DNA from: a virus
Lineage: Duplodnaviria; Caudoviricetes
Length of the DNA stretch: 54,619 nt
Reading direction: 5' to 3' (one strand)
IMG/VR virus record: IMGVR_UViG_3300042317_000583
Span: 1 to 54,619 of that record
In this document: in pieces, positions 1 through 54,619 of the stretch
Layout: every line of letters begins with the position of its first letter
Position numbering within the stretch: the first letter of the stretch is position 1
Program-made: the position numbers and the translations under genes
The notes under the pieces: generated by a model
Seen by the model: only the letters and a program-made list of their open reading frames with translations
Database searches by the model: none
Told to the model about the DNA's origin: nothing

Positions 1-127
1 TCCCTCGGTCGGCGTCTCGCCGCGGTCGCACTGGTACGACCAGAACCACTTCAGTCCGGGTCGAGCGGACTGCCGCATGGCGTCAAGCCGATCCCACGAC
101 CCGCGGTCCACAGACAGGTGGACAAAG
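1..127. repeat. Direct terminal repeat (copy 1), circular assembly overlap
   Basis: Bases 1-127 are identical to 54493-54619, and an ORF reads through the junction in frame. Confidence 0.97.
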
Positions 128-564
128 ACGTTGTCGGCCGGAGCGATGCGGGAGGCAAGGACTGGCTTTCGGGTCACGATCCACTGTGGGATCGCGGCCA
201 TGAGCGGCGCAGCTTTGTTGATGCACTCGACCGATTCGGGGAACAGGTCGCCCCCGCCGTTCCACCGCACGAACGACAGGCCCAGCCGGACGGCCCATCT
301 GGCAATCATAGAGCCGGCGACATCGGGATACTGCTTGACCGTGTTCATGAGCCGGTGCTGCTTCCGCAGACTCGCCGTCCACGTTGACGGCCCGCGAGTA
401 AAGTAGCATCGCTTGCCGCACACCTCGGTCGGCGTGCACGTCCCGATGATCGGGAAGTTCAAGCTGTACCCTGTAACCTTGTTGGTCGAGAACGGGTTCT
501 CCCCGTGCGCGAGCACGTCGCCATTGTCCGGCACGTCTTTGCTAGCGAGCGTTGCGACCGACAT
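1..564 (-). CDS. Gp88-like, radical-SAM-related Cys-rich protein, 5' part (continues across the junction to the stop at 54322; about 244 aa total)
   Basis: Manual translation from ATG 564: MSVATLASK...GTCTPTEVCGKRCYF...VRWNGGGDLF...WIVTRKP...HLSVD, in frame with track ORF 54322..54603. Confidence 0.7.
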   Translation of the reverse strand, partial: MSVATLASKDVPDNGDVLAHGENPFSTNKVTGYSLNFPIIGTCTPTEVCGKRCYFTRGPSTWTASLRKQHRLMNTVKQYPDVAGSMIARWAVRLGLSFVRWNGGGDLFPESVECINKAAPLMAAIPQWIVTRKPVLASRIAPADNVFVHLSVDRGSWDRLDAMRQSARPGLKWFWSYQCDRGETPTEG

Positions 565-583
565 TTTGCATCCTTGCAAAAGT

Positions 584-622
584 GCCCCGCCGGGTGCGGA
601 GGTGCGATACACCCGGCGGGGC
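584..622. promoter_or_regulatory. GC-rich hairpin in the leader of the Gp88-like gene
   Basis: GCCCCGCCGGGTG ... CACCCGGCGGGGC inverted repeat. Confidence 0.45.
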
Positions 623-673
623 GGCAGGAGCCATCCATGGCTGCGAAAGTGTTGTGTACCCTAACAATGAGCG

Positions 674-1045
674 TCAGGCAATACCTAGAAACTCCCGCAC
701 TCGCTCCTTCATGAAGGTGCTCTTACCCTCTTTCGCGTACCACTCCAGATACTCTTTACCCTCGCGAGTTGTCGCAACTTCTAATATCTTGCGACCCGAG
801 TACCGCCCGGTCCTGAACTCATGGACTCCGTTCCCGCTGCCGGCCGGTGCCGATGGCCTGTCCTGCACCGGAGGCGAGTACCTCCTCCTCAAGTTGCAAT
901 ACACGCACGACAGCGACCACTGCCACTCGTTGTTGTCCATGACAACGTACGCCGAGCCGCCGCACCGCTCGCACTCCCCGGCGTCGAGCACCAGAGTATC
1001 CGCGGACTCGACCGGCTCGTCCCTGTTCACGATGCGTGCCATCAT
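674..1045 (-). CDS. Zinc-ribbon protein with a DUF3820-like C-terminal domain
   Basis: CERC...CVYC; FRTGRYSGRKILEV...YLEW. Confidence 0.6.
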   Translation of the reverse strand: MMARIVNRDEPVESADTLVLDAGECERCGGSAYVVMDNNEWQWSLSCVYCNLRRRYSPPVQDRPSAPAGSGNGVHEFRTGRYSGRKILEVATTREGKEYLEWYAKEGKSTFMKERVREFLGIA

Positions 1046-1335
1046 GCTCCGTACCTCACTCTCGCGTAGCCGACCTTCCGGGACATGGTCTCCAGTTCGG
1101 ACCAGCCCGCCCTGATCTCCGCGCACCGTTCCTCAATCTCGCTGGGAGAAGGGTCCGGGGCCTTCGACCCGAGCCGCAGGTCGTTCCTGACATGCGGCCG
1201 CTTCCCGAGCTTCAGCAGTCGAGCCGTAGTGTCCAGCTTCGACCTCGACCATCCGATCTCACGGGCGATCTCCTCAGTCCGCATTTCGCTTGCCCACAGA
1301 ACAGCCAGATCAAATGGTTCCACCTTTTTGATCAT
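1042..1335 (-). CDS. GcrA-like HTH protein with a DPxPxEIxER motif
   Basis: LW...EEIAREIG...LKL; DPSPSEIEERCAEIRAGWS; paralogue at 52770-53102. Confidence 0.55.
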   Translation of the reverse strand: MIKKVEPFDLAVLWASEMRTEEIAREIGWSRSKLDTTARLLKLGKRPHVRNDLRLGSKAPDPSPSEIEERCAEIRAGWSELETMSRKVGYARVRYGA

Positions 1336-2987
1336 CACAAAACCTCCATGCGATGTGTGTTCCACCGTCCCTCGTTCACCACAACGAGCCGCCGACGAGC
1401 CCGCGTCACTGCCACGTACGTGACCCTGCACTCCTCGTCATGCTGCTCCGTTGACTCCATCCCGGCCGCCACCCTAACGCCCGTAGTTGTCAGGAGGGCG
1501 ACGTTGTCCGCCTCCGCCCCCTTGACCGAATGAATTGTTCCGACGCGGACGCCCGGGTTCGCCGCTGTGTCCACGCCCCACTTCTTTGCTGCCCGAACGA
1601 AATGCTCGCCGTAGTCGCAAAGCTCCGCCCATCGCCCGCAGGCGATCATGTCCCGCAGTTCCGGGGAGCAGCCAAGCTCCTCCAAGTCCCGCGGGAAGAT
1701 CGCGTCCCACCGCTCGGCCACGTCCGGTCTGGCGAACGCCGCCTTTGTGCCCCGCTTCAGCATGACGGCACCGTCCCGGCGACGGCTCGGCAGGGCTTCC
1801 AAAACTCGGGCCCAGTCTTCGCCGCTCACGCCCTCGCCGCGCTCAAGGGACCAGAGAGCCTTAAACCCCTGCGTCCGGGCCGTGAGCCCCGGCGGAGACT
1901 TCGTAGAGCGAAACGGGATGCCGCGTTCTGCGAGAGCCCCCATATACCGCTGCGCCTGAAAGTTTGTTCTGGCGATCAGCAGCCACGACTGATCCCCGCG
2001 GACTTCGTCGCACGCCTCGTCAATGCTGCCGCGTTCGTCAATCACGCCGTCGTGATCGGCCGGAGCGATGCCGCGGTCAAAGTACCCGCGGTGCATTCTT
2101 CTCAAGCACTGCTCCCCGAGCTCAAGGATCGGACGCGGGCAGCGGTAGCTCTTTGGCATGATCCGCTCCTTGTGGGCGGGCCAGCCGAGGAAGCAGTCCG
2201 CGTTGGACCCGGCGAATCCATAGATAGCCTGAAACGGGTCGCCCACGACGTAGGCCCACTTCACGCTGGGTGCCGAGACGAGCCGCTTGCATACCGCGTC
2301 AAGCAGCGGGCTCGCATCCTGCTGCTCGTCAAACAGCCATGCCTGAACGGCCGGCGGCTCCCCCTCCGGCTCGCTCTCGGAGATGCCGTACTTCGGCAGG
2401 ACTCGCAGGCCGGCGAACCGGAGCAGCATGTCACTGAAGTCGGCGCGACCGTCAATCCGCTTCGCCGACTCGTACTTGTCGCATACCCTAACAATGGCAC
2501 CGATGTCCGGCACGTTGTCGTCCACGATCCGAGCCAGCCGCACCACGTCCTCAATCGGCCGGAGGGTTGCCCGCGCCAACTCCCAGCAGTTCAGTGCCGA
2601 CGCCACCACCGGGTCCCCGCGGAACGTAGCCTTGCCTGTGTCCTCGTCTATCTCGGCGTGGACCGACACGCCCATCACGTTCGCCAGCCACTCGACGTCC
2701 GCCTTGGAGTCGGTGCGGACCAGTTGCTCAGACGTGACCCCGAGCAGCCGGTACACGATGCTGTGAACAGTCCTGAACCACCCGTCCTTGGTCAGCACGG
2801 TGGAGGGGACGCCCCACGCAAGGCTCGCCCGCTCCGCCGCCTCCTCCCGAGCCGCCCGGGTAAAGCTGGCGAAGCCGAGAGCCATCACGTCGCCCCCAAG
2901 CTTGTCCCGGGCACCCGTCATAATCGACAGGAGTTCGGTCGTCTTGCCTGTCCCAGCCCCGCCGATAAGTCGTCCCAACTGCGTCAT
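1335..2987 (-). CDS. UvrD/Rep-like SF1 helicase
   Basis: GGAGTGKT, FTRAA, DEQQD, VGDPFQAIYGF, SYRCP, TIHSVKGAE, YVAVTRAR. Confidence 0.92.
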   Translation of the reverse strand: MTQLGRLIGGAGTGKTTELLSIMTGARDKLGGDVMALGFASFTRAAREEAAERASLAWGVPSTVLTKDGWFRTVHSIVYRLLGVTSEQLVRTDSKADVEWLANVMGVSVHAEIDEDTGKATFRGDPVVASALNCWELARATLRPIEDVVRLARIVDDNVPDIGAIVRVCDKYESAKRIDGRADFSDMLLRFAGLRVLPKYGISESEPEGEPPAVQAWLFDEQQDASPLLDAVCKRLVSAPSVKWAYVVGDPFQAIYGFAGSNADCFLGWPAHKERIMPKSYRCPRPILELGEQCLRRMHRGYFDRGIAPADHDGVIDERGSIDEACDEVRGDQSWLLIARTNFQAQRYMGALAERGIPFRSTKSPPGLTARTQGFKALWSLERGEGVSGEDWARVLEALPSRRRDGAVMLKRGTKAAFARPDVAERWDAIFPRDLEELGCSPELRDMIACGRWAELCDYGEHFVRAAKKWGVDTAANPGVRVGTIHSVKGAEADNVALLTTTGVRVAAGMESTEQHDEECRVTYVAVTRARRRLVVVNEGRWNTHRMEVL

Positions 2988-3125
2988 GTCAGGGAATCTC
3001 CTTCCATATAAGGGTTTTATTCCGGGTTTTCTGTCGCCCTAAGTCACGCGCCCGGGCCGAGTTGCGTCAAGTTGCCAGAAAACCCACGAAATCTGCGCAA
3101 GAAAAACCAACACGCGCCAGAAATC

Positions 3126-4868
3126 CTATATAGAGGGGGAATTGCTCCCGCCCTCCGTGGCCAGCTTCTCCAGCAGTGCCAGTTCCCGCCTCGTCCAGAC
3201 GACGTAGCTGACGGTCTTGCCGCTGCTGTGCTTGTGCTTGCAGTGCCGGAAGTCCCCGTTAGACCCGAACAGGGCGCAGAGCCTCCGCTTGATTGACAGC
3301 CGCTCGCCCTCGCCCAGTCGGTGCTGCCGCTCAATGTCCTCCCACGTCCGGTTCCACGCGAACCAGAGCGTGCTGTCCCCCCGCCACGTCGCCCTCCCGG
3401 TCGGGCAGGGAGCGTCGTCCTCCTGCGGGGGTTGGGCCTGCAAGAGCCTGTCAAGCAGCCAGCTTGCCAGCACGACGTACCGCAAGCTCGACTCACCCGG
3501 CCATTCCTCGTCGGCGTTGTCCATCAGCTTCGACATGAGCCCCCGCACGGCACGCCTCGGACGCCGGCCGGCTCCACCCGGCCGCGCGGGACGCCCGAGC
3601 CACATCTGCCTCCACTGCTCCGGGTTCTCGTTGAGCAGCACCTTCCCGGTACGCTCCAGCACCGCGGACGCCACCTTGGCCGGCACCTCAAACTGAGCCG
3701 TTGTCAGGCTGACGCTGCCGGTCCCGTCCTGCGTGAGAATCTGCCACGCCGGTACGGTAACCCGGTACTCCCGTGGATCGCTGTGCACGATGGTCAGCTT
3801 CCACTCCCCGGGCCACCACTCGGACTCCCCGTTCGGGTCGTTTCGTGGCGGATGGAACGACAGCCCCCAGCGGGTCAGCTTGTTGAACGTCTCGCTCTCC
3901 TCGGCCCCGCCGGCGTCGGCATCTGCCGCGCCCGGTTCCGCGCCCGGTTTGCGCCCGGTTTGCGCCCGGTTTGCCTCCGGGGCATCCGCCCGCTCAATCG
4001 CCGTAGCCGTCTCAATGCCAGCGGCATCGCACTTCCGGCGGTAGGCAATCGCACTGCGGTAGATGTCCCGCACCTCGTCCCGCTCCATCGGCGGACGGCA
4101 CGACTCCTTGTTCACCATCTGCACCTTAAGGAGCAAGTCGGCCTGCTCCTGCGGATCGTCAAGGTTTGGGATGCGGAACGCCTCCCGGACAGCGAACCGG
4201 TAAAGCTCCGAGTTCCTGCTGCCCTCCTTGATCGCTCCGTCCAGCACCCGGCGAGCGGACGGCCGCGGCGTGCGGCCCCCGCCGTCCGGCGACGAGTCGC
4301 CCTCGTTCCAGAGCATCGCCGACAGGCGTTCCGGGAGCGGCTGAAGCTCAACGTCGTCGGGGCTCAAGCCTGCCACCCACTCGTACTGCACTCCACTGTG
4401 ATGCTTGCTTGGGGGCAGGACGCTCTGCGCCGCCGCTCCGCCGCCGCCAATGCGGACCTCCAGCCCCCGCACCTTCCGCACGGCGACCGGAGGCATGCTC
4501 TCGTCCCACGCGAACAGCCGGTGCACCGACCTCGCTGACTTGTAGGTCGGCGTGGCCGACTTCGACAGGTTCAACTCCTCGGCAAACCGGCGACCCTCGT
4601 CCGAGTCGAACTCAACGTCCACGACCCGCGACTGCGGCCCGAGGAGCAGCCCCACGTTCCACGGCGTGTCGTCCTCGTACAGAGACAGCACCGTGTCCTC
4701 ATCGTCGGTGGCTTCAGCCTGCCAGCGACGAGCCACGGGGTGCTTCCCCGGCGTCGGGCAGTCCCGGCTTTTTCCGCAGGTGCAACTGCCATCCGGCCGC
4801 ACCCCATGAAGTCTGACGATCTTCCAGCCCCTCGCGGCGATCCCCGCCGCTGCATTGCTCATGTGCAT
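3126..4868 (-). CDS. Bifunctional primase/polymerase (Prim-Pol) with PriCT-like domain
   Basis: CTCG...CPTPGKHP, NVGLLLG, VDVEFD, VHRLF, VLPPSKH, EGSRNSEL; AGGAG RBS before ATG 4868. Confidence 0.85.
   Translation of the reverse strand: MHMSNAAAGIAARGWKIVRLHGVRPDGSCTCGKSRDCPTPGKHPVARRWQAEATDDEDTVLSLYEDDTPWNVGLLLGPQSRVVDVEFDSDEGRRFAEELNLSKSATPTYKSARSVHRLFAWDESMPPVAVRKVRGLEVRIGGGGAAAQSVLPPSKHHSGVQYEWVAGLSPDDVELQPLPERLSAMLWNEGDSSPDGGGRTPRPSARRVLDGAIKEGSRNSELYRFAVREAFRIPNLDDPQEQADLLLKVQMVNKESCRPPMERDEVRDIYRSAIAYRRKCDAAGIETATAIERADAPEANRAQTGRKPGAEPGAADADAGGAEESETFNKLTRWGLSFHPPRNDPNGESEWWPGEWKLTIVHSDPREYRVTVPAWQILTQDGTGSVSLTTAQFEVPAKVASAVLERTGKVLLNENPEQWRQMWLGRPARPGGAGRRPRRAVRGLMSKLMDNADEEWPGESSLRYVVLASWLLDRLLQAQPPQEDDAPCPTGRATWRGDSTLWFAWNRTWEDIERQHRLGEGERLSIKRRLCALFGSNGDFRHCKHKHSSGKTVSYVVWTRRELALLEKLATEGGSNSPSI
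3928..3972. repeat. Tandem GCGCCCGGTTT repeats inside the primase gene
   Basis: One 12-bp variant followed by three exact 11-bp units. Confidence 0.8.
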
Positions 4869-4896
4869 GACAAACGCTCCTGTTTTGACTTCCGTG

Positions 4897-4949
4897 ACAA
4901 AAGGCCGGTGCCCCGGGCGAGGAGGACAAGTCACTCGCCCGGGGCCGGC
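4897..4949 (-). terminator. Putative intrinsic terminator or attenuator upstream of the primase
   Basis: GCCCCGGGCGAG/CTCGCCCGGGGC stem followed by CTTTTGT on the minus strand. Confidence 0.5.
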
Positions 4950-4987
4950 ATCACGGCGGGCAGCGGCCCGCCGGAGGACACTCACAC

Positions 4988-5761
4988 TCAGTCGTCCACG
5001 GCAACCCGGGACTCGCTCACCGACTTGCTCAGTGGCAGCGTGTAGCTGTCCCTGACGATCGCACCCTCCTCCGTCGAGAGCGTCCGAATGAGCTTCGGGA
5101 CGATCTGCGAGTAGGGCTGTCCGCCCTTGTTGAACACCTTCTCCAGCCGCAGGCTCACGACCGTCTGGAAGTAGGGCACTCCGAGACTGCTGATCCGCTT
5201 CACGAACTGCGTCACGGTCTTGAGAGAACCCGGCCCTGCGTTGATGAGCAGCGGCAGGATTTCCTCGTTCCGCAGGATCGCCAGCAGCCGGCTCTCCTTC
5301 GCACGCTTCCCGCGGCCACCGGACCCGGACCCGAACTGGGTGTACGCCAGCCGCTTCCAGTCATAGGTCCGATCCCCGGTCCTCGCCTCCTCCAGCACGG
5401 CGGGGTCGAGGTCGCCGAGGTCATCCGACACCCGGGTTCCGACCTCAAAGTCGTGCGTGACGATGACCGGAGAGCGGCCCTGCTCGGGCTGCTCGCTCGG
5501 CCAGATCACGCCCTGCATGGCGACCAGTGCAAGGATGCCGCTGACCTCCTTGCACGTCTCCTCCTCGCCGCGAGCGTTCATGAACGCCCACGTCGTCGCA
5601 CCGCCGGCCGGGATCGGGACGCGGATCAGGTCCGCGGCCGACATCCCGGCACCGCCGGTGTTCCACTTCAACGCCTCCGCCACGCCAGAGCCGTCCCGGA
5701 GGGCGAGGAACGTGTCCACGCCCTGATCATCACCAGCCACCGCCAACTCGTTCTTGCTCAC
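4988..5761 (-). CDS. Putative ssDNA-binding or recombination protein
   Basis: IPAGG..W, QFGSGSGGRGKRAKESRLL, PLLI..PGSLK motifs typical of phage replication-module proteins; GTG start with AAGGAG. Confidence 0.55.
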   Translation of the reverse strand: MSKNELAVAGDDQGVDTFLALRDGSGVAEALKWNTGGAGMSAADLIRVPIPAGGATTWAFMNARGEEETCKEVSGILALVAMQGVIWPSEQPEQGRSPVIVTHDFEVGTRVSDDLGDLDPAVLEEARTGDRTYDWKRLAYTQFGSGSGGRGKRAKESRLLAILRNEEILPLLINAGPGSLKTVTQFVKRISSLGVPYFQTVVSLRLEKVFNKGGQPYSQIVPKLIRTLSTEEGAIVRDSYTLPLSKSVSESRVAVDD

Positions 5762-5804
5762 AAAGCACTCCTTGGTGCAGCGCACCATAACAATTGGGTA
5801 CCAA

Positions 5805-6305
5805 TCAACCGCGCGCCGCACTGTGCAGCGAAGCGGACCTGAACTCCTGAACCAGACCCTCAAACGGCGTGCCATCGGCCAGCCGTGCGTCACCGGAGAC
5901 GCCCTTGTTCTTCGCCTGTTCCTTCAGCCACGCCTTGAGCGTGCCTGTCAGCACCGTGCGAATCTCGTCAGCCATGCTGACGCCGTCCTCATCAACAACA
6001 GTCGCCGCAGCCGCCAGCACCTTGTCACGGTTCTCCTTCAGCACCGAGATGCTCACGTCCTCCTGCACCCACCACGTCCTGTCGTGGGCGATCGCACCGT
6101 CGAGCCCAGCGAGCTTAAGCAGGTCAATGCACTTGACCTCAAGCTCGTCGGCCTCCTTGCCGAGCTTCTTGGCAAGGGCAGACGCTTCCGTGGCCTGCTT
6201 CTTCTTGTCCATAAGCTCCTTGAACTTCGCCTGAAGTGCCGGCAGCACCGGCCCCTCAGTCGCACCGTCCAGAGACGCCGCCAGCGCGGCTCCTGCCTCG
6301 GTCAT
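5805..6305 (-). CDS. Replication-module hypothetical protein (coiled-coil N-terminus, TLKAWLKE motif)
   Basis: Lies between SNF2 and SSB-like genes; overlapping stop/start. Confidence 0.6.
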   Translation of the reverse strand: MTEAGAALAASLDGATEGPVLPALQAKFKELMDKKKQATEASALAKKLGKEADELEVKCIDLLKLAGLDGAIAHDRTWWVQEDVSISVLKENRDKVLAAAATVVDEDGVSMADEIRTVLTGTLKAWLKEQAKNKGVSGDARLADGTPFEGLVQEFRSASLHSAARG

Positions 6306-7687
6306 TCCGAGTCCTCCTCATTGGAATCAACCCTTTTCGTGAGGCGGTCCACGACCGCCTGAACCACGTTCTTCCGCTCCCTCAGAGCGGCGTACACATC
6401 CTGATCGACCGTGCCCTTGGCAACGAGGTGGTAGTACCGACAGCACCTCGTCTGCCCCGGGCGGCGCAGCCTCGCAAGGCTCTGCTCGTAGTCCCCGAGC
6501 GACCACGACATTGAGTAGTAGACCGCGTAGCAGGCCCGGGTCAGGTCGATCCCGACTCCGCCGGAGGCAATCTGCACGGCGAGGACAGTCGTGTCTCCAC
6601 CCTGCCATCGCTCCAGAGTGTTCTCGTTTCCGCTGACCTCGCTGCTTGTCCGGCCGAGCCGCCGCGCCGCCGCGTGCACCTCTTGGATGTCCGCCGCGAA
6701 CCGGCAGAACACGACCACCGGCTCGTTGACCGGCAAGTCCTCCATCCACTCCTCAAGTGCCGACGCCTTGCTCGGCGTGCCATCCACAAGCTGCGTCCCG
6801 CCGATGGCGTCCGACGCCGGGAGGTAGCCGCCCGTCAACTGCCCGAGCCGGAGAAGCTTGGTCAGCGTGTTCGCCGCCACGACTTCTCCCCTCTCAAGCA
6901 GTGCCACGCAGTTCTCCTCCAAGTCGCGGTACGCCCGCATGATCTTCGCCGAGAGCTTGACCTCAATCGTTTCGTGGATCGCGTCTGGCAGGTCAAGCAC
7001 CTCGTCCGCCGCAGCCCGCCATGCGTTGCGGTCCAGCTTGGACGTCAACTCGTCCATGTTCCGCCACGACCGGACCTTGCTCTGAAACACCGGGTCGGTG
7101 TCTGCGTACCGCGACCGCATCCTGACGATGGACGTGCCGAACACCGTAGGGTCGAGGAACCGGAACTGGCCGAACAGGTCGAGCGGCGAGTGCGGCATCG
7201 GCGTTCCGGTCAAGCACAGCCTCCGGGCCTTCGGGTGCTTCCTCGAAAGCTCGTAGAGCCAGCGAGACGCCCTGCCCATCGCGGCCTTGATGCGGTGGCT
7301 CTCGTCAAGGACGATGGCATCCCACTGCACCTGCGTGATGACTTCCGCCAGCCCCTTCCGCCAGACGGCCTCGTAGTTCACGACGACCGCCAGCTTCCCG
7401 CCCCGGGCCAGTGCCTCCGTCAGCAGTTGCCCCCGCTTCGCAACGGAGTGCCGCGTCAGGTTCAGCACGAAACGCCCCGGGTCAAACATCCGGTGCTGCT
7501 TGACCCACGCCGGCCCCACGGCCGGCGGGCAGCAATACAGCACCACGTTCGCGTCGGCCACGGCGAGGATGGCCGCGCCGCTCTTTCCGACTCCCATGTC
7601 CGCGGCGAACATCCCGGACTGCCGGGATGCGTACCACTCAATCATGCTGACCTGATGACCCCACGGCTTGACGGCTTCCATAGTCAT
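6302..7687 (-). CDS. SNF2-family (SF2) helicase
   Basis: ADMGVGKS, DESH, LTGTP, GIDLT, QSLARLRRPGQ. Confidence 0.93.
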   Translation of the reverse strand: MTMEAVKPWGHQVSMIEWYASRQSGMFAADMGVGKSGAAILAVADANVVLYCCPPAVGPAWVKQHRMFDPGRFVLNLTRHSVAKRGQLLTEALARGGKLAVVVNYEAVWRKGLAEVITQVQWDAIVLDESHRIKAAMGRASRWLYELSRKHPKARRLCLTGTPMPHSPLDLFGQFRFLDPTVFGTSIVRMRSRYADTDPVFQSKVRSWRNMDELTSKLDRNAWRAAADEVLDLPDAIHETIEVKLSAKIMRAYRDLEENCVALLERGEVVAANTLTKLLRLGQLTGGYLPASDAIGGTQLVDGTPSKASALEEWMEDLPVNEPVVVFCRFAADIQEVHAAARRLGRTSSEVSGNENTLERWQGGDTTVLAVQIASGGVGIDLTRACYAVYYSMSWSLGDYEQSLARLRRPGQTRCCRYYHLVAKGTVDQDVYAALRERKNVVQAVVDRLTKRVDSNEEDSE

Positions 7688-7968
7688 GCCACCTCCTCGG
7701 TCGTGAGGCTTTCGTGCATCACCTCGTCGCGGAGCTTGTCGATCTTCGCCTGCAGTTCGCCGATCTGGCGAACCATCCCCTTGATCACGTCGTCTGCGGC
7801 TCTGGCCTTGGTGGCGTGCCATCGGTCGTTCAGCGGCACAAGCGAGTCGTACCACCGCACCAGCGGCACCCCGTCAACCACGATCTCGCTGACCGTGCCC
7901 TCGTCAAACCAGTAGGTCCCGGGCTGCAATCCAACGTATGCCCGGTAGACCTTCGTGCCCTTGTCCAT
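7684..7968 (-). CDS. Hypothetical protein
   Basis: GAGGAC RBS, ATGA overlap with SNF2. Confidence 0.65.
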   Translation of the reverse strand: MDKGTKVYRAYVGLQPGTYWFDEGTVSEIVVDGVPLVRWYDSLVPLNDRWHATKARAADDVIKGMVRQIGELQAKIDKLRDEVMHESLTTEEVA

Positions 7969-8049
7969 CTCTCTGTCCTCCATGCTTTCAGTAGGCGTCA
8001 GGTACGCCGCGGCTCGCTCCAAGCGGCCGCAGCGTACACTAACAATAGG

Positions 8050-9021
8050 TCACTTCGTCAATGCCAGAGCCGCCGAGAATGCGTTCTCCTTCAGTCGAGC
8101 CGCCGAGCCGAACAGGACGGATGACACCCTGTTGTCCCTGCGGTTCTCCGCCGACGTGCCGCGGGTGCCCATCCCGTGATCCGCGTACTCGGACACCGCG
8201 TTGTAAGCGGTCCACGCGGAGAACCGTCCGTCGAGCCCCGAGTTCCTCTCGTTGTGGAGCATCGCGTAGAACGATCCCACCACCCGCTCGACGCCGCGGT
8301 CAGACAGTGCCGATGGGACGACCGACCGGAAATAGCCCTCGACGGCACCCGTATCCATCGCGTGCCTCGCCAGAGCCTCGACCTGCTCCTTGAACAGGTC
8401 GTGCCTCTGTTCGATGATCCCGAGGCAGTCCCGAGCCCGGGAGACTCGTTGCGACAGCGGCTCCGCCCGGTGGATGAGCCGGACCATGGCCGACCCGGCC
8501 GACAGCGACTCGGCGAGCCGGAGCGTGTTGGCACACACCACCCGGATCGACGTGGGGAACAACGTGAGAGCCTTCGTCCCGTCGTGGCCGTTCACGACCA
8601 GCACGTACTGCTCCAGAATGTCCCTGTCCGTCACCCGGATCACCTTCGGCAGCTTCGCCAGCATGAACACATGCCGTCCGCCGCGGAGAGCCCCGGCGGT
8701 ATGCCAGTGCGCCAGTCCTTCCCCGGCGATGCTGTCCATCCATCCAAACGCCTCGCTGTTCTGGAGCGGTGCGTACTTGTGCCCCACGCAGCCGAGGACG
8801 GCCCCGGTGTCCGACCGGACCACAGCCCGGTGCGACGGCACTTCGATGCCACTGAGCGTCGTCAGGTGTTGCGTCTGCACCTCCCAGTCGAGCCCCGCCA
8901 GCTTGATAGCGTCGGCACTGGTCTGAGCCGAGTCCACAACCTGTCCGAGTCCGTGCCACGCCTGACTTCCGACCGCCATGAACGCGGCCCTTCCTGTCGT
9001 CTGGTCAATTTCATGAGCCAT
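8050..9021 (-). CDS. DUF932 (phage/plasmid-like TIGR03299) protein
   Basis: MAHEI, AWHGLG, AGLDWEV, QNSEAF, TAGALRGG, NGHDG, RVVCANTL, W.AYNAV.EY.DH. Confidence 0.88.
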   Translation of the reverse strand: MAHEIDQTTGRAAFMAVGSQAWHGLGQVVDSAQTSADAIKLAGLDWEVQTQHLTTLSGIEVPSHRAVVRSDTGAVLGCVGHKYAPLQNSEAFGWMDSIAGEGLAHWHTAGALRGGRHVFMLAKLPKVIRVTDRDILEQYVLVVNGHDGTKALTLFPTSIRVVCANTLRLAESLSAGSAMVRLIHRAEPLSQRVSRARDCLGIIEQRHDLFKEQVEALARHAMDTGAVEGYFRSVVPSALSDRGVERVVGSFYAMLHNERNSGLDGRFSAWTAYNAVSEYADHGMGTRGTSAENRRDNRVSSVLFGSAARLKENAFSAALALTK

Positions 9022-9082
9022 TGCACACTCCCTTTCTTAGCCACTGCGGCTTGTTTGTGAACACTAACAACTGAACCGTAGC

Positions 9083-9110
9083 ATCTTACACGACTGAAAA
9101 CATATGTCAA
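9083..9110 (-). promoter_or_regulatory. Sigma70-type promoter for the DUF932 gene
   Basis: TTGACA-16 bp-TAAGAT. Confidence 0.6.
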
Positions 9111-9325
9111 CGGGTGCGGCGAGAATTTTGGTCCGCCCCAGCCATGGCCGCAGCCGCATCGCCCACTTCAATGAGAGCGAGAGCGAGCCGCCTGACGGGC
9201 GACTCGTACTTGCCGTATTCCCGGGCGATGCTGCTCGGGTATCGCAGCGTAGGGCGAGCCTGCGAGCCGACGATGACACCCGCAGCCAACGCCACCAGAA
9301 CAGCCAGAGTCAGTCCGTACTTCAT
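9107..9325 (-). CDS. Small protein with an N-terminal hydrophobic segment
   Basis: AGGAG RBS, ATGA overlap. Confidence 0.5.
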   Translation of the reverse strand: MKYGLTLAVLVALAAGVIVGSQARPTLRYPSSIAREYGKYESPVRRLALALIEVGDAAAAMAGADQNSRRTR

Positions 9326-9618
9326 GACTTTCTCCTTGCTTCAGCGCGTTTGATCTTCCGCTCCTGCTTCTTCCGACGCCGCTGCATCATCCGCTCCGCC
9401 CGGTCGCCCAGCCACGCGGCGAGCCCGGTCGCCTCCTCAGCGGTCATGAGGATGACCGACTCCTCCGGCGGCGCGGCGTTCCCGCGGTACCCGGGACGCA
9501 CCCCGACCGCAATTACGTCTTCCAGACCGTAGCTGCCTTCAAGCTCCCTCGCGTGAATAAACGCTGGCAGGAAGCATGCCTGCGTCTGCCGCCTGTAGAA
9601 GTCTCGCCTGATAGCCAT
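9322..9618 (-). CDS. Hypothetical protein with a basic C-terminus
   Basis: AGGAGG RBS, TAATG coupling. Confidence 0.6.
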   Translation of the reverse strand: MAIRRDFYRRQTQACFLPAFIHARELEGSYGLEDVIAVGVRPGYRGNAAPPEESVILMTAEEATGLAAWLGDRAERMMQRRRKKQERKIKRAEARRKS

Positions 9619-9968
9619 TACACAGCCCTCCTTGGTGTGACGCGAACCCTAACAATTCCTTCGGCACGCTGCTTGCGAATCTTCGACGTAACTCGGTAGG
9701 GGCGTGCCACGACCCCACCGGGCAGGATGCTCTTGCGACGTGTCAGCGGCAGGACAGAGAACCCGCCATCGCGGTTGCTGTATGCCACGATCCACTTGCG
9801 ACCCCTGCGTTCCTCGTACTCCACGAACGTAAACGGCCCGCGAGCCGCCATACTTACCTTCTTGCGTTCCCCGCCGTCAAGCCGCACGACGTAGTAGGGA
9901 CCGCCCGTCACGCGGAACTGGTCCCCCGGCTCCAGCAGTACCCGCTCGCTCACTCTGTACGATTTCAT
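9618..9968 (-). CDS. Hypothetical protein (MKSYRVSER...)
   Basis: AGGAGG RBS before ATG 9968. Confidence 0.6.
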   Translation of the reverse strand: MKSYRVSERVLLEPGDQFRVTGGPYYVVRLDGGERKKVSMAARGPFTFVEYEERRGRKWIVAYSNRDGGFSVLPLTRRKSILPGGVVARPYRVTSKIRKQRAEGIVRVRVTPRRAV

Positions 9969-10075
9969 TTGCGTTCCTCCTTCTTCTTGTTTCGGCTTTC
10001 TGCCGCGGCCTTGGCTTTCTTCGCCCACCGCTCCCGCATCCACATGCGGTATCGCTCCTGCTTGATTCCTTTCAT
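9965..10075 (-). CDS. 36-aa basic peptide not in the ORF track
   Basis: MKGIKQERYRMWMRERWAKKAKAAAESRNKKKEERK; ATGA overlaps at both ends; GGAGG upstream. Confidence 0.6.
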   Translation of the reverse strand: MKGIKQERYRMWMRERWAKKAKAAAESRNKKKEERK

Positions 10076-10539
10076 GCACCCCTCCATGCCGGCTTGGGGG
10101 AGGGGATCGCCATGGCGTAAACGTCGTCCCACGTCAGCGTCCTCGCGAACTCGCTACCCTTCTCCGCAAGTGCCGCGACGAACTCGGCCCGCTCCGGCAG
10201 GGGCTCAAAGCGTCCCTCCGCAATCAGCGTCTTGAGGCTGTACGCATTTGTCTGAATGCCGTACTGGACGGACTCCCCAGCCGGGAGCTCGGTCTTGCTG
10301 AAGTTCACGCCGCCGAACCCGCTATACAACGCCCCCTCGACCCGCGTGGCGTCCACCGACGCCAGCAGCCAGTACGGCATCGGGCAGGTGTACCCCCCGA
10401 CGAACATGACCGTCATCTCGTACTTGCCCGGGACGAGCCGCAGTATCTCGTAGTCCGCGGCGTAGTAGGACGGGCAGTGCTGAAACTCCTTGGGCTCCGT
10501 GACGACGTAGTGGCCGATAATGATTCTTGGTTCTGACAT
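10072..10539 (-). CDS. Hypothetical protein (MSEPRIIIG...)
   Basis: AAGGA RBS, CA-rich leader. Confidence 0.65.
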   Translation of the reverse strand: MSEPRIIIGHYVVTEPKEFQHCPSYYAADYEILRLVPGKYEMTVMFVGGYTCPMPYWLLASVDATRVEGALYSGFGGVNFSKTELPAGESVQYGIQTNAYSLKTLIAEGRFEPLPERAEFVAALAEKGSEFARTLTWDDVYAMAIPSPKPAWRGA

Positions 10540-10595
10540 GACTGGTTCCTTGTGACTGATGGTGATGGTGATTGGTAAGCAAACAATTAGTCCGA

Positions 10596-10805
10596 CTACA
10601 GAAGCCACTCGACATCCACGCCGGCGATCAGGAGCCGCTCCAGCACGAACTGATACCAGACCCGCTCCTTCGTGCTGACGCCGTGGCCCGACTCCCGGCA
10701 ATCCTGAAAGCCCCGCTCCAGCCAGTCCTTCTTGGCGAGAAGTTGCTCGACGGTCATCTCGGCGATTTCCTGCATAGGGGCGGGGAGTGCTTTGTTGTTT
10801 TCCAC
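10596..10805 (-). CDS. Hypothetical protein, first gene of promoter cassette 1
   Basis: GAGGACAAG before GTG 10805. Confidence 0.6.
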   Translation of the reverse strand: MENNKALPAPMQEIAEMTVEQLLAKKDWLERGFQDCRESGHGVSTKERVWYQFVLERLLIAGVDVEWLL

Positions 10806-10823
10806 GTTCTTGTCCTCGTAAAA

Positions 10824-10911
10824 GTGTTCGCGGCGGGCACCACGCCAACCGCATGACCCTAGTATACCGACATCGGAATACTCTGTCAAGGGGCAGGAGA
10901 AAAAATTATTT
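10824..10911 (-). promoter_or_regulatory. Repeated early promoter/operator/leader cassette, copy 1
   Basis: AT-rich UP element, TTGACA (10884-10889), 17 bp, TATACT (10861-10866); palindrome in the spacer; leader hairpin. Confidence 0.9.
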
Positions 10912-11733
10912 GCTGCTCGTCCAGACGCACTCGGCTGCTGTCTTGTCGTTGCGGAATCGGACGGCGTTCGGGTGCCGCATGGAGCCGGATTCGAACACCT
11001 GAAATCCCTTGACCTCCAGCACTTGACCGACGTAGAGCGACGGCTCCGCCCAGATGGCTTCCCGCATCGCGTCGGTCCAGCCGCCGCCGACCCGCACCTT
11101 CTCGGTCAGCGTGCCGCGGACGTACATGCCGCAGACCACTGCACCGGCGCGGCCGGCGTGCTTGCCCTCGCCCTCGACCACGCTCATGACGACGTAGTCC
11201 ATCGTGAACTGCTTCTTCACGCGGCCGATGATCGCGGAGGAGTAGGCGTCCGTAGACCTGCGGAATACGAGCCCCTCGGCTCCGTCTCGCTCCACGTACT
11301 CGTCCCACAGCTTCCGAGCCGCCCCGGCTGGCTCCGACCGCGTAGCGACGAGCCATTCAACGCCAGATGCAGCGATGGCCCCCGCGGCCATCCGCCACTC
11401 GTACTGCTCGCTCTCCGCGATGTTCGTGCCTTCGATCTCCAGCACGTCAAACACCCGGACGACTCCGCAGTTGCCGCTGTCGGCCCCGCTCGTAGCCCGC
11501 TGCGTGCCGATGAGGTACTCGCCGACCAGCACCATGTCCACGGTGCCCTGCGGCACTGGCTTCGTGTGCTTGAGCATGCCCTGCCGCGAGTAAATGCTGG
11601 CGGTGCCGTCCTTGATGACGACCCGAGCCCACCAGCCGTCGTACTTCGGCTGCACAAGGTCAAAGCCGGCCTTCATGGCATCGGCCACGGTGGCAAAGTT
11701 CTGGTACTTCTGGATTCGCTTCTCGTAGTTCAT
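10906..11733 (-). CDS. Small ATP-dependent DNA ligase
   Basis: QPKYDG (motif I), LVGE, VFDVL, EGLVFR, RVK, VGGG, RHP..RFRNDK. Confidence 0.9.
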   Translation of the reverse strand: MNYEKRIQKYQNFATVADAMKAGFDLVQPKYDGWWARVVIKDGTASIYSRQGMLKHTKPVPQGTVDMVLVGEYLIGTQRATSGADSGNCGVVRVFDVLEIEGTNIAESEQYEWRMAAGAIAASGVEWLVATRSEPAGAARKLWDEYVERDGAEGLVFRRSTDAYSSAIIGRVKKQFTMDYVVMSVVEGEGKHAGRAGAVVCGMYVRGTLTEKVRVGGGWTDAMREAIWAEPSLYVGQVLEVKGFQVFESGSMRHPNAVRFRNDKTAAECVWTSSK

Positions 11734-11774
11734 CGTCTTGTCCTCGGTTGGTGATTGTGGGTGATCCATAACAA

Positions 11775-12137
11775 TTAGCGAGCGTTGACCTTGCGGGCCT
11801 TCTTGCGGGTGTTCTTGATCCACAGCAGGAGCCCTTCCATGGTGCGGATGACGTTGTTCGACTCGACCTCAAACTCGCCCTCAAGGTAGGGGCTGTCCTG
11901 ATACAGGGCGGAGGCACCGACGATCTGGAGGTTCTTGCTGACCAGATCAAGCTCAACGTGGGCCCCGTCGTGAAACGCGATGACGACCACGGTGTCGCTG
12001 CTCAGCGATACGGGCTGCGTGTAGACCACCCAGTCCGTGTGCCGCTTCAGCCATGCGACGAGCGGCTGCTCGACCCGGCACTCCAGACCCTTGCACATGT
12101 CTTTGATGCTCGTCTTGGCGGCTTCAGTCTTGCTCAT
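11775..12137 (-). CDS. Hypothetical protein, first gene of cassette 2
   Basis: AAGGA RBS directly downstream of the promoter. Confidence 0.7.
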   Translation of the reverse strand: MSKTEAAKTSIKDMCKGLECRVEQPLVAWLKRHTDWVVYTQPVSLSSDTVVVIAFHDGAHVELDLVSKNLQIVGASALYQDSPYLEGEFEVESNNVIRTMEGLLLWIKNTRKKARKVNAR

Positions 12138-12156
12138 TGTTTGTTCCTTGTTGCAG

Positions 12157-12240
12157 TGTTCGCGGCCGCACCGGCGACCGCATGACCCTAGTATACCGCT
12201 ATCGGAATACTAGGTCAAGGGGGGGGAGAAAAAATTATTT
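12157..12240 (-). promoter_or_regulatory. Repeated early promoter/operator/leader cassette, copy 2
   Basis: TTGACC (12213-12218), 17 bp, TATACT (12190-12195). Confidence 0.9.
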
Positions 12241-12262
12241 GGTGAGCCATTCGCCCAGTGAG

Positions 12263-12451
12263 TCAGCCGGGCATCCGTCGCTGCAAGTCTTCCAGCCTGC
12301 CGATGATCGTCGCCAATCGCCGCGTCAGCCGTGCGTCAAGCTTCTCGTCTTCCATCACGGTCAGGCACTCGATGAGCCTTGACTTCGCGGGGCGGAGCGA
12401 CTCTTTCACCTCGGCCAACCTCCGCAGCTTGTTTCCGTTTTTCGTTGCCAT
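12263..12451 (-). CDS. Small basic hypothetical protein
   Basis: GAGGAAAG RBS. Confidence 0.6.
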   Translation of the reverse strand: MATKNGNKLRRLAEVKESLRPAKSRLIECLTVMEDEKLDARLTRRLATIIGRLEDLQRRMPG

Positions 12452-12478
12452 CGTTCTTTCCTCGTTAGTTGGTTAGTG

Positions 12479-12805
12479 TCACTCGTCAATCCACGCGGCC
12501 CACGCGGCCACGCAGTCGTATCGCACGCCGCCGCGTACCGGCGACCGGTCGCGGCCCGTCGTCGTCCAGCCGTCGTCGCCGCCTGCACGCGGCTGGTAGT
12601 AGCCAGCCGCGATCAGCACGTCGATAGCGGTGCGTGCCATCGCCCGATCCTTCTCCCGCTCGGCGTAGTCCAGCACGTCGGACAGTGCGTCTGCCATGTC
12701 GTAGTCGTACTCTCGGTCGCCGTCCATGAAGTAGTCAAGCTCGTCGCGGAGCCGCTGCGTGGCGTGCTGCTCAATCGCTGCGGTCACTCGTTCGCGGTTG
12801 GTCAT
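12479..12805 (-). CDS. Hypothetical acidic protein (MTNRERV...)
   Basis: AGGAGG RBS, ATGA overlap. Confidence 0.65.
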   Translation of the reverse strand: MTNRERVTAAIEQHATQRLRDELDYFMDGDREYDYDMADALSDVLDYAEREKDRAMARTAIDVLIAAGYYQPRAGGDDGWTTTGRDRSPVRGGVRYDCVAAWAAWIDE

Positions 12806-13056
12806 CGTGCGGCCCTCCTGCTGCACTCGTCGCAATCGCACGGCACCGCCCACTTGACTGCTTTGGCGAGGTCGGCCACTGAATACTCGTGGCATGCGTG
12901 CGAGTCAGCCAGCGTGCATTTCAACCCGGGCTTGAGGTACGCCCACAGCCCGTTCCCGTCCTCGGGGGCTTCGCCCGGTCGTCGCTCGTCACGGAAGTCA
13001 ATCACGCGGCCCGTCGCCAGCATCCGGGCTACCGTTTGTTGTTCTCGCTTGGTCAT
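12802..13056 (-). CDS. Small Cys/His-containing protein
   Basis: GGGACAAG RBS; H.CHE...PCDCDEC. Confidence 0.65.
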   Translation of the reverse strand: MTKREQQTVARMLATGRVIDFRDERRPGEAPEDGNGLWAYLKPGLKCTLADSHACHEYSVADLAKAVKWAVPCDCDECSRRAAR

Positions 13057-13123
13057 CGTGCTTGTCCCTTGTGTCTTGTGGTTCCGAGCCCCGCCGCACT
13101 GTGCGGCGGGGCGTGATCGCGTC

Positions 13124-13288
13124 TCAGCCGCCGGCGTTCCGCGGGCAGCTCCAGTTGATGTTCTCCCTGATCCACCGCTGCATCGCTCCGACCGAGTAAA
13201 ACCGGGGAGCGTCCTTGCAATTGTCGATGAAGTAAACCCCGTCGCACTCGGTGTAGCGGACGCCGTTGTAGTTGCCAGTGCTTGTCAT
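13124..13288 (-). CDS. Small hypothetical protein, first gene of cassette 3
   Basis: AGGACAAG before ATG 13288. Confidence 0.6.
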   Translation of the reverse strand: MTSTGNYNGVRYTECDGVYFIDNCKDAPRFYSVGAMQRWIRENINWSCPRNAGG

Positions 13289-13308
13289 CTGCTTGTCCTT
13301 TTGTAGAA

Positions 13309-13393
13309 GTGTTGCCGGCCGCACCAGCGACCGACTGACCCTAGTATACCGATATCGGAATACTCTGTCAAGGGGGCACAGAAAAAATATTTT
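13309..13393 (-). promoter_or_regulatory. Repeated early promoter/operator/leader cassette, copy 3
   Basis: TTGACA (13366-13371), 17 bp, TATACT (13343-13348); AGTATACCGATATCGGAATACT palindrome. Confidence 0.9.
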
Positions 13394-13412
13394 CAGGTGT
13401 CCGCGTGCGCGG

Positions 13413-13583
13413 CTAGTGGTGCTGCCACATGTCTCGGTGCATGCCGCTGATAAGTGCACCAGCCAGTGCCCAGTCAAGCGACTCCACGCACCCCGAGCCA
13501 GACTCGCCGTCCAGCACGGCAGCACACAAGCAGCCGTAGTGCATCACCCCGACGTAGATGCGCCCGGTCTGAATGAGGCTCAT
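13413..13583 (-). CDS. Possible small protein (MSLIQTG...)
   Basis: ATGA overlap with the upstream HTH gene. Confidence 0.35.
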   Translation of the reverse strand: MSLIQTGRIYVGVMHYGCLCAAVLDGESGSGCVESLDWALAGALISGMHRDMWQHH

Positions 13584-13822
13584 TTCGTCTTCCGTCGCTT
13601 GGGCTCGGAGTCGCGAGGCCTGCCCATAGAAGGATGCCGCTTGAACTGAGCGGCAGCGACCCCGTCGACGAGCCAGTTCCGGCCGATGCGTCGGCCCGGG
13701 ACGAGCCCCGTCTGCACAAGGTGTCTCATCCAGCGATCGGACACGTCCGCCAGCGCAGCCGCCTCCGGGAGAGGGATTGCGTTGTCCAGACTGAAGTCGT
13801 TGTCTTTCTTCTTTTCTGCCAT
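13580..13822 (-). CDS. Excisionase-like (HTH_17) DNA-binding protein with a GRPR AT-hook
   Basis: LPEAAALADVSDRWMRHLVQTGLVPGRRIGRNWLV; GRPR. Confidence 0.8.
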   Translation of the reverse strand: MAEKKKDNDFSLDNAIPLPEAAALADVSDRWMRHLVQTGLVPGRRIGRNWLVDGVAAAQFKRHPSMGRPRDSEPKRRKTK

Positions 13823-13828
13823 GGTCAT

Positions 13829-13857
13829 AGTATACCGCCTTACGGATAATGCTCCAA
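13829..13857 (-). promoter_or_regulatory. Putative leaderless promoter of the HTH gene, with a degenerate operator
   Basis: TTGGAG-17-TATACT, 6 nt before ATG 13822; shares AGTATACCG with the cassette palindrome. Confidence 0.55.
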
Positions 13858-13886
13858 CACCTCCCACGCACGCGCAATGGGCTCAA

Positions 13887-14108
13887 ATGACGATCACCAC
13901 CTACCACTGTCCTAAATGCTCTGCCGCACTGGAGTCGGCGGGGGAGGTCGTCGTTGACGGCTCCCCGCTGCCGGTGTTCCAGTGCGACACATGCACCGTG
14001 ACTCGCTCGGTGTTCGGCCCGGGGTCAAAGGAGTACCGGATGTCGTTTACGTTCGCCGTAAACGCTGCCGGCCAGCCTGTTGACCCCGGGGACGACACCC
14101 TCATCTAA
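13887..14108 (+). CDS. Small zinc-ribbon protein, divergent from the HTH gene
   Basis: CPKC...CDTC; fills the gap and converges on the next gene. Confidence 0.6.
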   Translation: MTITTYHCPKCSAALESAGEVVVDGSPLPVFQCDTCTVTRSVFGPGSKEYRMSFTFAVNAAGQPVDPGDDTLI

Positions 14109-14338
14109 ACGTCTCCCAGCCAGCCCGGGTGAACCCGGAAGTCGGGTCCGTCGTACTCGTCGTACTCGTCGTACTCGTCGTCCGGCTCCCCGCAGTCGTC
14201 GTCCGGCTCGCCGTCCTTGAGCAGCGAGCTCGCGTGCTCCAGAGCGTCGTCGTACGCCGCGTCGAGTTGCTTGATCTCAGCCATCAACTCGCCCATTGCT
14301 TCTGCCGACAGGTTCTCCTGAAACTTCAGCCTTGCCAT
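14105..14338 (-). CDS. Small, highly acidic protein
   Basis: EPDDDCGEPDDEYDEYDEYDGPD; starts immediately after the GATase stop. Confidence 0.7.
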   Translation of the reverse strand: MARLKFQENLSAEAMGELMAEIKQLDAAYDDALEHASSLLKDGEPDDDCGEPDDEYDEYDEYDGPDFRVHPGWLGDV

Positions 14339-14977
14339 TCAGTCCTCCGCGATCTCAAGGTTGCGTCCCTCCCGCACCGGGGTCACGCGCCCCGGCAGTC
14401 CGTACGGCAGGCTCGCCAGATAAAACGACTCCTTCGTCTCGCCCATGTGCAGCGGTTGCCCGTTCTCTCGGGCCGCTATAAGCCGATCTGGCCACAGTGC
14501 CAGCATCACGAAGGGAGAGACGCCCTTCGCCTCGTCCACGGCCCTACGGAAGCGGTGATGCGGCTCTCCGTTAAACTCCCGCAGCATGAGCCCCAGCACC
14601 TCGCTATCGCAGTCCGTGCTTGCCGTCAGGCGGTGCCGGTCGAGCAGGGATCGGTAATGGCCGATGACTCCGTTGTGCACCACCCATGCGTCTCCGCCGT
14701 CGTGCGGGTGGTTGTTGAGGTTGTTCGCCGGGTCGCCGTGAGTCGCATACCGGCAGTGCCCGATGAGCAGCCTCGCGTCCTTCGCCATGGCGAGCAGTCC
14801 GAGCGAGTCGGTGATTGCACCGCTCTGCTTGAATGACCGCATCCGCCCCCGGGCGTCCACCCATGCCAGCCCCCATGCGTGCGGCCCACGCATCTCAGTC
14901 GTCCTTGCCAGCATCTTCAGGATGCCGAGGTTGACCGGCTCGTCGTTCTTCGCAGCGAATCCAAAAACTCCGCACAT
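14339..14977 (-). CDS. Class II (Ntn) glutamine amidotransferase
   Basis: MCGVFG, RGPHAWG, GHCRYATHG, HPH, HNGVI, DSE. Confidence 0.92.
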   Translation of the reverse strand: MCGVFGFAAKNDEPVNLGILKMLARTTEMRGPHAWGLAWVDARGRMRSFKQSGAITDSLGLLAMAKDARLLIGHCRYATHGDPANNLNNHPHDGGDAWVVHNGVIGHYRSLLDRHRLTASTDCDSEVLGLMLREFNGEPHHRFRRAVDEAKGVSPFVMLALWPDRLIAARENGQPLHMGETKESFYLASLPYGLPGRVTPVREGRNLEIAED

Positions 14978-15009
14978 CGTCGTTCTCCTTGTTGTGTCTG
15001 TTGTTCCGG

Positions 15010-15034
15010 CCCTCCCGGCACCATGCCGGGAGGG
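15010..15034. promoter_or_regulatory. Perfect intergenic hairpin
   Basis: CCCTCCCGGCA-CCA-TGCCGGGAGGG; a similar hairpin lies at 13088-13112. Confidence 0.55.
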
Positions 15035-15052
15035 TGATTCGTACCCTAACAA

Positions 15053-15892
15053 TCAGGCCTGAGCGTCGTACTGAACTGCCAGCCGGCGGAGCGTCTTGAC
15101 CACCTTCTTGATGACTTCCTGACGGTCAGTGCAGCTAACACGCAGCATCCCGGTGCCGACTGCGACTCGCCCGATCCAGCCCAGCCGGCGGAACAGCCGC
15201 TCAAGCTCAACCTGACCCTCGTTGGCCTGCGTGCAGTTGACCCGCTGGTTCCAGTTGACGCGGCGACCGGTGGTGGCCTGATCGTATGCCTTCTCAACCA
15301 GTCCGAGGCAGATGCCGATGGCTCCGAGCACCTTGTCGATGTTGAGCGTGCCTGCGAAAGCCCGGAACTCGACGGTCGGCTTGGTGGTGGCGAGGTTCAG
15401 GACGTGGTAGCGGTCGCGGCTGGCACGGCGGACGGCAGCGGTGTTGCCGCCGTAGTGCTTGATCGGCTTGGAGTAGGTGCCACGCTCGCGGCTCTTGGTG
15501 CCAGTCGAGGCGTAGATGGCCTTCTCATGGTTGGCGATCAGTGCGACGAGGTGCTGGAGGATGTTGTAGTTGTTCTTGTCGAACCCGACGTGAACGTGCA
15601 GGCCGCAGGTGACGTTCACCACGCCGCCCCGCTGCTTGATGGCGGCGACGACAGCCACCACCTGATCAAACCCGCTCTCGCCGCGGAGCAGCAGGTCGCC
15701 GCTCGGGCTGATGATCTCCACGCCCCGCATGCCGGCCGGAGCCGCGGTCAGCGAGCCATCGGGCTTGACCATCCAGCCGGCGGGTAGCCAGAGGTTTCCG
15801 CCTGACGGGTTGCCCCAGCTACCGACAACGACGTTGCCGACTGGCATGTAGCACTCGATCTCAACGCCGAAGGTCATTTCATGAGCTTTCAT
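15053..15892 (-). CDS. Putative amidoligase (COOH-NH2 ligase, Amidoligase_2 family)
   Basis: TFGVEIE, DGSL, EIISP, CGLHVHVG, RY..LNL, TVEFR. Confidence 0.88.
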   Translation of the reverse strand: MKAHEMTFGVEIECYMPVGNVVVGSWGNPSGGNLWLPAGWMVKPDGSLTAAPAGMRGVEIISPSGDLLLRGESGFDQVVAVVAAIKQRGGVVNVTCGLHVHVGFDKNNYNILQHLVALIANHEKAIYASTGTKSRERGTYSKPIKHYGGNTAAVRRASRDRYHVLNLATTKPTVEFRAFAGTLNIDKVLGAIGICLGLVEKAYDQATTGRRVNWNQRVNCTQANEGQVELERLFRRLGWIGRVAVGTGMLRVSCTDRQEVIKKVVKTLRRLAVQYDAQA

Positions 15893-15911
15893 CTTCTTGT
15901 CCTCTTGAAGG

Positions 15912-15997
15912 TTTCGCGGCGACCGACGCGGCCGCCACATGCCACTAGTATACCGACATCGGAATACTCGTCAAGGGGAGAGCAGAAAAAATATTTC
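15912..15997 (-). promoter_or_regulatory. Repeated early promoter/operator/leader cassette, copy 4
   Basis: TTGACG (15969-15974), 16 bp, TATACT (15947-15952). Confidence 0.88.
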
Positions 15998-16065
15998 TTG
16001 TGCGGAAATAGCCGCGAAACAGCAAAGTCGTCCTGAATGGACACTTTGGAGCGTGAGAAAAACGC

Positions 16066-16473
16066 CTACAGAGAGGCTCGCGGGCGACCCATTTTGGGAC
16101 GCCGGCCCCGCTTCATGTAGCGAGCCACGCTGGACTCGTACACCATCCAGCCGTTGCCCCACTTCTCGCCAAGCAGCCCGCCGCGGCGCAGAAGGTGCGT
16201 AACGTGTGCCTCCCGGACGCCCAGCCGCGAAGCGGCCGACGCCACGCTGACCACGGCCGCGCGGGGCTGAGGTCGAGCCGCGTCGTTTGATGCCTGTTTT
16301 CGTGGCCCGCCAGAGTTCTGCCACTCAAGCAGGCTCTTGCGGTCAATCATCCAGAACCGGAGCCACCGCCGGCCGGTCAGGTGCCCTCGCTTCAGCAGCC
16401 ATGAAACGTGCTTAGGCTCGCAGCCCAGCCGCCCAGCCGCCTCGCTTGTCGTGCAGTACCCGGTTGTCCTCAT
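16066..16473 (-). CDS. Tandem double HTH_17 DNA-binding protein with a GRPR AT-hook
   Basis: Two repeats of AA.RLG....V..LL.RG.L.G..W...WM; TACAAT 6 nt upstream suggests a leaderless mRNA. Confidence 0.75.
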   Translation of the reverse strand: MRTTGYCTTSEAAGRLGCEPKHVSWLLKRGHLTGRRWLRFWMIDRKSLLEWQNSGGPRKQASNDAARPQPRAAVVSVASAASRLGVREAHVTHLLRRGGLLGEKWGNGWMVYESSVARYMKRGRRPKMGRPRASL

Positions 16474-16498
16474 GCACCGATTGTAGCGGCTGCACGGA

Positions 16499-16723
16499 TC
16501 ACCCGGCAGACCGAGGGCGTCCAACTCGCTTTTTTCGGGATGCCACTTCGCGCTGATACTGCGCCGCGTCCTTCTCGCAGGCCAGCCGCTCGACCGCCCA
16601 CGCACGCCCGTTGATTTTGAATCCCGGCAGCGTGCCGTCGTTAAGTCGCCTGAGAACCCACACTTGCGTCACGTTCATGATCTTCGCAGCGTCCTGCACG
16701 CTGATCCACGCTCGTTTTTCCAT
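16499..16723 (-). CDS. Excisionase-like HTH_17 protein with a GRPR AT-hook, divergent from the integrase
   Basis: WISVQDAAKIMNVTQVWVLRRLNDGTLPGFKINGRAWAV; AGAGGA RBS. Confidence 0.8.
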   Translation of the reverse strand: MEKRAWISVQDAAKIMNVTQVWVLRRLNDGTLPGFKINGRAWAVERLACEKDAAQYQREVASRKKRVGRPRSAG

Positions 16724-16807
16724 TTGCGTTCCTCTGTCTGCCATGCTAACAATTCCGGTACAGGGATAACCCCCCCCGCCAGCGTGGCGAGAGGGGGCAA
16801 ACCTGAA

Positions 16808-16824
16808 TGGCGGGGACAGGATTC
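16808..16824 (-). other. Candidate attP core resembling the 3' end of a tRNA-Met
   Basis: GAATCCTGTCCCCGCCA matches a T-loop 3' half, T-stem and initiator-type acceptor strand; lies between the xis-like gene and the integrase. Confidence 0.55.
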
Positions 16825-16901
16825 CGCGCCGGGAGGATTGCATACGCACGAAGCGTGTCCTACTTCTGAGGTACACCTCAGAGAAAGTAACTGGATTCGC
16901 T

Positions 16902-17759
16902 ATGTTGCTCATCGACCTGTTCACGAACTACTACCGCCCGCTGCGTCTGCGGGGCAAGTCGCTCCAGACGTGCCGGTTGTACGGCTGCACAATCCGTACA
17001 TTCGGCAAATGGCTCCAGTACCCCGCTACCGTGGACGACTTGTCCGACCTCATGCTCTCCCGCTTTCTAGAGGAGCGAGCGGCGACCCGCAGCCCCTACA
17101 CGGCTGAGAAGGAACGCACTCAGCTTGTGTCGCTCGCACGGTTCGCACGGGATCGAGGGATTATCCCGATCATGCCGGAAGTTCCGCCCGCTCCGCTGCC
17201 CGAGCGAGTGCCGAGAGCGTTCACTCTGCCCGAGCTTCAAGGCATCATGCGCGCCGCTGCGGCGACTCGCGGAACGGTAGGACACGTCGCGGCTGGCGTC
17301 TGGTTCACCGCGTTGATCAGTGTTCTTTGGGAGACGGCGGAGCGTATCGGTGCGGTGCTAGAGTGCGTGCCGGGAGACTTCACAGCACCGCACCTCCTCG
17401 TCCGTGCCGAGGTGCGGAAGGGTGGGAAGCGCGACAAGGCATATCGGCTGTCCGCACGCACTGCCGCCTTGGTGCGTCAGGTCTGCGGCGAGCGGCGCAT
17501 CTTTGAGTGGCCGCAGGGCCGCACATACTTGTGGGCGAAGTACGCCGACATTGTCGCCCGTGCCGGGCTAGGGAAAGGCAGGCACCTGTCGTTTCACGCA
17601 CTGCGCCGCTCGGCAGCAAGTCACTACGCTAGCCTTGGCGGTGACGCCGTGGCGTTGCTAGACCACTCAAACCCGCGAATCACGCACCGCTGGTACCTCG
17701 ACCGCCGCATGACCGACCGAGGGCCGCAGCCGTGCGACTTGCTGCCAGACATTTCTTGA
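16902..17759 (+). CDS. int: Tyrosine recombinase/integrase
   Basis: Catalytic R (AERIG), K (RKGG), HALR, LDHS, WY. Confidence 0.88.
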   Translation: MLLIDLFTNYYRPLRLRGKSLQTCRLYGCTIRTFGKWLQYPATVDDLSDLMLSRFLEERAATRSPYTAEKERTQLVSLARFARDRGIIPIMPEVPPAPLPERVPRAFTLPELQGIMRAAAATRGTVGHVAAGVWFTALISVLWETAERIGAVLECVPGDFTAPHLLVRAEVRKGGKRDKAYRLSARTAALVRQVCGERRIFEWPQGRTYLWAKYADIVARAGLGKGRHLSFHALRRSAASHYASLGGDAVALLDHSNPRITHRWYLDRRMTDRGPQPCDLLPDIS

Positions 17760-17789
17760 CAGCTACGTCAATTCGGGCATATTGCCTGC

Positions 17790-18191
17790 ATGCACGACAT
17801 CGTTGACAGGCTCCGCGACCGCTCGTTTTCCACCAAGGCCCGCGACCCGCTGTGTGAGGAAGCTGCCACCGAGATAGAGCGGCTGCGAAATGGTGCAGCA
17901 GAAGGCTGCGAAACGCTGCACTGCAACGCATTGGTGGGTGTGCCCGAGATGGACTCGGGGGCTGATCGTAAATCAGTCGCCACGCAAGGGAGTGCGCACT
18001 CCTGTGGACAGCCGTTCGATTCGGCCCCCACCACTCAGGTCTGCCCGCACGTTCGCGGCACGGTCACGCAGCATTGCACCTTGAACTTCACGCTCACCGA
18101 CGAGGAGCGGAACGCGATTGAGTGGTACGCGGAGTTTGTCGACGGGCTACATGCCGACACGCTCCGCTCGCTGCTACAGCGGGTGGCCTAG
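17790..18191 (+). CDS. Hypothetical protein
   Basis: DIVDRLR...EAATEIERLR motif common in small phage proteins. Confidence 0.55.
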   Translation: MHDIVDRLRDRSFSTKARDPLCEEAATEIERLRNGAAEGCETLHCNALVGVPEMDSGADRKSVATQGSAHSCGQPFDSAPTTQVCPHVRGTVTQHCTLNFTLTDEERNAIEWYAEFVDGLHADTLRSLLQRVA

Positions 18192-18359
18192 CCGCTCGGC
18201 CTGCCGTGCTAATTCGGCCATAAGCCTCTGCCGCTCGTAGAGCAGCCGGATCACGTCTGCCGCGAGCGTGCCAGACGTGCCGGTGTATGCTCCGCTAAAA
18301 CGCCGCGCCCGGTGTTCCATTTGAGCGAGGTCGTCACTTGTCAGAGGCGGATGGCTCAT
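18174..18359 (-). CDS. Small hypothetical protein
   Basis: AGGAG upstream; last gene of the late operon. Confidence 0.5.
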   Translation of the reverse strand: MSHPPLTSDDLAQMEHRARRFSGAYTGTSGTLAADVIRLLYERQRLMAELARQAERLGHPL

Positions 18360-18735
18360 CGTCCTGCTCCTTGTCGTGTTCTTCGCGGTACAGCAGGAGT
18401 GCCAACAGGCTGTAGCTGGCAAGGTCGAGCAGCGAGTCCTCGACGCCTTCGTGCCGGAGACGCCCCGTGCGGTTGAACGTCGCCAACCTCGTCACTTTGT
18501 CGGACAAGCGAACCATCGCGGCCTTCCACGCCGGGATGCCGACGAACGTGGCTCCGTTCCTGATGTTTGCCAGCGGGTCCGTCTCGCTGCCGTAGTCGGC
18601 ACTCTTAGACGAGTGAAGCTCCCGGAGCGTGTCGAGCAGGTCAAAGTACGCCCGGGATGACGGGTGTACCTTCCGCTCCGAGTGCTTCTTCGCCGACGAC
18701 GCCGTGATTGCCGCCCAGTTTTCTGCGATGGTCAT
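18334..18735 (-). CDS. DUF1599 / nucleotide-modification-associated (MazG-like) protein
   Basis: KSADYG..DPLAN, RLSDKVTRL, EGVEDSLLDLASY. Confidence 0.75.
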   Translation of the reverse strand: MTIAENWAAITASSAKKHSERKVHPSSRAYFDLLDTLRELHSSKSADYGSETDPLANIRNGATFVGIPAWKAAMVRLSDKVTRLATFNRTGRLRHEGVEDSLLDLASYSLLALLLYREEHDKEQDDEPSASDK

Positions 18736-19913
18736 GAGTCCCTCCTTGGTGATGCAACGTGCATGGCAATAAGTCCACCATCACGCGAGTAGCAGAACGT
18801 CTCCATCGCCTGTCTGGACCCGATAAATCCGCTCGCCGAGTGCCAGTCGTCCGGCGGGCAGATTGCCGGAGCCGTCCTTGTCACTACGCCGTCGAGCGTC
18901 TCTATCGGCCGGCTCCACTCCGCTGCCTGTGAGTGATAGTGTCCTGTGTGCCACTCGCGGTACGGGCACCTGCTCCACTCTGCCGCGGCCTCCAGAGCCA
19001 TCAGTTGCGGCAGTTTTCGCTTTGCACGATGTCCGTGCGCGAAGCCTAAGAGATTTCTCCCATATGAGAAATACTGCCTCGGGGTAAAGTCGTCCCGAAC
19101 GCTCACGCCCCGAGCCCCGTGAAATCGTTCCCGCATGATCCGCTGGAATGCCCACGTCAAAACCTCATCGTGGTTCCCGTTGACGACCACGACTTCCGTT
19201 GGCGTCTGCTCCGCTGACCGCTGCACAAGCCCCAAGAGCGTGTCGCAGCCGACCGCGATCATCTTCTGGAGCCGGCCGTCCCTCTCCAGCGGCGTGCCGC
19301 TTGTCGTCGTGCCGCTTGGCGTGTCGTAATGAAATAGGTCGCCTAGAAATGCGATGACCCGCTTCTCCGGCTTGTAGGCATCGCCGGAGGCCAGAAGCTC
19401 ATTGCCGGCCTCAGTCACCAATCTCTCGGCGATTCCTAAGTCGTAGTCATCGCCGCCGGTCGTCTGCGCCCATGCGTATTTGCCGAAATGAGTGTCGGCG
19501 ACCACGACAAGCTGCATCACGCCCGTCTGAGCCGCCTTGACGCGGCGTGGCGGGCTCTTTTGCTTCTTGCGAAGCCCAGCACCTTCGATCATTGCTGCCA
19601 CCACGTCGCGTGTGGCGAGCCCTCCGCGGGGGCGGAGGCGGACAAACACCCGATGAAGCTCGGTCGTTCCGCCACTGCCGTCCCCGCACTCCCATTTCGT
19701 AGCCTCGCTGGCTGCAACCTCGTACCGGGTCAGGTCGGCCTCAATGTGCCGCAGTAAATCCTCGACGGTCCTGATGCGGGTGCTTGTCGAGCGGGCCTCA
19801 AGCACGTCCCCCTCTTGCCGCTTCGTCACCTGTTCCGCGTCCGCCGCCGGCTTCGGAGCCGGGAGCTTCTCGGCGACGGCTGCTATGGCTGCTTTGATTT
19901 TGCGTTTAGCCAC
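18732..19913 (-). CDS. Calcineurin-like metallophosphoesterase
   Basis: DTHFG, GDLFH, GNHD, HGH, GHYH. Confidence 0.85.
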   Translation of the reverse strand: MAKRKIKAAIAAVAEKLPAPKPAADAEQVTKRQEGDVLEARSTSTRIRTVEDLLRHIEADLTRYEVAASEATKWECGDGSGGTTELHRVFVRLRPRGGLATRDVVAAMIEGAGLRKKQKSPPRRVKAAQTGVMQLVVVADTHFGKYAWAQTTGGDDYDLGIAERLVTEAGNELLASGDAYKPEKRVIAFLGDLFHYDTPSGTTTSGTPLERDGRLQKMIAVGCDTLLGLVQRSAEQTPTEVVVVNGNHDEVLTWAFQRIMRERFHGARGVSVRDDFTPRQYFSYGRNLLGFAHGHRAKRKLPQLMALEAAAEWSRCPYREWHTGHYHSQAAEWSRPIETLDGVVTRTAPAICPPDDWHSASGFIGSRQAMETFCYSRDGGLIAMHVASPRRDS

Positions 19914-20164
19914 GCAATGACCCCTTGGATGCCAGACGTTTTCCACCCACGCTCGGCGGCTGTCTCCATGACGGCCGCGGCGACGGCACGCTTCTGCGCC
20001 CCTCGCATAATTCCGCTGCCAGCGTGATACGCGTCACGCACTGCCGAAAGCTCGTCCTTGGCTATCTGCGGGAGCGAGTCAAACCACGTCCGATACCCGG
20101 GGCCGCGGTTCTTAATCTTTCCCGCGACTTCTTCCAGAAGGCTTTTTTGCTTTCTTTGTTTCAT
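19883..20164 (-). CDS. Hypothetical protein
   Basis: Operon continuity. Confidence 0.6.
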   Translation of the reverse strand: MKQRKQKSLLEEVAGKIKNRGPGYRTWFDSLPQIAKDELSAVRDAYHAGSGIMRGAQKRAVAAAVMETAAERGWKTSGIQGVIAWLNAKSKQP

Positions 20165-20300
20165 TGCCCGCCTTTGCTGCCTTAGTTCTGCGCCGCTTGT
20201 TGAGGTAAATCATCCCGTCCTCGTCCGGGATGCCGCCGCCCGTAACTTCGTCGTCCTCGTCGATGCCAGACCAGAACCGCTTTTTGACTTGCTTTGCCAT
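20112..20300 (-). CDS. Small hypothetical protein
   Basis: Operon continuity. Confidence 0.5.
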   Translation of the reverse strand: MAKQVKKRFWSGIDEDDEVTGGGIPDEDGMIYLNKRRRTKAAKAGNETKKAKKPSGRSRGKD

Positions 20301-20315
20301 GACTGCGCCCAGCGG

Positions 20316-20675
20316 TTAGATCACAGCGGCCTCAATAAACGCTTGGTCAACCTGCTGCTCGGTCAGCCCGAGAGCCGCCGCGAGCGGCACCAGCATGAAG
20401 TGCGTACGCTCGACGTACGGGGCGTAGTCCCACTCCACACGTACCGAGTCTCGCTGAAGCGGGTCGGGGATGGTGTCAATAACGGCATCGACCGCAGCGA
20501 GTGAAATGCCGTGCCGCACCAGCCAGAGGCGAATCTGTCGAGCAGAGATGCTTACCGGCACCGGCGGCGTGAGGTCGGCGGATTGGTTCATGCCGATCAC
20601 GGTGCCGCTTTCGTCGCGCACCTCGTAGGTGTGCAGCCCTTCAATAACGCCCAGATAGGTCGTAGTCACGCTCAC
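20316..20675 (-). CDS. Tail-fibre-associated or chaperone-like protein
   Basis: SISARQIRLWL...EWDYA..VER.H......ALGLT..QVD..F..A; GTGA overlap. Confidence 0.65.
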   Translation of the reverse strand: MSVTTTYLGVIEGLHTYEVRDESGTVIGMNQSADLTPPVPVSISARQIRLWLVRHGISLAAVDAVIDTIPDPLQRDSVRVEWDYAPYVERTHFMLVPLAAALGLTEQQVDQAFIEAAVI

Positions 20676-21424
20676 GTCAGCCTCGCCCACGGTTGGCCTT
20701 GCGCACCGGAGAATGTCGTAGTCGACGCAACTAGGTCGGTCTGCGACGCGAGCGAGGAATTGACCCTCGGCGAAAGGGCAGATACGCCCGCGTTCATCGC
20801 TCTTCCAGCGTACAGCGGCGCGGTTGTCCCAACAGAAATCACCGCGACCCCATACCGCGATCCAGCGTTCAGGGTATAGCTTGCAGGAAAGCCGCCAGCC
20901 GTAGACAGGCTGCGGGTGTAGGCCGTGCTTGCTGCGGTGAATAACGTGGTGTCGGATGCCGTACGCGCCACCAGCGTGGCCGTTGTCTCGTCCATCGTAT
21001 AAATGCCCATTCGCGCAAGAGTCAGCCCTGCCGCCGCTGTCGTGCCAGACACCATCGTGATAGCCGACGCAGTGAACGAGACGCTCGGCGTGAAGTAGAC
21101 AAAAAATATTGTGCCAGAGCCTTGCGCGACGCCTGTACTGACAGCCTCGCCGCGCGGGTAGACGTCTAGGGCAGAGGCTGGTTGATAAGCGGCCCTTGCC
21201 AGAGTTGTCCACGTCGGGACGTTGCTACTGAGTCTTGCGTCGTCCAGAGTTCCCGAACCGATCTGCGAGGCCGCGAGCGTCAGGACATCGCTGCCACCAG
21301 CCGCGTGGGTTGCCGCGTGCCCCGCGACGTTGGCGACCAGCGACCATGCGTAGCCGTCCCACTCGTAGAGCCTGCCGCCCTCCGTGGCTTGCTGGCCGTT
21401 TGTCGGCGATGCCGGGAAGGTCAT
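20672..21424 (-). CDS. Fibre or structural protein
   Basis: FPASPTNGQ...YEWDG..W N-terminus, HAATHAAGGSD. Confidence 0.7.
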   Translation of the reverse strand: MTFPASPTNGQQATEGGRLYEWDGYAWSLVANVAGHAATHAAGGSDVLTLAASQIGSGTLDDARLSSNVPTWTTLARAAYQPASALDVYPRGEAVSTGVAQGSGTIFFVYFTPSVSFTASAITMVSGTTAAAGLTLARMGIYTMDETTATLVARTASDTTLFTAASTAYTRSLSTAGGFPASYTLNAGSRYGVAVISVGTTAPLYAGRAMNAGVSALSPRVNSSLASQTDLVASTTTFSGAQGQPWARLT

Positions 21425-21747
21425 GCGTAGGTGCCTCCGTCGGCAGACGAGATACCGCCGATTGTCCCGATCTCAGCGTACACGCTGTCGCTAGCCACCC
21501 AGCGGTACAGCCGTGATGACGACGTGACGAGGTACAGCGTGGACGCCGACCCGGCCCCGGGGAGGTTGGCCGTAGTCGCAACAGACGCGAGCGACGAGCC
21601 GCCAGCCGCGAACTGCGTCACGGTGCCGTTTGCCGCCCGGTAGAACAGCTTGCCGTCCGCTTCGTTGATCGCGATCTGCCCAGACGCGAGCGACGGCGGC
21701 ACGTTGCCCGCCGTCGTGCTGCGAAGGATTTTGGTCGTGTTCGCCAC
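21421..21747 (-). CDS. Short fibre protein with an Mtd-N-like N-terminal domain
   Basis: ILRSTTAGNVP.SLASGQIAINEADGKLFY; ends ADGGTYA. Confidence 0.72.
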   Translation of the reverse strand: MANTTKILRSTTAGNVPPSLASGQIAINEADGKLFYRAANGTVTQFAAGGSSLASVATTANLPGAGSASTLYLVTSSSRLYRWVASDSVYAEIGTIGGISSADGGTYA

Positions 21748-21755
21748 GGTCGCTC

Positions 21756-22397
21756 CTAGAACACGCCGCCGTCAAACGTGATGCCGTCGATGGCACCGCC
21801 CGTGATGTTCACGCTGGACGCTGACTGCGTTGCCATGCTGCCCAGCCCGAGGTTCGTGCGAGCGGTCGCCGCATCGGTCAAGTCAGATAGGTTAGACGCC
21901 TTGGCGAGCTTGCCGCCGATGCTGTTGCTGATCGTCGTGGAGAACGACGCATCGTTTCCGAGAGCCGCCGCAAGCTCATTGAGCGTGTCCAGTGCTGCCG
22001 GGGACGACGCTACCAGTGCTGCCACCGCAGCCGAGACGAACGCCGTCGTAGCGACCTGCGTGCTGTTCGTGCCAGCGGTCGCGGTCGGTGCGGTCGGCAC
22101 TCCGGTGAGCGATGGGCTGGCAAGAGGAGCATAGGTCGCCGTCGCCGTTGCCGTGGTCAAGTAGCTCGCAAGCTGCGACGACACGTCCACCGCAGCCACC
22201 GCCGACGTAACGTACGCCTTGGTCGCGTAGCTGCCGGGGCCACCGATGGCGACGACCGACGCCGAGCCGCCGCTGCCCTGACCGATGTAGAGAATCTGAT
22301 CAACTTCCGACCATGCAAGCTCGGACTGCAGGAGCGAACTCGGTGCCCCGCTTGCCCCGCCAGTTGCGCGCCGTCGAACGCGAAAAGGAGATGCCAT
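21756..22397 (-). CDS. Tail-fibre protein
   Basis: APLASPSLTGVPTAPT..GTNSTQVATTAFV, LDTLNELAAALGND; ends FDGGVF. Confidence 0.85.
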   Translation of the reverse strand: MASPFRVRRRATGGASGAPSSLLQSELAWSEVDQILYIGQGSGGSASVVAIGGPGSYATKAYVTSAVAAVDVSSQLASYLTTATATATYAPLASPSLTGVPTAPTATAGTNSTQVATTAFVSAAVAALVASSPAALDTLNELAAALGNDASFSTTISNSIGGKLAKASNLSDLTDAATARTNLGLGSMATQSASSVNITGGAIDGITFDGGVF

Positions 22398-22660
22398 TAC
22401 CAGTTCCCTCCGTCAAGAATCGGGTTGTTGTTCCACTTGTTGCCGTTGCCGTACTGCAGCACGTCACCCGGCTGCGGCGAGACAATCTGCACGTTGCTCA
22501 GTTGCTCAATCGCCCCGCCGTCCGTACCCGCCGGTCCTTGCGGCCCGATGCCGCCGCTCGCCGATGCTGACACGGTAGACGAGCCGACGCTGACCGACAC
22601 GCCGGTGCTGCTGACGCTGGCCGTAATGGGCTGCGACTGAACCGTTGCCGTGATGCTCAT
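22397..22660 (-). CDS. Short collagen-containing fibre protein
   Basis: GIGPQGPAG; ends LDGGNW. Confidence 0.65.
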   Translation of the reverse strand: MSITATVQSQPITASVSSTGVSVSVGSSTVSASASGGIGPQGPAGTDGGAIEQLSNVQIVSPQPGDVLQYGNGNKWNNNPILDGGNW

Positions 22661-22980
22661 GCCGTCACCTCCACGGTGCCTTGCAGTGCTGTGCGCTTCA
22701 CGTCGCCCGGTGCCGTCCAGTCGAGCCGCCAGCCGTATGTGCCAGCGGGCATCGCGGCGGTCTGAGTGTCTGTGAGCGACACGCCCACCTGACCTGCGGC
22801 AGCGTCGGCCACGGTCGTCGTCATCGGCACGACGGTCGCCCCGGTGACTTGGCTCACGACGCTTGCCGTGACTGCGTAGCCGACGAGCGTCGTGCCGTCG
22901 AAGTCGATCACGGTGGCGAAGTCGTTGCCGCGACGGAAGGCGAGGTTCATGCTGCCGGGAAGCTGGGCGTAAGTCGCCAT
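22657..22980 (-). CDS. BppU-like fibre adaptor (paralogue 2)
   Basis: QLPG.MNL.F..G.D...L TDTQT..M..GTY.W. Confidence 0.65.
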   Translation of the reverse strand: MATYAQLPGSMNLAFRRGNDFATVIDFDGTTLVGYAVTASVVSQVTGATVVPMTTTVADAAAGQVGVSLTDTQTAAMPAGTYGWRLDWTAPGDVKRTALQGTVEVTA

Positions 22981-23831
22981 CAAGTGATCCCCCACTTGTT
23001 CATGAGGTACGAGTCAATAGCAGACGCGGTGCCGCTCGACAACGCACCCGTGTAGAACACAAGCTCGCCAACTTGGAAAACGCCCTGCAGCCAAATGTCG
23101 CCGCACGGGTGCGTGAAGGCGGCGTCGGCAATGCCGCTCATCGGAGCCTCGTATGCTCCGTTGACGTGCAGTGACGAGCTTGTGCCATTCAGCGTTGCCC
23201 GCATGAGGAACCACTGCTGATTGCGTATCGACTGGCCGGTCCAGTTGCTTTGGGTCGGTGTTTCAAAAGCGGGTTTTCCCCAATCCAGATACAGCCGAAC
23301 GGCGGAGGCCCAATCGTTTCCTCCCCAACTGTATTCAAGGTTGCGGATCAGAGTGTCAAACTGCGTGTTTGGCCTCCAGACCGCGAATACAGTCATCGGA
23401 TTGGTGACAAGGAACGAACCGCTCTCCCGGTTCGCCGCTGTCCGCAGGTTCGTTGGGTTGTTGCCCGGTCCCATCTGGAGGTAGTTGCGACCGTTTTGCC
23501 CAGCGGCCACAAGCGAACTCGGCCCTCCGATACCATACGTCTGCAAGTGCCGACCGTTGCCGCTGGAGTCCTCCAGCCTGCGGACGCCGCCACCGTCCGC
23601 CGTGACGAGCGAGCCGCCCGTGTCGGCACTGTAGAGCGATGCAGAGCTTGCGTCGTACCACGCATAGAGGCCGCTTGTGGTCTGGATGATATTGCCAACC
23701 GCAGGCGTGACGGAATTGCTGGCCGACGACCAAGCCCCCTGCCCAATGCCATTCACCGCAGCCACGCGGAATGTGTACGCCGTGCCGTTTGTCAGGCCCG
23801 CGATGGTTCTTGTTGTTGCTGTGGATGGCAT
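22980..23831 (-). CDS. Fibre or adhesin protein: C-terminal half of an FN3 domain plus a LamG-like domain
   Basis: GLTNGTAYTFRVAAVNGIGQG; LYAWYDAS, DSSGNGRH, YLMNKWGI. Confidence 0.75.
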   Translation of the reverse strand: MPSTATTRTIAGLTNGTAYTFRVAAVNGIGQGAWSSASNSVTPAVGNIIQTTSGLYAWYDASSASLYSADTGGSLVTADGGGVRRLEDSSGNGRHLQTYGIGGPSSLVAAGQNGRNYLQMGPGNNPTNLRTAANRESGSFLVTNPMTVFAVWRPNTQFDTLIRNLEYSWGGNDWASAVRLYLDWGKPAFETPTQSNWTGQSIRNQQWFLMRATLNGTSSSLHVNGAYEAPMSGIADAAFTHPCGDIWLQGVFQVGELVFYTGALSSGTASAIDSYLMNKWGIT

Positions 23832-23841
23832 TAGTGTTTCC

Positions 23842-24855
23842 TTACGCGATGCTCAGCGTTGCGGTGATGCGGTCGTTCAACTCACTGTCTTCAGAATCCT
23901 TGGTGTAAACGAGGACGATATGCTGCCCAGCAGTGACCGACAGAGTGCCACTCGATGTCTGCGTGCCGCTGACCTCGCCCGACACGGCTGTGATCGCCGC
24001 GTTGCTAGATGGGGAGGCTGACGTTACATACAGCCGCCCAATGTCAAAGCTCGCCTGCGAACTCGCAGTCACGTTGTAGCTGAGAGTGCCAGTAGTTCCA
24101 ACAAGCAGCCAGAGCCGAGTTTCGGTGGTATTGTAGCCAGTCCCTGTCAGAGTCGCCGTCACGGTGCTAGTGCCTGTTACTGAGTGAGTGAAGGGACCGT
24201 ACTTGTTCGCATATGTCAAAGGCACCGCCGGTGCAGGCACAGTCAGCGCGACCGCATTGCTCGTCACGCTTGCCGCGCCGACAGCACTGACTACCACTCG
24301 GTAGCGGTCGTCGTTGTCTGCTCCGTTGGTCAGCCCTGTGAGCGACAGTGTTGCCGACGTGGCACCGCTGACAGGGGTGAACGTAGTGCCGCCGTTGTCG
24401 CTTCGTTCCCACTGGTAAGTTGCTGAAACGCTGCTCGGTGTCACCGATGCGGTCACGCTGAACGTCGCCGCGCCGCTGGATGCCGTCTGGTTAGTAGGCT
24501 GCGACGTGATGGCGACCGACTCGGCAACGCTTGACCACGTACTGCCGCTGTTGGACGAATACTCAACGATGTAGTCAGTGATCGGAGTCTGAGCGAGAAC
24601 GCTCGGTGCAGTCCATGCGAGCGATGCCTGAGCGTTGCCAGACGATGCCGTGACGCTCGTCGGGGCAGGGGGGAGGAACAGATTCAGCCGCGAGTCTGCG
24701 CCGCCGAGCGTCACGCTGACAATGTTTCCGGCGGGTGTTTTGGTGAATGCCTTGCCGTCAGCCCAGTTGACCGCGAGTTCATGCGTCTGCAGGTCGCTGG
24801 TCGTCGGCACGGCTCCGCTGGTGTACGAGCGTCGCGGGAGAATCTTGTCAGGCAT
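23842..24855 (-). CDS. Fibre protein: Mtd-N-like domain, N-terminal half of an FN3 domain, Ig-like domain
   Basis: RRSYTSGAVP...ELAVNWADGK; PPAPTSV...W..P....ITDY.VEYS; ITSQP...YQW. Confidence 0.75.
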   Translation of the reverse strand: MPDKILPRRSYTSGAVPTTSDLQTHELAVNWADGKAFTKTPAGNIVSVTLGGADSRLNLFLPPAPTSVTASSGNAQASLAWTAPSVLAQTPITDYIVEYSSNSGSTWSSVAESVAITSQPTNQTASSGAATFSVTASVTPSSVSATYQWERSDNGGTTFTPVSGATSATLSLTGLTNGADNDDRYRVVVSAVGAASVTSNAVALTVPAPAVPLTYANKYGPFTHSVTGTSTVTATLTGTGYNTTETRLWLLVGTTGTLSYNVTASSQASFDIGRLYVTSASPSSNAAITAVSGEVSGTQTSSGTLSVTAGQHIVLVYTKDSEDSELNDRITATLSIA

Positions 24856-24863
24856 CGCTTACC

Positions 24864-26705
24864 TCAAGAAGTTGGGAACGCCGCAGTGGGCACGGCGAAA
24901 TTGGTGCTGGTGCTGCTGGTCCCGGTGTAGCGTGCGGCAGCGGTGAGCCGAATGTCGTCTATGTTGCCATTCCAGTAGCCCATCAGACCATTCGCCTCAA
25001 GGAAGCTGCTCTCCGCAAACGAGCGGCTAATCCACACTTCGTCGTGCGACAGGTTCACGCTCACGTTTGTCGAGCCGCTAGCAACGCAGATGCCGTTGGC
25101 GTAAAGCCGCATCGTGCCCGCCGACCGCACAAGGGCGACATGGTGCCACGCTGCGGCGTCAAGCGAACCGCCGAGCAGCGTTGCGCCGTTTTGGGTGTCA
25201 CCCCAGTTGGCTCCCAGCTGACCGCTTGAGTTCACGAACACCGCGTAGCCGTATGCGGACGCATAGCCGCTCCGCGTGTCAAACAGCGAGAAATACTGGT
25301 TGCTGCTGTTCGACACCGGCAGGCTGGGGAACCAAATCCACGCCTCGGCTGTGAAGTCACCAGTGCCAAACGGGAACGAACTGCTGCCGGTGACGACACG
25401 CAGGTAGTCGCCGTTGCCATCAAACGCGAGAGACTTCGCCCCCCACTTAGGATTGGCGGTTGTCGCCGCCGCGTTGCCAACTGACGAGACGGTCCAGTTG
25501 TTCGCCGACTGGTCATAGGCGTAAGTCGCCAAGTCAGCGTTGATGAGCAGGCGGACGCTTGAGAACAGCGGGTCGGTCGTCGGGCTTCCGCCGCCGCCGC
25601 CGCCACCGCCGCCGATGATCGTTCCAACGTAATCGCCGCCGTCAACCGTGCCTGCGAATGACCCGCCGCCCGCCGGCACAGCCCACGCCCCGTCACCTCG
25701 CAGGAACGTCGTCGATGAAGCGGTGCCCGAGCTTCCAAGCTGCGCGAGAGTCACGATGCCAGTGCGGCCCGCAACGCTCTGCACAGGAGCCGCCGCGATG
25801 GCGCGAGCGTCGGTAAAATACAAATTCGTTCCTTCCGGCACGTCGGTCGTCGTGCCGGGAGATGAAGAAATCTCGACGTATGTGCTGCCCGCCCACCGAA
25901 AGATTTTCCGTGTGTCCACCGCGACGTAAATGACACCGGCATCGCCGGTCGTTGGGAACGCCGAGAAGCTCGCCGCCTCTCGCACGTCGTCCACGAACGA
26001 CGGCAGCATTGAGGACGGCACTGTGCCGTTGACGAGCGTGGCATACGAGCCTGCCGCCTGTTTGGCGTCCAATGCTGTCTGCAAACCCGTCACGTCACTC
26101 ACGGCGTGCTGATGGGCAGCGGGAGCGAAGGTGGATGGCACGCCCGTCAGCATTGAGTAGGCAATTGCCGGGGCGGCGTGAGTATGGTCTGCCCGCGATG
26201 CCGTCAGTGCCGTGCCGGATGATGCGATGCCGAGCGGCTGCGGCGTCTCGTCGCTAAGGTTGACTGCTGGGCCTGCTGGGCCTGCTGGCCCGGCTGCGCC
26301 AGTTGCTCCGACGGGAAGCACCAGATTCAGCTTTTGCGACGGTGCTGCTCCGGTGATCGTCGCGGACGCCGTAATACCGCTGGCGACCGTGCCGACGGAC
26401 AGTGAGTTGGCGGGGCCAGTGCTGCCCGTAGCCCCAACGCTGCCCACGGGGCCCGCTGGTCCCGTGGCTCCGACCGGCAGCACCAGATTGATCGTCTGCG
26501 ACGGTGCCGTGCCGGTGATCGTAGCGGATGCTGTGCTGCCGCTTGCAACCGTACCGATAGCCAGTGAATTGCTTGGCCCTACTGGCCCCTGCGGACCTGC
26601 TGGGCCGGGCGAGGCGGACGGAGAAACCGTCACGCCAATCGTATCGCCACTCGTTGCTGTGACGCTCGGGCCGCTTTGCCCGTTCACTGTGATGCTGATG
26701 CTCAT
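24864..26705 (-). CDS. Collagen-repeat tail fibre with a C-terminal LamG/ConA-like domain
   Basis: Gly-X-Y runs, duplicated 40-aa module, FDGNGDYL, GDFTAEAW, WHHVALVR, IDDIRLT. Confidence 0.85.
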   Translation of the reverse strand: MSISITVNGQSGPSVTATSGDTIGVTVSPSASPGPAGPQGPVGPSNSLAIGTVASGSTASATITGTAPSQTINLVLPVGATGPAGPVGSVGATGSTGPANSLSVGTVASGITASATITGAAPSQKLNLVLPVGATGAAGPAGPAGPAVNLSDETPQPLGIASSGTALTASRADHTHAAPAIAYSMLTGVPSTFAPAAHQHAVSDVTGLQTALDAKQAAGSYATLVNGTVPSSMLPSFVDDVREAASFSAFPTTGDAGVIYVAVDTRKIFRWAGSTYVEISSSPGTTTDVPEGTNLYFTDARAIAAAPVQSVAGRTGIVTLAQLGSSGTASSTTFLRGDGAWAVPAGGGSFAGTVDGGDYVGTIIGGGGGGGGGSPTTDPLFSSVRLLINADLATYAYDQSANNWTVSSVGNAAATTANPKWGAKSLAFDGNGDYLRVVTGSSSFPFGTGDFTAEAWIWFPSLPVSNSSNQYFSLFDTRSGYASAYGYAVFVNSSGQLGANWGDTQNGATLLGGSLDAAAWHHVALVRSAGTMRLYANGICVASGSTNVSVNLSHDEVWISRSFAESSFLEANGLMGYWNGNIDDIRLTAAARYTGTSSTSTNFAVPTAAFPTS

Positions 26706-27067
26706 GTCGACTCCACGGTCACGTCGCCGGCAAGGATCGTTTGCGTCACGGTCCCCGGGGCGACCCAGCGGAAGAACCACCGGTAGGTGCCGACAGGCGA
26801 CAGAGCCGAGGTCTGTGTCTCCGTCAGCCCGACGGACAGCTTGCCTTGCGTCAGGTTCACAACCCCAACAGTAGGCGTTGCTGCCGTCTGCCCCGCGGTG
26901 GGCACGGCAACGCCGCCCGAGGCCGGCACGGTCTGCTTGACGACGTAAATGCGGCAGTCAAACGTGTAGCCTGTCAGGTTCGTGGCGAAGTCGAGAGCAA
27001 TATCGACTTGGTCACCCTGCACGAACGACAGGTTCAGTTCCGCCGGGAGTTGGACGAAATCTGCCAT
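26702..27067 (-). CDS. BppU-like fibre adaptor (paralogue 1)
   Basis: QLPAELNLSFVQGD...LTETQT..L...GTYRW. Confidence 0.65.
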   Translation of the reverse strand: MADFVQLPAELNLSFVQGDQVDIALDFATNLTGYTFDCRIYVVKQTVPASGGVAVPTAGQTAATPTVGVVNLTQGKLSVGLTETQTSALSPVGTYRWFFRWVAPGTVTQTILAGDVTVEST

Positions 27068-27091
27068 CCCCCGAGCATAGAATTGCGAGAG

Positions 27092-27535
27092 TTATCCGTC
27101 GCTCGCGGGCGGAGGGCCATCCTTCAGCCCTTGGTTCGTGAGAGGGCTGGCTTGCAGGGAGTTTGCAATGGCTGCGAAGTCATCCGGGCCGACCGGAGAC
27201 GGCAGCACGGCATTCAGCATCGCGTTCGCCCCTCGCTCAACGATGGACGATACCGCCGCGCCTGCCGCGTCGAGAATGGCCTGCCGCTTGTCGCAGCCGC
27301 AATCCCTGCCGAGTACCTTCTTGAGCCTCTGCGGAGTCACCCCGATGGCTGCAAGGCTGCGAGATACCGCCGTACCGAGCCGCAGCGGAGGGACGGAAAT
27401 GCGGCGGGAAGTCTGCTCCGTTGCAATCTTCACCGCCATCTCGGGGATCGTGCGGCAGACGCGATACGTCGGCAGACGTTTGGCGAGATACCCGCACCGC
27501 CCGCACCGCAGAGTGTTTGCGTTGAAGTCACACAT
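27092..27535 (-). CDS. Cys-rich hypothetical protein
   Basis: CGRC; LG.AV...L..IG...CGCDKRQ..LD. Confidence 0.65.
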   Translation of the reverse strand: MCDFNANTLRCGRCGYLAKRLPTYRVCRTIPEMAVKIATEQTSRRISVPPLRLGTAVSRSLAAIGVTPQRLKKVLGRDCGCDKRQAILDAAGAAVSSIVERGANAMLNAVLPSPVGPDDFAAIANSLQASPLTNQGLKDGPPPASDG

Positions 27536-30486
27536 CACGGTTTCGATTGAATTATCACCCATGACTTCGTCGTCCCGAGGGATGTAATTGTGATGACCGA
27601 CTTGCGGCACAATCGCAAATCTCCAGTCACGAAAAGTCGGTCCGCATAAACAGCCGGAACTCTATCGTCAATCGAAATGGTCAGCAGTCCGTCCTCAGTC
27701 TTGCCAACGATTATCCAGTTCTCGGTCGCCGTGACAGACCACTCGCACCCCGGCTGCTGGGTGTGACTTACCTGCCCAATAATCGGGCATCTCTCAGACG
27801 AAAACCAGCGTCCCGACAGGTCGCCTCCGATGCTGTAAGCCGGAAGTCCGGTGCTGCCGGTGAGCCATATCACATCGAATGGGCATTCAATGCCATCGTA
27901 CCCAGCTTGGGTGACGTATGCCGTCGCCCCAGTCACGCTCTGTATGACAGTGGGCGAATAATAAACCTCGGGTGCTTCAATCAAAATTTCTCTCTCATAC
28001 CTCTCCGTGTGCGCGGGTATTGTTATCGTCTCGGTTAGTTCCGGGCAGCACCGCTGGAGCGTCACGGAACCGCCCTCTCGCGGAACCTGCGGGTGCTGCG
28101 GCGAGACGGTGATCGGCACCGGATCAATTTCCTCGTAAGAGGAAATGTCAAAGTCCGTCCCTTTCACTGGATTGTAGTTCTCTATACCCCCAGTGCTTTT
28201 CTCTCTCCACAGGTGATAGTAAATCACTTGGTTGCCAAATCCAGAGCCTTGGTATGGGAAGAACTCCCACTCGCTCCACTCAGAGCACCATGTCTCGCGT
28301 CCTCTAGATATGTTTATTCGCGCGCGCGCGGCAAAGGAACTACTGCTATTAGGCCATTCAGTATTAGGAACCCATCCGCTGCTTGAATCTATGACCAGCC
28401 AGTACCATTGAAAGTTGCAGTTTCCGTACGGATTAGACCAGCCAGACGATTCGGATTCGTTCTCAAGCAGGAGGACGTACGTTCCGGCGGAGACGGTCCC
28501 CGTGAATCTCCACGCATCGCTGTATGTGCCGTACCCATTCCCGAGCTTCATCTCTTTTTTTACCTCGACCTCGACCTCATGGGGAGGGCACTTCCCATTC
28601 GGGAACTTCGGCGTGCGCCGCTGCTTGCCATTTGCGTCTGAGCAGACCCAGCTTTTTGCCCACAGCGAGTCGTCGTCGCCGCCGATTTCGTACGTCCCAC
28701 TTTGCCACCAGTTCGGGCCGGTTATTTCGTAAGACTCTCGGCATGGCCCATTCTCTATGACCCATAGCAAATCACCGCAGTAGAAATGGCGGACGGACGC
28801 ACTCGGTGAAATGGTGGATTCTGCGCCGTAGTTGCCAGCATGAGAGGCGTACAAGCTCTGGCATGATTTCCTGCTTCCGTAATAGGCGCACCCGCGCTGA
28901 CGCATCGACATCGGCTCTAGGGTGTCTTGCCCGTGGCAGAGGTTCGTGTAAGCACGCGGACCCTTCTCATCACCTATGCTGTATTGGAGCGGCAGCTTGA
29001 CGGTCGGCGTGTACGTCAGAGTCCGCGAAACCGTGTTGGGATACCCTTGAGTCCTCGCCGTCCGGTCGGTCCAGACAAACTCCCGGGCGCAGACGCTAAA
29101 CTCGCAGAACGGCGTCGGCTCTGATACCTGCATCGTGAACGCGGTACTCACCGGCGTCGCATAGCCGGTCTGTATTGGATCAACGCCATACGGGCCGTTA
29201 TCGTACGGAACCGTGATCTCGCCAGCGAGGAAAGACTCAACAACAGAGGAGTCATAAATCCACTGGCTGCGAGGCGATTCGTCCCAAATCTCAAAACCCT
29301 TGATCCGCAGGTCGGCGGGCTTCATGATCCAGCTTTTCTCTAGGACTGAAACAGTCCCAAAGACGGGAGTCATGTACTCACTCTTCTCAGGCGTATGCCG
29401 ACGCCAGAACGACGTAGCTCGCAAGACCCGCCCCTGCGATACGAATTCAACGGTCGGGAAAGGGATTGAATTTGACGACCCGCCGAATCCATTGTCGCTG
29501 TAAAGGACTGCCGTCTTGGTCGTGGCAGTGTTCCCCGCAAACTCCGGCGGCGTAGCAGTAAACAGCGTGTCAGAGAACGGTCGCTGCTGGATCGGAGCCA
29601 TTGGCGGCAGCCCGCCTTCCGGCAGTGCCGTGGCTGGATTGCGGCCATAGACAGTCACCTGCCACGTCGTGTACCTGCGGGTCGCCCCTCGTGAATGCTC
29701 AATGACATAGCTGAGAACCACGCCGCTGGCAGACGCGGGCATGTACCCGAATATGGAGTCCGATGCCGCGAATGATGCCGTGGCGATTCGATCTCGCCCA
29801 GCAACGCGAAACGAAACGGTCAGCAGAGCCTTCAGCGAGTCCTCTGTGACGACGGAGCCGTCGAGCCACTGAGAGCCGGAAACGACTCGGCAACTATACA
29901 CCGACACCGAGGCAGCAGCGTTCTCGCTGAATGTCTTCCAGCCAACTTCGTACTCCCTATTGAGCGTCTCGCCTCGCAGCATCGTCGAGTTGCTGAGTGA
30001 GGGCGGAGGTTCCATCGGCAGCGTCACTCCTCTCAGGGTGACATTCCATACGACGGCATCTTCCTCAGTCTGGTCGAACAGCAGATGCTTGAGCCGAAAC
30101 GTCGCGGTCTGCGTCTCGCCGTCGCTCATTGAGGACGCCGCCCTCCCGGCCCCGTCGTTGCCTACAAGTGCCACCGAGAACGGCACCTCTTGCTTCGACG
30201 GGACTCGCACCGCACCGACCTGATAGGGGCTAGTCACGGCTCGCGAGTACCCATGCAGCGGCATGGAAACGGCCTCGCCGTTGGCGTACGTCGTGGGCGG
30301 CGCAGAGGTGTCAGTGCTCACAAAACGAATGCAGCGATTGAACTCAATGTAGTCGTCTAAATCGCACTTCGCCTTGCAGCATGTATTGCATGACGACCCG
30401 AGCATAAACCCGAGTGGGTACATGCCGGCCGCAAAAAAGAACACTGACCAGATGACGAGAGAGAGAGGCTCCACGGCGTCGATCAT
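27535..30486 (-). CDS. Large minor tail or tip protein (983 aa), Cys-rich
   Basis: Position downstream of the tape measure; hydrophobic N-terminus then CNTCCKAKC. Confidence 0.55.
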   Translation of the reverse strand: MIDAVEPLSLVIWSVFFFAAGMYPLGFMLGSSCNTCCKAKCDLDDYIEFNRCIRFVSTDTSAPPTTYANGEAVSMPLHGYSRAVTSPYQVGAVRVPSKQEVPFSVALVGNDGAGRAASSMSDGETQTATFRLKHLLFDQTEEDAVVWNVTLRGVTLPMEPPPSLSNSTMLRGETLNREYEVGWKTFSENAAASVSVYSCRVVSGSQWLDGSVVTEDSLKALLTVSFRVAGRDRIATASFAASDSIFGYMPASASGVVLSYVIEHSRGATRRYTTWQVTVYGRNPATALPEGGLPPMAPIQQRPFSDTLFTATPPEFAGNTATTKTAVLYSDNGFGGSSNSIPFPTVEFVSQGRVLRATSFWRRHTPEKSEYMTPVFGTVSVLEKSWIMKPADLRIKGFEIWDESPRSQWIYDSSVVESFLAGEITVPYDNGPYGVDPIQTGYATPVSTAFTMQVSEPTPFCEFSVCAREFVWTDRTARTQGYPNTVSRTLTYTPTVKLPLQYSIGDEKGPRAYTNLCHGQDTLEPMSMRQRGCAYYGSRKSCQSLYASHAGNYGAESTISPSASVRHFYCGDLLWVIENGPCRESYEITGPNWWQSGTYEIGGDDDSLWAKSWVCSDANGKQRRTPKFPNGKCPPHEVEVEVKKEMKLGNGYGTYSDAWRFTGTVSAGTYVLLLENESESSGWSNPYGNCNFQWYWLVIDSSSGWVPNTEWPNSSSSFAARARINISRGRETWCSEWSEWEFFPYQGSGFGNQVIYYHLWREKSTGGIENYNPVKGTDFDISSYEEIDPVPITVSPQHPQVPREGGSVTLQRCCPELTETITIPAHTERYEREILIEAPEVYYSPTVIQSVTGATAYVTQAGYDGIECPFDVIWLTGSTGLPAYSIGGDLSGRWFSSERCPIIGQVSHTQQPGCEWSVTATENWIIVGKTEDGLLTISIDDRVPAVYADRLFVTGDLRLCRKSVITITSLGTTKSWVIIQSKP

Positions 30487-30837
30487 CTAGCACTCCGCTG
30501 CGATGACGTAGAAGGAGCCGTTGCATCTGGCGAGCATCACCCACTTGCCGGATGCAATCTTCGCAAATTTATTGCATGCGACGACGGTGTCGCCGGACGA
30601 CGCAGTCTCGCTGCCGGGTGTGCCGACGTACAGCGTCAGCGTTTGGTTCTGGCCGACCGCCCACTCAGCAGTAGTCTTGCTCAGGTAATGCGACGAGGCG
30701 TACGGAGCGTTTCGCCCGCCCATCCCGGGTTGCTTGCGGTCGCCGCCGCGCACGACGCGAACCGTCTCCGCGATTTCCTTTGCGGCACTGCGGGTAAACT
30801 GCACCCCGGCGTTTGTGTTGGCTTTGTCGCGTGGCAT
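30487..30837 (-). CDS. Minor tail-region protein
   Basis: Position and operon continuity. Confidence 0.55.
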   Translation of the reverse strand: MPRDKANTNAGVQFTRSAAKEIAETVRVVRGGDRKQPGMGGRNAPYASSHYLSKTTAEWAVGQNQTLTLYVGTPGSETASSGDTVVACNKFAKIASGKWVMLARCNGSFYVIAAEC

Positions 30838-30839
30838 GA

Positions 30840-31706
30840 TCAGCTTGGCAGTGCCGTAAATACATTGGTAAATGGCAACTGATCGTAGACCTTGAACGTG
30901 AGCATGTCAGGCGGCGAGCCAGCGGACTTCGCAACGCCGCCGCTCAACGCCACGGGGTCGCTGACTGGTTCCTTGAGTTGATCCAGAATTTTCTTCCGAC
31001 GGCCGCCGGAGATTTCGTTGAACCCAATGTCCCACAGCTTCAGCGCGAATCCCTCGGGCCGGTAGGCGATGTCAACTGTCACTGTCCAGTAAGTAACCTC
31101 ACTGCCATTGACCTGCTCAACCTCGCGTTGCCCGCTGATGCTCTGAACCTTCAACGTGCCGGGAGGAAAGCCGCTCCATGTATCGGAGTTCACGGTGTTC
31201 ATGTAATCCATTGCGGTCGCGTACGGGAACGCCTGCCGGTTCCCGGTAATCTGAATCTGCCACTGCGAAAACTCCTTCTCGGCACCCTCCAGCGGGTCGC
31301 CGGCGGAGTTGACGATCAGCTTGGGCGACTCAAATCCGTCGTTGTAGTGAACGATTGCAGGACCGGTGGTTGTGCTGCCGCTGAACTGAAACTTGTCGAG
31401 CCGATCCCACGGCATCGGCTCGCGGTCTTCTGGCTTGATGAGGTCGTACGTCGCCTCAACCTTGTAGTGCAGCGGGTCGCCGTCGTTGCTGCACGCGATG
31501 TCAGTGACGTATACAGCGGGGAACTCGGGGTGCGACGTCAGCCACCTCACGCCGTACGACGAGTAGACGGAGCCGGATATCTCGCTCACTGAGGTGCTCG
31601 GCTCGTCAACCGTCACCATGAACGTCCGCTTGCACTTCACGTTCTCGCCGAACCTCTGCGTGGCCCCCCGGCCGTCAATGATCTCGCGGACGGCAGTAAC
31701 GGTCAT
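30840..31706 (-). CDS. Putative distal tail or hub protein
   Basis: Immediately follows the tape measure (ATGA overlap). Confidence 0.55.
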   Translation of the reverse strand: MTVTAVREIIDGRGATQRFGENVKCKRTFMVTVDEPSTSVSEISGSVYSSYGVRWLTSHPEFPAVYVTDIACSNDGDPLHYKVEATYDLIKPEDREPMPWDRLDKFQFSGSTTTGPAIVHYNDGFESPKLIVNSAGDPLEGAEKEFSQWQIQITGNRQAFPYATAMDYMNTVNSDTWSGFPPGTLKVQSISGQREVEQVNGSEVTYWTVTVDIAYRPEGFALKLWDIGFNEISGGRRKKILDQLKEPVSDPVALSGGVAKSAGSPPDMLTFKVYDQLPFTNVFTALPS

Positions 31707-34438
31707 ATCTGCACAACCTCCTGATCGCGGAGAGCCGCCTCAACGTTGGCGAGCAACTTCGACTGCTTCTCAAGCTCCTTGAGTTGCTTCTTGGTTGGGT
31801 CGTCTTGCCCGCGAAGCAGCCTGAAGAACGTGCTGGCCCCCTCGCTGGAGTTCACGTCCACGGCACCAACGGCACGCCGATCTACGCCCTTGCCCCTCTC
31901 CTGCTTGTCTTTCGCGTCTGCGATGGAGTCTTCAAGCTCTCCGCGAATCTCCTTTTGGCGACCCGCGAGCTCCTGCTTAGAAATGACTCCCTCCTCAAAT
32001 GCCTTGCGAAGCTCCGCGTCCTGCTTCCTGAACTCCGACGCGGGGTCTTTTGCGCCGCCGGGGAGCCCTTCCTTCGCCTTCTCTCTGGCCTTGGACTGCG
32101 CGGCATTCTTCTCGCTGCGAGACAGCGTGGCGTTCTTCTCAATGGCGTCCAGTTCCTCTTTCAGCTTCTCCCCGGTGGACTTCAACCCTTCCCTGATCTT
32201 CTCGGCGAACTTCTGATCCTCGCCGAGCTTCTTGAGCTCGTCATTCATGCCCTCGACGGCATCCGCCATTTGCTTCTTGGCGTCCTCCGGCGAGATCAGG
32301 CCCCGAGAGAGCTTGTCCTTAATTTCATCGGCGGTGGCCTTAAACTTCTCCTTGATTGGGTTTGCCGCAGCACCAAGGTCGGCACCCGCCTTCGCCGACC
32401 TTTCCATCTGATTGGCAATGTCTTCAACGGCCGCCTTCTGGTCGGCCTGCGCCTTCGCCAGTGCCTTGCCGGCCGGAGTCTGCGCCGCGTACTCATCGGT
32501 AATCTTCTTCTCGGCGGCCGCTCGCTCCTCGGCGGTCAGCAGCCCCTTTTTCTCAAGCTCGTAGAGCTCGTCCACGGAACGACGCATCTTTTCGTACGGT
32601 GAAACCAATCCCTCTCGGATGGCCGCGGCCCGCTTTGCTTCTTCGTTAGCTAGTGCCTTTGTTGATTCGGCTGCCTTCTCGTCAACCACCGGCTTCGCGT
32701 TCTCCGTGTTTGGCCGCACGCTGCCGCCGCCGCCTTCGCTCGACGCGAACACCTTGCCGAACATGGGGATTTTCGACATCCAGTTCATCAGGCCCGTAAT
32801 CTTCTGCTGCGCGTAATCAATCCAGCCGCTCAGATACTCAAATGCGGCCCCGACGCCGGAGCGAATCGTGTCGGCGAAGTTGTTAAATCCTACGATGACC
32901 GGGGCCAGAATGATTTGTGCAACGGCCCCGGCGAGCCGCAGCGTGACGGCGATAAAATCCCCAATCAGGGCGACGGTCTTGAGAACTCCCTCTGCGAGAG
33001 CCCCGATCAAGGTGCCGAACGGTCGCAGGACTTGTGCTATGGGTGCGGCAATGGCGTTGAGCCCGCCGACGATGTTGGCGAACGAGCCAACCACGGCCGC
33101 CGACCCGTCCGAGATGCCAGCGAACAGTCCGGTGAACGTTGACGCCAGCGTCACGCCGATGGCACCAACAGCCTGCCCCGCCCTAGCGTTCTCTGCTCCA
33201 AACTTCTCCGATGACACCGCTAGGTTGTCAAAGGCCTCGGCGTCCAGCGACGACAGCGCGAGCCCGAGCCGGGAGATGTCCTCCCTCGCCGTTCCGGCGT
33301 CCAGTTGCTTCTGAATCTGCACGTCTTGAAACGACACCCCGAGCTTCTGTGCCTCCGCTCCAATTTCGGCGACGGCAGCGGCAGTCTCGTAGCATGTGTC
33401 CCGAGCCGCCAGAGTGGCCTTGACGACCGTATACGCCGTCGCTGCCAGTTGGCCGAACCCGGGGATGGAGAACGCCAACAGCCGCCCAAACACGGCACTA
33501 GTCGCCGCTCCTGCGGCCCCCATGCCAGAGAGCGTTGCCGTTGTGGCGGCCGCCGAAAATCCTAGCCTGCCCATCACGGTAGTCAGGCCGCGGGTGATCC
33601 CGAGCGTAGTGTTAAGGTTGGACGCAAAGCTCGACACGCTTGCCCCGGTCACGCCGGCCGCGGCTGCAATCTTGAACGCCCCGAACGCGAGCGTGGCCTT
33701 TGTGGCGAAGTCAGCCAGCCCACCCATTTCGATGCCGAGCGCGCCGAACGCTGCCTCGGCAACCTTGATGACCGTAATCGTTCTTCCGATTCCCAGCACC
33801 ATGCCGAGGATGCCCGTCGGCGTAGCGAACGACCCGGTTATTGCCCTGAACGCCCTGAACGCTGCTGTAGCTGCGGCCGTCCTTGCAGCGAAGTCAATTA
33901 CCGAGGAGCCCGCGGTCGCCACTGAGTCCACGGCGTCGCCGACGCCCTTGATGGCCGCAGAGAGTCCGTTGATTGTCCTTTCTGCAACTGCCGCAACCCG
34001 GGTCCAGCCCTGCAGTGCTTTCCCACTCTCATTAGCTGACTCGGCCGCGTCGTCCAATTCCGACTTGGCACGCGCAACGGCCCGGTTGTATACGTCCTGC
34101 GTGAGCAGCCCCCGCTTCAGGTACGAGTCGAGCTTGGCGACAGTTTCCGCGTACTTCTCCGACGGCGTGCGGACCTCTCTGGCAATTCTCGCTGCCTCTC
34201 GCATGGCAGACGAGGACTTGTCAACGCTCTGTGTCACTGCTTTTTGGGCCGACGCGCTCTGAGACATGGAGGCCCGGAGCGCAGCCTGCTGCCCGTCGTA
34301 CTCCTTGGCCTGCTGCATGGTGGCCTGCTGCGCAGACCGCAGGGAGTCTAGCGATGCCACCGACTCGCCAATGGCCCCGACAAGCCCCGCCGCGGAGGCG
34401 GTAAATGTCGCTTTGACGCTGCCGATCTCGCCAGCCAT
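31703..34438 (-). CDS. Tape measure protein
   Basis: 911 aa, Ala-rich and helical, with hydrophobic central repeats; follows the chaperones. Confidence 0.88.
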   Translation of the reverse strand: MAGEIGSVKATFTASAAGLVGAIGESVASLDSLRSAQQATMQQAKEYDGQQAALRASMSQSASAQKAVTQSVDKSSSAMREAARIAREVRTPSEKYAETVAKLDSYLKRGLLTQDVYNRAVARAKSELDDAAESANESGKALQGWTRVAAVAERTINGLSAAIKGVGDAVDSVATAGSSVIDFAARTAAATAAFRAFRAITGSFATPTGILGMVLGIGRTITVIKVAEAAFGALGIEMGGLADFATKATLAFGAFKIAAAAGVTGASVSSFASNLNTTLGITRGLTTVMGRLGFSAAATTATLSGMGAAGAATSAVFGRLLAFSIPGFGQLAATAYTVVKATLAARDTCYETAAAVAEIGAEAQKLGVSFQDVQIQKQLDAGTAREDISRLGLALSSLDAEAFDNLAVSSEKFGAENARAGQAVGAIGVTLASTFTGLFAGISDGSAAVVGSFANIVGGLNAIAAPIAQVLRPFGTLIGALAEGVLKTVALIGDFIAVTLRLAGAVAQIILAPVIVGFNNFADTIRSGVGAAFEYLSGWIDYAQQKITGLMNWMSKIPMFGKVFASSEGGGGSVRPNTENAKPVVDEKAAESTKALANEEAKRAAAIREGLVSPYEKMRRSVDELYELEKKGLLTAEERAAAEKKITDEYAAQTPAGKALAKAQADQKAAVEDIANQMERSAKAGADLGAAANPIKEKFKATADEIKDKLSRGLISPEDAKKQMADAVEGMNDELKKLGEDQKFAEKIREGLKSTGEKLKEELDAIEKNATLSRSEKNAAQSKAREKAKEGLPGGAKDPASEFRKQDAELRKAFEEGVISKQELAGRQKEIRGELEDSIADAKDKQERGKGVDRRAVGAVDVNSSEGASTFFRLLRGQDDPTKKQLKELEKQSKLLANVEAALRDQEVVQI

Positions 34439-34439
34439 T

Positions 34440-34771
34440 TCACTTGCCTTCTTGTTCCGGCGTAAAGATGCCGCCCAGCTTCATCAACTCCATCTGAATC
34501 TGCTCCTCGGTCATCTGTCTCTCGTACACGACCGGAAGGAACGTGTTTTCATCCACGTCCTTCGCGCCCGCGCTCCATGCCACAGTAGCGGCAATCCGAG
34601 CCGACTGAGCCCATTCCTGTCCCCACGGTTCGTGTATGTAGTACGCCGCCCAGTCCACCAGTTCCCTGCTGTCAACGGTCGCCAGAAGCTCTTTCACACT
34701 GCGGCCCAGTGCCAGAGCCAGCCGGTGATAAAAGACCTTCGACAGCATGCCCTCGCGAGGAGGGCGATCTA
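34440..34771 (-). CDS. Tail assembly chaperone, T part (expressed via a -1 frameshift)
   Basis: LALALGRSVKELL..VDS.EL..W.AY...EPWG; open in the -1 frame from the slippery site. Confidence 0.8.
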
Positions 34772-34778
34772 GTTTTTT
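34749..34778 (-). promoter_or_regulatory. Programmed -1 frameshift signal
   Basis: A AAA AAC heptamer (34772-34778) just before the stop, followed by a GCCCTC/GAGGGC hairpin. Confidence 0.8.
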
Positions 34779-35113
34779 GCTGCCTCCTCCACGCTGTCTT
34801 TCTCAAAGCCATTGAGCTTCATGCAGTCGTGAAACAACCTGTCGAGCACCAGTGCGTTTTTCTCCCCGAGGGCGGCAAGGTCGTCGTTGCTAAACAGCGT
34901 CTCCCCCTTCTCGTCGCACAGGCACCGACGCAGCATCTTGGTCTTATACTGCGGCAGGAGCTTCTCCTCGGTGCTTGTCCATTCGCGCTCAAAAGACTCT
35001 CGCTCCGTTCCACTCATCACGCGGAGGAAAACGCTCCCGCCCCACTCCGGCACATCGGTCTCGGCCGACTTGCGGTCGTTTGCGGAAAGAATCTGATCCC
35101 TAGTCAACGGCAT
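34769..35113 (-). CDS. Tail assembly chaperone G
   Basis: LTRDQIL...VPEWGG.V..R.MSG.ER; ends EAAKN. Confidence 0.85.
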   Translation of the reverse strand: MPLTRDQILSANDRKSAETDVPEWGGSVFLRVMSGTERESFEREWTSTEEKLLPQYKTKMLRRCLCDEKGETLFSNDDLAALGEKNALVLDRLFHDCMKLNGFEKDSVEEAAKN

Positions 35114-35127
35114 AACAACTCCATTTG

Positions 35128-35496
35128 TTATTCGGCACTGCGCCTAAAGGAATAGTTCAACCGCAGAACGTCGCCCACCTTTGCGGTGACCTTTACGTTC
35201 TCGCAGATGGCAATTCCAAAGTTCAAGTACCAGCCAGAGCCCGACACCGACAACGCGCCGGTGCTACCTACGATGCTCAAGCTAAACGATGTTGCCATCG
35301 CTTCTACTTCGATTATCTGCTCGCAGAGCGTCTGCTCAAACACGCAGAGGTACTGCCCCGTGTCTCTGTCAACGCCGATGGTAAGGGGTCGGATTTCCTT
35401 GAGCGGCGACACGAACGAACCGCTGACCCCGACAACCTTCCCCAGCACGCTTCCGCGGAACGTAACGCCTGTTCCCTGTGACGTGATAACGGGCAT
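35128..35496 (-). CDS. Tail-tube-like protein (paralogue 3)
   Basis: SQGTGVTF...AICENVKVTAKVGDV. Confidence 0.55.
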   Translation of the reverse strand: MPVITSQGTGVTFRGSVLGKVVGVSGSFVSPLKEIRPLTIGVDRDTGQYLCVFEQTLCEQIIEVEAMATSFSLSIVGSTGALSVSGSGWYLNFGIAICENVKVTAKVGDVLRLNYSFRRSAE

Positions 35497-35508
35497 CCCA
35501 AACCCCGT

Positions 35509-35868
35509 TTAGTCAAGCGTTCCGCCGAGCGTAAACGACAGGCTCAATTTCACGACCTCGCCGACCGCGTACTTCACCGACACAGCCGTGCACACGGCGG
35601 AGCCGGAGAGTGTCCCGACGCTCGTAGTAAGCGTCCCCGAGTCGCCGATTTGCGGGTACGCCTCCGCGGTTGAATACAGGGCTTCCACCTTAACCTCGTC
35701 GCCTTCGATCAGCTGCGCCGCCTCGTACGACCGAGGGTCGCCGTCGACGAGCGACAGGTCGCTGGTGTCAATGGTCCCGGACGACCGGCTCACGTCGATG
35801 CCAGTGATGTGGCCGATGGTGCCGTTGAACGACAGCGTTGCGCCTTGACTGGTTCCGGTGGTGGGCAT
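35509..35868 (-). CDS. Tail-tube-like protein (paralogue 2)
   Basis: SQGATLSF...IDTSDL...AVCTAVSVKYAVGEV. Confidence 0.65.
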   Translation of the reverse strand: MPTTGTSQGATLSFNGTIGHITGIDVSRSSGTIDTSDLSLVDGDPRSYEAAQLIEGDEVKVEALYSTAEAYPQIGDSGTLTTSVGTLSGSAVCTAVSVKYAVGEVVKLSLSFTLGGTLD

Positions 35869-35878
35869 TTGATTATCC

Positions 35879-36280
35879 TCAGTTCTTGGAGAGCTTGAAC
35901 GTAGCGGAGCCCTTGATCAGGTCGCCGACAGCCGCCTTTACTGACGCCTGCGTGCAGATGGCCTTAGTGCATGAGCTTGCTTTGGTTGAGGCGAAGCTCC
36001 CCGTAAGGGTAAACGTGGCCTTCGTGCCGACCGGCGGAAGCGCGGAGCCAATAAAGTCGATCTTCACTTCGGGGCTATCCGAAAGCGGCGACTTACTGAA
36101 AATCTTTTTTGACCCTTCGGCCAGACCGAGGTGCGACACGTCCGTCTGCGGGGCGGAGGCAGACACGTCAATGGCCGTAATCTTTCCCGTTAGGCCGGAA
36201 AACGTGAACGCAGCCGCAGTACCGGTGCCGCTTACGTGCGACGAGAGAATCGTGCTAACTGCGGGGGTCGGGTCTGGCAT
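35879..36280 (-). CDS. Tail-tube-like protein (paralogue 1)
   Basis: ITAIDVS...TDVSHL...AICTQASVKAAVGDL. Confidence 0.65.
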   Translation of the reverse strand: MPDPTPAVSTILSSHVSGTGTAAAFTFSGLTGKITAIDVSASAPQTDVSHLGLAEGSKKIFSKSPLSDSPEVKIDFIGSALPPVGTKATFTLTGSFASTKASSCTKAICTQASVKAAVGDLIKGSATFKLSKN

Positions 36281-36293
36281 GACGTGTCCCTTG

Positions 36294-36740
36294 TTACGCG
36301 GACTCTGCTATTCGGACCTCGTAGGTCTGACCTACGCTGTAGATCGGCATAGCCTTCCCGTCGATAGGGACGACTAGGTCGTCTTGCTCTGCTTTTTGCA
36401 GCACATAAAGCACTGTATTCCCCCAGCCCGATGCCGTCGCTCTGTGCAAGACGTTGCTTACAACGGCGGCGACCCGCCTTGCCTCCCCGTACGTCTCCGC
36501 GTACAGGTCAACTTGAATCTGAATCGCCGGAGCCTCCGCCCCGTCAAGCGTCAAGGTCACGGTGTCTCGCGTCGTGCTGATTCTCTTGTAGACGGCAAAG
36601 GAGAGGACGCCGCCTGCGTCCGACCGCGTCGCCCCCTGCGGTGCGATAATCGGATACACCCGGAAGCCGAGAAGGTCCGCGGATGCCGGGTCGCTCGTCA
36701 GCTTCCAGTGGATGTATCGCTCCGGGGCATCTTGCATCAT
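36294..36740 (-). CDS. Tail terminator/completion protein (DUF3168-like)
   Basis: RVYP..APQG, VY.RIS, IQVDLYA.TY.EA. Confidence 0.75.
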   Translation of the reverse strand: MMQDAPERYIHWKLTSDPASADLLGFRVYPIIAPQGATRSDAGGVLSFAVYKRISTTRDTVTLTLDGAEAPAIQIQVDLYAETYGEARRVAAVVSNVLHRATASGWGNTVLYVLQKAEQDDLVVPIDGKAMPIYSVGQTYEVRIAESA

Positions 36741-37312
36741 CCGCCTCCGCTTCTTGATGCTTCGTCAACGGCCTGCGACAGAGCGTTTTGCATTTCCGAC
36801 AGGAGGATTCCGAGACACGCCGACGACGTGGCCTCGTACGCCCTGCGGAGCGGGTGCTGGGCTCTTGTGCCGCGTACATACCTTGCGACCATAGGCCACC
36901 GTCCCCGCCACCCCGGCGGACGCCAGCCCGATATGCCTTGGCTAGAGAGGAACGGTCCGCTAGTCGGCCTTCTATCCGCCGCCCCGAACTCAATCAGATG
37001 AGAGTGATACCCCTTGTTGTCCGACGTGTCTTCGGAAACGGCCCGCTTGTAGCCCACAACGCCAAACGCCACGCCGGACGGGTAGAACACAACCTTGCTA
37101 TCAACGGCGGCCCTAAGATTCCCCGTTGGGCCGATTGGCGTGTTCGCCATCAGCAGGGCTCGCATCGGCCGGACAGCCTTCTCCATTGCGGCGGACAGGT
37201 GCTTGTCAGCAACTCGCTGCGGCAGCGAGGCGATAGCGGCCTGTATCTGCTCCGCTCCCTCAAACCGAATGGAGTTCGACTTGTTTCCCTGAAAGCCGGC
37301 GGATGACCTCAT
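36737..37312 (-). CDS. HK97 gp10-like neck protein
   Basis: P..TGNLR, HLIEFG, A.HPLRRA. Confidence 0.8.
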   Translation of the reverse strand: MRSSAGFQGNKSNSIRFEGAEQIQAAIASLPQRVADKHLSAAMEKAVRPMRALLMANTPIGPTGNLRAAVDSKVVFYPSGVAFGVVGYKRAVSEDTSDNKGYHSHLIEFGAADRRPTSGPFLSSQGISGWRPPGWRGRWPMVARYVRGTRAQHPLRRAYEATSSACLGILLSEMQNALSQAVDEASRSGGG

Positions 37313-37650
37313 TAGTCCGTCTCCTCCGTGCAGAGAATTTCCTGCTCCTCAAGCCTGATCCCGCGGAGCAGGATGCTTTGGATGTTAAGGACGCCGCCCT
37401 GCCACCGGAAACGGTGCTTCGTCGTCAACTCCGAGATTGTTCTAATGCGGACACGGTAGGTCACAGCCGTCTGCGTACGGTCTGACTGCACCGCTTCCCG
37501 TGCGCTAAAAGCCTCCACGCCGGCCCACACCGTCCACACGGGAACCCAGTTGTCGGTCGTCTGGACGGACTCGCCGAAAGCATTGAGGATTTGCTCCTTC
37601 AGTGCCTCGACCGTAACCCGCCTCCTGATTGACCCGGCGGTCATTGTCAT
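37312..37650 (-). CDS. Head closure protein (SPP1 gp16-like)
   Basis: AG.IRRRV, VWA.VE..S.RE, LNIQSI. Confidence 0.85.
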   Translation of the reverse strand: MTMTAGSIRRRVTVEALKEQILNAFGESVQTTDNWVPVWTVWAGVEAFSAREAVQSDRTQTAVTYRVRIRTISELTTKHRFRWQGGVLNIQSILLRGIRLEEQEILCTEETD

Positions 37651-37653
37651 CCG

Positions 37654-38073
37654 CTAGCTCCCGAGTGCGATCAGCTTGTACGTTGTGCCGGCGGTTCCGG
37701 TCAGGGTGATGACGCCCGGAGCCCAGCCGACGACATCGTTTGTTGCCAGCATGACCTGACCCCGCGGCACTGTGCCAGAGACGGGTCCGCCGGCAACGAC
37801 GACGTTCGCGGTGCCCGCAACCGATGGGTCGGACGTGTTCTCAACGTAAAAAAACTTGAGCTTTGTCATCCCGGACGCCGCCAAGTCCACGGTTTTGGCA
37901 GTCGATGACACGGTGCCCGCGTCCCCCGCGGCCTTCGTAATCTGAAACGCCGCCGAGCCGTCAGTCAGGTACCGCTCAAACGACGCGGGGTACGTTGCGG
38001 TAGACGAGAACACTCCGCTGCTCCTTACCTGAGCCGTCACGGCAATAGAGACGCGAGCCGATGTTTCGCTCAT
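37654..38073 (-). CDS. Hypothetical structural protein inserted between connector and head closure
   Basis: ATGA overlap; beta-rich composition. Confidence 0.6.
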   Translation of the reverse strand: MSETSARVSIAVTAQVRSSGVFSSTATYPASFERYLTDGSAAFQITKAAGDAGTVSSTAKTVDLAASGMTKLKFFYVENTSDPSVAGTANVVVAGGPVSGTVPRGQVMLATNDVVGWAPGVITLTGTAGTTYKLIALGS

Positions 38074-38750
38074 GCGTAGGAGCCCCATGCAAAGGTAGAT
38101 AAAAGCTCGTCCACGCCATACGGGACGGTGTTCTGGCTGCTCGGTGTGACAGCCTCTCGCTGCAGGAACCAGTGAGCCGCAAGCATCAGGATTGCGTGCC
38201 GGATGCCACGGGGCACAGACTGCCCGGAGTCCCCGTAGCCAGCCCACCACCGCACCGTAACGGCTGCTCTCACCGGGCCAGTCACCGGCCAGTAGCCATT
38301 CACGTTTGGGGTCAGGACGCACGGCGTGCTATCCCTCGCCGCGATAAACGTCCCCGGGGAGGACGTAATCACCGGCTGGGTTTCCGCCATGGTCAGTACG
38401 TTCAGTTCTGAGTTCAGGTACTCAACCTCAATGGCCTGCCGGCCGGTAGTCGGGGAGAACGGCGGCAGCGGCAGCGGAAACTCAATAGCCGCCGGAAAAG
38501 TGTCCACTTTCAGCTCAAGTCGCGTGTCCACGAAGCACCTGTCCGTGCGAAGCTCGCAGTATTGCCTCGCTGCCGAAAGCAACCCCTGAAGAAGCTCGTC
38601 CTCGTCGTCGTACTCAACGCGGCAGTGCGACTTCAGTTCCGCGAGCGAAACCGGCTCCACGACCGGCAGCACGATCTTCCGCAGCGACCGGTACCGCCTG
38701 CCGGTGTCGCCGAGGTACAGGTTTGTAAAGACCAGATTGTTGTGCGGCAC
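38070..38750 (-). CDS. Head-tail connector (gp6/gp15-like)
   Basis: EPVSLAELKSHCRV..DDED, AGYG, AILMLAAHWF..RE. Confidence 0.88.
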   Translation of the reverse strand: MPHNNLVFTNLYLGDTGRRYRSLRKIVLPVVEPVSLAELKSHCRVEYDDEDELLQGLLSAARQYCELRTDRCFVDTRLELKVDTFPAAIEFPLPLPPFSPTTGRQAIEVEYLNSELNVLTMAETQPVITSSPGTFIAARDSTPCVLTPNVNGYWPVTGPVRAAVTVRWWAGYGDSGQSVPRGIRHAILMLAAHWFLQREAVTPSSQNTVPYGVDELLSTFAWGSYA

Positions 38751-38771
38751 GGCTAGCTCCAGATATGCACA

Positions 38772-38803
38772 CGGGGCGAGCGGTTTTTCGGCCGCCCGCC
38801 CCG
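38772..38803 (-). terminator. Hairpin after the capsid gene
   Basis: CGGGGCGGGCGG/CCGCTCGCCCCG stem; no clear U-tract. Confidence 0.4.
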
Positions 38804-38831
38804 CGCGAGGTCATTTATCGCAGCCGCCGGA

Positions 38832-40268
38832 TCAGGTGCCGGCCTTGGTCTTCATGGCGACGTAGGCACCGGCCTCGGTGTTGCTGCCGACGCCGTGCAC
38901 CTGAATGTCCAGACGGGTCGTGGCGACCATGAGGGTCTGGTCGAGCTCGGCGTACCGCTCGGTGCTGGTGCGGATGTTGACGGCCTTGCGGTCGCCGTAG
39001 ATCGCACCGAGTTCAAGGTCGCCGAACAGAATCTTGTTCTTCGCCGCGTCGGCACCCAGCACCGAGTCCATGACGTTGACCAAGACCACTGGGTAGCCCA
39101 TGAACCGCAGGCCGAGTGCGTTCTGCACGTCGTTCTGCGTGTTGCCGCCGGACAGGCCGGTGCCGCTGCCGCTGGTGAGAGCGAGCCGCTGCATCGACGC
39201 CGCGAAGCCGGCAGGCGAGATGAACCACTTGGCGTTAGCCCGGGCGTAGAGCGGGAGTGCCGCCATCGCTGCCGTGAAGTCGCCGATGGAGAACGTCTCA
39301 AAGGACGTTGCCGTGGCGGACTGCACGATGCCCTTAGCACCCGACACCGCGGCGAGTGCGGGGATCACGCCGGTGATGCCGCCGTAGCCGGCAGCACCCG
39401 TCCCGTTGAATCCGCAGTCGTCGATGGTCTTGGCGAAGGCACGCCCGATCTCGACCGTGATGTACGAGGCGAGGTCGATGATGGAGTCGGCGAGGATTTC
39501 CGACGACATCCGGTTGCTCACCGCGAGCTTCTTTGCGACGAGGTTGACCCGGTCCCACGCTGCGTCCGAGTCCGCGATGGTCGCGTTCTCATTGACCCAG
39601 TAGGTCGTGAGGCCGCCGGCCCGACGCGGGATCGCGAGCGTTTCGTTGGTCATCGTCACGGTGCGGACGTTCGGGACGAACTGACCGAACTCGTTGACGA
39701 GGACGATCACCTGATCCAGAAGCTCGTCGGGAATCAGTGCGCCGCCGAGCGTGGCCGAGCCTTCGCTCTGGGCACGGGTCTGGACGCCATGATCCTTGCA
39801 CCACCGGCGGCTCTCGGCATCGCCGAAGATGTAGCCCCGGTACCACTGGCCTGCGCGGTAGGCCCGCTCCTCGGCGTTGGGGCCGTTGAAGCCCTTGATG
39901 CTCGCGACACGGGGCATGGCTGGGACGCTCATCCGCTTCTCCTGAGTGGGGGCTTCGTCGTTCTTCACGACCGGGGCAGGGGTGGTGGACGGGGCGGTGC
40001 GATTCAGCACGGCACGAAGCTCTCGCTCCTTGACCGCGATCTTGCGGAGCCGGTCGATCTGGCCCTTGAGCGACTCGGCCCGCTTGCACAGGTCGTCCAG
40101 CTTGGCGGAGTTCTCCTCCGTCATCGGCTCCTCGGACGCTTCCGACTCGTCGGTCAGCACGCCCATCTCAGCCAGCACAGACGCCAGCGTGTCGAGAAGC
40201 ATCTTGACCTGCTTGCCGTCAGCGACAACCTCGGCAGCGGGATCAACGGGGAGCGATTCTTCGGCCAC
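38832..40268 (-). CDS. HK97-fold major capsid protein
   Basis: GGALIP, WVNE, S.EILADS.IDL, GYPV, FGDL, R.D; GTG start with GGAGG. Confidence 0.92.
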   Translation of the reverse strand: MAEESLPVDPAAEVVADGKQVKMLLDTLASVLAEMGVLTDESEASEEPMTEENSAKLDDLCKRAESLKGQIDRLRKIAVKERELRAVLNRTAPSTTPAPVVKNDEAPTQEKRMSVPAMPRVASIKGFNGPNAEERAYRAGQWYRGYIFGDAESRRWCKDHGVQTRAQSEGSATLGGALIPDELLDQVIVLVNEFGQFVPNVRTVTMTNETLAIPRRAGGLTTYWVNENATIADSDAAWDRVNLVAKKLAVSNRMSSEILADSIIDLASYITVEIGRAFAKTIDDCGFNGTGAAGYGGITGVIPALAAVSGAKGIVQSATATSFETFSIGDFTAAMAALPLYARANAKWFISPAGFAASMQRLALTSGSGTGLSGGNTQNDVQNALGLRFMGYPVVLVNVMDSVLGADAAKNKILFGDLELGAIYGDRKAVNIRTSTERYAELDQTLMVATTRLDIQVHGVGSNTEAGAYVAMKTKAGT

Positions 40269-40359
40269 GGGGGAGCCTCCTGCAGATGACTTGTGGGCGG
40301 AGGGCTCTTTGCCCTCCTGTCTCTCACAGGCTACGCGGGCAGGAGGTGACTGTCGTTCC

Positions 40360-40545
40360 TCATCCGTTGTAATTACAACGACGGCGAACCTGATCCGCTC
40401 GGACGACGCACCGGCACCCGGAGCCGCACCGCGGGCACTGCAGGTACCGTAGCTGAAACTCTCCCAGCGACTTGCTGGTGCGGATTCGCATATGCCCGTT
40501 CCCGCAGTCGCAGCGGTCCCCGGGTTTCTTCTTATCGCTTGCCAT
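40360..40545 (-). CDS. Small Ogr/Delta-like zinc-finger protein
   Basis: CDCG...RIRTS......RYLQCPRC. Confidence 0.55.
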   Translation of the reverse strand: MASDKKKPGDRCDCGNGHMRIRTSKSLGEFQLRYLQCPRCGSGCRCVVRADQVRRRCNYNG

Positions 40546-41221
40546 TCTTGTGCAGCCACTCCTCATGCAGCGAGATGACCGAGCGATAGCCTTGCACGGC
40601 TTTCCTTCTCTCCGCGGCGGCAAGCGACCGCAGGTCGTATGACCTACGAGCCACGGTAACGCTTGAATCCGGGTACGCCGGGTACGTGACTGGGCCCACG
40701 TCGAGCAGGTCCGAGACGCGGGTGATCGTCCTGATGTGCCGGCCCCGCTCGTCCACCGTCCAAGACTCGCCGTCTCTTGCCACGATAAACGCGAATGACG
40801 ACCCGCGAACGTCGCCTCGGCGGATGCTTTCAACGATTCCGGCGTGCGCGGCCGGCGGCTTAACCTCGTACCGGAGCCCCACCTCGTCCACCGTCATTCG
40901 GAGCGTGTCCGGGAGGCGACCAAGGACGTAGTTGGGGTCGTGGTTAAACAGGGCTCGCGTATCCAGCGGGTTCTTCCGGCCGCGCCGCTCCGTCACAAGC
41001 CCGAAGGCCTCCGGTGCAATTCGCTCGGTAAACTCTCCGAGGTCAAGGCTGTCCGTGTCGAAGCGTGCCGCGTATCCGACGATCCACTCCTCCGGTTCCC
41101 CGTCAGAGCCGTCCTCGTTCTTGGCGGAACGGGTTTCCACGGTCAGCAGGGGCACAGCGGCTTCCTGCTCAATGGTCACGAAACGCCGCTCCAGCATGGG
41201 GTCGTCACTAATCTTTGGCAC
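40532..41221 (-). CDS. HK97-family prohead protease
   Basis: GYAARF, FTERIAP.AF, LFNHD, GSSFAF, VTYPAY. Confidence 0.92.
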   Translation of the reverse strand: MPKISDDPMLERRFVTIEQEAAVPLLTVETRSAKNEDGSDGEPEEWIVGYAARFDTDSLDLGEFTERIAPEAFGLVTERRGRKNPLDTRALFNHDPNYVLGRLPDTLRMTVDEVGLRYEVKPPAAHAGIVESIRRGDVRGSSFAFIVARDGESWTVDERGRHIRTITRVSDLLDVGPVTYPAYPDSSVTVARRSYDLRSLAAAERRKAVQGYRSVISLHEEWLHKNGKR

Positions 41222-42719
41222 GCCTACTCCTCCTTTTTCTTGGTTCCTGCGGTGCTAATGCTTCCGGTTGCGGAGCGGGCTCCGCCTCGGCGGTCGGCTG
41301 AATTGCTTCCGGCAACGAGGGAGCCGGGGTCGGCACCCCGGCGACGATGGTCGCCACCTGCTCGGGAGTCAGGCTGGGAAACGCCGCGGAGATCACAGTG
41401 GACGCTGCGTCCGGGGCAAGCAGCCCGCTGGCGACGGCACTCAGCACTTGCAGGATTGGTGCCACTTGCGTGTCCGGCTGCTGCTCTGCGGGCGGCTCCG
41501 CGGCAGCGACTTCCTCTTGCTTGTCGCTTGCCATTGCCTCAACGGTCGTCATGTTTAGCGGGAAGTAATGCGAGTCCCCGCCTTCGATGGGGTTCAGGTT
41601 TTCCCTGCTCCGCACCTCGTTGATCGACATAATCCCGCGGTCAATCATCGCCGTGAAGTACGCCGACCGGGCGGCTGCGTCCCCCCGCATGAGGTGCGAC
41701 ACGTCAAAATCGGCGAAGTAAAGCTCCGGCTGCGCAATCAAGTCCCGGGTGAACGCCTTCTCAAACCGGCGGAGCCACGGCAGGATCGAATACTGCACGA
41801 AATCAATGCTCTGCTGCTCAATGTTGCTGAACGTCGAGCGGGACAGGTCTTGAATCATGTGAGGCGGGCACCTGTAGAGCCTGCAGATTTCTTCGACCTG
41901 AAATCGCCTAGCCTCAAGGAATTGGGACTCCGTATTGCTCGTCCCGAGTTCGTGGGCCTTGAGCCCACCCGTCAGCACGGCTGTCTTGGATGACTTGTCC
42001 GGGCCGCGGTGCAGCCGCTCCCAGTTCTCCCGCAGTCGCTCCGCAGCCTCCACCGCCATGCTGGAGTCCGTCTCCAGCACGACCCCGGGGCGGGCTCCAT
42101 TCCCGAAATACCTTGCTCCGTGCAGTTCGCACGCCCGGGCCAGACCAATCGCCTCTTTCCCAAGCTGCACCGGGATGCTGCCGGACACGCCATCGCTGCT
42201 CATCCAGCTAACGCGAAAAATCTGATCTTGGTTGTAGACGGTCTTGCCCCCGTCCGGCTCGGTGTAAGTAAACCGCAGCCGTCCGTTTTCAATCTTCTCC
42301 ACCTTCATCCTCGACGGGTGAAGCGGGAGAAGTTCCTTGGTAACACCGGCCGCCCCCTCGACGATTTCCGAGTAGCACGCCCCGTACAGACCCAAATGGA
42401 TCATGCACGTCTCCAGCCACTCAAAGCTCGTCTGCCATGCGTTCGGGGCGGACGACAGGAGCGTGTCGAGCCAGCCCGGAGATCGCTCGCGGCCGCCGTT
42501 GGGGAGCCGGCGATAGACGTGCAGCGGCAGGCTGGCGACGGTTTCGGCTAGAACCCTGACACACGCCAGCACGGCCGTTGACTGCAGTGCGTTTTCGCTG
42601 GTGATTCGGACGCCGGACGACGCACCCCGAGCAAAACCGTAGTCGTCGTCCAGCAGGGAGCCGAAGAACCGGAGCTCCGGCGACACGTCGTAGACTCTGC
42701 TTTCGGTTTCCATGCTCAT
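41208..42719 (-). CDS. HK97-family portal protein
   Basis: AVLACV..LAE.VASLP, FGNGARP, QFLEAR, FSNIEQQ, NEVR..ENL.P. Confidence 0.94.
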   Translation of the reverse strand: MSMETESRVYDVSPELRFFGSLLDDDYGFARGASSGVRITSENALQSTAVLACVRVLAETVASLPLHVYRRLPNGGRERSPGWLDTLLSSAPNAWQTSFEWLETCMIHLGLYGACYSEIVEGAAGVTKELLPLHPSRMKVEKIENGRLRFTYTEPDGGKTVYNQDQIFRVSWMSSDGVSGSIPVQLGKEAIGLARACELHGARYFGNGARPGVVLETDSSMAVEAAERLRENWERLHRGPDKSSKTAVLTGGLKAHELGTSNTESQFLEARRFQVEEICRLYRCPPHMIQDLSRSTFSNIEQQSIDFVQYSILPWLRRFEKAFTRDLIAQPELYFADFDVSHLMRGDAAARSAYFTAMIDRGIMSINEVRSRENLNPIEGGDSHYFPLNMTTVEAMASDKQEEVAAAEPPAEQQPDTQVAPILQVLSAVASGLLAPDAASTVISAAFPSLTPEQVATIVAGVPTPAPSLPEAIQPTAEAEPAPQPEALAPQEPRKRRSRRAKD

Positions 42720-44317
42720 AGCAGGATGATTTGCGGTTCTGGTTCTGCCGGTTTCTGCTGCTCTGCGCTCCACACGCCGAGGGCTTGGACGAGTGCAATG
42801 ATGCCGTCTACTCTCTCGCTACCGTTCTGCCTCGGCTTCAGCGGCCGAATCATTCCCTCCGCGTTCTGCCGCACACTCGCGTTGTTCGCCTGCCAGTTGA
42901 GGACCGGGTTGCCGTTGTGCCGCAGCCGTCCGTTTGCCAGCATGTTCTCTAGCATCCGGCTGGGGGCGTTCATGCCGGCAAAGCCCTGCGGCCACCCGAC
43001 AACGTCCAATCCCATCCCTTGCAATTGGTTGGACAGATGCGTTGCGTTGTACCGGTCAATCGCAATGCGACGGACCTGATACTGCTGCGCGAACTGCTCA
43101 ACGTCCTTCCGAATAAAATCGTAGTCGGTCACATTGCCGCCGGTGGCGACGATGATCCCTTCACGGACATATTGTGAGTACGGGAACCTATCTCGTCGCT
43201 CTCGGTCCACCAGCATGTCGCCCGGGATGTAGAACTTCGCCAGCACGTCCACTGTCCCGTCCGCCGCCGGGAACACCGCGGCCAACGCGCTGGTGTCTTG
43301 TGACCATGCCAAGTCGAGCCCCAGCCAGCACGGCTTGCCGTCGAGCGGCTCCGGGGGCGGCTTGTTGCACGAATCCCACACCTCCATCTTGATCCATCGC
43401 GTGTCCTGTGCCGTCCACTGATTGAGTCGGTACCGGCGAAACGAGTTTTCCTTTGTGGTCGAGAGCTGCGCCTCGCGGAAGTCCGCCGCGAAGTCGTCCG
43501 GGCTTATCGTCGTCCCCCATGACGGGTTGGCCTTCGCCCACGTCTCTGGCTTTGTCCAGTCGTCGTCATCGTCTGCCCCGCCGATAAAAGCGTAAAAGGT
43601 CGGGTCCACGGTCCAGTCGGACAGCACCCGCTTGGCGTAGACGTGCTGCTCGTAGCAGATGGAGTTCCTGTCGTACCCCGCCGTTGTGATGGAAAGCAGG
43701 AGCGGCTGGGTCCGGCTTGCGCCGCCGTACCGGAGCGAGTCCCACAGCGAACGCGACCGCTGCGCGTGAAGCTCGTCAAAGAGCAGCCCGTGGATATTCA
43801 AACCTTCCGCCCGGAACGAGTCGCCAGCCAGCACCTTGTAGAACGACGCCTTCCTCAAGCACGACACCGTCCTGCGGCTCTCCACCACTTCCAGTGAGCG
43901 GGACAGGGACGGGGAGGCCCGGACCATGCTCGCCGCCTCGCGGAACACGATGGACGCCTGCTCGCGGTCTACGCCGCAGCCATACACCTCGGCCCCGGGC
44001 TCTTGGTCGGCGACAAGGAGATACAGGCCGATGCCGGCAAGGAGCGTGCTTTTTCCGTTCTTCTTTGGGGTCGTTATGTACCCCACGCGATACCGGCGTG
44101 TGTTGTCGGCGACCCGCAGCCAGCCAAAAAGCTCCTCAATGACCTCCGTCTTTTGCCACTGGAGGAGCGAGAACCTTTGGCCCGACCAGCGACCCTTGGA
44201 GTGAACGAGGTACTTTTCAATAAAGTCCACCGCATGATCTGCGTGGGTCTTTGAAAAGTAGTAATCAATTCCCTCGTCACGCGCCTCTTGTAGCGATAAA
44301 CGTCTCAAACGGGTCAT
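42716..44317 (-). CDS. terL: Terminase large subunit
   Basis: PKKNGKS, DELH, ITTAG, W.KANP, GLDL, DG..AL. Confidence 0.95.
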   Translation of the reverse strand: MTRLRRLSLQEARDEGIDYYFSKTHADHAVDFIEKYLVHSKGRWSGQRFSLLQWQKTEVIEELFGWLRVADNTRRYRVGYITTPKKNGKSTLLAGIGLYLLVADQEPGAEVYGCGVDREQASIVFREAASMVRASPSLSRSLEVVESRRTVSCLRKASFYKVLAGDSFRAEGLNIHGLLFDELHAQRSRSLWDSLRYGGASRTQPLLLSITTAGYDRNSICYEQHVYAKRVLSDWTVDPTFYAFIGGADDDDDWTKPETWAKANPSWGTTISPDDFAADFREAQLSTTKENSFRRYRLNQWTAQDTRWIKMEVWDSCNKPPPEPLDGKPCWLGLDLAWSQDTSALAAVFPAADGTVDVLAKFYIPGDMLVDRERRDRFPYSQYVREGIIVATGGNVTDYDFIRKDVEQFAQQYQVRRIAIDRYNATHLSNQLQGMGLDVVGWPQGFAGMNAPSRMLENMLANGRLRHNGNPVLNWQANNASVRQNAEGMIRPLKPRQNGSERVDGIIALVQALGVWSAEQQKPAEPEPQIILL

Positions 44318-44765
44318 CTTCGGCCCCGCGGTGAATCTGTACCTGCGACCGGCTGCTGGGCGTCAGCCCGAACTGCTGCTCTATCCTGAGCAGGCTTGCA
44401 GCCAGCTTCATCATCTGAGTGGCGAACGGGCTCACCTGCATGTACGGTGCTTCGCCCTCGGCTTTCGGCTTAAACCGCATCACGTCTCCGTACTTGTTCA
44501 CCATCTCGACGTTCCGCTTCCACAGCGCGAACTCAATGCAGTACCGATGCCACGTCCCCCTGTCGGCCTCGGTAAACACCCCCATGGCCTGCAGCTTCGG
44601 CACTGTGTCCATCCATTTGTCGAGGGCCACGCCCTCAAGGTCATCCGGCGGAGACAGGGACGCCGGCAGCGGCTTAGGCTCATTTGCACTGAACCCTTCC
44701 TTGCTCGGGTCGCCCCGGACGTACCGCACGATAGACGGCTGTTTGGCCGGGCCTCGCTGCCCCAT
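44277..44765 (-). CDS. terS: Terminase small subunit (P27 family)
   Basis: RGP..P, FGLTPSSR. Confidence 0.88.
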   Translation of the reverse strand: MGQRGPAKQPSIVRYVRGDPSKEGFSANEPKPLPASLSPPDDLEGVALDKWMDTVPKLQAMGVFTEADRGTWHRYCIEFALWKRNVEMVNKYGDVMRFKPKAEGEAPYMQVSPFATQMMKLAASLLRIEQQFGLTPSSRSQVQIHRGAEDDPFETFIATRGA

Positions 44766-44768
44766 GGA

Positions 44769-45344
44769 TTACTCCTCGTCTCTCAACGCTTCGCGGATGG
44801 CTTCGTTCCGGTCAACGTAGAACTCACCGCTGCACGACGGGCACCGGACGTGCGAGTACCTTTCCTGAGTGCTTTCGCTTCTGTCGGAGTACGCCGAGTC
44901 CATCTGATCCTTTGCCCGGTCGATCTCCTGCTGCTGCGGCGAATGAAAGTCCGACGCACCAGCCGTGTCGGCGAGCAGCCGCTTCACGTCAAGCATCGGG
45001 AAGAACTCGGCCATGTCACCGACCTCGCGGAGCTCTGCCACAAGGTCCGCCATGTGCCACTCGGCGAACTCCGCCGTTTTGTTGTCAGCGATCCGGTACT
45101 CCCGTGCCTTTGCCTCCGTCAGCGTGACCGTGACGGTCGGGACGGACTCCATGCCGAGAAGCTGCGCCGCCTTGAGCCGCGTATGCCCCGAGATCACGAC
45201 GCCGTCGTGGTCAATCAGGATAGGTGAGTTAAACCCGTAGTCCCGGATGGAGCGGGCGACGGCACCCACGGCTTCGTCATTGTTTCGCGGGTTCCGCCAG
45301 TACGGCTTGATGCTAGCCACGCTTGTCATTCGTGCTTCGATCAC
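44769..45344 (-). CDS. ParB/Srx N-terminal domain protein with a C-terminal CxxC
   Basis: PYWRNPR.N, GFNSPI, GHTRL.AA, RIADN; CPSC. Confidence 0.85.
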   Translation of the reverse strand: MIEARMTSVASIKPYWRNPRNNDEAVGAVARSIRDYGFNSPILIDHDGVVISGHTRLKAAQLLGMESVPTVTVTLTEAKAREYRIADNKTAEFAEWHMADLVAELREVGDMAEFFPMLDVKRLLADTAGASDFHSPQQQEIDRAKDQMDSAYSDRSESTQERYSHVRCPSCSGEFYVDRNEAIREALRDEE

Positions 45345-45856
45345 AGTGAGTTAGCCTCCACCTTAAACGAGTGCGAGCAGTGCGGGCAGTCAAGGCACAC
45401 CTCAAGCGGCCCAGCCGGTTCCTCCGGCTCGTCTTCGACCGTCACGCCGTCCATTGCATCGTCAAAGGACTCCGCGGTCATAAGTCCGGCGAGCTCTCCC
45501 TCCTTGAAGAACACCTGCATGACCCCGACGTTTGCCATCTCCTCAAGCTCTTTGACGAGCGATTCGTGGTTCCACGACGCGATGCTCCCCGCCGCGTTGT
45601 CCGCAATCCGGTACGCCTTGGCTTTCTGAGGAGGCAGGTCAATGACGACGACCGGCACCTCTGGCATTTCAAGCTGCCGCGCCGCCCGGAGCCGTGTGTG
45701 CCCAGCGACGACGACGAAATCGGAGTCCACCACGATGGGCGAGTTGAATCCGTACCTCTTGATCGACGCCTTCACGGCGTCAACCGCTGCGTCATTCCTT
45801 CTTGGATTCCGCCAGTACGGCTTCACCTTCTCCACCGGAACGCTGACGATCTTCAT
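45341..45856 (-). CDS. ParB/Srx N-terminal domain protein with a C-terminal CxxC
   Basis: PYWRNPRRN, GFNSPI, GHTRL, RIADN; CPHC. Confidence 0.85.
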   Translation of the reverse strand: MKIVSVPVEKVKPYWRNPRRNDAAVDAVKASIKRYGFNSPIVVDSDFVVVAGHTRLRAARQLEMPEVPVVVIDLPPQKAKAYRIADNAAGSIASWNHESLVKELEEMANVGVMQVFFKEGELAGLMTAESFDDAMDGVTVEDEPEEPAGPLEVCLDCPHCSHSFKVEANSL

Positions 45857-46490
45857 ACGCCTTCCTTATCTCCAGTTGCTTCTTGGCTTCCCACGCCCTG
45901 CGATACTCAACGTCCTCAAACAGCTTGCTGAATCCGGTGACGTGCTTCAGGCGGATGAGCTCGTCGGCCTCCAGCCCTAGCTCCGCACAGATGGCCTCGT
46001 CGCCCCACCCGTTGTCCAGCATGGAGAACACCATGCTTGCCATGCCCGACACGCTGTGCTTGCCCCGGGCACGGTTGTGCCGGACGGTGCTTGCCATCCG
46101 GTCGTTGATCGACTTGTCAATGACGACGACGGGGAGGAGCCCGCCGTTTCTCTCGCGAATGTCATCGTGCAGCCTCATCGTGGTGTACCGATGAAAGCCG
46201 TCCACGATGACGTATGAGTCTGAGTCCTCGTCGTACACAGTGACCACCGGCTGCGTGTACCCATCATGCAGGATGCTCACGTACAGCAGCCTCATTTCGT
46301 TCTTGGCAACGCTATTTGGGTTGTAGTCATTTGCCTTGACCTTCTCAATCGGAACCCAGCGAACGTAATCGACGGGTTGCGACTTCAAGCCGCTCAACTC
46401 GGCGTGAATCCACTTCCGCAGATTGTCCACGAACGCTGCCTTGTCGTCGGCTGCGTCAAACTCAGCCTTGATTGCTTGCCGCCCGCTCAC
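45792..46490 (-). CDS. IbrB-like ParB-family protein
   Basis: ANDYNPNSVA, GYTQPVV, VDGFHR, RMASTVRHNRARGKH. Confidence 0.85.
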   Translation of the reverse strand: MSGRQAIKAEFDAADDKAAFVDNLRKWIHAELSGLKSQPVDYVRWVPIEKVKANDYNPNSVAKNEMRLLYVSILHDGYTQPVVTVYDEDSDSYVIVDGFHRYTTMRLHDDIRERNGGLLPVVVIDKSINDRMASTVRHNRARGKHSVSGMASMVFSMLDNGWGDEAICAELGLEADELIRLKHVTGFSKLFEDVEYRRAWEAKKQLEIRKAYEDRQRSGGEGEAVLAESKKE

Positions 46491-47595
46491 GCTTCCTCCT
46501 TTGCCATGCCCGCTTGTATTTGAGGTTCTGTGGTGCCGTCTCAAAGTTCTTGAGCTTGATGTGCTCCCAGTCGTTCGTCAGGATCGACGCGATGTGCAGC
46601 CGGTAGATGGCGTCCCCCATCTCCGAATACATCTCGTCGTGGCGGGCGAATCGCTTCTTGAATCCTTCTTTCCACTCGTCGTTCCCAATCAGCTTGTCGA
46701 GCAGGAAGTCTCGGTACTCCCTCCAGCCGGAGAACATGTACGGCAGGCCGCCTCCGAAGTAATCGGCCGCGCCGAGCTTGCCCGCCATGTCGATGCCGGC
46801 GATCCTCTGTGTCAATTTCTGGTACGTCTCGCCCTCAATTTCCTGAAGGTAGAACAGCGAGTGAACCGCGGTTTCGTGGTGCACGTTGCTGACCCGCATC
46901 TTCTGCACCGGGATGCCGTACTGGTGCATGGCGTCGTACAGCTTGTTGTACGACCAGCCGTTGTTGTGAATGGCCTTCCACACGTCCATGTACGACCAGT
47001 CGTAGATCGGGTACATGGTGTAATGGTTCCGCTTCTTGTCGAGGATCGTCCCCCACGTCTCGCCGCAGAACGCCTCGCTCTGCGTCAGCCCCATGTACCG
47101 ACCCGGGCTCTCCTCCGCCCGCACACCTGCGATGTAGCAGGTCGGCGTGTCTGGGTATTCCTTCTTGATGATGGCGGAGAACATTTTGGAGAACCGGTCG
47201 GTGCCGTAGACGTTCTCATGCACCGAGTACGTCTCCCGGGGACGCATCCACCGCTCCTCATCCTCCGGGTTCCAGCACTGGAGCCAATGCTCGACGGTGC
47301 TTGTGGCGTTGAACAGCCTGATCGGCATTTGGTACCACTTCGGCTCCACCTCCGGGTTCTCCATGATCTCCCGGATGGTGTCGATCGTTGACTGCCACTC
47401 GGCTTCCTGATCCACGAACAGGCACTTGAGCGGGAGCCGGCCCTTCTCCCGGGCGACGGCGAGTGCAAGGTTGTAGACGACGGTGCTATCCTTGCCGCCG
47501 CTCACGCCGACGATGATGTTCGGGAACTTGTCAAACAGCCAGCGAACTCGGTCCATGGCTGCTTCGTGCACGGTCTTGGGAAGGTAGATTTTCAC
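46462..47595 (-). CDS. PAPS-reductase-family (IbrA/DUF3440-like) protein
   Basis: SGGKDS PP-loop, DQEAE, GVRAEES..R, YPIYDW..DVW, YN.LYD, MRVS. Confidence 0.85.
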   Translation of the reverse strand: MKIYLPKTVHEAAMDRVRWLFDKFPNIIVGVSGGKDSTVVYNLALAVAREKGRLPLKCLFVDQEAEWQSTIDTIREIMENPEVEPKWYQMPIRLFNATSTVEHWLQCWNPEDEERWMRPRETYSVHENVYGTDRFSKMFSAIIKKEYPDTPTCYIAGVRAEESPGRYMGLTQSEAFCGETWGTILDKKRNHYTMYPIYDWSYMDVWKAIHNNGWSYNKLYDAMHQYGIPVQKMRVSNVHHETAVHSLFYLQEIEGETYQKLTQRIAGIDMAGKLGAADYFGGGLPYMFSGWREYRDFLLDKLIGNDEWKEGFKKRFARHDEMYSEMGDAIYRLHIASILTNDWEHIKLKNFETAPQNLKYKRAWQRRKRERAASNQG

Positions 47596-48161
47596 TTGCC
47601 CTCCAGCCAGTTGCCGATGGCACCGATGCACTCGGCGTTGTAGTCACTGACGACAAAACGCTTCCCTGCATCGGCGAACACCTTGGCCGAGCGGCCGTAC
47701 CCGCAGCAGAAATCACCGATGCACCCATAGCTCTGTGACAGCGATGCAAGGATGTCCCATGCGGGGCGACCCGGCTCCCACGGCTGAATATCGCCGTACA
47801 CGATAGCCATGGCCGGAGCCCCATTGAGCTTTGTGGGCAGCACGAACCGGGGTTGGGGGAGGAGCGGGACTGCTCGCTTGCCAGCGACGATCACGACCGG
47901 AACGGAGAGCCCGCGGATGATCTCTGCAACTCGGGCCATGAATGTTGAGTAAGTCCGGCCGTCCTCAACATTTGCCCGTTTGTCGAACTCGGCGAAGCCG
48001 TCCTTCCACGGCAGGTCCGTGTAGAACACGTCGCAGCCATCAAACTCGGGCGGCAGACGGGACGACGACATGAGGTCGTGAGCCATGGCGACCGACTGCC
48101 CAGCCGAGACATACTGCCTCGGCGTGTGCTTCAGTGCAGCGTGCAGTGCTGAGTGGTACAT
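47592..48161 (-). CDS. Minimal methyltransferase-like protein with a degenerate DLPW motif
   Basis: YTDLPW and DFCCGYG in beta-class order. Confidence 0.65.
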   Translation of the reverse strand: MYHSALHAALKHTPRQYVSAGQSVAMAHDLMSSSRLPPEFDGCDVFYTDLPWKDGFAEFDKRANVEDGRTYSTFMARVAEIIRGLSVPVVIVAGKRAVPLLPQPRFVLPTKLNGAPAMAIVYGDIQPWEPGRPAWDILASLSQSYGCIGDFCCGYGRSAKVFADAGKRFVVSDYNAECIGAIGNWLEGK

Positions 48162-48775
48162 CACCCTGCCGACTTCTTTAGGAAGGCGATTGTCTTTGAC
48201 AGCCGCTTCTCGTTGAACTCGTTGCCCCGGAAACGCATGCCGGCAGCGACCGCCGCCCGTGCCGTGTATCCCATGCCGCAGCATGGATCGCAGCAGAGCC
48301 CGCCCTCGACCGCTACGCTCTTGACGGCCTGCACCACCATCGGGAGGCCAATGGCCCCGGAGAGCGAAACTCTCGCGACGTAGGATGGCGATGTGCCGCC
48401 GTAGACGACTGAGCTCTCCAGAATCTTGCTGCCGGAGCGGTACTTGACCCGTTCAATCTTGATGTTGTGCAGGACGGCACTGAGGGCGGAGGCCAGTTCG
48501 TCCTCCCACTTCACCCCTGTCTCCACGAACGCGAACCCGTCCACGTACCTGCCGATCAGGGAGACGAACCGGGCCTGAAGCTCCGCGTACGTCAGCGGGC
48601 GGAAGTCTCGTCCGGTGTGCCGCTTGTTGACGGTCACCCAGTACCGCAGGTTGCCCGTGCCCCACGGCGGGTCGGAGTAGAGAACCTTGATCTTCTCGCC
48701 GGACAGGAGCGAATCAACGACAGGATCATCAACGCTTGCGCACGTCACTGCGTGCGGGCCGATGTGCTGTATCAC
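48161..48775 (-). CDS. Minimal N6/N4-type DNA methyltransferase-like protein
   Basis: YSDPPW and DPCCGMG..A.AA...G..F.GNE in beta-class order. Confidence 0.75.
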   Translation of the reverse strand: MIQHIGPHAVTCASVDDPVVDSLLSGEKIKVLYSDPPWGTGNLRYWVTVNKRHTGRDFRPLTYAELQARFVSLIGRYVDGFAFVETGVKWEDELASALSAVLHNIKIERVKYRSGSKILESSVVYGGTSPSYVARVSLSGAIGLPMVVQAVKSVAVEGGLCCDPCCGMGYTARAAVAAGMRFRGNEFNEKRLSKTIAFLKKSAG

Positions 48776-49061
48776 CAGAATCCTCCTTGATCTCAGCCCG
48801 GTTGATCAGAATTGTCTGATCCAGCGGGCTTCCCATCGTCCAGTACGTGAATCCATCCACGTCCAGATATTTGTATTCCCTGCCGCCGAACTTCTTGGCG
48901 TATCCGCGACGGCGGATTTCCATGACGAAGTTCTCAAACTGTTTTTCGTCCGACGCACGACGCCGCAGCGCATACCAGTGCGGCGTCTTGGGCATCGTCT
49001 TTGCAAATGTCCATGTATTAAGAGCGATAAACTCGCGTATTTCTTGGTCAGTCACGCGCAT
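48729..49061 (-). CDS. Conserved hypothetical protein
   Basis: WTFAKTMP..PHWY, YWTMG....TILINR. Confidence 0.65.
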   Translation of the reverse strand: MRVTDQEIREFIALNTWTFAKTMPKTPHWYALRRRASDEKQFENFVMEIRRRGYAKKFGGREYKYLDVDGFTYWTMGSPLDQTILINRAEIKEDSGDTAHRPARSDVRKR

Positions 49062-49243
49062 GCACCACAAGCGGGAGGAGTGTTTGTCGCACCGTAAACA
49101 CCGTACAGCGAATCTTACGGAGCGTTTTCCGAGAGGAAAGACCCCCCCACCAAAACCTCCGGCGGCGCGAGCATGAGGTAAGCACGGGGTTTACTCCTGA
49201 GTTGAGGTCCGCGATAGCGATGCCCCCACCCCCTCACCGTTTG

Positions 49244-49555
49244 TTATCTATCGCTTCTTGTTTCCTCCTCGGTCTTCCTGCCATGGCACGCTGAACATAA
49301 GCACTGACCATTCAATAGGTCGTACCTGCTGCCGCCTCGCGAGACAGGCACGATGTGGTCGGCGTGTGCTTCGCCCTTGCCCCCGCACACTCGCTTGCAG
49401 ACCCGGCACTCCCAGCAGTCTCTTGCCAGCACAGCCTTCCTCCACGCCCGGTGCCGCGAGTCGCAGTACCCTCTTGCCGCAGCGTTGGGTCGACGTTCGA
49501 CGCGGCCTGCCTTGGGGGCTTGTGCCGGCCGGTGCATGGGAACCTTGTAGGGCAT
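49244..49555 (-). CDS. Packaging-associated HNH endonuclease
   Basis: CRVC, ADHIVP..RGG, NGQCLC..CH..KT. Confidence 0.9.
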   Translation of the reverse strand: MPYKVPMHRPAQAPKAGRVERRPNAAARGYCDSRHRAWRKAVLARDCWECRVCKRVCGGKGEAHADHIVPVSRGGSRYDLLNGQCLCSACHGRKTEEETRSDR

Positions 49556-49866
49556 CAGTTCGTTGCCGTGTCCTTGGGCCTCACCATCAGTACCGACTTG
49601 ATTTCCCGCTGCCCGTTCGCCAGCTCTTGCATCGTCTCGGCCTGCTGTTCCTGTGTGTGCCCTATTTCCTTGAGCGTCTCCTGCGTTGTCTCCAGAAACT
49701 TGGTATGTGCTGTCACGACCGGGACGACGACCGTCGAGTGCACCGACACTGCCACGTCCCTCGCCATCCACAGGACTGCGACAAGGATCAGCACCGGTAC
49801 CCCGAACCGCTCGGCGAGCCGCAGGAAAAAGTCCAGTGTCCCGACCTGCTTCTCTGAGTCTGTCAT
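49555..49866 (-). CDS. Holin-like membrane protein
   Basis: One TM segment (FGVPVLILVAVLW) plus a coiled coil. Confidence 0.45.
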   Translation of the reverse strand: MTDSEKQVGTLDFFLRLAERFGVPVLILVAVLWMARDVAVSVHSTVVVPVVTAHTKFLETTQETLKEIGHTQEQQAETMQELANGQREIKSVLMVRPKDTATN

Positions 49867-50255
49867 GTAGCCTCCCACCCGCACTGCCGGCGAAGCTCAC
49901 CCACGTCGAGCCGCCCGGAGAACCACCGCGACAGTAGGTACCTGACAATGGCCTCGACCGCCCACGCCAGCACTACCGACATAAACACGAACCCGTAGTT
50001 GTTGTCCTTCTGCATGCCGTGGTCCCGCAGGTACCCTGACATGACCTGAGCCTCCAGCAGCTTCTTGCGATCCTGCACGCCCTGCGACTTGGCGGAGAGT
50101 GCCGAGAGCTCCGCATCGGGGAAATGAGCACACGCTCGCATGAGCAGTTCCGCACACCGCTTCTTCCCCAGCACTGCCCGTCGGCAGAGCGACGGACGCA
50201 ACGCCTTCCAGCAGTCGTCAATGAGTTCGTCCAGCGTCACTTGGTTTTCTGGCAT
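49863..50255 (-). CDS. Hypothetical protein with a C-terminal hydrophobic helix
   Basis: YGFVFMSVVLAWAV. Confidence 0.55.
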   Translation of the reverse strand: MPENQVTLDELIDDCWKALRPSLCRRAVLGKKRCAELLMRACAHFPDAELSALSAKSQGVQDRKKLLEAQVMSGYLRDHGMQKDNNYGFVFMSVVLAWAVEAIVRYLLSRWFSGRLDVGELRRQCGWEAT

Positions 50256-50527
50256 GATCCGTCCTTGCACTTGCATTTGCACGTCGGCGGGCATGGGCAC
50301 GGCACCCACGCGATTCCGTCCCCGCTCCGCACCTTCCCGTTGACGCACTTCTGGCAGCACTTATCCGTGGCGGGAGGCCCGGGGCTGAACGTTCTCCGGG
50401 CACGCACCGTCTCGTACGCCGTGCGTGCGGCAATCTCTGCCGTCACCTCTGGAGAGTTAGCCGGTTGAACGCGGCACCCGTCAAACCACATCAGCGAGAG
50501 GGCCGTCACCAGCGTCGCCGTTTTCAT
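50237..50527 (-). CDS. Cys-rich secreted or lipoprotein-like protein
   Basis: Signal-like N-terminus, DGC; CCQKC..G....GDG....CPC...CKC. Confidence 0.6.
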   Translation of the reverse strand: MKTATLVTALSLMWFDGCRVQPANSPEVTAEIAARTAYETVRARRTFSPGPPATDKCCQKCVNGKVRSGDGIAWVPCPCPPTCKCKCKDGSCQKTK

Positions 50528-51441
50528 AGCCAGCCCCCGGTCCAGTTTGGCAGCTGCGTTGGAGAGAATCCGGTGTACCCCGCAAGTGCGTAGCTATCGT
50601 CGCCAGCGACCAGACGGTCAATCACGTCGGCATCGACCCAGCCTCCGCTCCGCTGAAACTGCACCGGCAGTGCCGTGTCAACCGTGCCCTCGTAGCAGTC
50701 GCCCCATGAGTTCTCTACGAACGCCCCGGGGCGGTCGCCGAACCGCACGCCGCAGATCATTTGGCAATGAGCCCATGACCCGGACTGACGCAGCCAGCCG
50801 TCGCGCAGGTTCATGTTGAAGCCGAGCCCGCTGCACACTGCCACCGGGTACCCATTGCTGATGGCCTTCGCCACGTCCTTAAAATCTTGGACGAGCGTGA
50901 CTTCGCCAACCTTGTGTCGAGCGGCAAACGGCTCCAGCGCGTCGGGCACACCGTTGCGTCCCCAGTCCCGTTCCAGCGACCCGGGGGAGCGGTCAAACAC
51001 CTTGCCGTCGTAACTCTGCCCGCAGTGCAGCGTGCCGTACTTCGTCACTGCCTTGGCGGCCGCGGCTCCGTAGCTGCCGTCCCCGCCGTTGTTTGCTTTC
51101 TGGCCCCGAGCCTCAACGCGGCTAAACCCGTATGTGCCTGCTTCAAGCACCCGGCCGCCGAACGACTCGCGTTCTCCTCGCAGCAAAATGTCACATGCCG
51201 CCAGTACGTCGCATGAAAGACTCCAGCCCCAGCCAACGCAGGAGCCGATCTCCTGCCTGCCTCGTTGCCAGTGCGGGTTCACTTTCAGCAGGTAATGCCC
51301 GAGGAACACGTCGTGCTGCGCCACCTCAAGGGCTGGCCCAGCGTCCGCCATCGTCGGTTTCGCCAGCGACGAGACGAACTTGCTTTGTGCTTTCGGGTCG
51401 GATTCGTACCCGAACAATGGCGTGAACTCTGCCATGTTCAC
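50524..51441 (-). CDS. Papain-like (C1-type) cysteine peptidase
   Basis: QEIGSCVGW, WAHC, ENSWG. Confidence 0.8.
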   Translation of the reverse strand: MNMAEFTPLFGYESDPKAQSKFVSSLAKPTMADAGPALEVAQHDVFLGHYLLKVNPHWQRGRQEIGSCVGWGWSLSCDVLAACDILLRGERESFGGRVLEAGTYGFSRVEARGQKANNGGDGSYGAAAAKAVTKYGTLHCGQSYDGKVFDRSPGSLERDWGRNGVPDALEPFAARHKVGEVTLVQDFKDVAKAISNGYPVAVCSGLGFNMNLRDGWLRQSGSWAHCQMICGVRFGDRPGAFVENSWGDCYEGTVDTALPVQFQRSGGWVDADVIDRLVAGDDSYALAGYTGFSPTQLPNWTGGWL

Positions 51442-51932
51442 CCCTTGTTAATGCCGGCCCATGCCAGCGACTTCGCGGCCTTGATGTACGCCTTGCGGAG
51501 TTCGGGCGTCACCGCCACGTCATCCTTGCCCAGCACTGCCGGGTCGGCCAGAAAAGCCTCGGTCGCTTCCCGCAGGCCGACGTACTTGCCCGGGGCATTG
51601 CCCGCGATGCGGTTCCACGCGATGTCAAAGCAGATGACGGTAAATGCCCGCAGTGATTTCGTGTCGGTCAGGATCACGTCATTCCCGTACTGCCCAACCT
51701 CGTCCCCGGCAACGACGCCTGCCGCCTTTTCCCATACCTCCGCCCACAAAGCCCGGTCCACGGCCGACGCTTGCCGCAGTGCCGCGGCGACCGGGGCCAG
51801 CTTCCCCGTGCTGTCCGCCGCCGGCGAGTCATGCTCAGGCGAGGGGGCAGGGGAGTGCTGCTTGTCAATTCCGTAAATGGCAAACCAGACGAGAACCACG
51901 GCGGCACCGATTCGCAGGATGTGGGCAGTCAT
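51438..51932 (-). CDS. Membrane-anchored hypothetical protein
   Basis: N-terminal TM, Pro-rich linker. Confidence 0.6.
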   Translation of the reverse strand: MTAHILRIGAAVVLVWFAIYGIDKQHSPAPSPEHDSPAADSTGKLAPVAAALRQASAVDRALWAEVWEKAAGVVAGDEVGQYGNDVILTDTKSLRAFTVICFDIAWNRIAGNAPGKYVGLREATEAFLADPAVLGKDDVAVTPELRKAYIKAAKSLAWAGINKG

Positions 51933-51933
51933 T

Positions 51934-52239
51934 TCAGGCCTTCGGCTGCTTGAGCATTTGGTCAATGAGTTGCTGACAGAGCTTGACGGCCTCCGCCTTA
52001 CCCTGTGCCTGCAGCTTGGCCGCAAGCTCCAGCACGGTGTGCATGTCTGCTTCGCCGGGGGGCGAGATGTCCGGGATCAGGTTCTCCACCTGCTCGGCGA
52101 GTGCCGGGAACGCCTTCTTGACTTCAGCCTCTACAAACGACATTACCCACGACAGGAGCCAACGCCCCACGATTCGCAGCGTAGGTGAGACGACGAGCGC
52201 GACGGCCACGCCTACCATTGCCATTTGAACGAGCGTCAT
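51934..52239 (-). CDS. Membrane protein
   Basis: Hydrophobic N-terminus. Confidence 0.6.
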   Translation of the reverse strand: MTLVQMAMVGVAVALVVSPTLRIVGRWLLSWVMSFVEAEVKKAFPALAEQVENLIPDISPPGEADMHTVLELAAKLQAQGKAEAVKLCQQLIDQMLKQPKA

Positions 52240-52508
52240 TGAATTGCCTCTGCCTTCTGAACGGCCCAGCGGATAAATTGCTCGCCCTGCGGCGTACGCA
52301 ACAGTTCGGTGACAAGTCGCACGGCCTCATCGTCCAGCCCGGTCTTGCTTTTGCTGGCCAGCCACTCGGCCCCGTCGGCGATCAGCATGGCCCGCTTGTA
52401 CGTGTCCTGCTCGCCCAGCACCCGGCGGCCGAGCGTGACGAGCGGCCAATACTCATGCACAAGCCTCACCTGCTCGACGATGTTCGCCTGCGATTCTTGC
52501 ATCCCCAT
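52236..52508 (-). CDS. Hypothetical protein
   Basis: WLASKSKT.LDD.AV motif; ATGA overlap. Confidence 0.6.
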   Translation of the reverse strand: MGMQESQANIVEQVRLVHEYWPLVTLGRRVLGEQDTYKRAMLIADGAEWLASKSKTGLDDEAVRLVTELLRTPQGEQFIRWAVQKAEAIQ

Positions 52509-52537
52509 AGGGTATGCCCGCCGGCGGATACCGTCGC

Positions 52538-52783
52538 TCACGGCTCCTTGTGCGTCGAGTCGCTGACGCACTGGTAAATCAGGTTAAAAACGTCCCGGAT
52601 GACGTGCTGCGGGGACATGGGGTCCGCCCCGTCAGGGAGGGCGAACTTCTCCTTCTCAGCCGTCCTCCCCATGGCATCAAGCAGCGTCAGCACCACTTCT
52701 GTGGAACTGACCGACACGATGAAACGGTGGTGGCCCTCGCTCGACTTCATGCCACGAATTCTACGAGCCTTAGCCTTGCGCAT
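52538..52783 (-). CDS. Hypothetical protein
   Basis: Operon continuity. Confidence 0.55.
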   Translation of the reverse strand: MRKAKARRIRGMKSSEGHHRFIVSVSSTEVVLTLLDAMGRTAEKEKFALPDGADPMSPQHVIRDVFNLIYQCVSDSTHKEP

Positions 52784-53102
52784 CGTCAATGTCTTTCTCG
52801 CGGACGACAGGGAACTCGTACAGTGCTGGCTTAGACACTCGCCGACGCTCCTCCACTTCAGGCGACCACGACATTCTGATAGCCAGCGACCGCTCCGCTA
52901 TCTCCTGCGGCGTAGGGTCTTTGTATGGCTGAGACGGTCGCGCTCTCGTCAGCGGCGTTCTTGGCTGCAGCCCCAGCCGGATGCGGACGCGATTGCATGA
53001 GTCGGCAGCGAGTCCAAGCTCCTCGGAGATGGACGCGACCGGCTTCCCGGCGAGCCACATTTCACGAAAGCGTTTCTCATCAACCTCAATCCGCCTTGGC
53101 AT
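52770..53102 (-). CDS. GcrA-like HTH protein with a DPTPxEIxER motif
   Basis: F.EMW.AG..V..I.EELG; DPTPQEIAERSLAIRMSWS. Confidence 0.6.
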   Translation of the reverse strand: MPRRIEVDEKRFREMWLAGKPVASISEELGLAADSCNRVRIRLGLQPRTPLTRARPSQPYKDPTPQEIAERSLAIRMSWSPEVEERRRVSKPALYEFPVVREKDIDDAQG

Positions 53103-53124
53103 CCTGCCGGCCTTTCGCACGGTA

Positions 53125-53158
53125 GCGGGCCTCCGGCAGCGCACTGCCGGAGGCCCGC
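53125..53158. terminator. Perfect intergenic hairpin
   Basis: GCGGGCCTCCGGCAG-CGCA-CTGCCGGAGGCCCGC. Confidence 0.45.
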
Positions 53159-53181
53159 CGTTCGCGTCAGTCCTGTGTGGC

Positions 53182-53502
53182 CTAGTAGTAGCGGACCACC
53201 GCCACCCAGCCTCGCTTCAGCGGGGACCACGCCACGCCGATGTCTCGGACCCGCCGCTTACCCCAGAAGCAGCAGTTGTGGATCGCGTGCTCGCTCGACA
53301 CGGTGCTGAACCCGATCCCCTCGGTTTGCCCGCCCGCGTTTCGGCAGTGGGCAAAGATTCCCCGTCGAGCCATTTGCTCCGCCGCTTCTTGGGCCGGGAT
53401 GTACGCCGTCGTTGTCGTCTGCTGCACGATCACAACGCCGTCCGCCATGACCGACGCACAGCACGAAACCGCCAGAACAAGCCCGCAAATCACTGATTTC
53501 AT
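53182..53502 (-). CDS. Secreted minimal CAP/SCP-like protein
   Basis: Signal peptide; A...AEQMA..G.FAH...EGIG...GVA.S..GW.AV.RY. Confidence 0.5.
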   Translation of the reverse strand: MKSVICGLVLAVSCCASVMADGVVIVQQTTTTAYIPAQEAAEQMARRGIFAHCRNAGGQTEGIGFSTVSSEHAIHNCCFWGKRRVRDIGVAWSPLKRGWVAVVRYY

Positions 53503-53555
53503 AAGAAATCTCCTTGTCGCCAAAGAACCGCAAGTGCACCACGCACTCGCACCAC

Positions 53556-53729
53556 TCACCTCCGCTCAACGCCCGCGTCATGCCAGTACCCGGGTTCCCC
53601 GCTCTTGCCTCTGACAACCTTGTCCGGCTCGCGTCGGAGCGCAGCCCCGACGAGCAGCCCGATAGAGAACGTCAGTGCTTGCAGGATCACACCCAGCGAC
53701 ACGCACACTGCTTGCTCAACTGTTGACAT
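53556..53729 (-). CDS. 57-aa membrane peptide not in the ORF track
   Basis: MSTVEQAVCVSLGVILQALTFSIGLLVGAALRR...; AGGAGG RBS. Confidence 0.55.
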   Translation of the reverse strand: MSTVEQAVCVSLGVILQALTFSIGLLVGAALRREPDKVVRGKSGEPGYWHDAGVERR

Positions 53730-53816
53730 GGTTCCTCCTGAACTCCGGGCACCCGCACGCCCCGCACGGCAGCGTGTTCTCCTTCTCTGAATTGCACCTG
53801 TTGCAGAACATGCGGA

Positions 53817-54047
53817 TCACCAGTTGGCCTTCGGCCGGCCCTGCCGGCGTGGGTTCTGGAAGTACGCTGCAATCACGTCGAGGTCGCTTTCTTTCCATCC
53901 GCAGTCCCCCGATGCTGTCGTGTACGGTTTCGGTATCACGCCCGTCCTCACCGCGTGCCGCAGTCTGTGCCGGCGCACTCGCAGCCCATGCTGCACCCAC
54001 AGCCACGCCATTACGTCGCTGACGTGCACACCGACTTGCGGCAGCAT
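53817..54047 (-). CDS. Winged-HTH-like protein with a GRPK tail
   Basis: LRHAVRTGVIPKP...W...DL; GRPK. Confidence 0.55.
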   Translation of the reverse strand: MLPQVGVHVSDVMAWLWVQHGLRVRRHRLRHAVRTGVIPKPYTTASGDCGWKESDLDVIAAYFQNPRRQGRPKANW

Positions 54048-54055
54048 CCGTGCCT

Positions 54056-54340
54056 TCACGGCTGCACCAGCGAGAGGAACGCGGCCGCCGCCTCCTTCGA
54101 CGTGACGACGCAGCACGGCGCGCCGCCCTTCTCCATGATCTCCTGCATCTGATGGGCCTGAAGCTTCGTCGGCTTCTTCCCCGGCTGCTTCACCTCCATG
54201 AATGCTGCTGCACCATTTTTGATACACAGCACGTCGGGGAGCCCGACTTGGAACTGGTTGCCGTGGAGCTTCTTGGCCCACCAGCCCAGCCCCGTAGCCG
54301 TCTTGATGATGGACGCGACGATCACTGATTCCCGTGGCAT
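54056..54340 (-). CDS. VRR-NUC domain nuclease
   Basis: GLPDV, FMEVK..G...T.LQ. Confidence 0.88.
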   Translation of the reverse strand: MPRESVIVASIIKTATGLGWWAKKLHGNQFQVGLPDVLCIKNGAAAFMEVKQPGKKPTKLQAHQMQEIMEKGGAPCCVVTSKEAAAAFLSLVQP

Positions 54341-54619
54341 TGCCTTGCCCTTTCCACCGCCGCGCCGCTAAAGCACCGGCGGCAGGTGTTGCATACCCCA
54401 ACAATTGACTCGGACAGATTCAGCATGCAGTCGTCTGCCACTGGGTCCGCCCCCGCCAGCATGTAGCTATCTCGGAAAACGACGGGTGCCATTCCCTCGG
54501 TCGGCGTCTCGCCGCGGTCGCACTGGTACGACCAGAACCACTTCAGTCCGGGTCGAGCGGACTGCCGCATGGCGTCAAGCCGATCCCACGACCCGCGGTC
54601 CACAGACAGGTGGACAAAG
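54322..54619 (-). CDS. Gp88-like protein, 3' part
   Basis: C-terminal C...CNTCRRC cluster; stop overlaps the VRR-NUC start. Confidence 0.7.
   Translation of the reverse strand, partial: FVHLSVDRGSWDRLDAMRQSARPGLKWFWSYQCDRGETPTEGMAPVVFRDSYMLAGADPVADDCMLNLSESIVGVCNTCRRCFSGAAVERARQCHGNQ
54493..54619. repeat. Direct terminal repeat (copy 2)
   Basis: Identical to 1-127. Confidence 0.97.

Follow-up and report, generated by a model that had tools for sequence, protein, structure and literature searches.

Layout of the locus

The window analysed here is the whole 54,619-nucleotide stretch of the IMG/VR virus record IMGVR_UViG_3300042317_000583 (Duplodnaviria; Caudoviricetes). Seven overlapping genes occupy positions 44769-49061 of its minus strand between an HNH gene and terS, exactly as the initial annotation had placed them. 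The module and its flanks are as follows.

49244-49948, minus: HNH endonuclease ORF (flank, outside the module); PF01844, 7.6e-10
48729-49061, minus: p113, 110 aa from an ATG start; unnamed family; first gene of the module
48161-48775, minus: MT1, 204 aa; minimal beta-class amino-methyltransferase-like protein
47592-48161, minus: MT2, 189 aa from an ATG overlapping the MT1 stop; distant MT1 paralogue
46462-47595, minus: IbrA-like (YbdN-like) PP-loop enzyme, 377 aa from a GTGA overlap
45792-46544, minus: IbrB-like (YbdM-like) ParB/Srx-fold protein, 250 aa; phrog_2159
45341-45856, minus: ParBa, 171 aa; ParB N-terminal domain and C-terminal CPHC
44769-45344, minus: ParBb, 191 aa; ParB N-terminal domain and C-terminal CPSC
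44277-44765, minus: terS (flank, outside the module); Terminase_4
42716-44317, minus: terL (flank, outside the module)

The junctions from p113 to ParBb measure -47, -1, -4, -83, -65 and -4 nt in order. The spacer between ParBb and terS is +3 nt and the gap between the HNH gene and the module is 182 nt. The domain of the HNH ORF covers residues 181-227, and the ATG at 49555 is possibly where it truly starts. No terminator-like site was found on the minus strand in 41000-52500.

Terminase genes come after p113-type modules. A large ORF begins within 3.5 kb downstream in 59 of the 69 modules that have at least 3.5 kb of sequence beyond the module. Matches among these 59 were to Terminase_6N (33), Terminase_3 (27), TerL_ATPase (5) and GpA (2), counts that overlap because one ORF can match several terminase families. 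The terminase proximity is limited to the p113 class; the IbrAB pairs of Streptococcus phage CHPC1062 and Lactobacillus phage AQ113 lie between lysin and cro-like genes. Gene position is the sole basis for the suggested coupling of the module to packaging.

The IbrA-like protein

The IbrA-like protein combines a PAPS-reductase-fold N-domain carrying a canonical SGGKDS loop with a helical DUF3440 C-domain. It matches PAPS_reduct (1.1e-15; 58.5 bits, cut-off 22.5), DUF3440 (2.3e-9; 37.7 bits, cut-off 25) and phrog_2302 (1.6e-78). The loop is invariant in the family together with further catalytic-looking residues, and these enzyme-type positions are strictly kept in at least 39 divergent sequences. 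C107 is the only near-invariant cysteine. The alignment shows neither the CysH- or DndC-defining cysteines nor Fe-S or persulfide cysteines.

An AF2 model (pLDDT 88.5) is closest in fold to the PAPS domain of FAD synthase (8ron; Z 15.9, rmsd 3.2, 179 aligned), followed by CysD (1zun; Z 15.4, rmsd 2.6, 170 aligned), with APS/PAPS reductases at Z 14-15. These are adenylyl-transferring or adenylyl-sulfate-binding enzymes. The closest solved folds to the N-domain belong to the CysD-CysN ATP sulfurylase and FMN adenylyltransferase/FAD synthase, and the chemistry of CysD and FMN adenylyltransferase is adenylyl transfer from ATP. By analogy, IbrA may pair with IbrB as CysD does with its NTPase partner. 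Unlike CysD and FAD synthase, however, IbrA has a different partner and genomic context and an extra DUF3440 helical domain that no match covers, and identity is only 14-20%.

Viral 'cysH' genes, the DUF3440 clade included, have been treated as auxiliary metabolic genes that boost assimilatory sulfate reduction (available text of 10.1101/2021.01.05.425418). The Pfam PAPS_reduct match is consistent with the fold, but we give this reading almost no credence here. The protein reaches 24-25 bits with the NCBIfam CysH/PAPS-reductase models, whose cut-offs are 154-254, there is no conserved C-terminal cysteine, and the loop is of the canonical ATP type. The DNA-type partners also argue against it, as does the ParB/Srx protein with which IbrA is obligatorily paired.

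The tRNA PP-loop enzymes TilS, TtuA, NcsA, MnmA and ThiI are among the fold matches as well (Z 6-12), and class I methyltransferases commonly act on RNA. The proteins could then modify tRNA or rRNA, favouring late translation or evading anticodon nucleases. This is very unlikely, since the Z 14-16 of the CysD/FMNAT/PAPS-reductase group exceeds the scores of the RNA enzymes, RNA-binding domains were not found, the SNF2 and ParB partners described below indicate dsDNA, and IbrA lacks the cysteines for thiolation.

The methyltransferase-like, ParB-like and p113 proteins

The gene identifications made initially hold for these proteins too. MT1 matches PHROG DNA-methyltransferase families (2.4e-6) and scores only 17.9 bits against Pfam N6_N4_Mtase (cut-off 26.7); a homologue in another locus (L017:3993-4586) reaches 36.3 bits against the same model. 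The MT1 profile finds solved beta-class DNA methyltransferases, namely DpnA (4e-10), CcrM, MboIIA and RsrI, which are DNA adenine/cytosine amino-methyltransferases. Motif IV (DPPW) precedes motif I (DxCxGxG), and D-P-P, DxCxGxG and GxE are invariant in the family. MT2 has no match of its own in the family libraries searched. Its kinship to MT1 is seen with hhalign (99.2%, E 1.7e-19) and BLASTP (23% identity, E 3e-5). Motif I of MT2 is GDFCCGYG and motif IV is relaxed to DLPW ([DE][PLI][PS][WFY] in the family); with this degenerate motif, the MT2 of this window may be inactive. Both proteins are of approximately 190-205 aa, a size into which a normal target-recognition domain would not fit.

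The IbrB-like protein matches phrog_2159 at 1.3e-74 and falls under the ParB_N cut-off (22.1 bits; cut-off 26.3). The motifs DGFHR and RHNRARGKH are invariant in its family, among 53 invariant columns of a 40-sequence alignment. ParBa and ParBb are tandem paralogues, 42% identical, that pass the same cut-off (7.4e-9, 36.0 bits and 1.7e-6, 28.4 bits, respectively) and match phrog_620 (9.5e-46 and 2.1e-41). Both match the N-terminal ParB part of the PADLOC MTase_II model PDLC03229 (ParBa 9.1e-23), and ParBa has a weak match to SerK (0.0077). In tblastn against related loci the identities of ParBb exceed those of ParBa, and ParBb is the copy closest to the single ParB-N of related modules. The two had been described as ParB-N paralogues with a terminal CxxC; the paralogy stands, and the cysteine motif is more precisely a single C-terminal CPxC in each (CPHC, CPSC), with a conservation of 90% or more across 48 ParB-N sequences.

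The p113 protein carries the motifs WTFAKTM...PH.Y, YWTMG and INR. It has no match in Pfam, PHROG, NCBIfam or PADLOC; a search with its profile gave 3524 cluster representatives at E<=1e-3. Its AF2 model (pLDDT 85.9, pTM 0.77) has no fold match in the PDB (best Foldseek E 0.086; best VIA Z 4.4) and predicts a small protein of novel fold. N-terminal fusion to class I SAM methyltransferases is common among its relatives.

Co-conservation and variants of the module

Co-conservation of the genes in other genomes had been named beforehand as a test of the cluster. IbrA was found at 74 of 80 p113-anchored, 71 of 80 MT1-anchored and 64 of 66 MT2-anchored viral loci. The p113-anchored IMG/VR loci hold IbrB in 75 cases, both genes in 72, and IbrA, IbrB and ParB-N together in 69. 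Seven MT1-anchored loci are without both IbrA and IbrB, and four of these stop at the contig end. Starting from IbrA (80 IMG/VR loci), IbrB is present at 77, ParB-N at 64 and p113 at 51; IbrB adjoins IbrA at those 77 viral loci and at 71/80 genome loci. All the families recur together with IbrA/IbrB on independent viral contigs, dozens for each family, and the association is far beyond chance. MT1 and MT2 are members of the DNA amino-methyltransferase superfamily that are almost confined to IbrAB modules.

What lies between p113 and IbrA differs from module to module. This slot holds class I methyltransferases (in many cases as p113 fusions), GNATs and GT-A-like glycosyltransferases, as well as NNMT/PNMT-like and FkbM-type methyltransferases, GT2 and, rarely, AdoMet decarboxylase (3 of 117 slot ORFs) or saccharopine-dehydrogenase-like proteins (2 of 117). 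Of 124 distinct modules, 100 include one or more transferase-like genes. This variability fits a multi-step pathway of the kind proposed at the outset, and a diversifying one. A true ParB-methyltransferase fusion adjoins one module (L009:265-1650). The entire module is present in Microbacterium phage Hendrix, whose gp155-157 are annotated as glucosyltransferase, methyltransferase and N-acyltransferase.

The GT2, GT-A-like, FkbM-type and GNAT families, the Hendrix annotations and the adjoining structural genes could also be explained by glycan tailoring, in which the transferases decorate capsid or tail proteins or cell-surface sugars with a donor activated by IbrA/IbrB. We consider this highly improbable. 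There is no glycosyltransferase in this window, GT-like genes occur in only 35/124 modules (28 fam2 and 7 GT2), and nothing in this reading accounts for the components of DNA-methyltransferase-like, ParB and SNF2 type.

IbrAB cassettes without p113 bear a SNF2/Rad54-like ATPase (1z63, 3.7e-17), whose Flavobacterium and Streptococcus phage copies share 31% identity (E 1e-51). It lies near IbrA at 31/61 genome loci without p113 versus 0/19 with p113, and at 3/29 versus 0/51 viral loci. SNF2 and p113 are mutually exclusive, and the SNF2-like translocase takes the place of ParB-N/p113 in these other cassettes. The cluster belongs to a widespread and large, mosaic family of phage modules centred on IbrA/IbrB.

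Relationship to known systems

The same two-gene core, likened by domain content, is found as IbrA/IbrB in the IbrAB island of E. coli ECOR-9 and as YbdN/YbdM in K-12. Available portions of PMC9068703 describe YbdN and YbdM with PAPS_reduct+DUF3440 and ParB-like domains, and ybdNM as controlled by a LysR repressor. In contrast to E. coli, the phage pair is set in a seven-gene module directly before the terminase genes, accompanied by p113, two methyltransferase-like and two ParB-N/CPxC proteins. No biochemical function of IbrA/IbrB or YbdN/YbdM was found in the literature searched.

The sole phenotype on record in the accessible sources is activation of prophage eib genes. Sandt et al. reportedly described this in 2002. 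Phage records reuse that annotation and the module heads the packaging operon, so IbrA/IbrB and the ParB-like proteins might be regulators that bind phage DNA and either turn on prophage or late genes or flag the site at which packaging begins. This is unlikely, with a small chance of being right: the strict conservation of enzyme-type residues in IbrA, the dedicated methyltransferase-like partners and the diversifying transferase slot are ill-suited to a pure regulator, and a DNA mark could itself yield an expression phenotype.

DndB/DndC, and also SspD and BrxP, likewise join a ParB-superfamily protein to a PP-loop PAPS-reductase-like ATP pyrophosphatase on DNA, according to the accessible accounts. 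IbrA has weak homology to the DndC, BrxP and SspD models (2.8e-7 to 1.3e-4). Unlike DndC, it scores 22.5 bits against the TIGR03183 cut-off of 290 and lacks the cysteine dyad and Fe-S cysteines. No desulfurase, DndD or DndE match was found for the seven proteins in the family libraries or among the 117 slot ORFs; the accessory genes here are transferases, not sulfur enzymes. In Dpd (DpdA/DpdB) 7-deazaguanine modification a ParB-like ATPase similarly assists a DNA-altering enzyme, in the accounts available, but neither the seven proteins nor the 117 slot ORFs yielded a transglycosylase. Phage ParB-N6/N4 methyltransferase fusions resemble the module in both parts, their ParB part being matched by ParBa and ParBb (phrog_498, 2e-35 and 7e-33) and their methyltransferase superfamily by MT1. 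Here, however, the genes are separate, the methyltransferases are short, and there is a single terminal CPxC and a tie to IbrA/IbrB.

A proposed role in DNA modification

We tentatively read the module as a DNA-directed modification machine of unspecified chemistry, with a probability of approximately 45%. The superfamily of MT1/MT2, their near-confinement to IbrAB modules and the SNF2-like translocase swap together point to DNA, in support of the DNA-directed role suggested initially. All gene families are co-conserved, the genes are tightly overlapped directly before terS/terL, IbrA has an invariant SGGKDS loop and adenylyl-type nearest folds, and the slot diversifies. ParB-superfamily DndB with PP-loop DndC in phosphorothioation and ParB-like DpdB are precedents in the accessible sources. 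Phage ParB folds are often fused to N6N4 methyltransferases and Methyltransf_23 (available text of 10.1101/2025.10.10.680097).

From the domain assignments and gene associations we infer each biochemical step of the following mechanism. NTP-dependent engagement of DNA would fall to IbrB and the ParB-N/CPxC proteins, probably joined by p113, as counterparts of the SNF2-like translocase of other IbrAB cassettes. IbrA, of the CysD/FMN-adenylyltransferase/PAPS-reductase clade, would use ATP to activate, by adenylation, a group that sits on the DNA or is meant for it. MT1 and MT2, having no target-recognition domain, would complete the mark or add to it. This finishing role would fall, in sister modules, to p113-fused class I methyltransferases, GNAT acyltransferases or GT-A-like glycosyltransferases, leading to lineage-specific variants of the mark.

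Against the DNA reading, the solved IbrA-fold relatives (FAD synthase, FMN adenylyltransferase, CysD, APS/PAPS reductases) are all small-molecule enzymes using FMN, sulfate, APS or PAPS, and many of the enzymes in the slot belong to small-molecule families, including methyltransferases of the class I, NNMT-like and FkbM types, GNATs, AdoMet decarboxylase and proteins resembling saccharopine dehydrogenase. The Dnd/Ssp sulfur machinery is absent from the module, bacterial chromosomes also hold the IbrA/IbrB pair with no visible partner, MT2 motif IV is degenerate and terminase proximity is confined to the p113 class. The module might instead serve counter-defence or host takeover, with IbrB as a ParB/Srx-type kinase or NTPase and IbrA as an adenylyltransferase making or destroying a nucleotide-linked metabolite that variable methyl-, acetyl- and glycosyl-transferases tailor. 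SerK, to which ParBa is weakly similar, and sulfiredoxin are small-molecule ParB/Srx enzymes in the available text of 10.1101/2025.10.10.680097. This alternative is unlikely, with a modest chance of being right, given the SNF2-like dsDNA translocase that excludes ParB-N/p113, the DNA amino-methyltransferase kinship of MT1/MT2 dedicated to these modules, and the similarity of the ParB-N proteins to the ParB part of ParB-DNA-methyltransferase fusions.

Under the DNA-directed reading, the module most likely marks the dsDNA of the phage itself covalently, at a late stage of infection. The likely gain would be evasion of host restriction or other DNA-sensing defences. The initial suggestion of an undescribed system agrees with a limited literature search, in which no functional study of the module was found; the module is a never-characterised enzyme system. 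A culturable phage, Hendrix, carries the same module, which makes it testable by experiment.

Organization of the cluster

Seven genes lie on the minus strand at 44769-49061, between an HNH endonuclease ORF and the small terminase gene terS. All seven were recovered where the initial annotation had placed them, and its gene list proved correct.

Genes of the cluster and its flanks, in order of transcription
49244-49948, minus strand: HNH endonuclease ORF, flank (234 aa from the first TTG)
48729-49061, minus strand: p113, a protein of an unnamed family
48161-48775, minus strand: MT1, methyltransferase-like (204 aa)
47592-48161, minus strand: MT2, methyltransferase-like (189 aa)
46462-47595, minus strand: IbrA-like PP-loop protein
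45792-46544, minus strand: IbrB-like protein with a ParB/Srx fold
45341-45856, minus strand: ParBa, ParB-N type (171 aa)
44769-45344, minus strand: ParBb, ParB-N type (191 aa)
44277-44765, minus strand: terS (Terminase_4), directly downstream flank

The order of transcription is a lysis-like region, the HNH ORF, a gap of 182 nt, the seven genes, terS, terL and the portal gene. Junctions within the cluster are -47, -1, -4, -83, -65 and -4 nt, followed by +3 nt to terS; the overlap of 83 nt is between the IbrB-like gene and the 3' end of IbrA. No terminator-like site was found on the minus strand between 41000 and 52500. Because the genes overlap or abut and no such site intervenes, the simplest reading is that the cluster heads the packaging operon. 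In the flanking HNH ORF the domain covers residues 181-227, and translation from an ATG at 49555 would produce approximately 103 aa. Just upstream, another frame holds a 109-aa ORF (49555-49884) that includes a hydrophobic stretch.

The IbrA-like protein

The IbrA-like protein contains a PAPS_reduct domain (PF01507, residues 39-234, 58.5 bits against a cut-off of 22.5) and, C-terminal to it, DUF3440 (PF11922, residues 239-355, 37.7 bits against 25), and it matches phrog_2302 at 1.6e-78. With both domains above cut-off and in order, and an IbrB-type gene adjoining, it belongs to the IbrA/YbdN family. Across 39 aligned sequences the SGGKDS PP-loop is invariant, C107 is the only near-invariant cysteine, and the C-terminal half has no conserved cysteine.

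Assimilatory PAPS/APS reductases (CysH) have a conserved catalytic cysteine near the C-terminus. A cysteine of this type is absent from the 39 IbrA-like sequences, and the curated CysH models score far below their cut-offs (NF002537, 24.9 bits against 154; TIGR02057, 25.0 against 254.2; TIGR00434, 23.9 against 165.1; TIGR02055, 17.8 against 235.3), so identity with CysH is rejected. Viral "cysH" genes with DUF3440 are counted as auxiliary metabolic genes in the available text of a preprint (10.1101/2021.01.05.425418). For IbrA this reading fails on the features that define it, and a role in sulfur metabolism is hardly credible.

Phosphorothioation of the Dnd/Ssp type was also rejected. The IbrA-like protein scores 22.5 bits with the DndC model TIGR03183 (cut-off 290.4) and makes only partial matches to the PADLOC models of DndC, BrxP and SspD (27.9, 24.7 and 19.8 bits). 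The cysteine dyad described for phosphorothioation PP-loop enzymes in the available text of PMC10853773 is missing, as are Fe-S cysteines, there being a single near-invariant cysteine. The sulfur partners are absent as well: no DndA-type desulfurase, DndD/E or SspB/C protein was matched among the seven cluster proteins or 117 ORFs from related modules.

The AlphaFold model (pLDDT 88.5) is nearest to the PAPS domain of FAD synthase (Z 15.9) and to CysD (Z 15.4, rmsd 2.6 Å), followed by APS/PAPS reductases (Z 14-15). No fold match covers the helical DUF3440 domain, and a PDB sequence search with IbrA found nothing. The tRNA-modifying PP-loop enzymes among the matches could point to RNA as the target; however, at Z 6-12 they score below the FAD synthase, CysD and reductase folds, and RNA modification is quite improbable. 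TilS-like amination of bases at Watson-Crick positions of duplex DNA was set aside on reasoning only, because mismatches would result.

IbrB-like and ParB-N proteins

The IbrB-like protein matches phrog_2159 at 1.3e-74, and its Pfam ParB_N score of 22.1 bits is under the cut-off of 26.3. The family has 53 invariant columns in 40 sequences, including D115-G-F-H-R119. The protein is a member of the IbrB/YbdM family, with a ParB/Srx domain and a DGxHR-type motif. In the openly accessible articles searched, we found annotations only and no functional study or biochemical function for IbrA/IbrB or the module. A purely regulatory role draws on the historical annotation and is rather unlikely.

ParBa and ParBb are paralogues of the phrog_620 type (42% identical), similar to the ParB portion of fusions between ParB and DNA methyltransferases. 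A single C-terminal CPxC is conserved to 90% or more across 48 ParB-N family members. The two do not qualify as partition (ParABS) proteins: the full-length model TIGR00180 gives 29.9 and 30.4 bits against a cut-off of 58.45, the proteins are 171 and 191 aa long with a terminal CPxC, and no ParA-like protein is encoded in the cluster. The available text of a 2025 preprint on the ParB-CTPase fold (10.1101/2025.10.10.680097) describes phage ParB proteins as often fused to N6N4 and Methyltransf_23 methyltransferases and as binding ATP, CTP or GTP; IbrB, YbdM and PAPS are unmentioned in that text. Immediately upstream of one IbrAB module is a full ParB_N-N6_N4_Mtase fusion (L009:265-1650, PF01555 1.3e-39); fused and split ParB/methyltransferase forms therefore coexist.

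Methyltransferase-like proteins

Both MT1 and MT2 have the beta-class motif order, with motif IV N-terminal to AdoMet motif I. The MT1 family has an invariant D35-P-P(-W) followed by D163-x-C-x-G167-x-G169, and also a GxE; the MT2 family has Y-x-[DE]-[PLI]-[PS]-[WFY] followed by GDFCCGYG, the window copy carrying a relaxed motif IV (DLPW). The MT1 profile matches DpnA in the PDB (4.1e-10, mainly through the last 60 residues), as well as CcrM, MboIIA and RsrI. With Pfam N6_N4_Mtase (cut-off 26.7 bits) the window MT1 scores 17.9 bits and a homologue (L017:3993-4586) 36.3. MT2 matches neither this model nor any other in the HMM libraries, and a PDB sequence search with it gave nothing meaningful. 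Its homology to MT1 is seen with hhalign (99.2%, E 1.7e-19). At 204 and 189 aa, the two proteins would appear to leave no room for a conventional target-recognition domain.

The p113 family

No match to p113 was found in four HMM libraries (Pfam, PHROG, NCBIfam and PADLOC). Its fold is predicted with a pLDDT of 85.9 and a pTM of 0.77 and has no solved counterpart by Foldseek (best E 0.086) or by VIA-align over 48,161 chains (best Z 4.4); the best feature score in an atlas search was 0.76. A word-index search, which found only 13 relatives, had suggested that p113 is rare. This was overturned by an exhaustive profile search, which yielded 3524 cluster representatives at E<=1e-3, 2175 of them at E<=1e-10. 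The family appears to be undescribed, although it may have been described earlier.

Fusion of p113 to a methyltransferase is recurrent among related modules, which suggests a physical partnership between p113 and the tailoring enzyme, with p113 perhaps serving as an adaptor or substrate-binding domain. Prediction of a complex of IbrA, IbrB (residues 40-250) and p113 (residues 1-100) gave a score of 0.00 and a mark of 0.32 with p113 as the partner, which is uninformative either way. Other architectures were seen in four members of the family (P0014, P0040, P0043 and P0053), among them a 327-aa protein in which p113 stretches occur three times, a fusion of DUF433 with p113, and a C-terminal p113 behind an unannotated region of 170-185 aa.

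Co-conservation of the module genes

Co-conservation of the genes, on which the initial annotation had staked its proposal beforehand, is clearly present in IMG/VR searches anchored on four components, the loci being annotated with purpose-built profiles. In the p113-anchored set (best 80 of 305 confirmed stretches), 74 loci have IbrA, 75 IbrB, 72 both, and 69 both together with ParB-N. Six lack IbrA: one contig is cut (L065), two carry only IbrB and ParB-N (L023 and L025) and three have none of these (L026, L058 and L096). The viral contigs L023 and L025 (2859-4376) have consecutive genes for p113, IbrB and ParB-N, with no IbrA-like gene over approximately 9-10 kb, and are an exception to the IbrA/IbrB pairing. 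The best 80 of at least 579 viral stretches anchored on IbrA include IbrB in 77, ParB-N in 64, p113 in 51, MT1 in 22 and MT2 in eight.

IbrA is present in 71 of the MT1-anchored loci (best 80 of 146 stretches), IbrA or IbrB in 73, and in four of the seven misses the contig ends within approximately 1.4 kb of MT1. Anchoring on MT2 recovered IbrA in 64 of 66 loci. The MT1 and MT2 families are therefore dedicated parts of IbrAB modules and not free-standing orphan methylases. A blastn search of phages with the whole cluster returned 10 records, none of which covered more than 11% of the query.

A culturable carrier

A tblastn search of 50,697 GenBank phage records with p113 gave no match. The homologue in Microbacterium phage Hendrix surfaced only through a p113-methyltransferase fusion (P0045) and was confirmed by the p113 profile (E 4e-8). 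Hendrix has a complete module, so the function of the module is testable at the bench. The module spans the arbitrary ends of the record; the available text of PMC7302621 describes the genome as circularly permuted and does not discuss the module genes.

The module region of Hendrix
gp155: glucosyltransferase
gp156: methyltransferase carrying a p113-like domain at its N-terminus
gp157: N-acyltransferase
gp158: IbrA-like
gp1: IbrB-like
gp2, gp3: ParB-N type
gp4
gp5: TerL

A variable slot for tailoring enzymes

The position between p113 and IbrA varies among related modules. In a survey of 124 distinct modules, 91 ORFs were collected from this slot along with 27 extensions at the C-terminus of p113, and 117 of these sequences were scanned. 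Transferase-like accessory genes, one or more per module, occur in 100 of the 124 modules. Class I SAM methyltransferases (35) are mostly fused to p113, and GNAT acyltransferases number 20 by Pfam and 30 by clustering. A family of 183-217 aa with a DxD-like motif (A5) has 26 members; the glycosyltransferase hints are weak (GT25 0.0088, R655 0.13), and the label "GT-A-like" is therefore tentative. There are six GT2 members, singletons of FkbM-type, NNMT/PNMT-like and D12 methyltransferases, three AdoMet decarboxylases (PF02675 1.9e-21) and two saccharopine-dehydrogenase-like proteins. The last two kinds, located inside a few slots, hint at polyamine-type chemistry in some variants. The window combination of p113, MT1 and MT2 recurs in seven of the 124 modules, and in an eighth together with a GT-like gene.

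Slot genes of possible polyamine type
L148:2217-2582, L150:5708-6073, L152:5741-6106: AdoMet decarboxylase
L101:5112-6284, L103:5838-7001: saccharopine-dehydrogenase-like

The main rival to DNA modification is a nucleotide or small-molecule pathway, for which the structural relatives of IbrA and the many slot enzymes of small-molecule type both speak; we consider it unlikely. Tailoring of glycans is very improbable and, like RNA modification and sulfur metabolism, ranks as less likely than the small-molecule and regulatory alternatives.

Two mutually exclusive architectures

A single IbrA protein used as query found no relative on genome contigs; the family alignment was needed, and it retrieved bacterial and archaeal stretches from many phyla (best 80 of 123). 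The closest relative among the matches listed is in an Anaeromyxobacter MAG (63%). These 80 loci include IbrB in 71, MT1 in 34, ParB-N in 24 and p113 in 19. Archaea-binned contigs also carry IbrA/IbrB pairs, in MAGs assigned to Nanobdellati (L193, with p113 and ParB-N) and Heimdallarchaeota (L233).

Many loci without p113 contain a five-gene cassette of a SNF2/Rad54-like ATPase, a partner protein (X290), IbrA, IbrB and an MT1-like protein (L208-L227 and other genome contigs, for example L216:4779-9322), with carriers that include Clostridia, Bacteroidota, Akkermansia and candidate phyla. The ATPase has a match to 1z63 (3.7e-17), and the copies of Flavobacterium phage FCV-1 and Streptococcus phage CHPC1062 are 31% identical (E 1e-51). 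X290 (240-340 aa) has no Pfam domain, its 483 homologues are all "hypothetical", and hhalign found it unrelated to p113 or MT2.

SNF2 is near IbrA in 31 of 61 genome loci without p113 versus none of 19 with it; the viral counts are three of 29 versus none of 51. Phage IbrAB modules thus have two mutually exclusive multi-gene architectures, one with ParB-N and p113 and the other with SNF2 and X290. We take the exclusion to mean that one class uses a dsDNA translocase where the other uses ParB-N/CPxC and p113, a functional replacement. Of the individual arguments for DNA as the substrate, this replacement is the strongest.

The position of the module differs between phages. At least 3.5 kb of sequence is available beyond 69 p113-class modules, and in 59 of these an ORF of at least 380 aa starts within 3.5 kb downstream (median distance 532 bp). 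These ORFs match Terminase_6N (33), Terminase_3 (27), TerL_ATPase (5) and GpA (2), one ORF being able to match several. The p113-class module sits ahead of terminases from several unrelated families, a purely positional observation that fits expression at packaging time. The SNF2-IbrA-IbrB genes are between lysin and cro-like genes in Streptococcus phage CHPC1062 and Lactobacillus phage AQ113, and between terL and the portal gene in Flavobacterium phage FCV-1.

Other genes of the window phage

A second enzyme pair is formed by an Amidoligase_2 gene (15053-15940, minus strand; PF12224 4e-18, phrog_2443) and a directly adjoining class II glutamine amidotransferase-like gene (14339-15052, minus strand; GATase_6 6e-11). 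An integrase-like ORF (16902-17759, plus strand; Phage_integrase 26.6 bits, just below cut-off) adjoins an HTH_17 gene (16066-16605, minus strand), which suggests that the phage may be temperate. No thymidylate-synthase-like or base-hydroxymethylase gene was found among 20 ORFs scanned, which represent part of the window.

Genes of replication and repair
1335-2987 and 6302-7855: helicases
3126-4985: primase
8050-9021: DUF932 protein
10906-11823: ATP-dependent DNA ligase
18732-19946: exonuclease

A model of the IbrAB module

The initial annotation had proposed a multi-step DNA-modification pathway. That proposal stands in part, supported by the co-conservation of the genes; its biochemical steps are what we infer from the sequences. 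At a probability of a little under one half (about 0.45), the cluster would be a DNA-directed modification machine in which a PP-loop enzyme acts with ParB-superfamily partners. DNA would be engaged by the ParB/Srx proteins, whose place SNF2 takes in the other class; IbrA would adenylate the target and spend ATP, and the methyltransferase-like or other transferases would complete or diversify the mark.

A wider, rather doubtful reading is that cassettes centred on IbrAB form a widespread class of DNA-modification machines that has so far gone unrecognised. The PP-loop enzyme, similar to CysD and FMN adenylyltransferase, would be driven and targeted by ParB/Srx NTPases or a SNF2 translocase. 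The covalent mark that it installs on duplex DNA would be new and free of sulfur, for instance a backbone phosphate that is activated and afterwards substituted or alkylated. Interchangeable tailoring enzymes (amino-methyltransferases lacking a target-recognition domain, p113-fused class I methyltransferases, GNATs and GT-A glycosyltransferases) would elaborate the mark into lineage-specific hypermodifications.

If the module marks DNA, it would add new chemistry to the anti-restriction strategies of phages and provide new enzymes for DNA labelling. With p113, the module further brings to light a large domain family whose fold is confidently predicted and has no solved relative.
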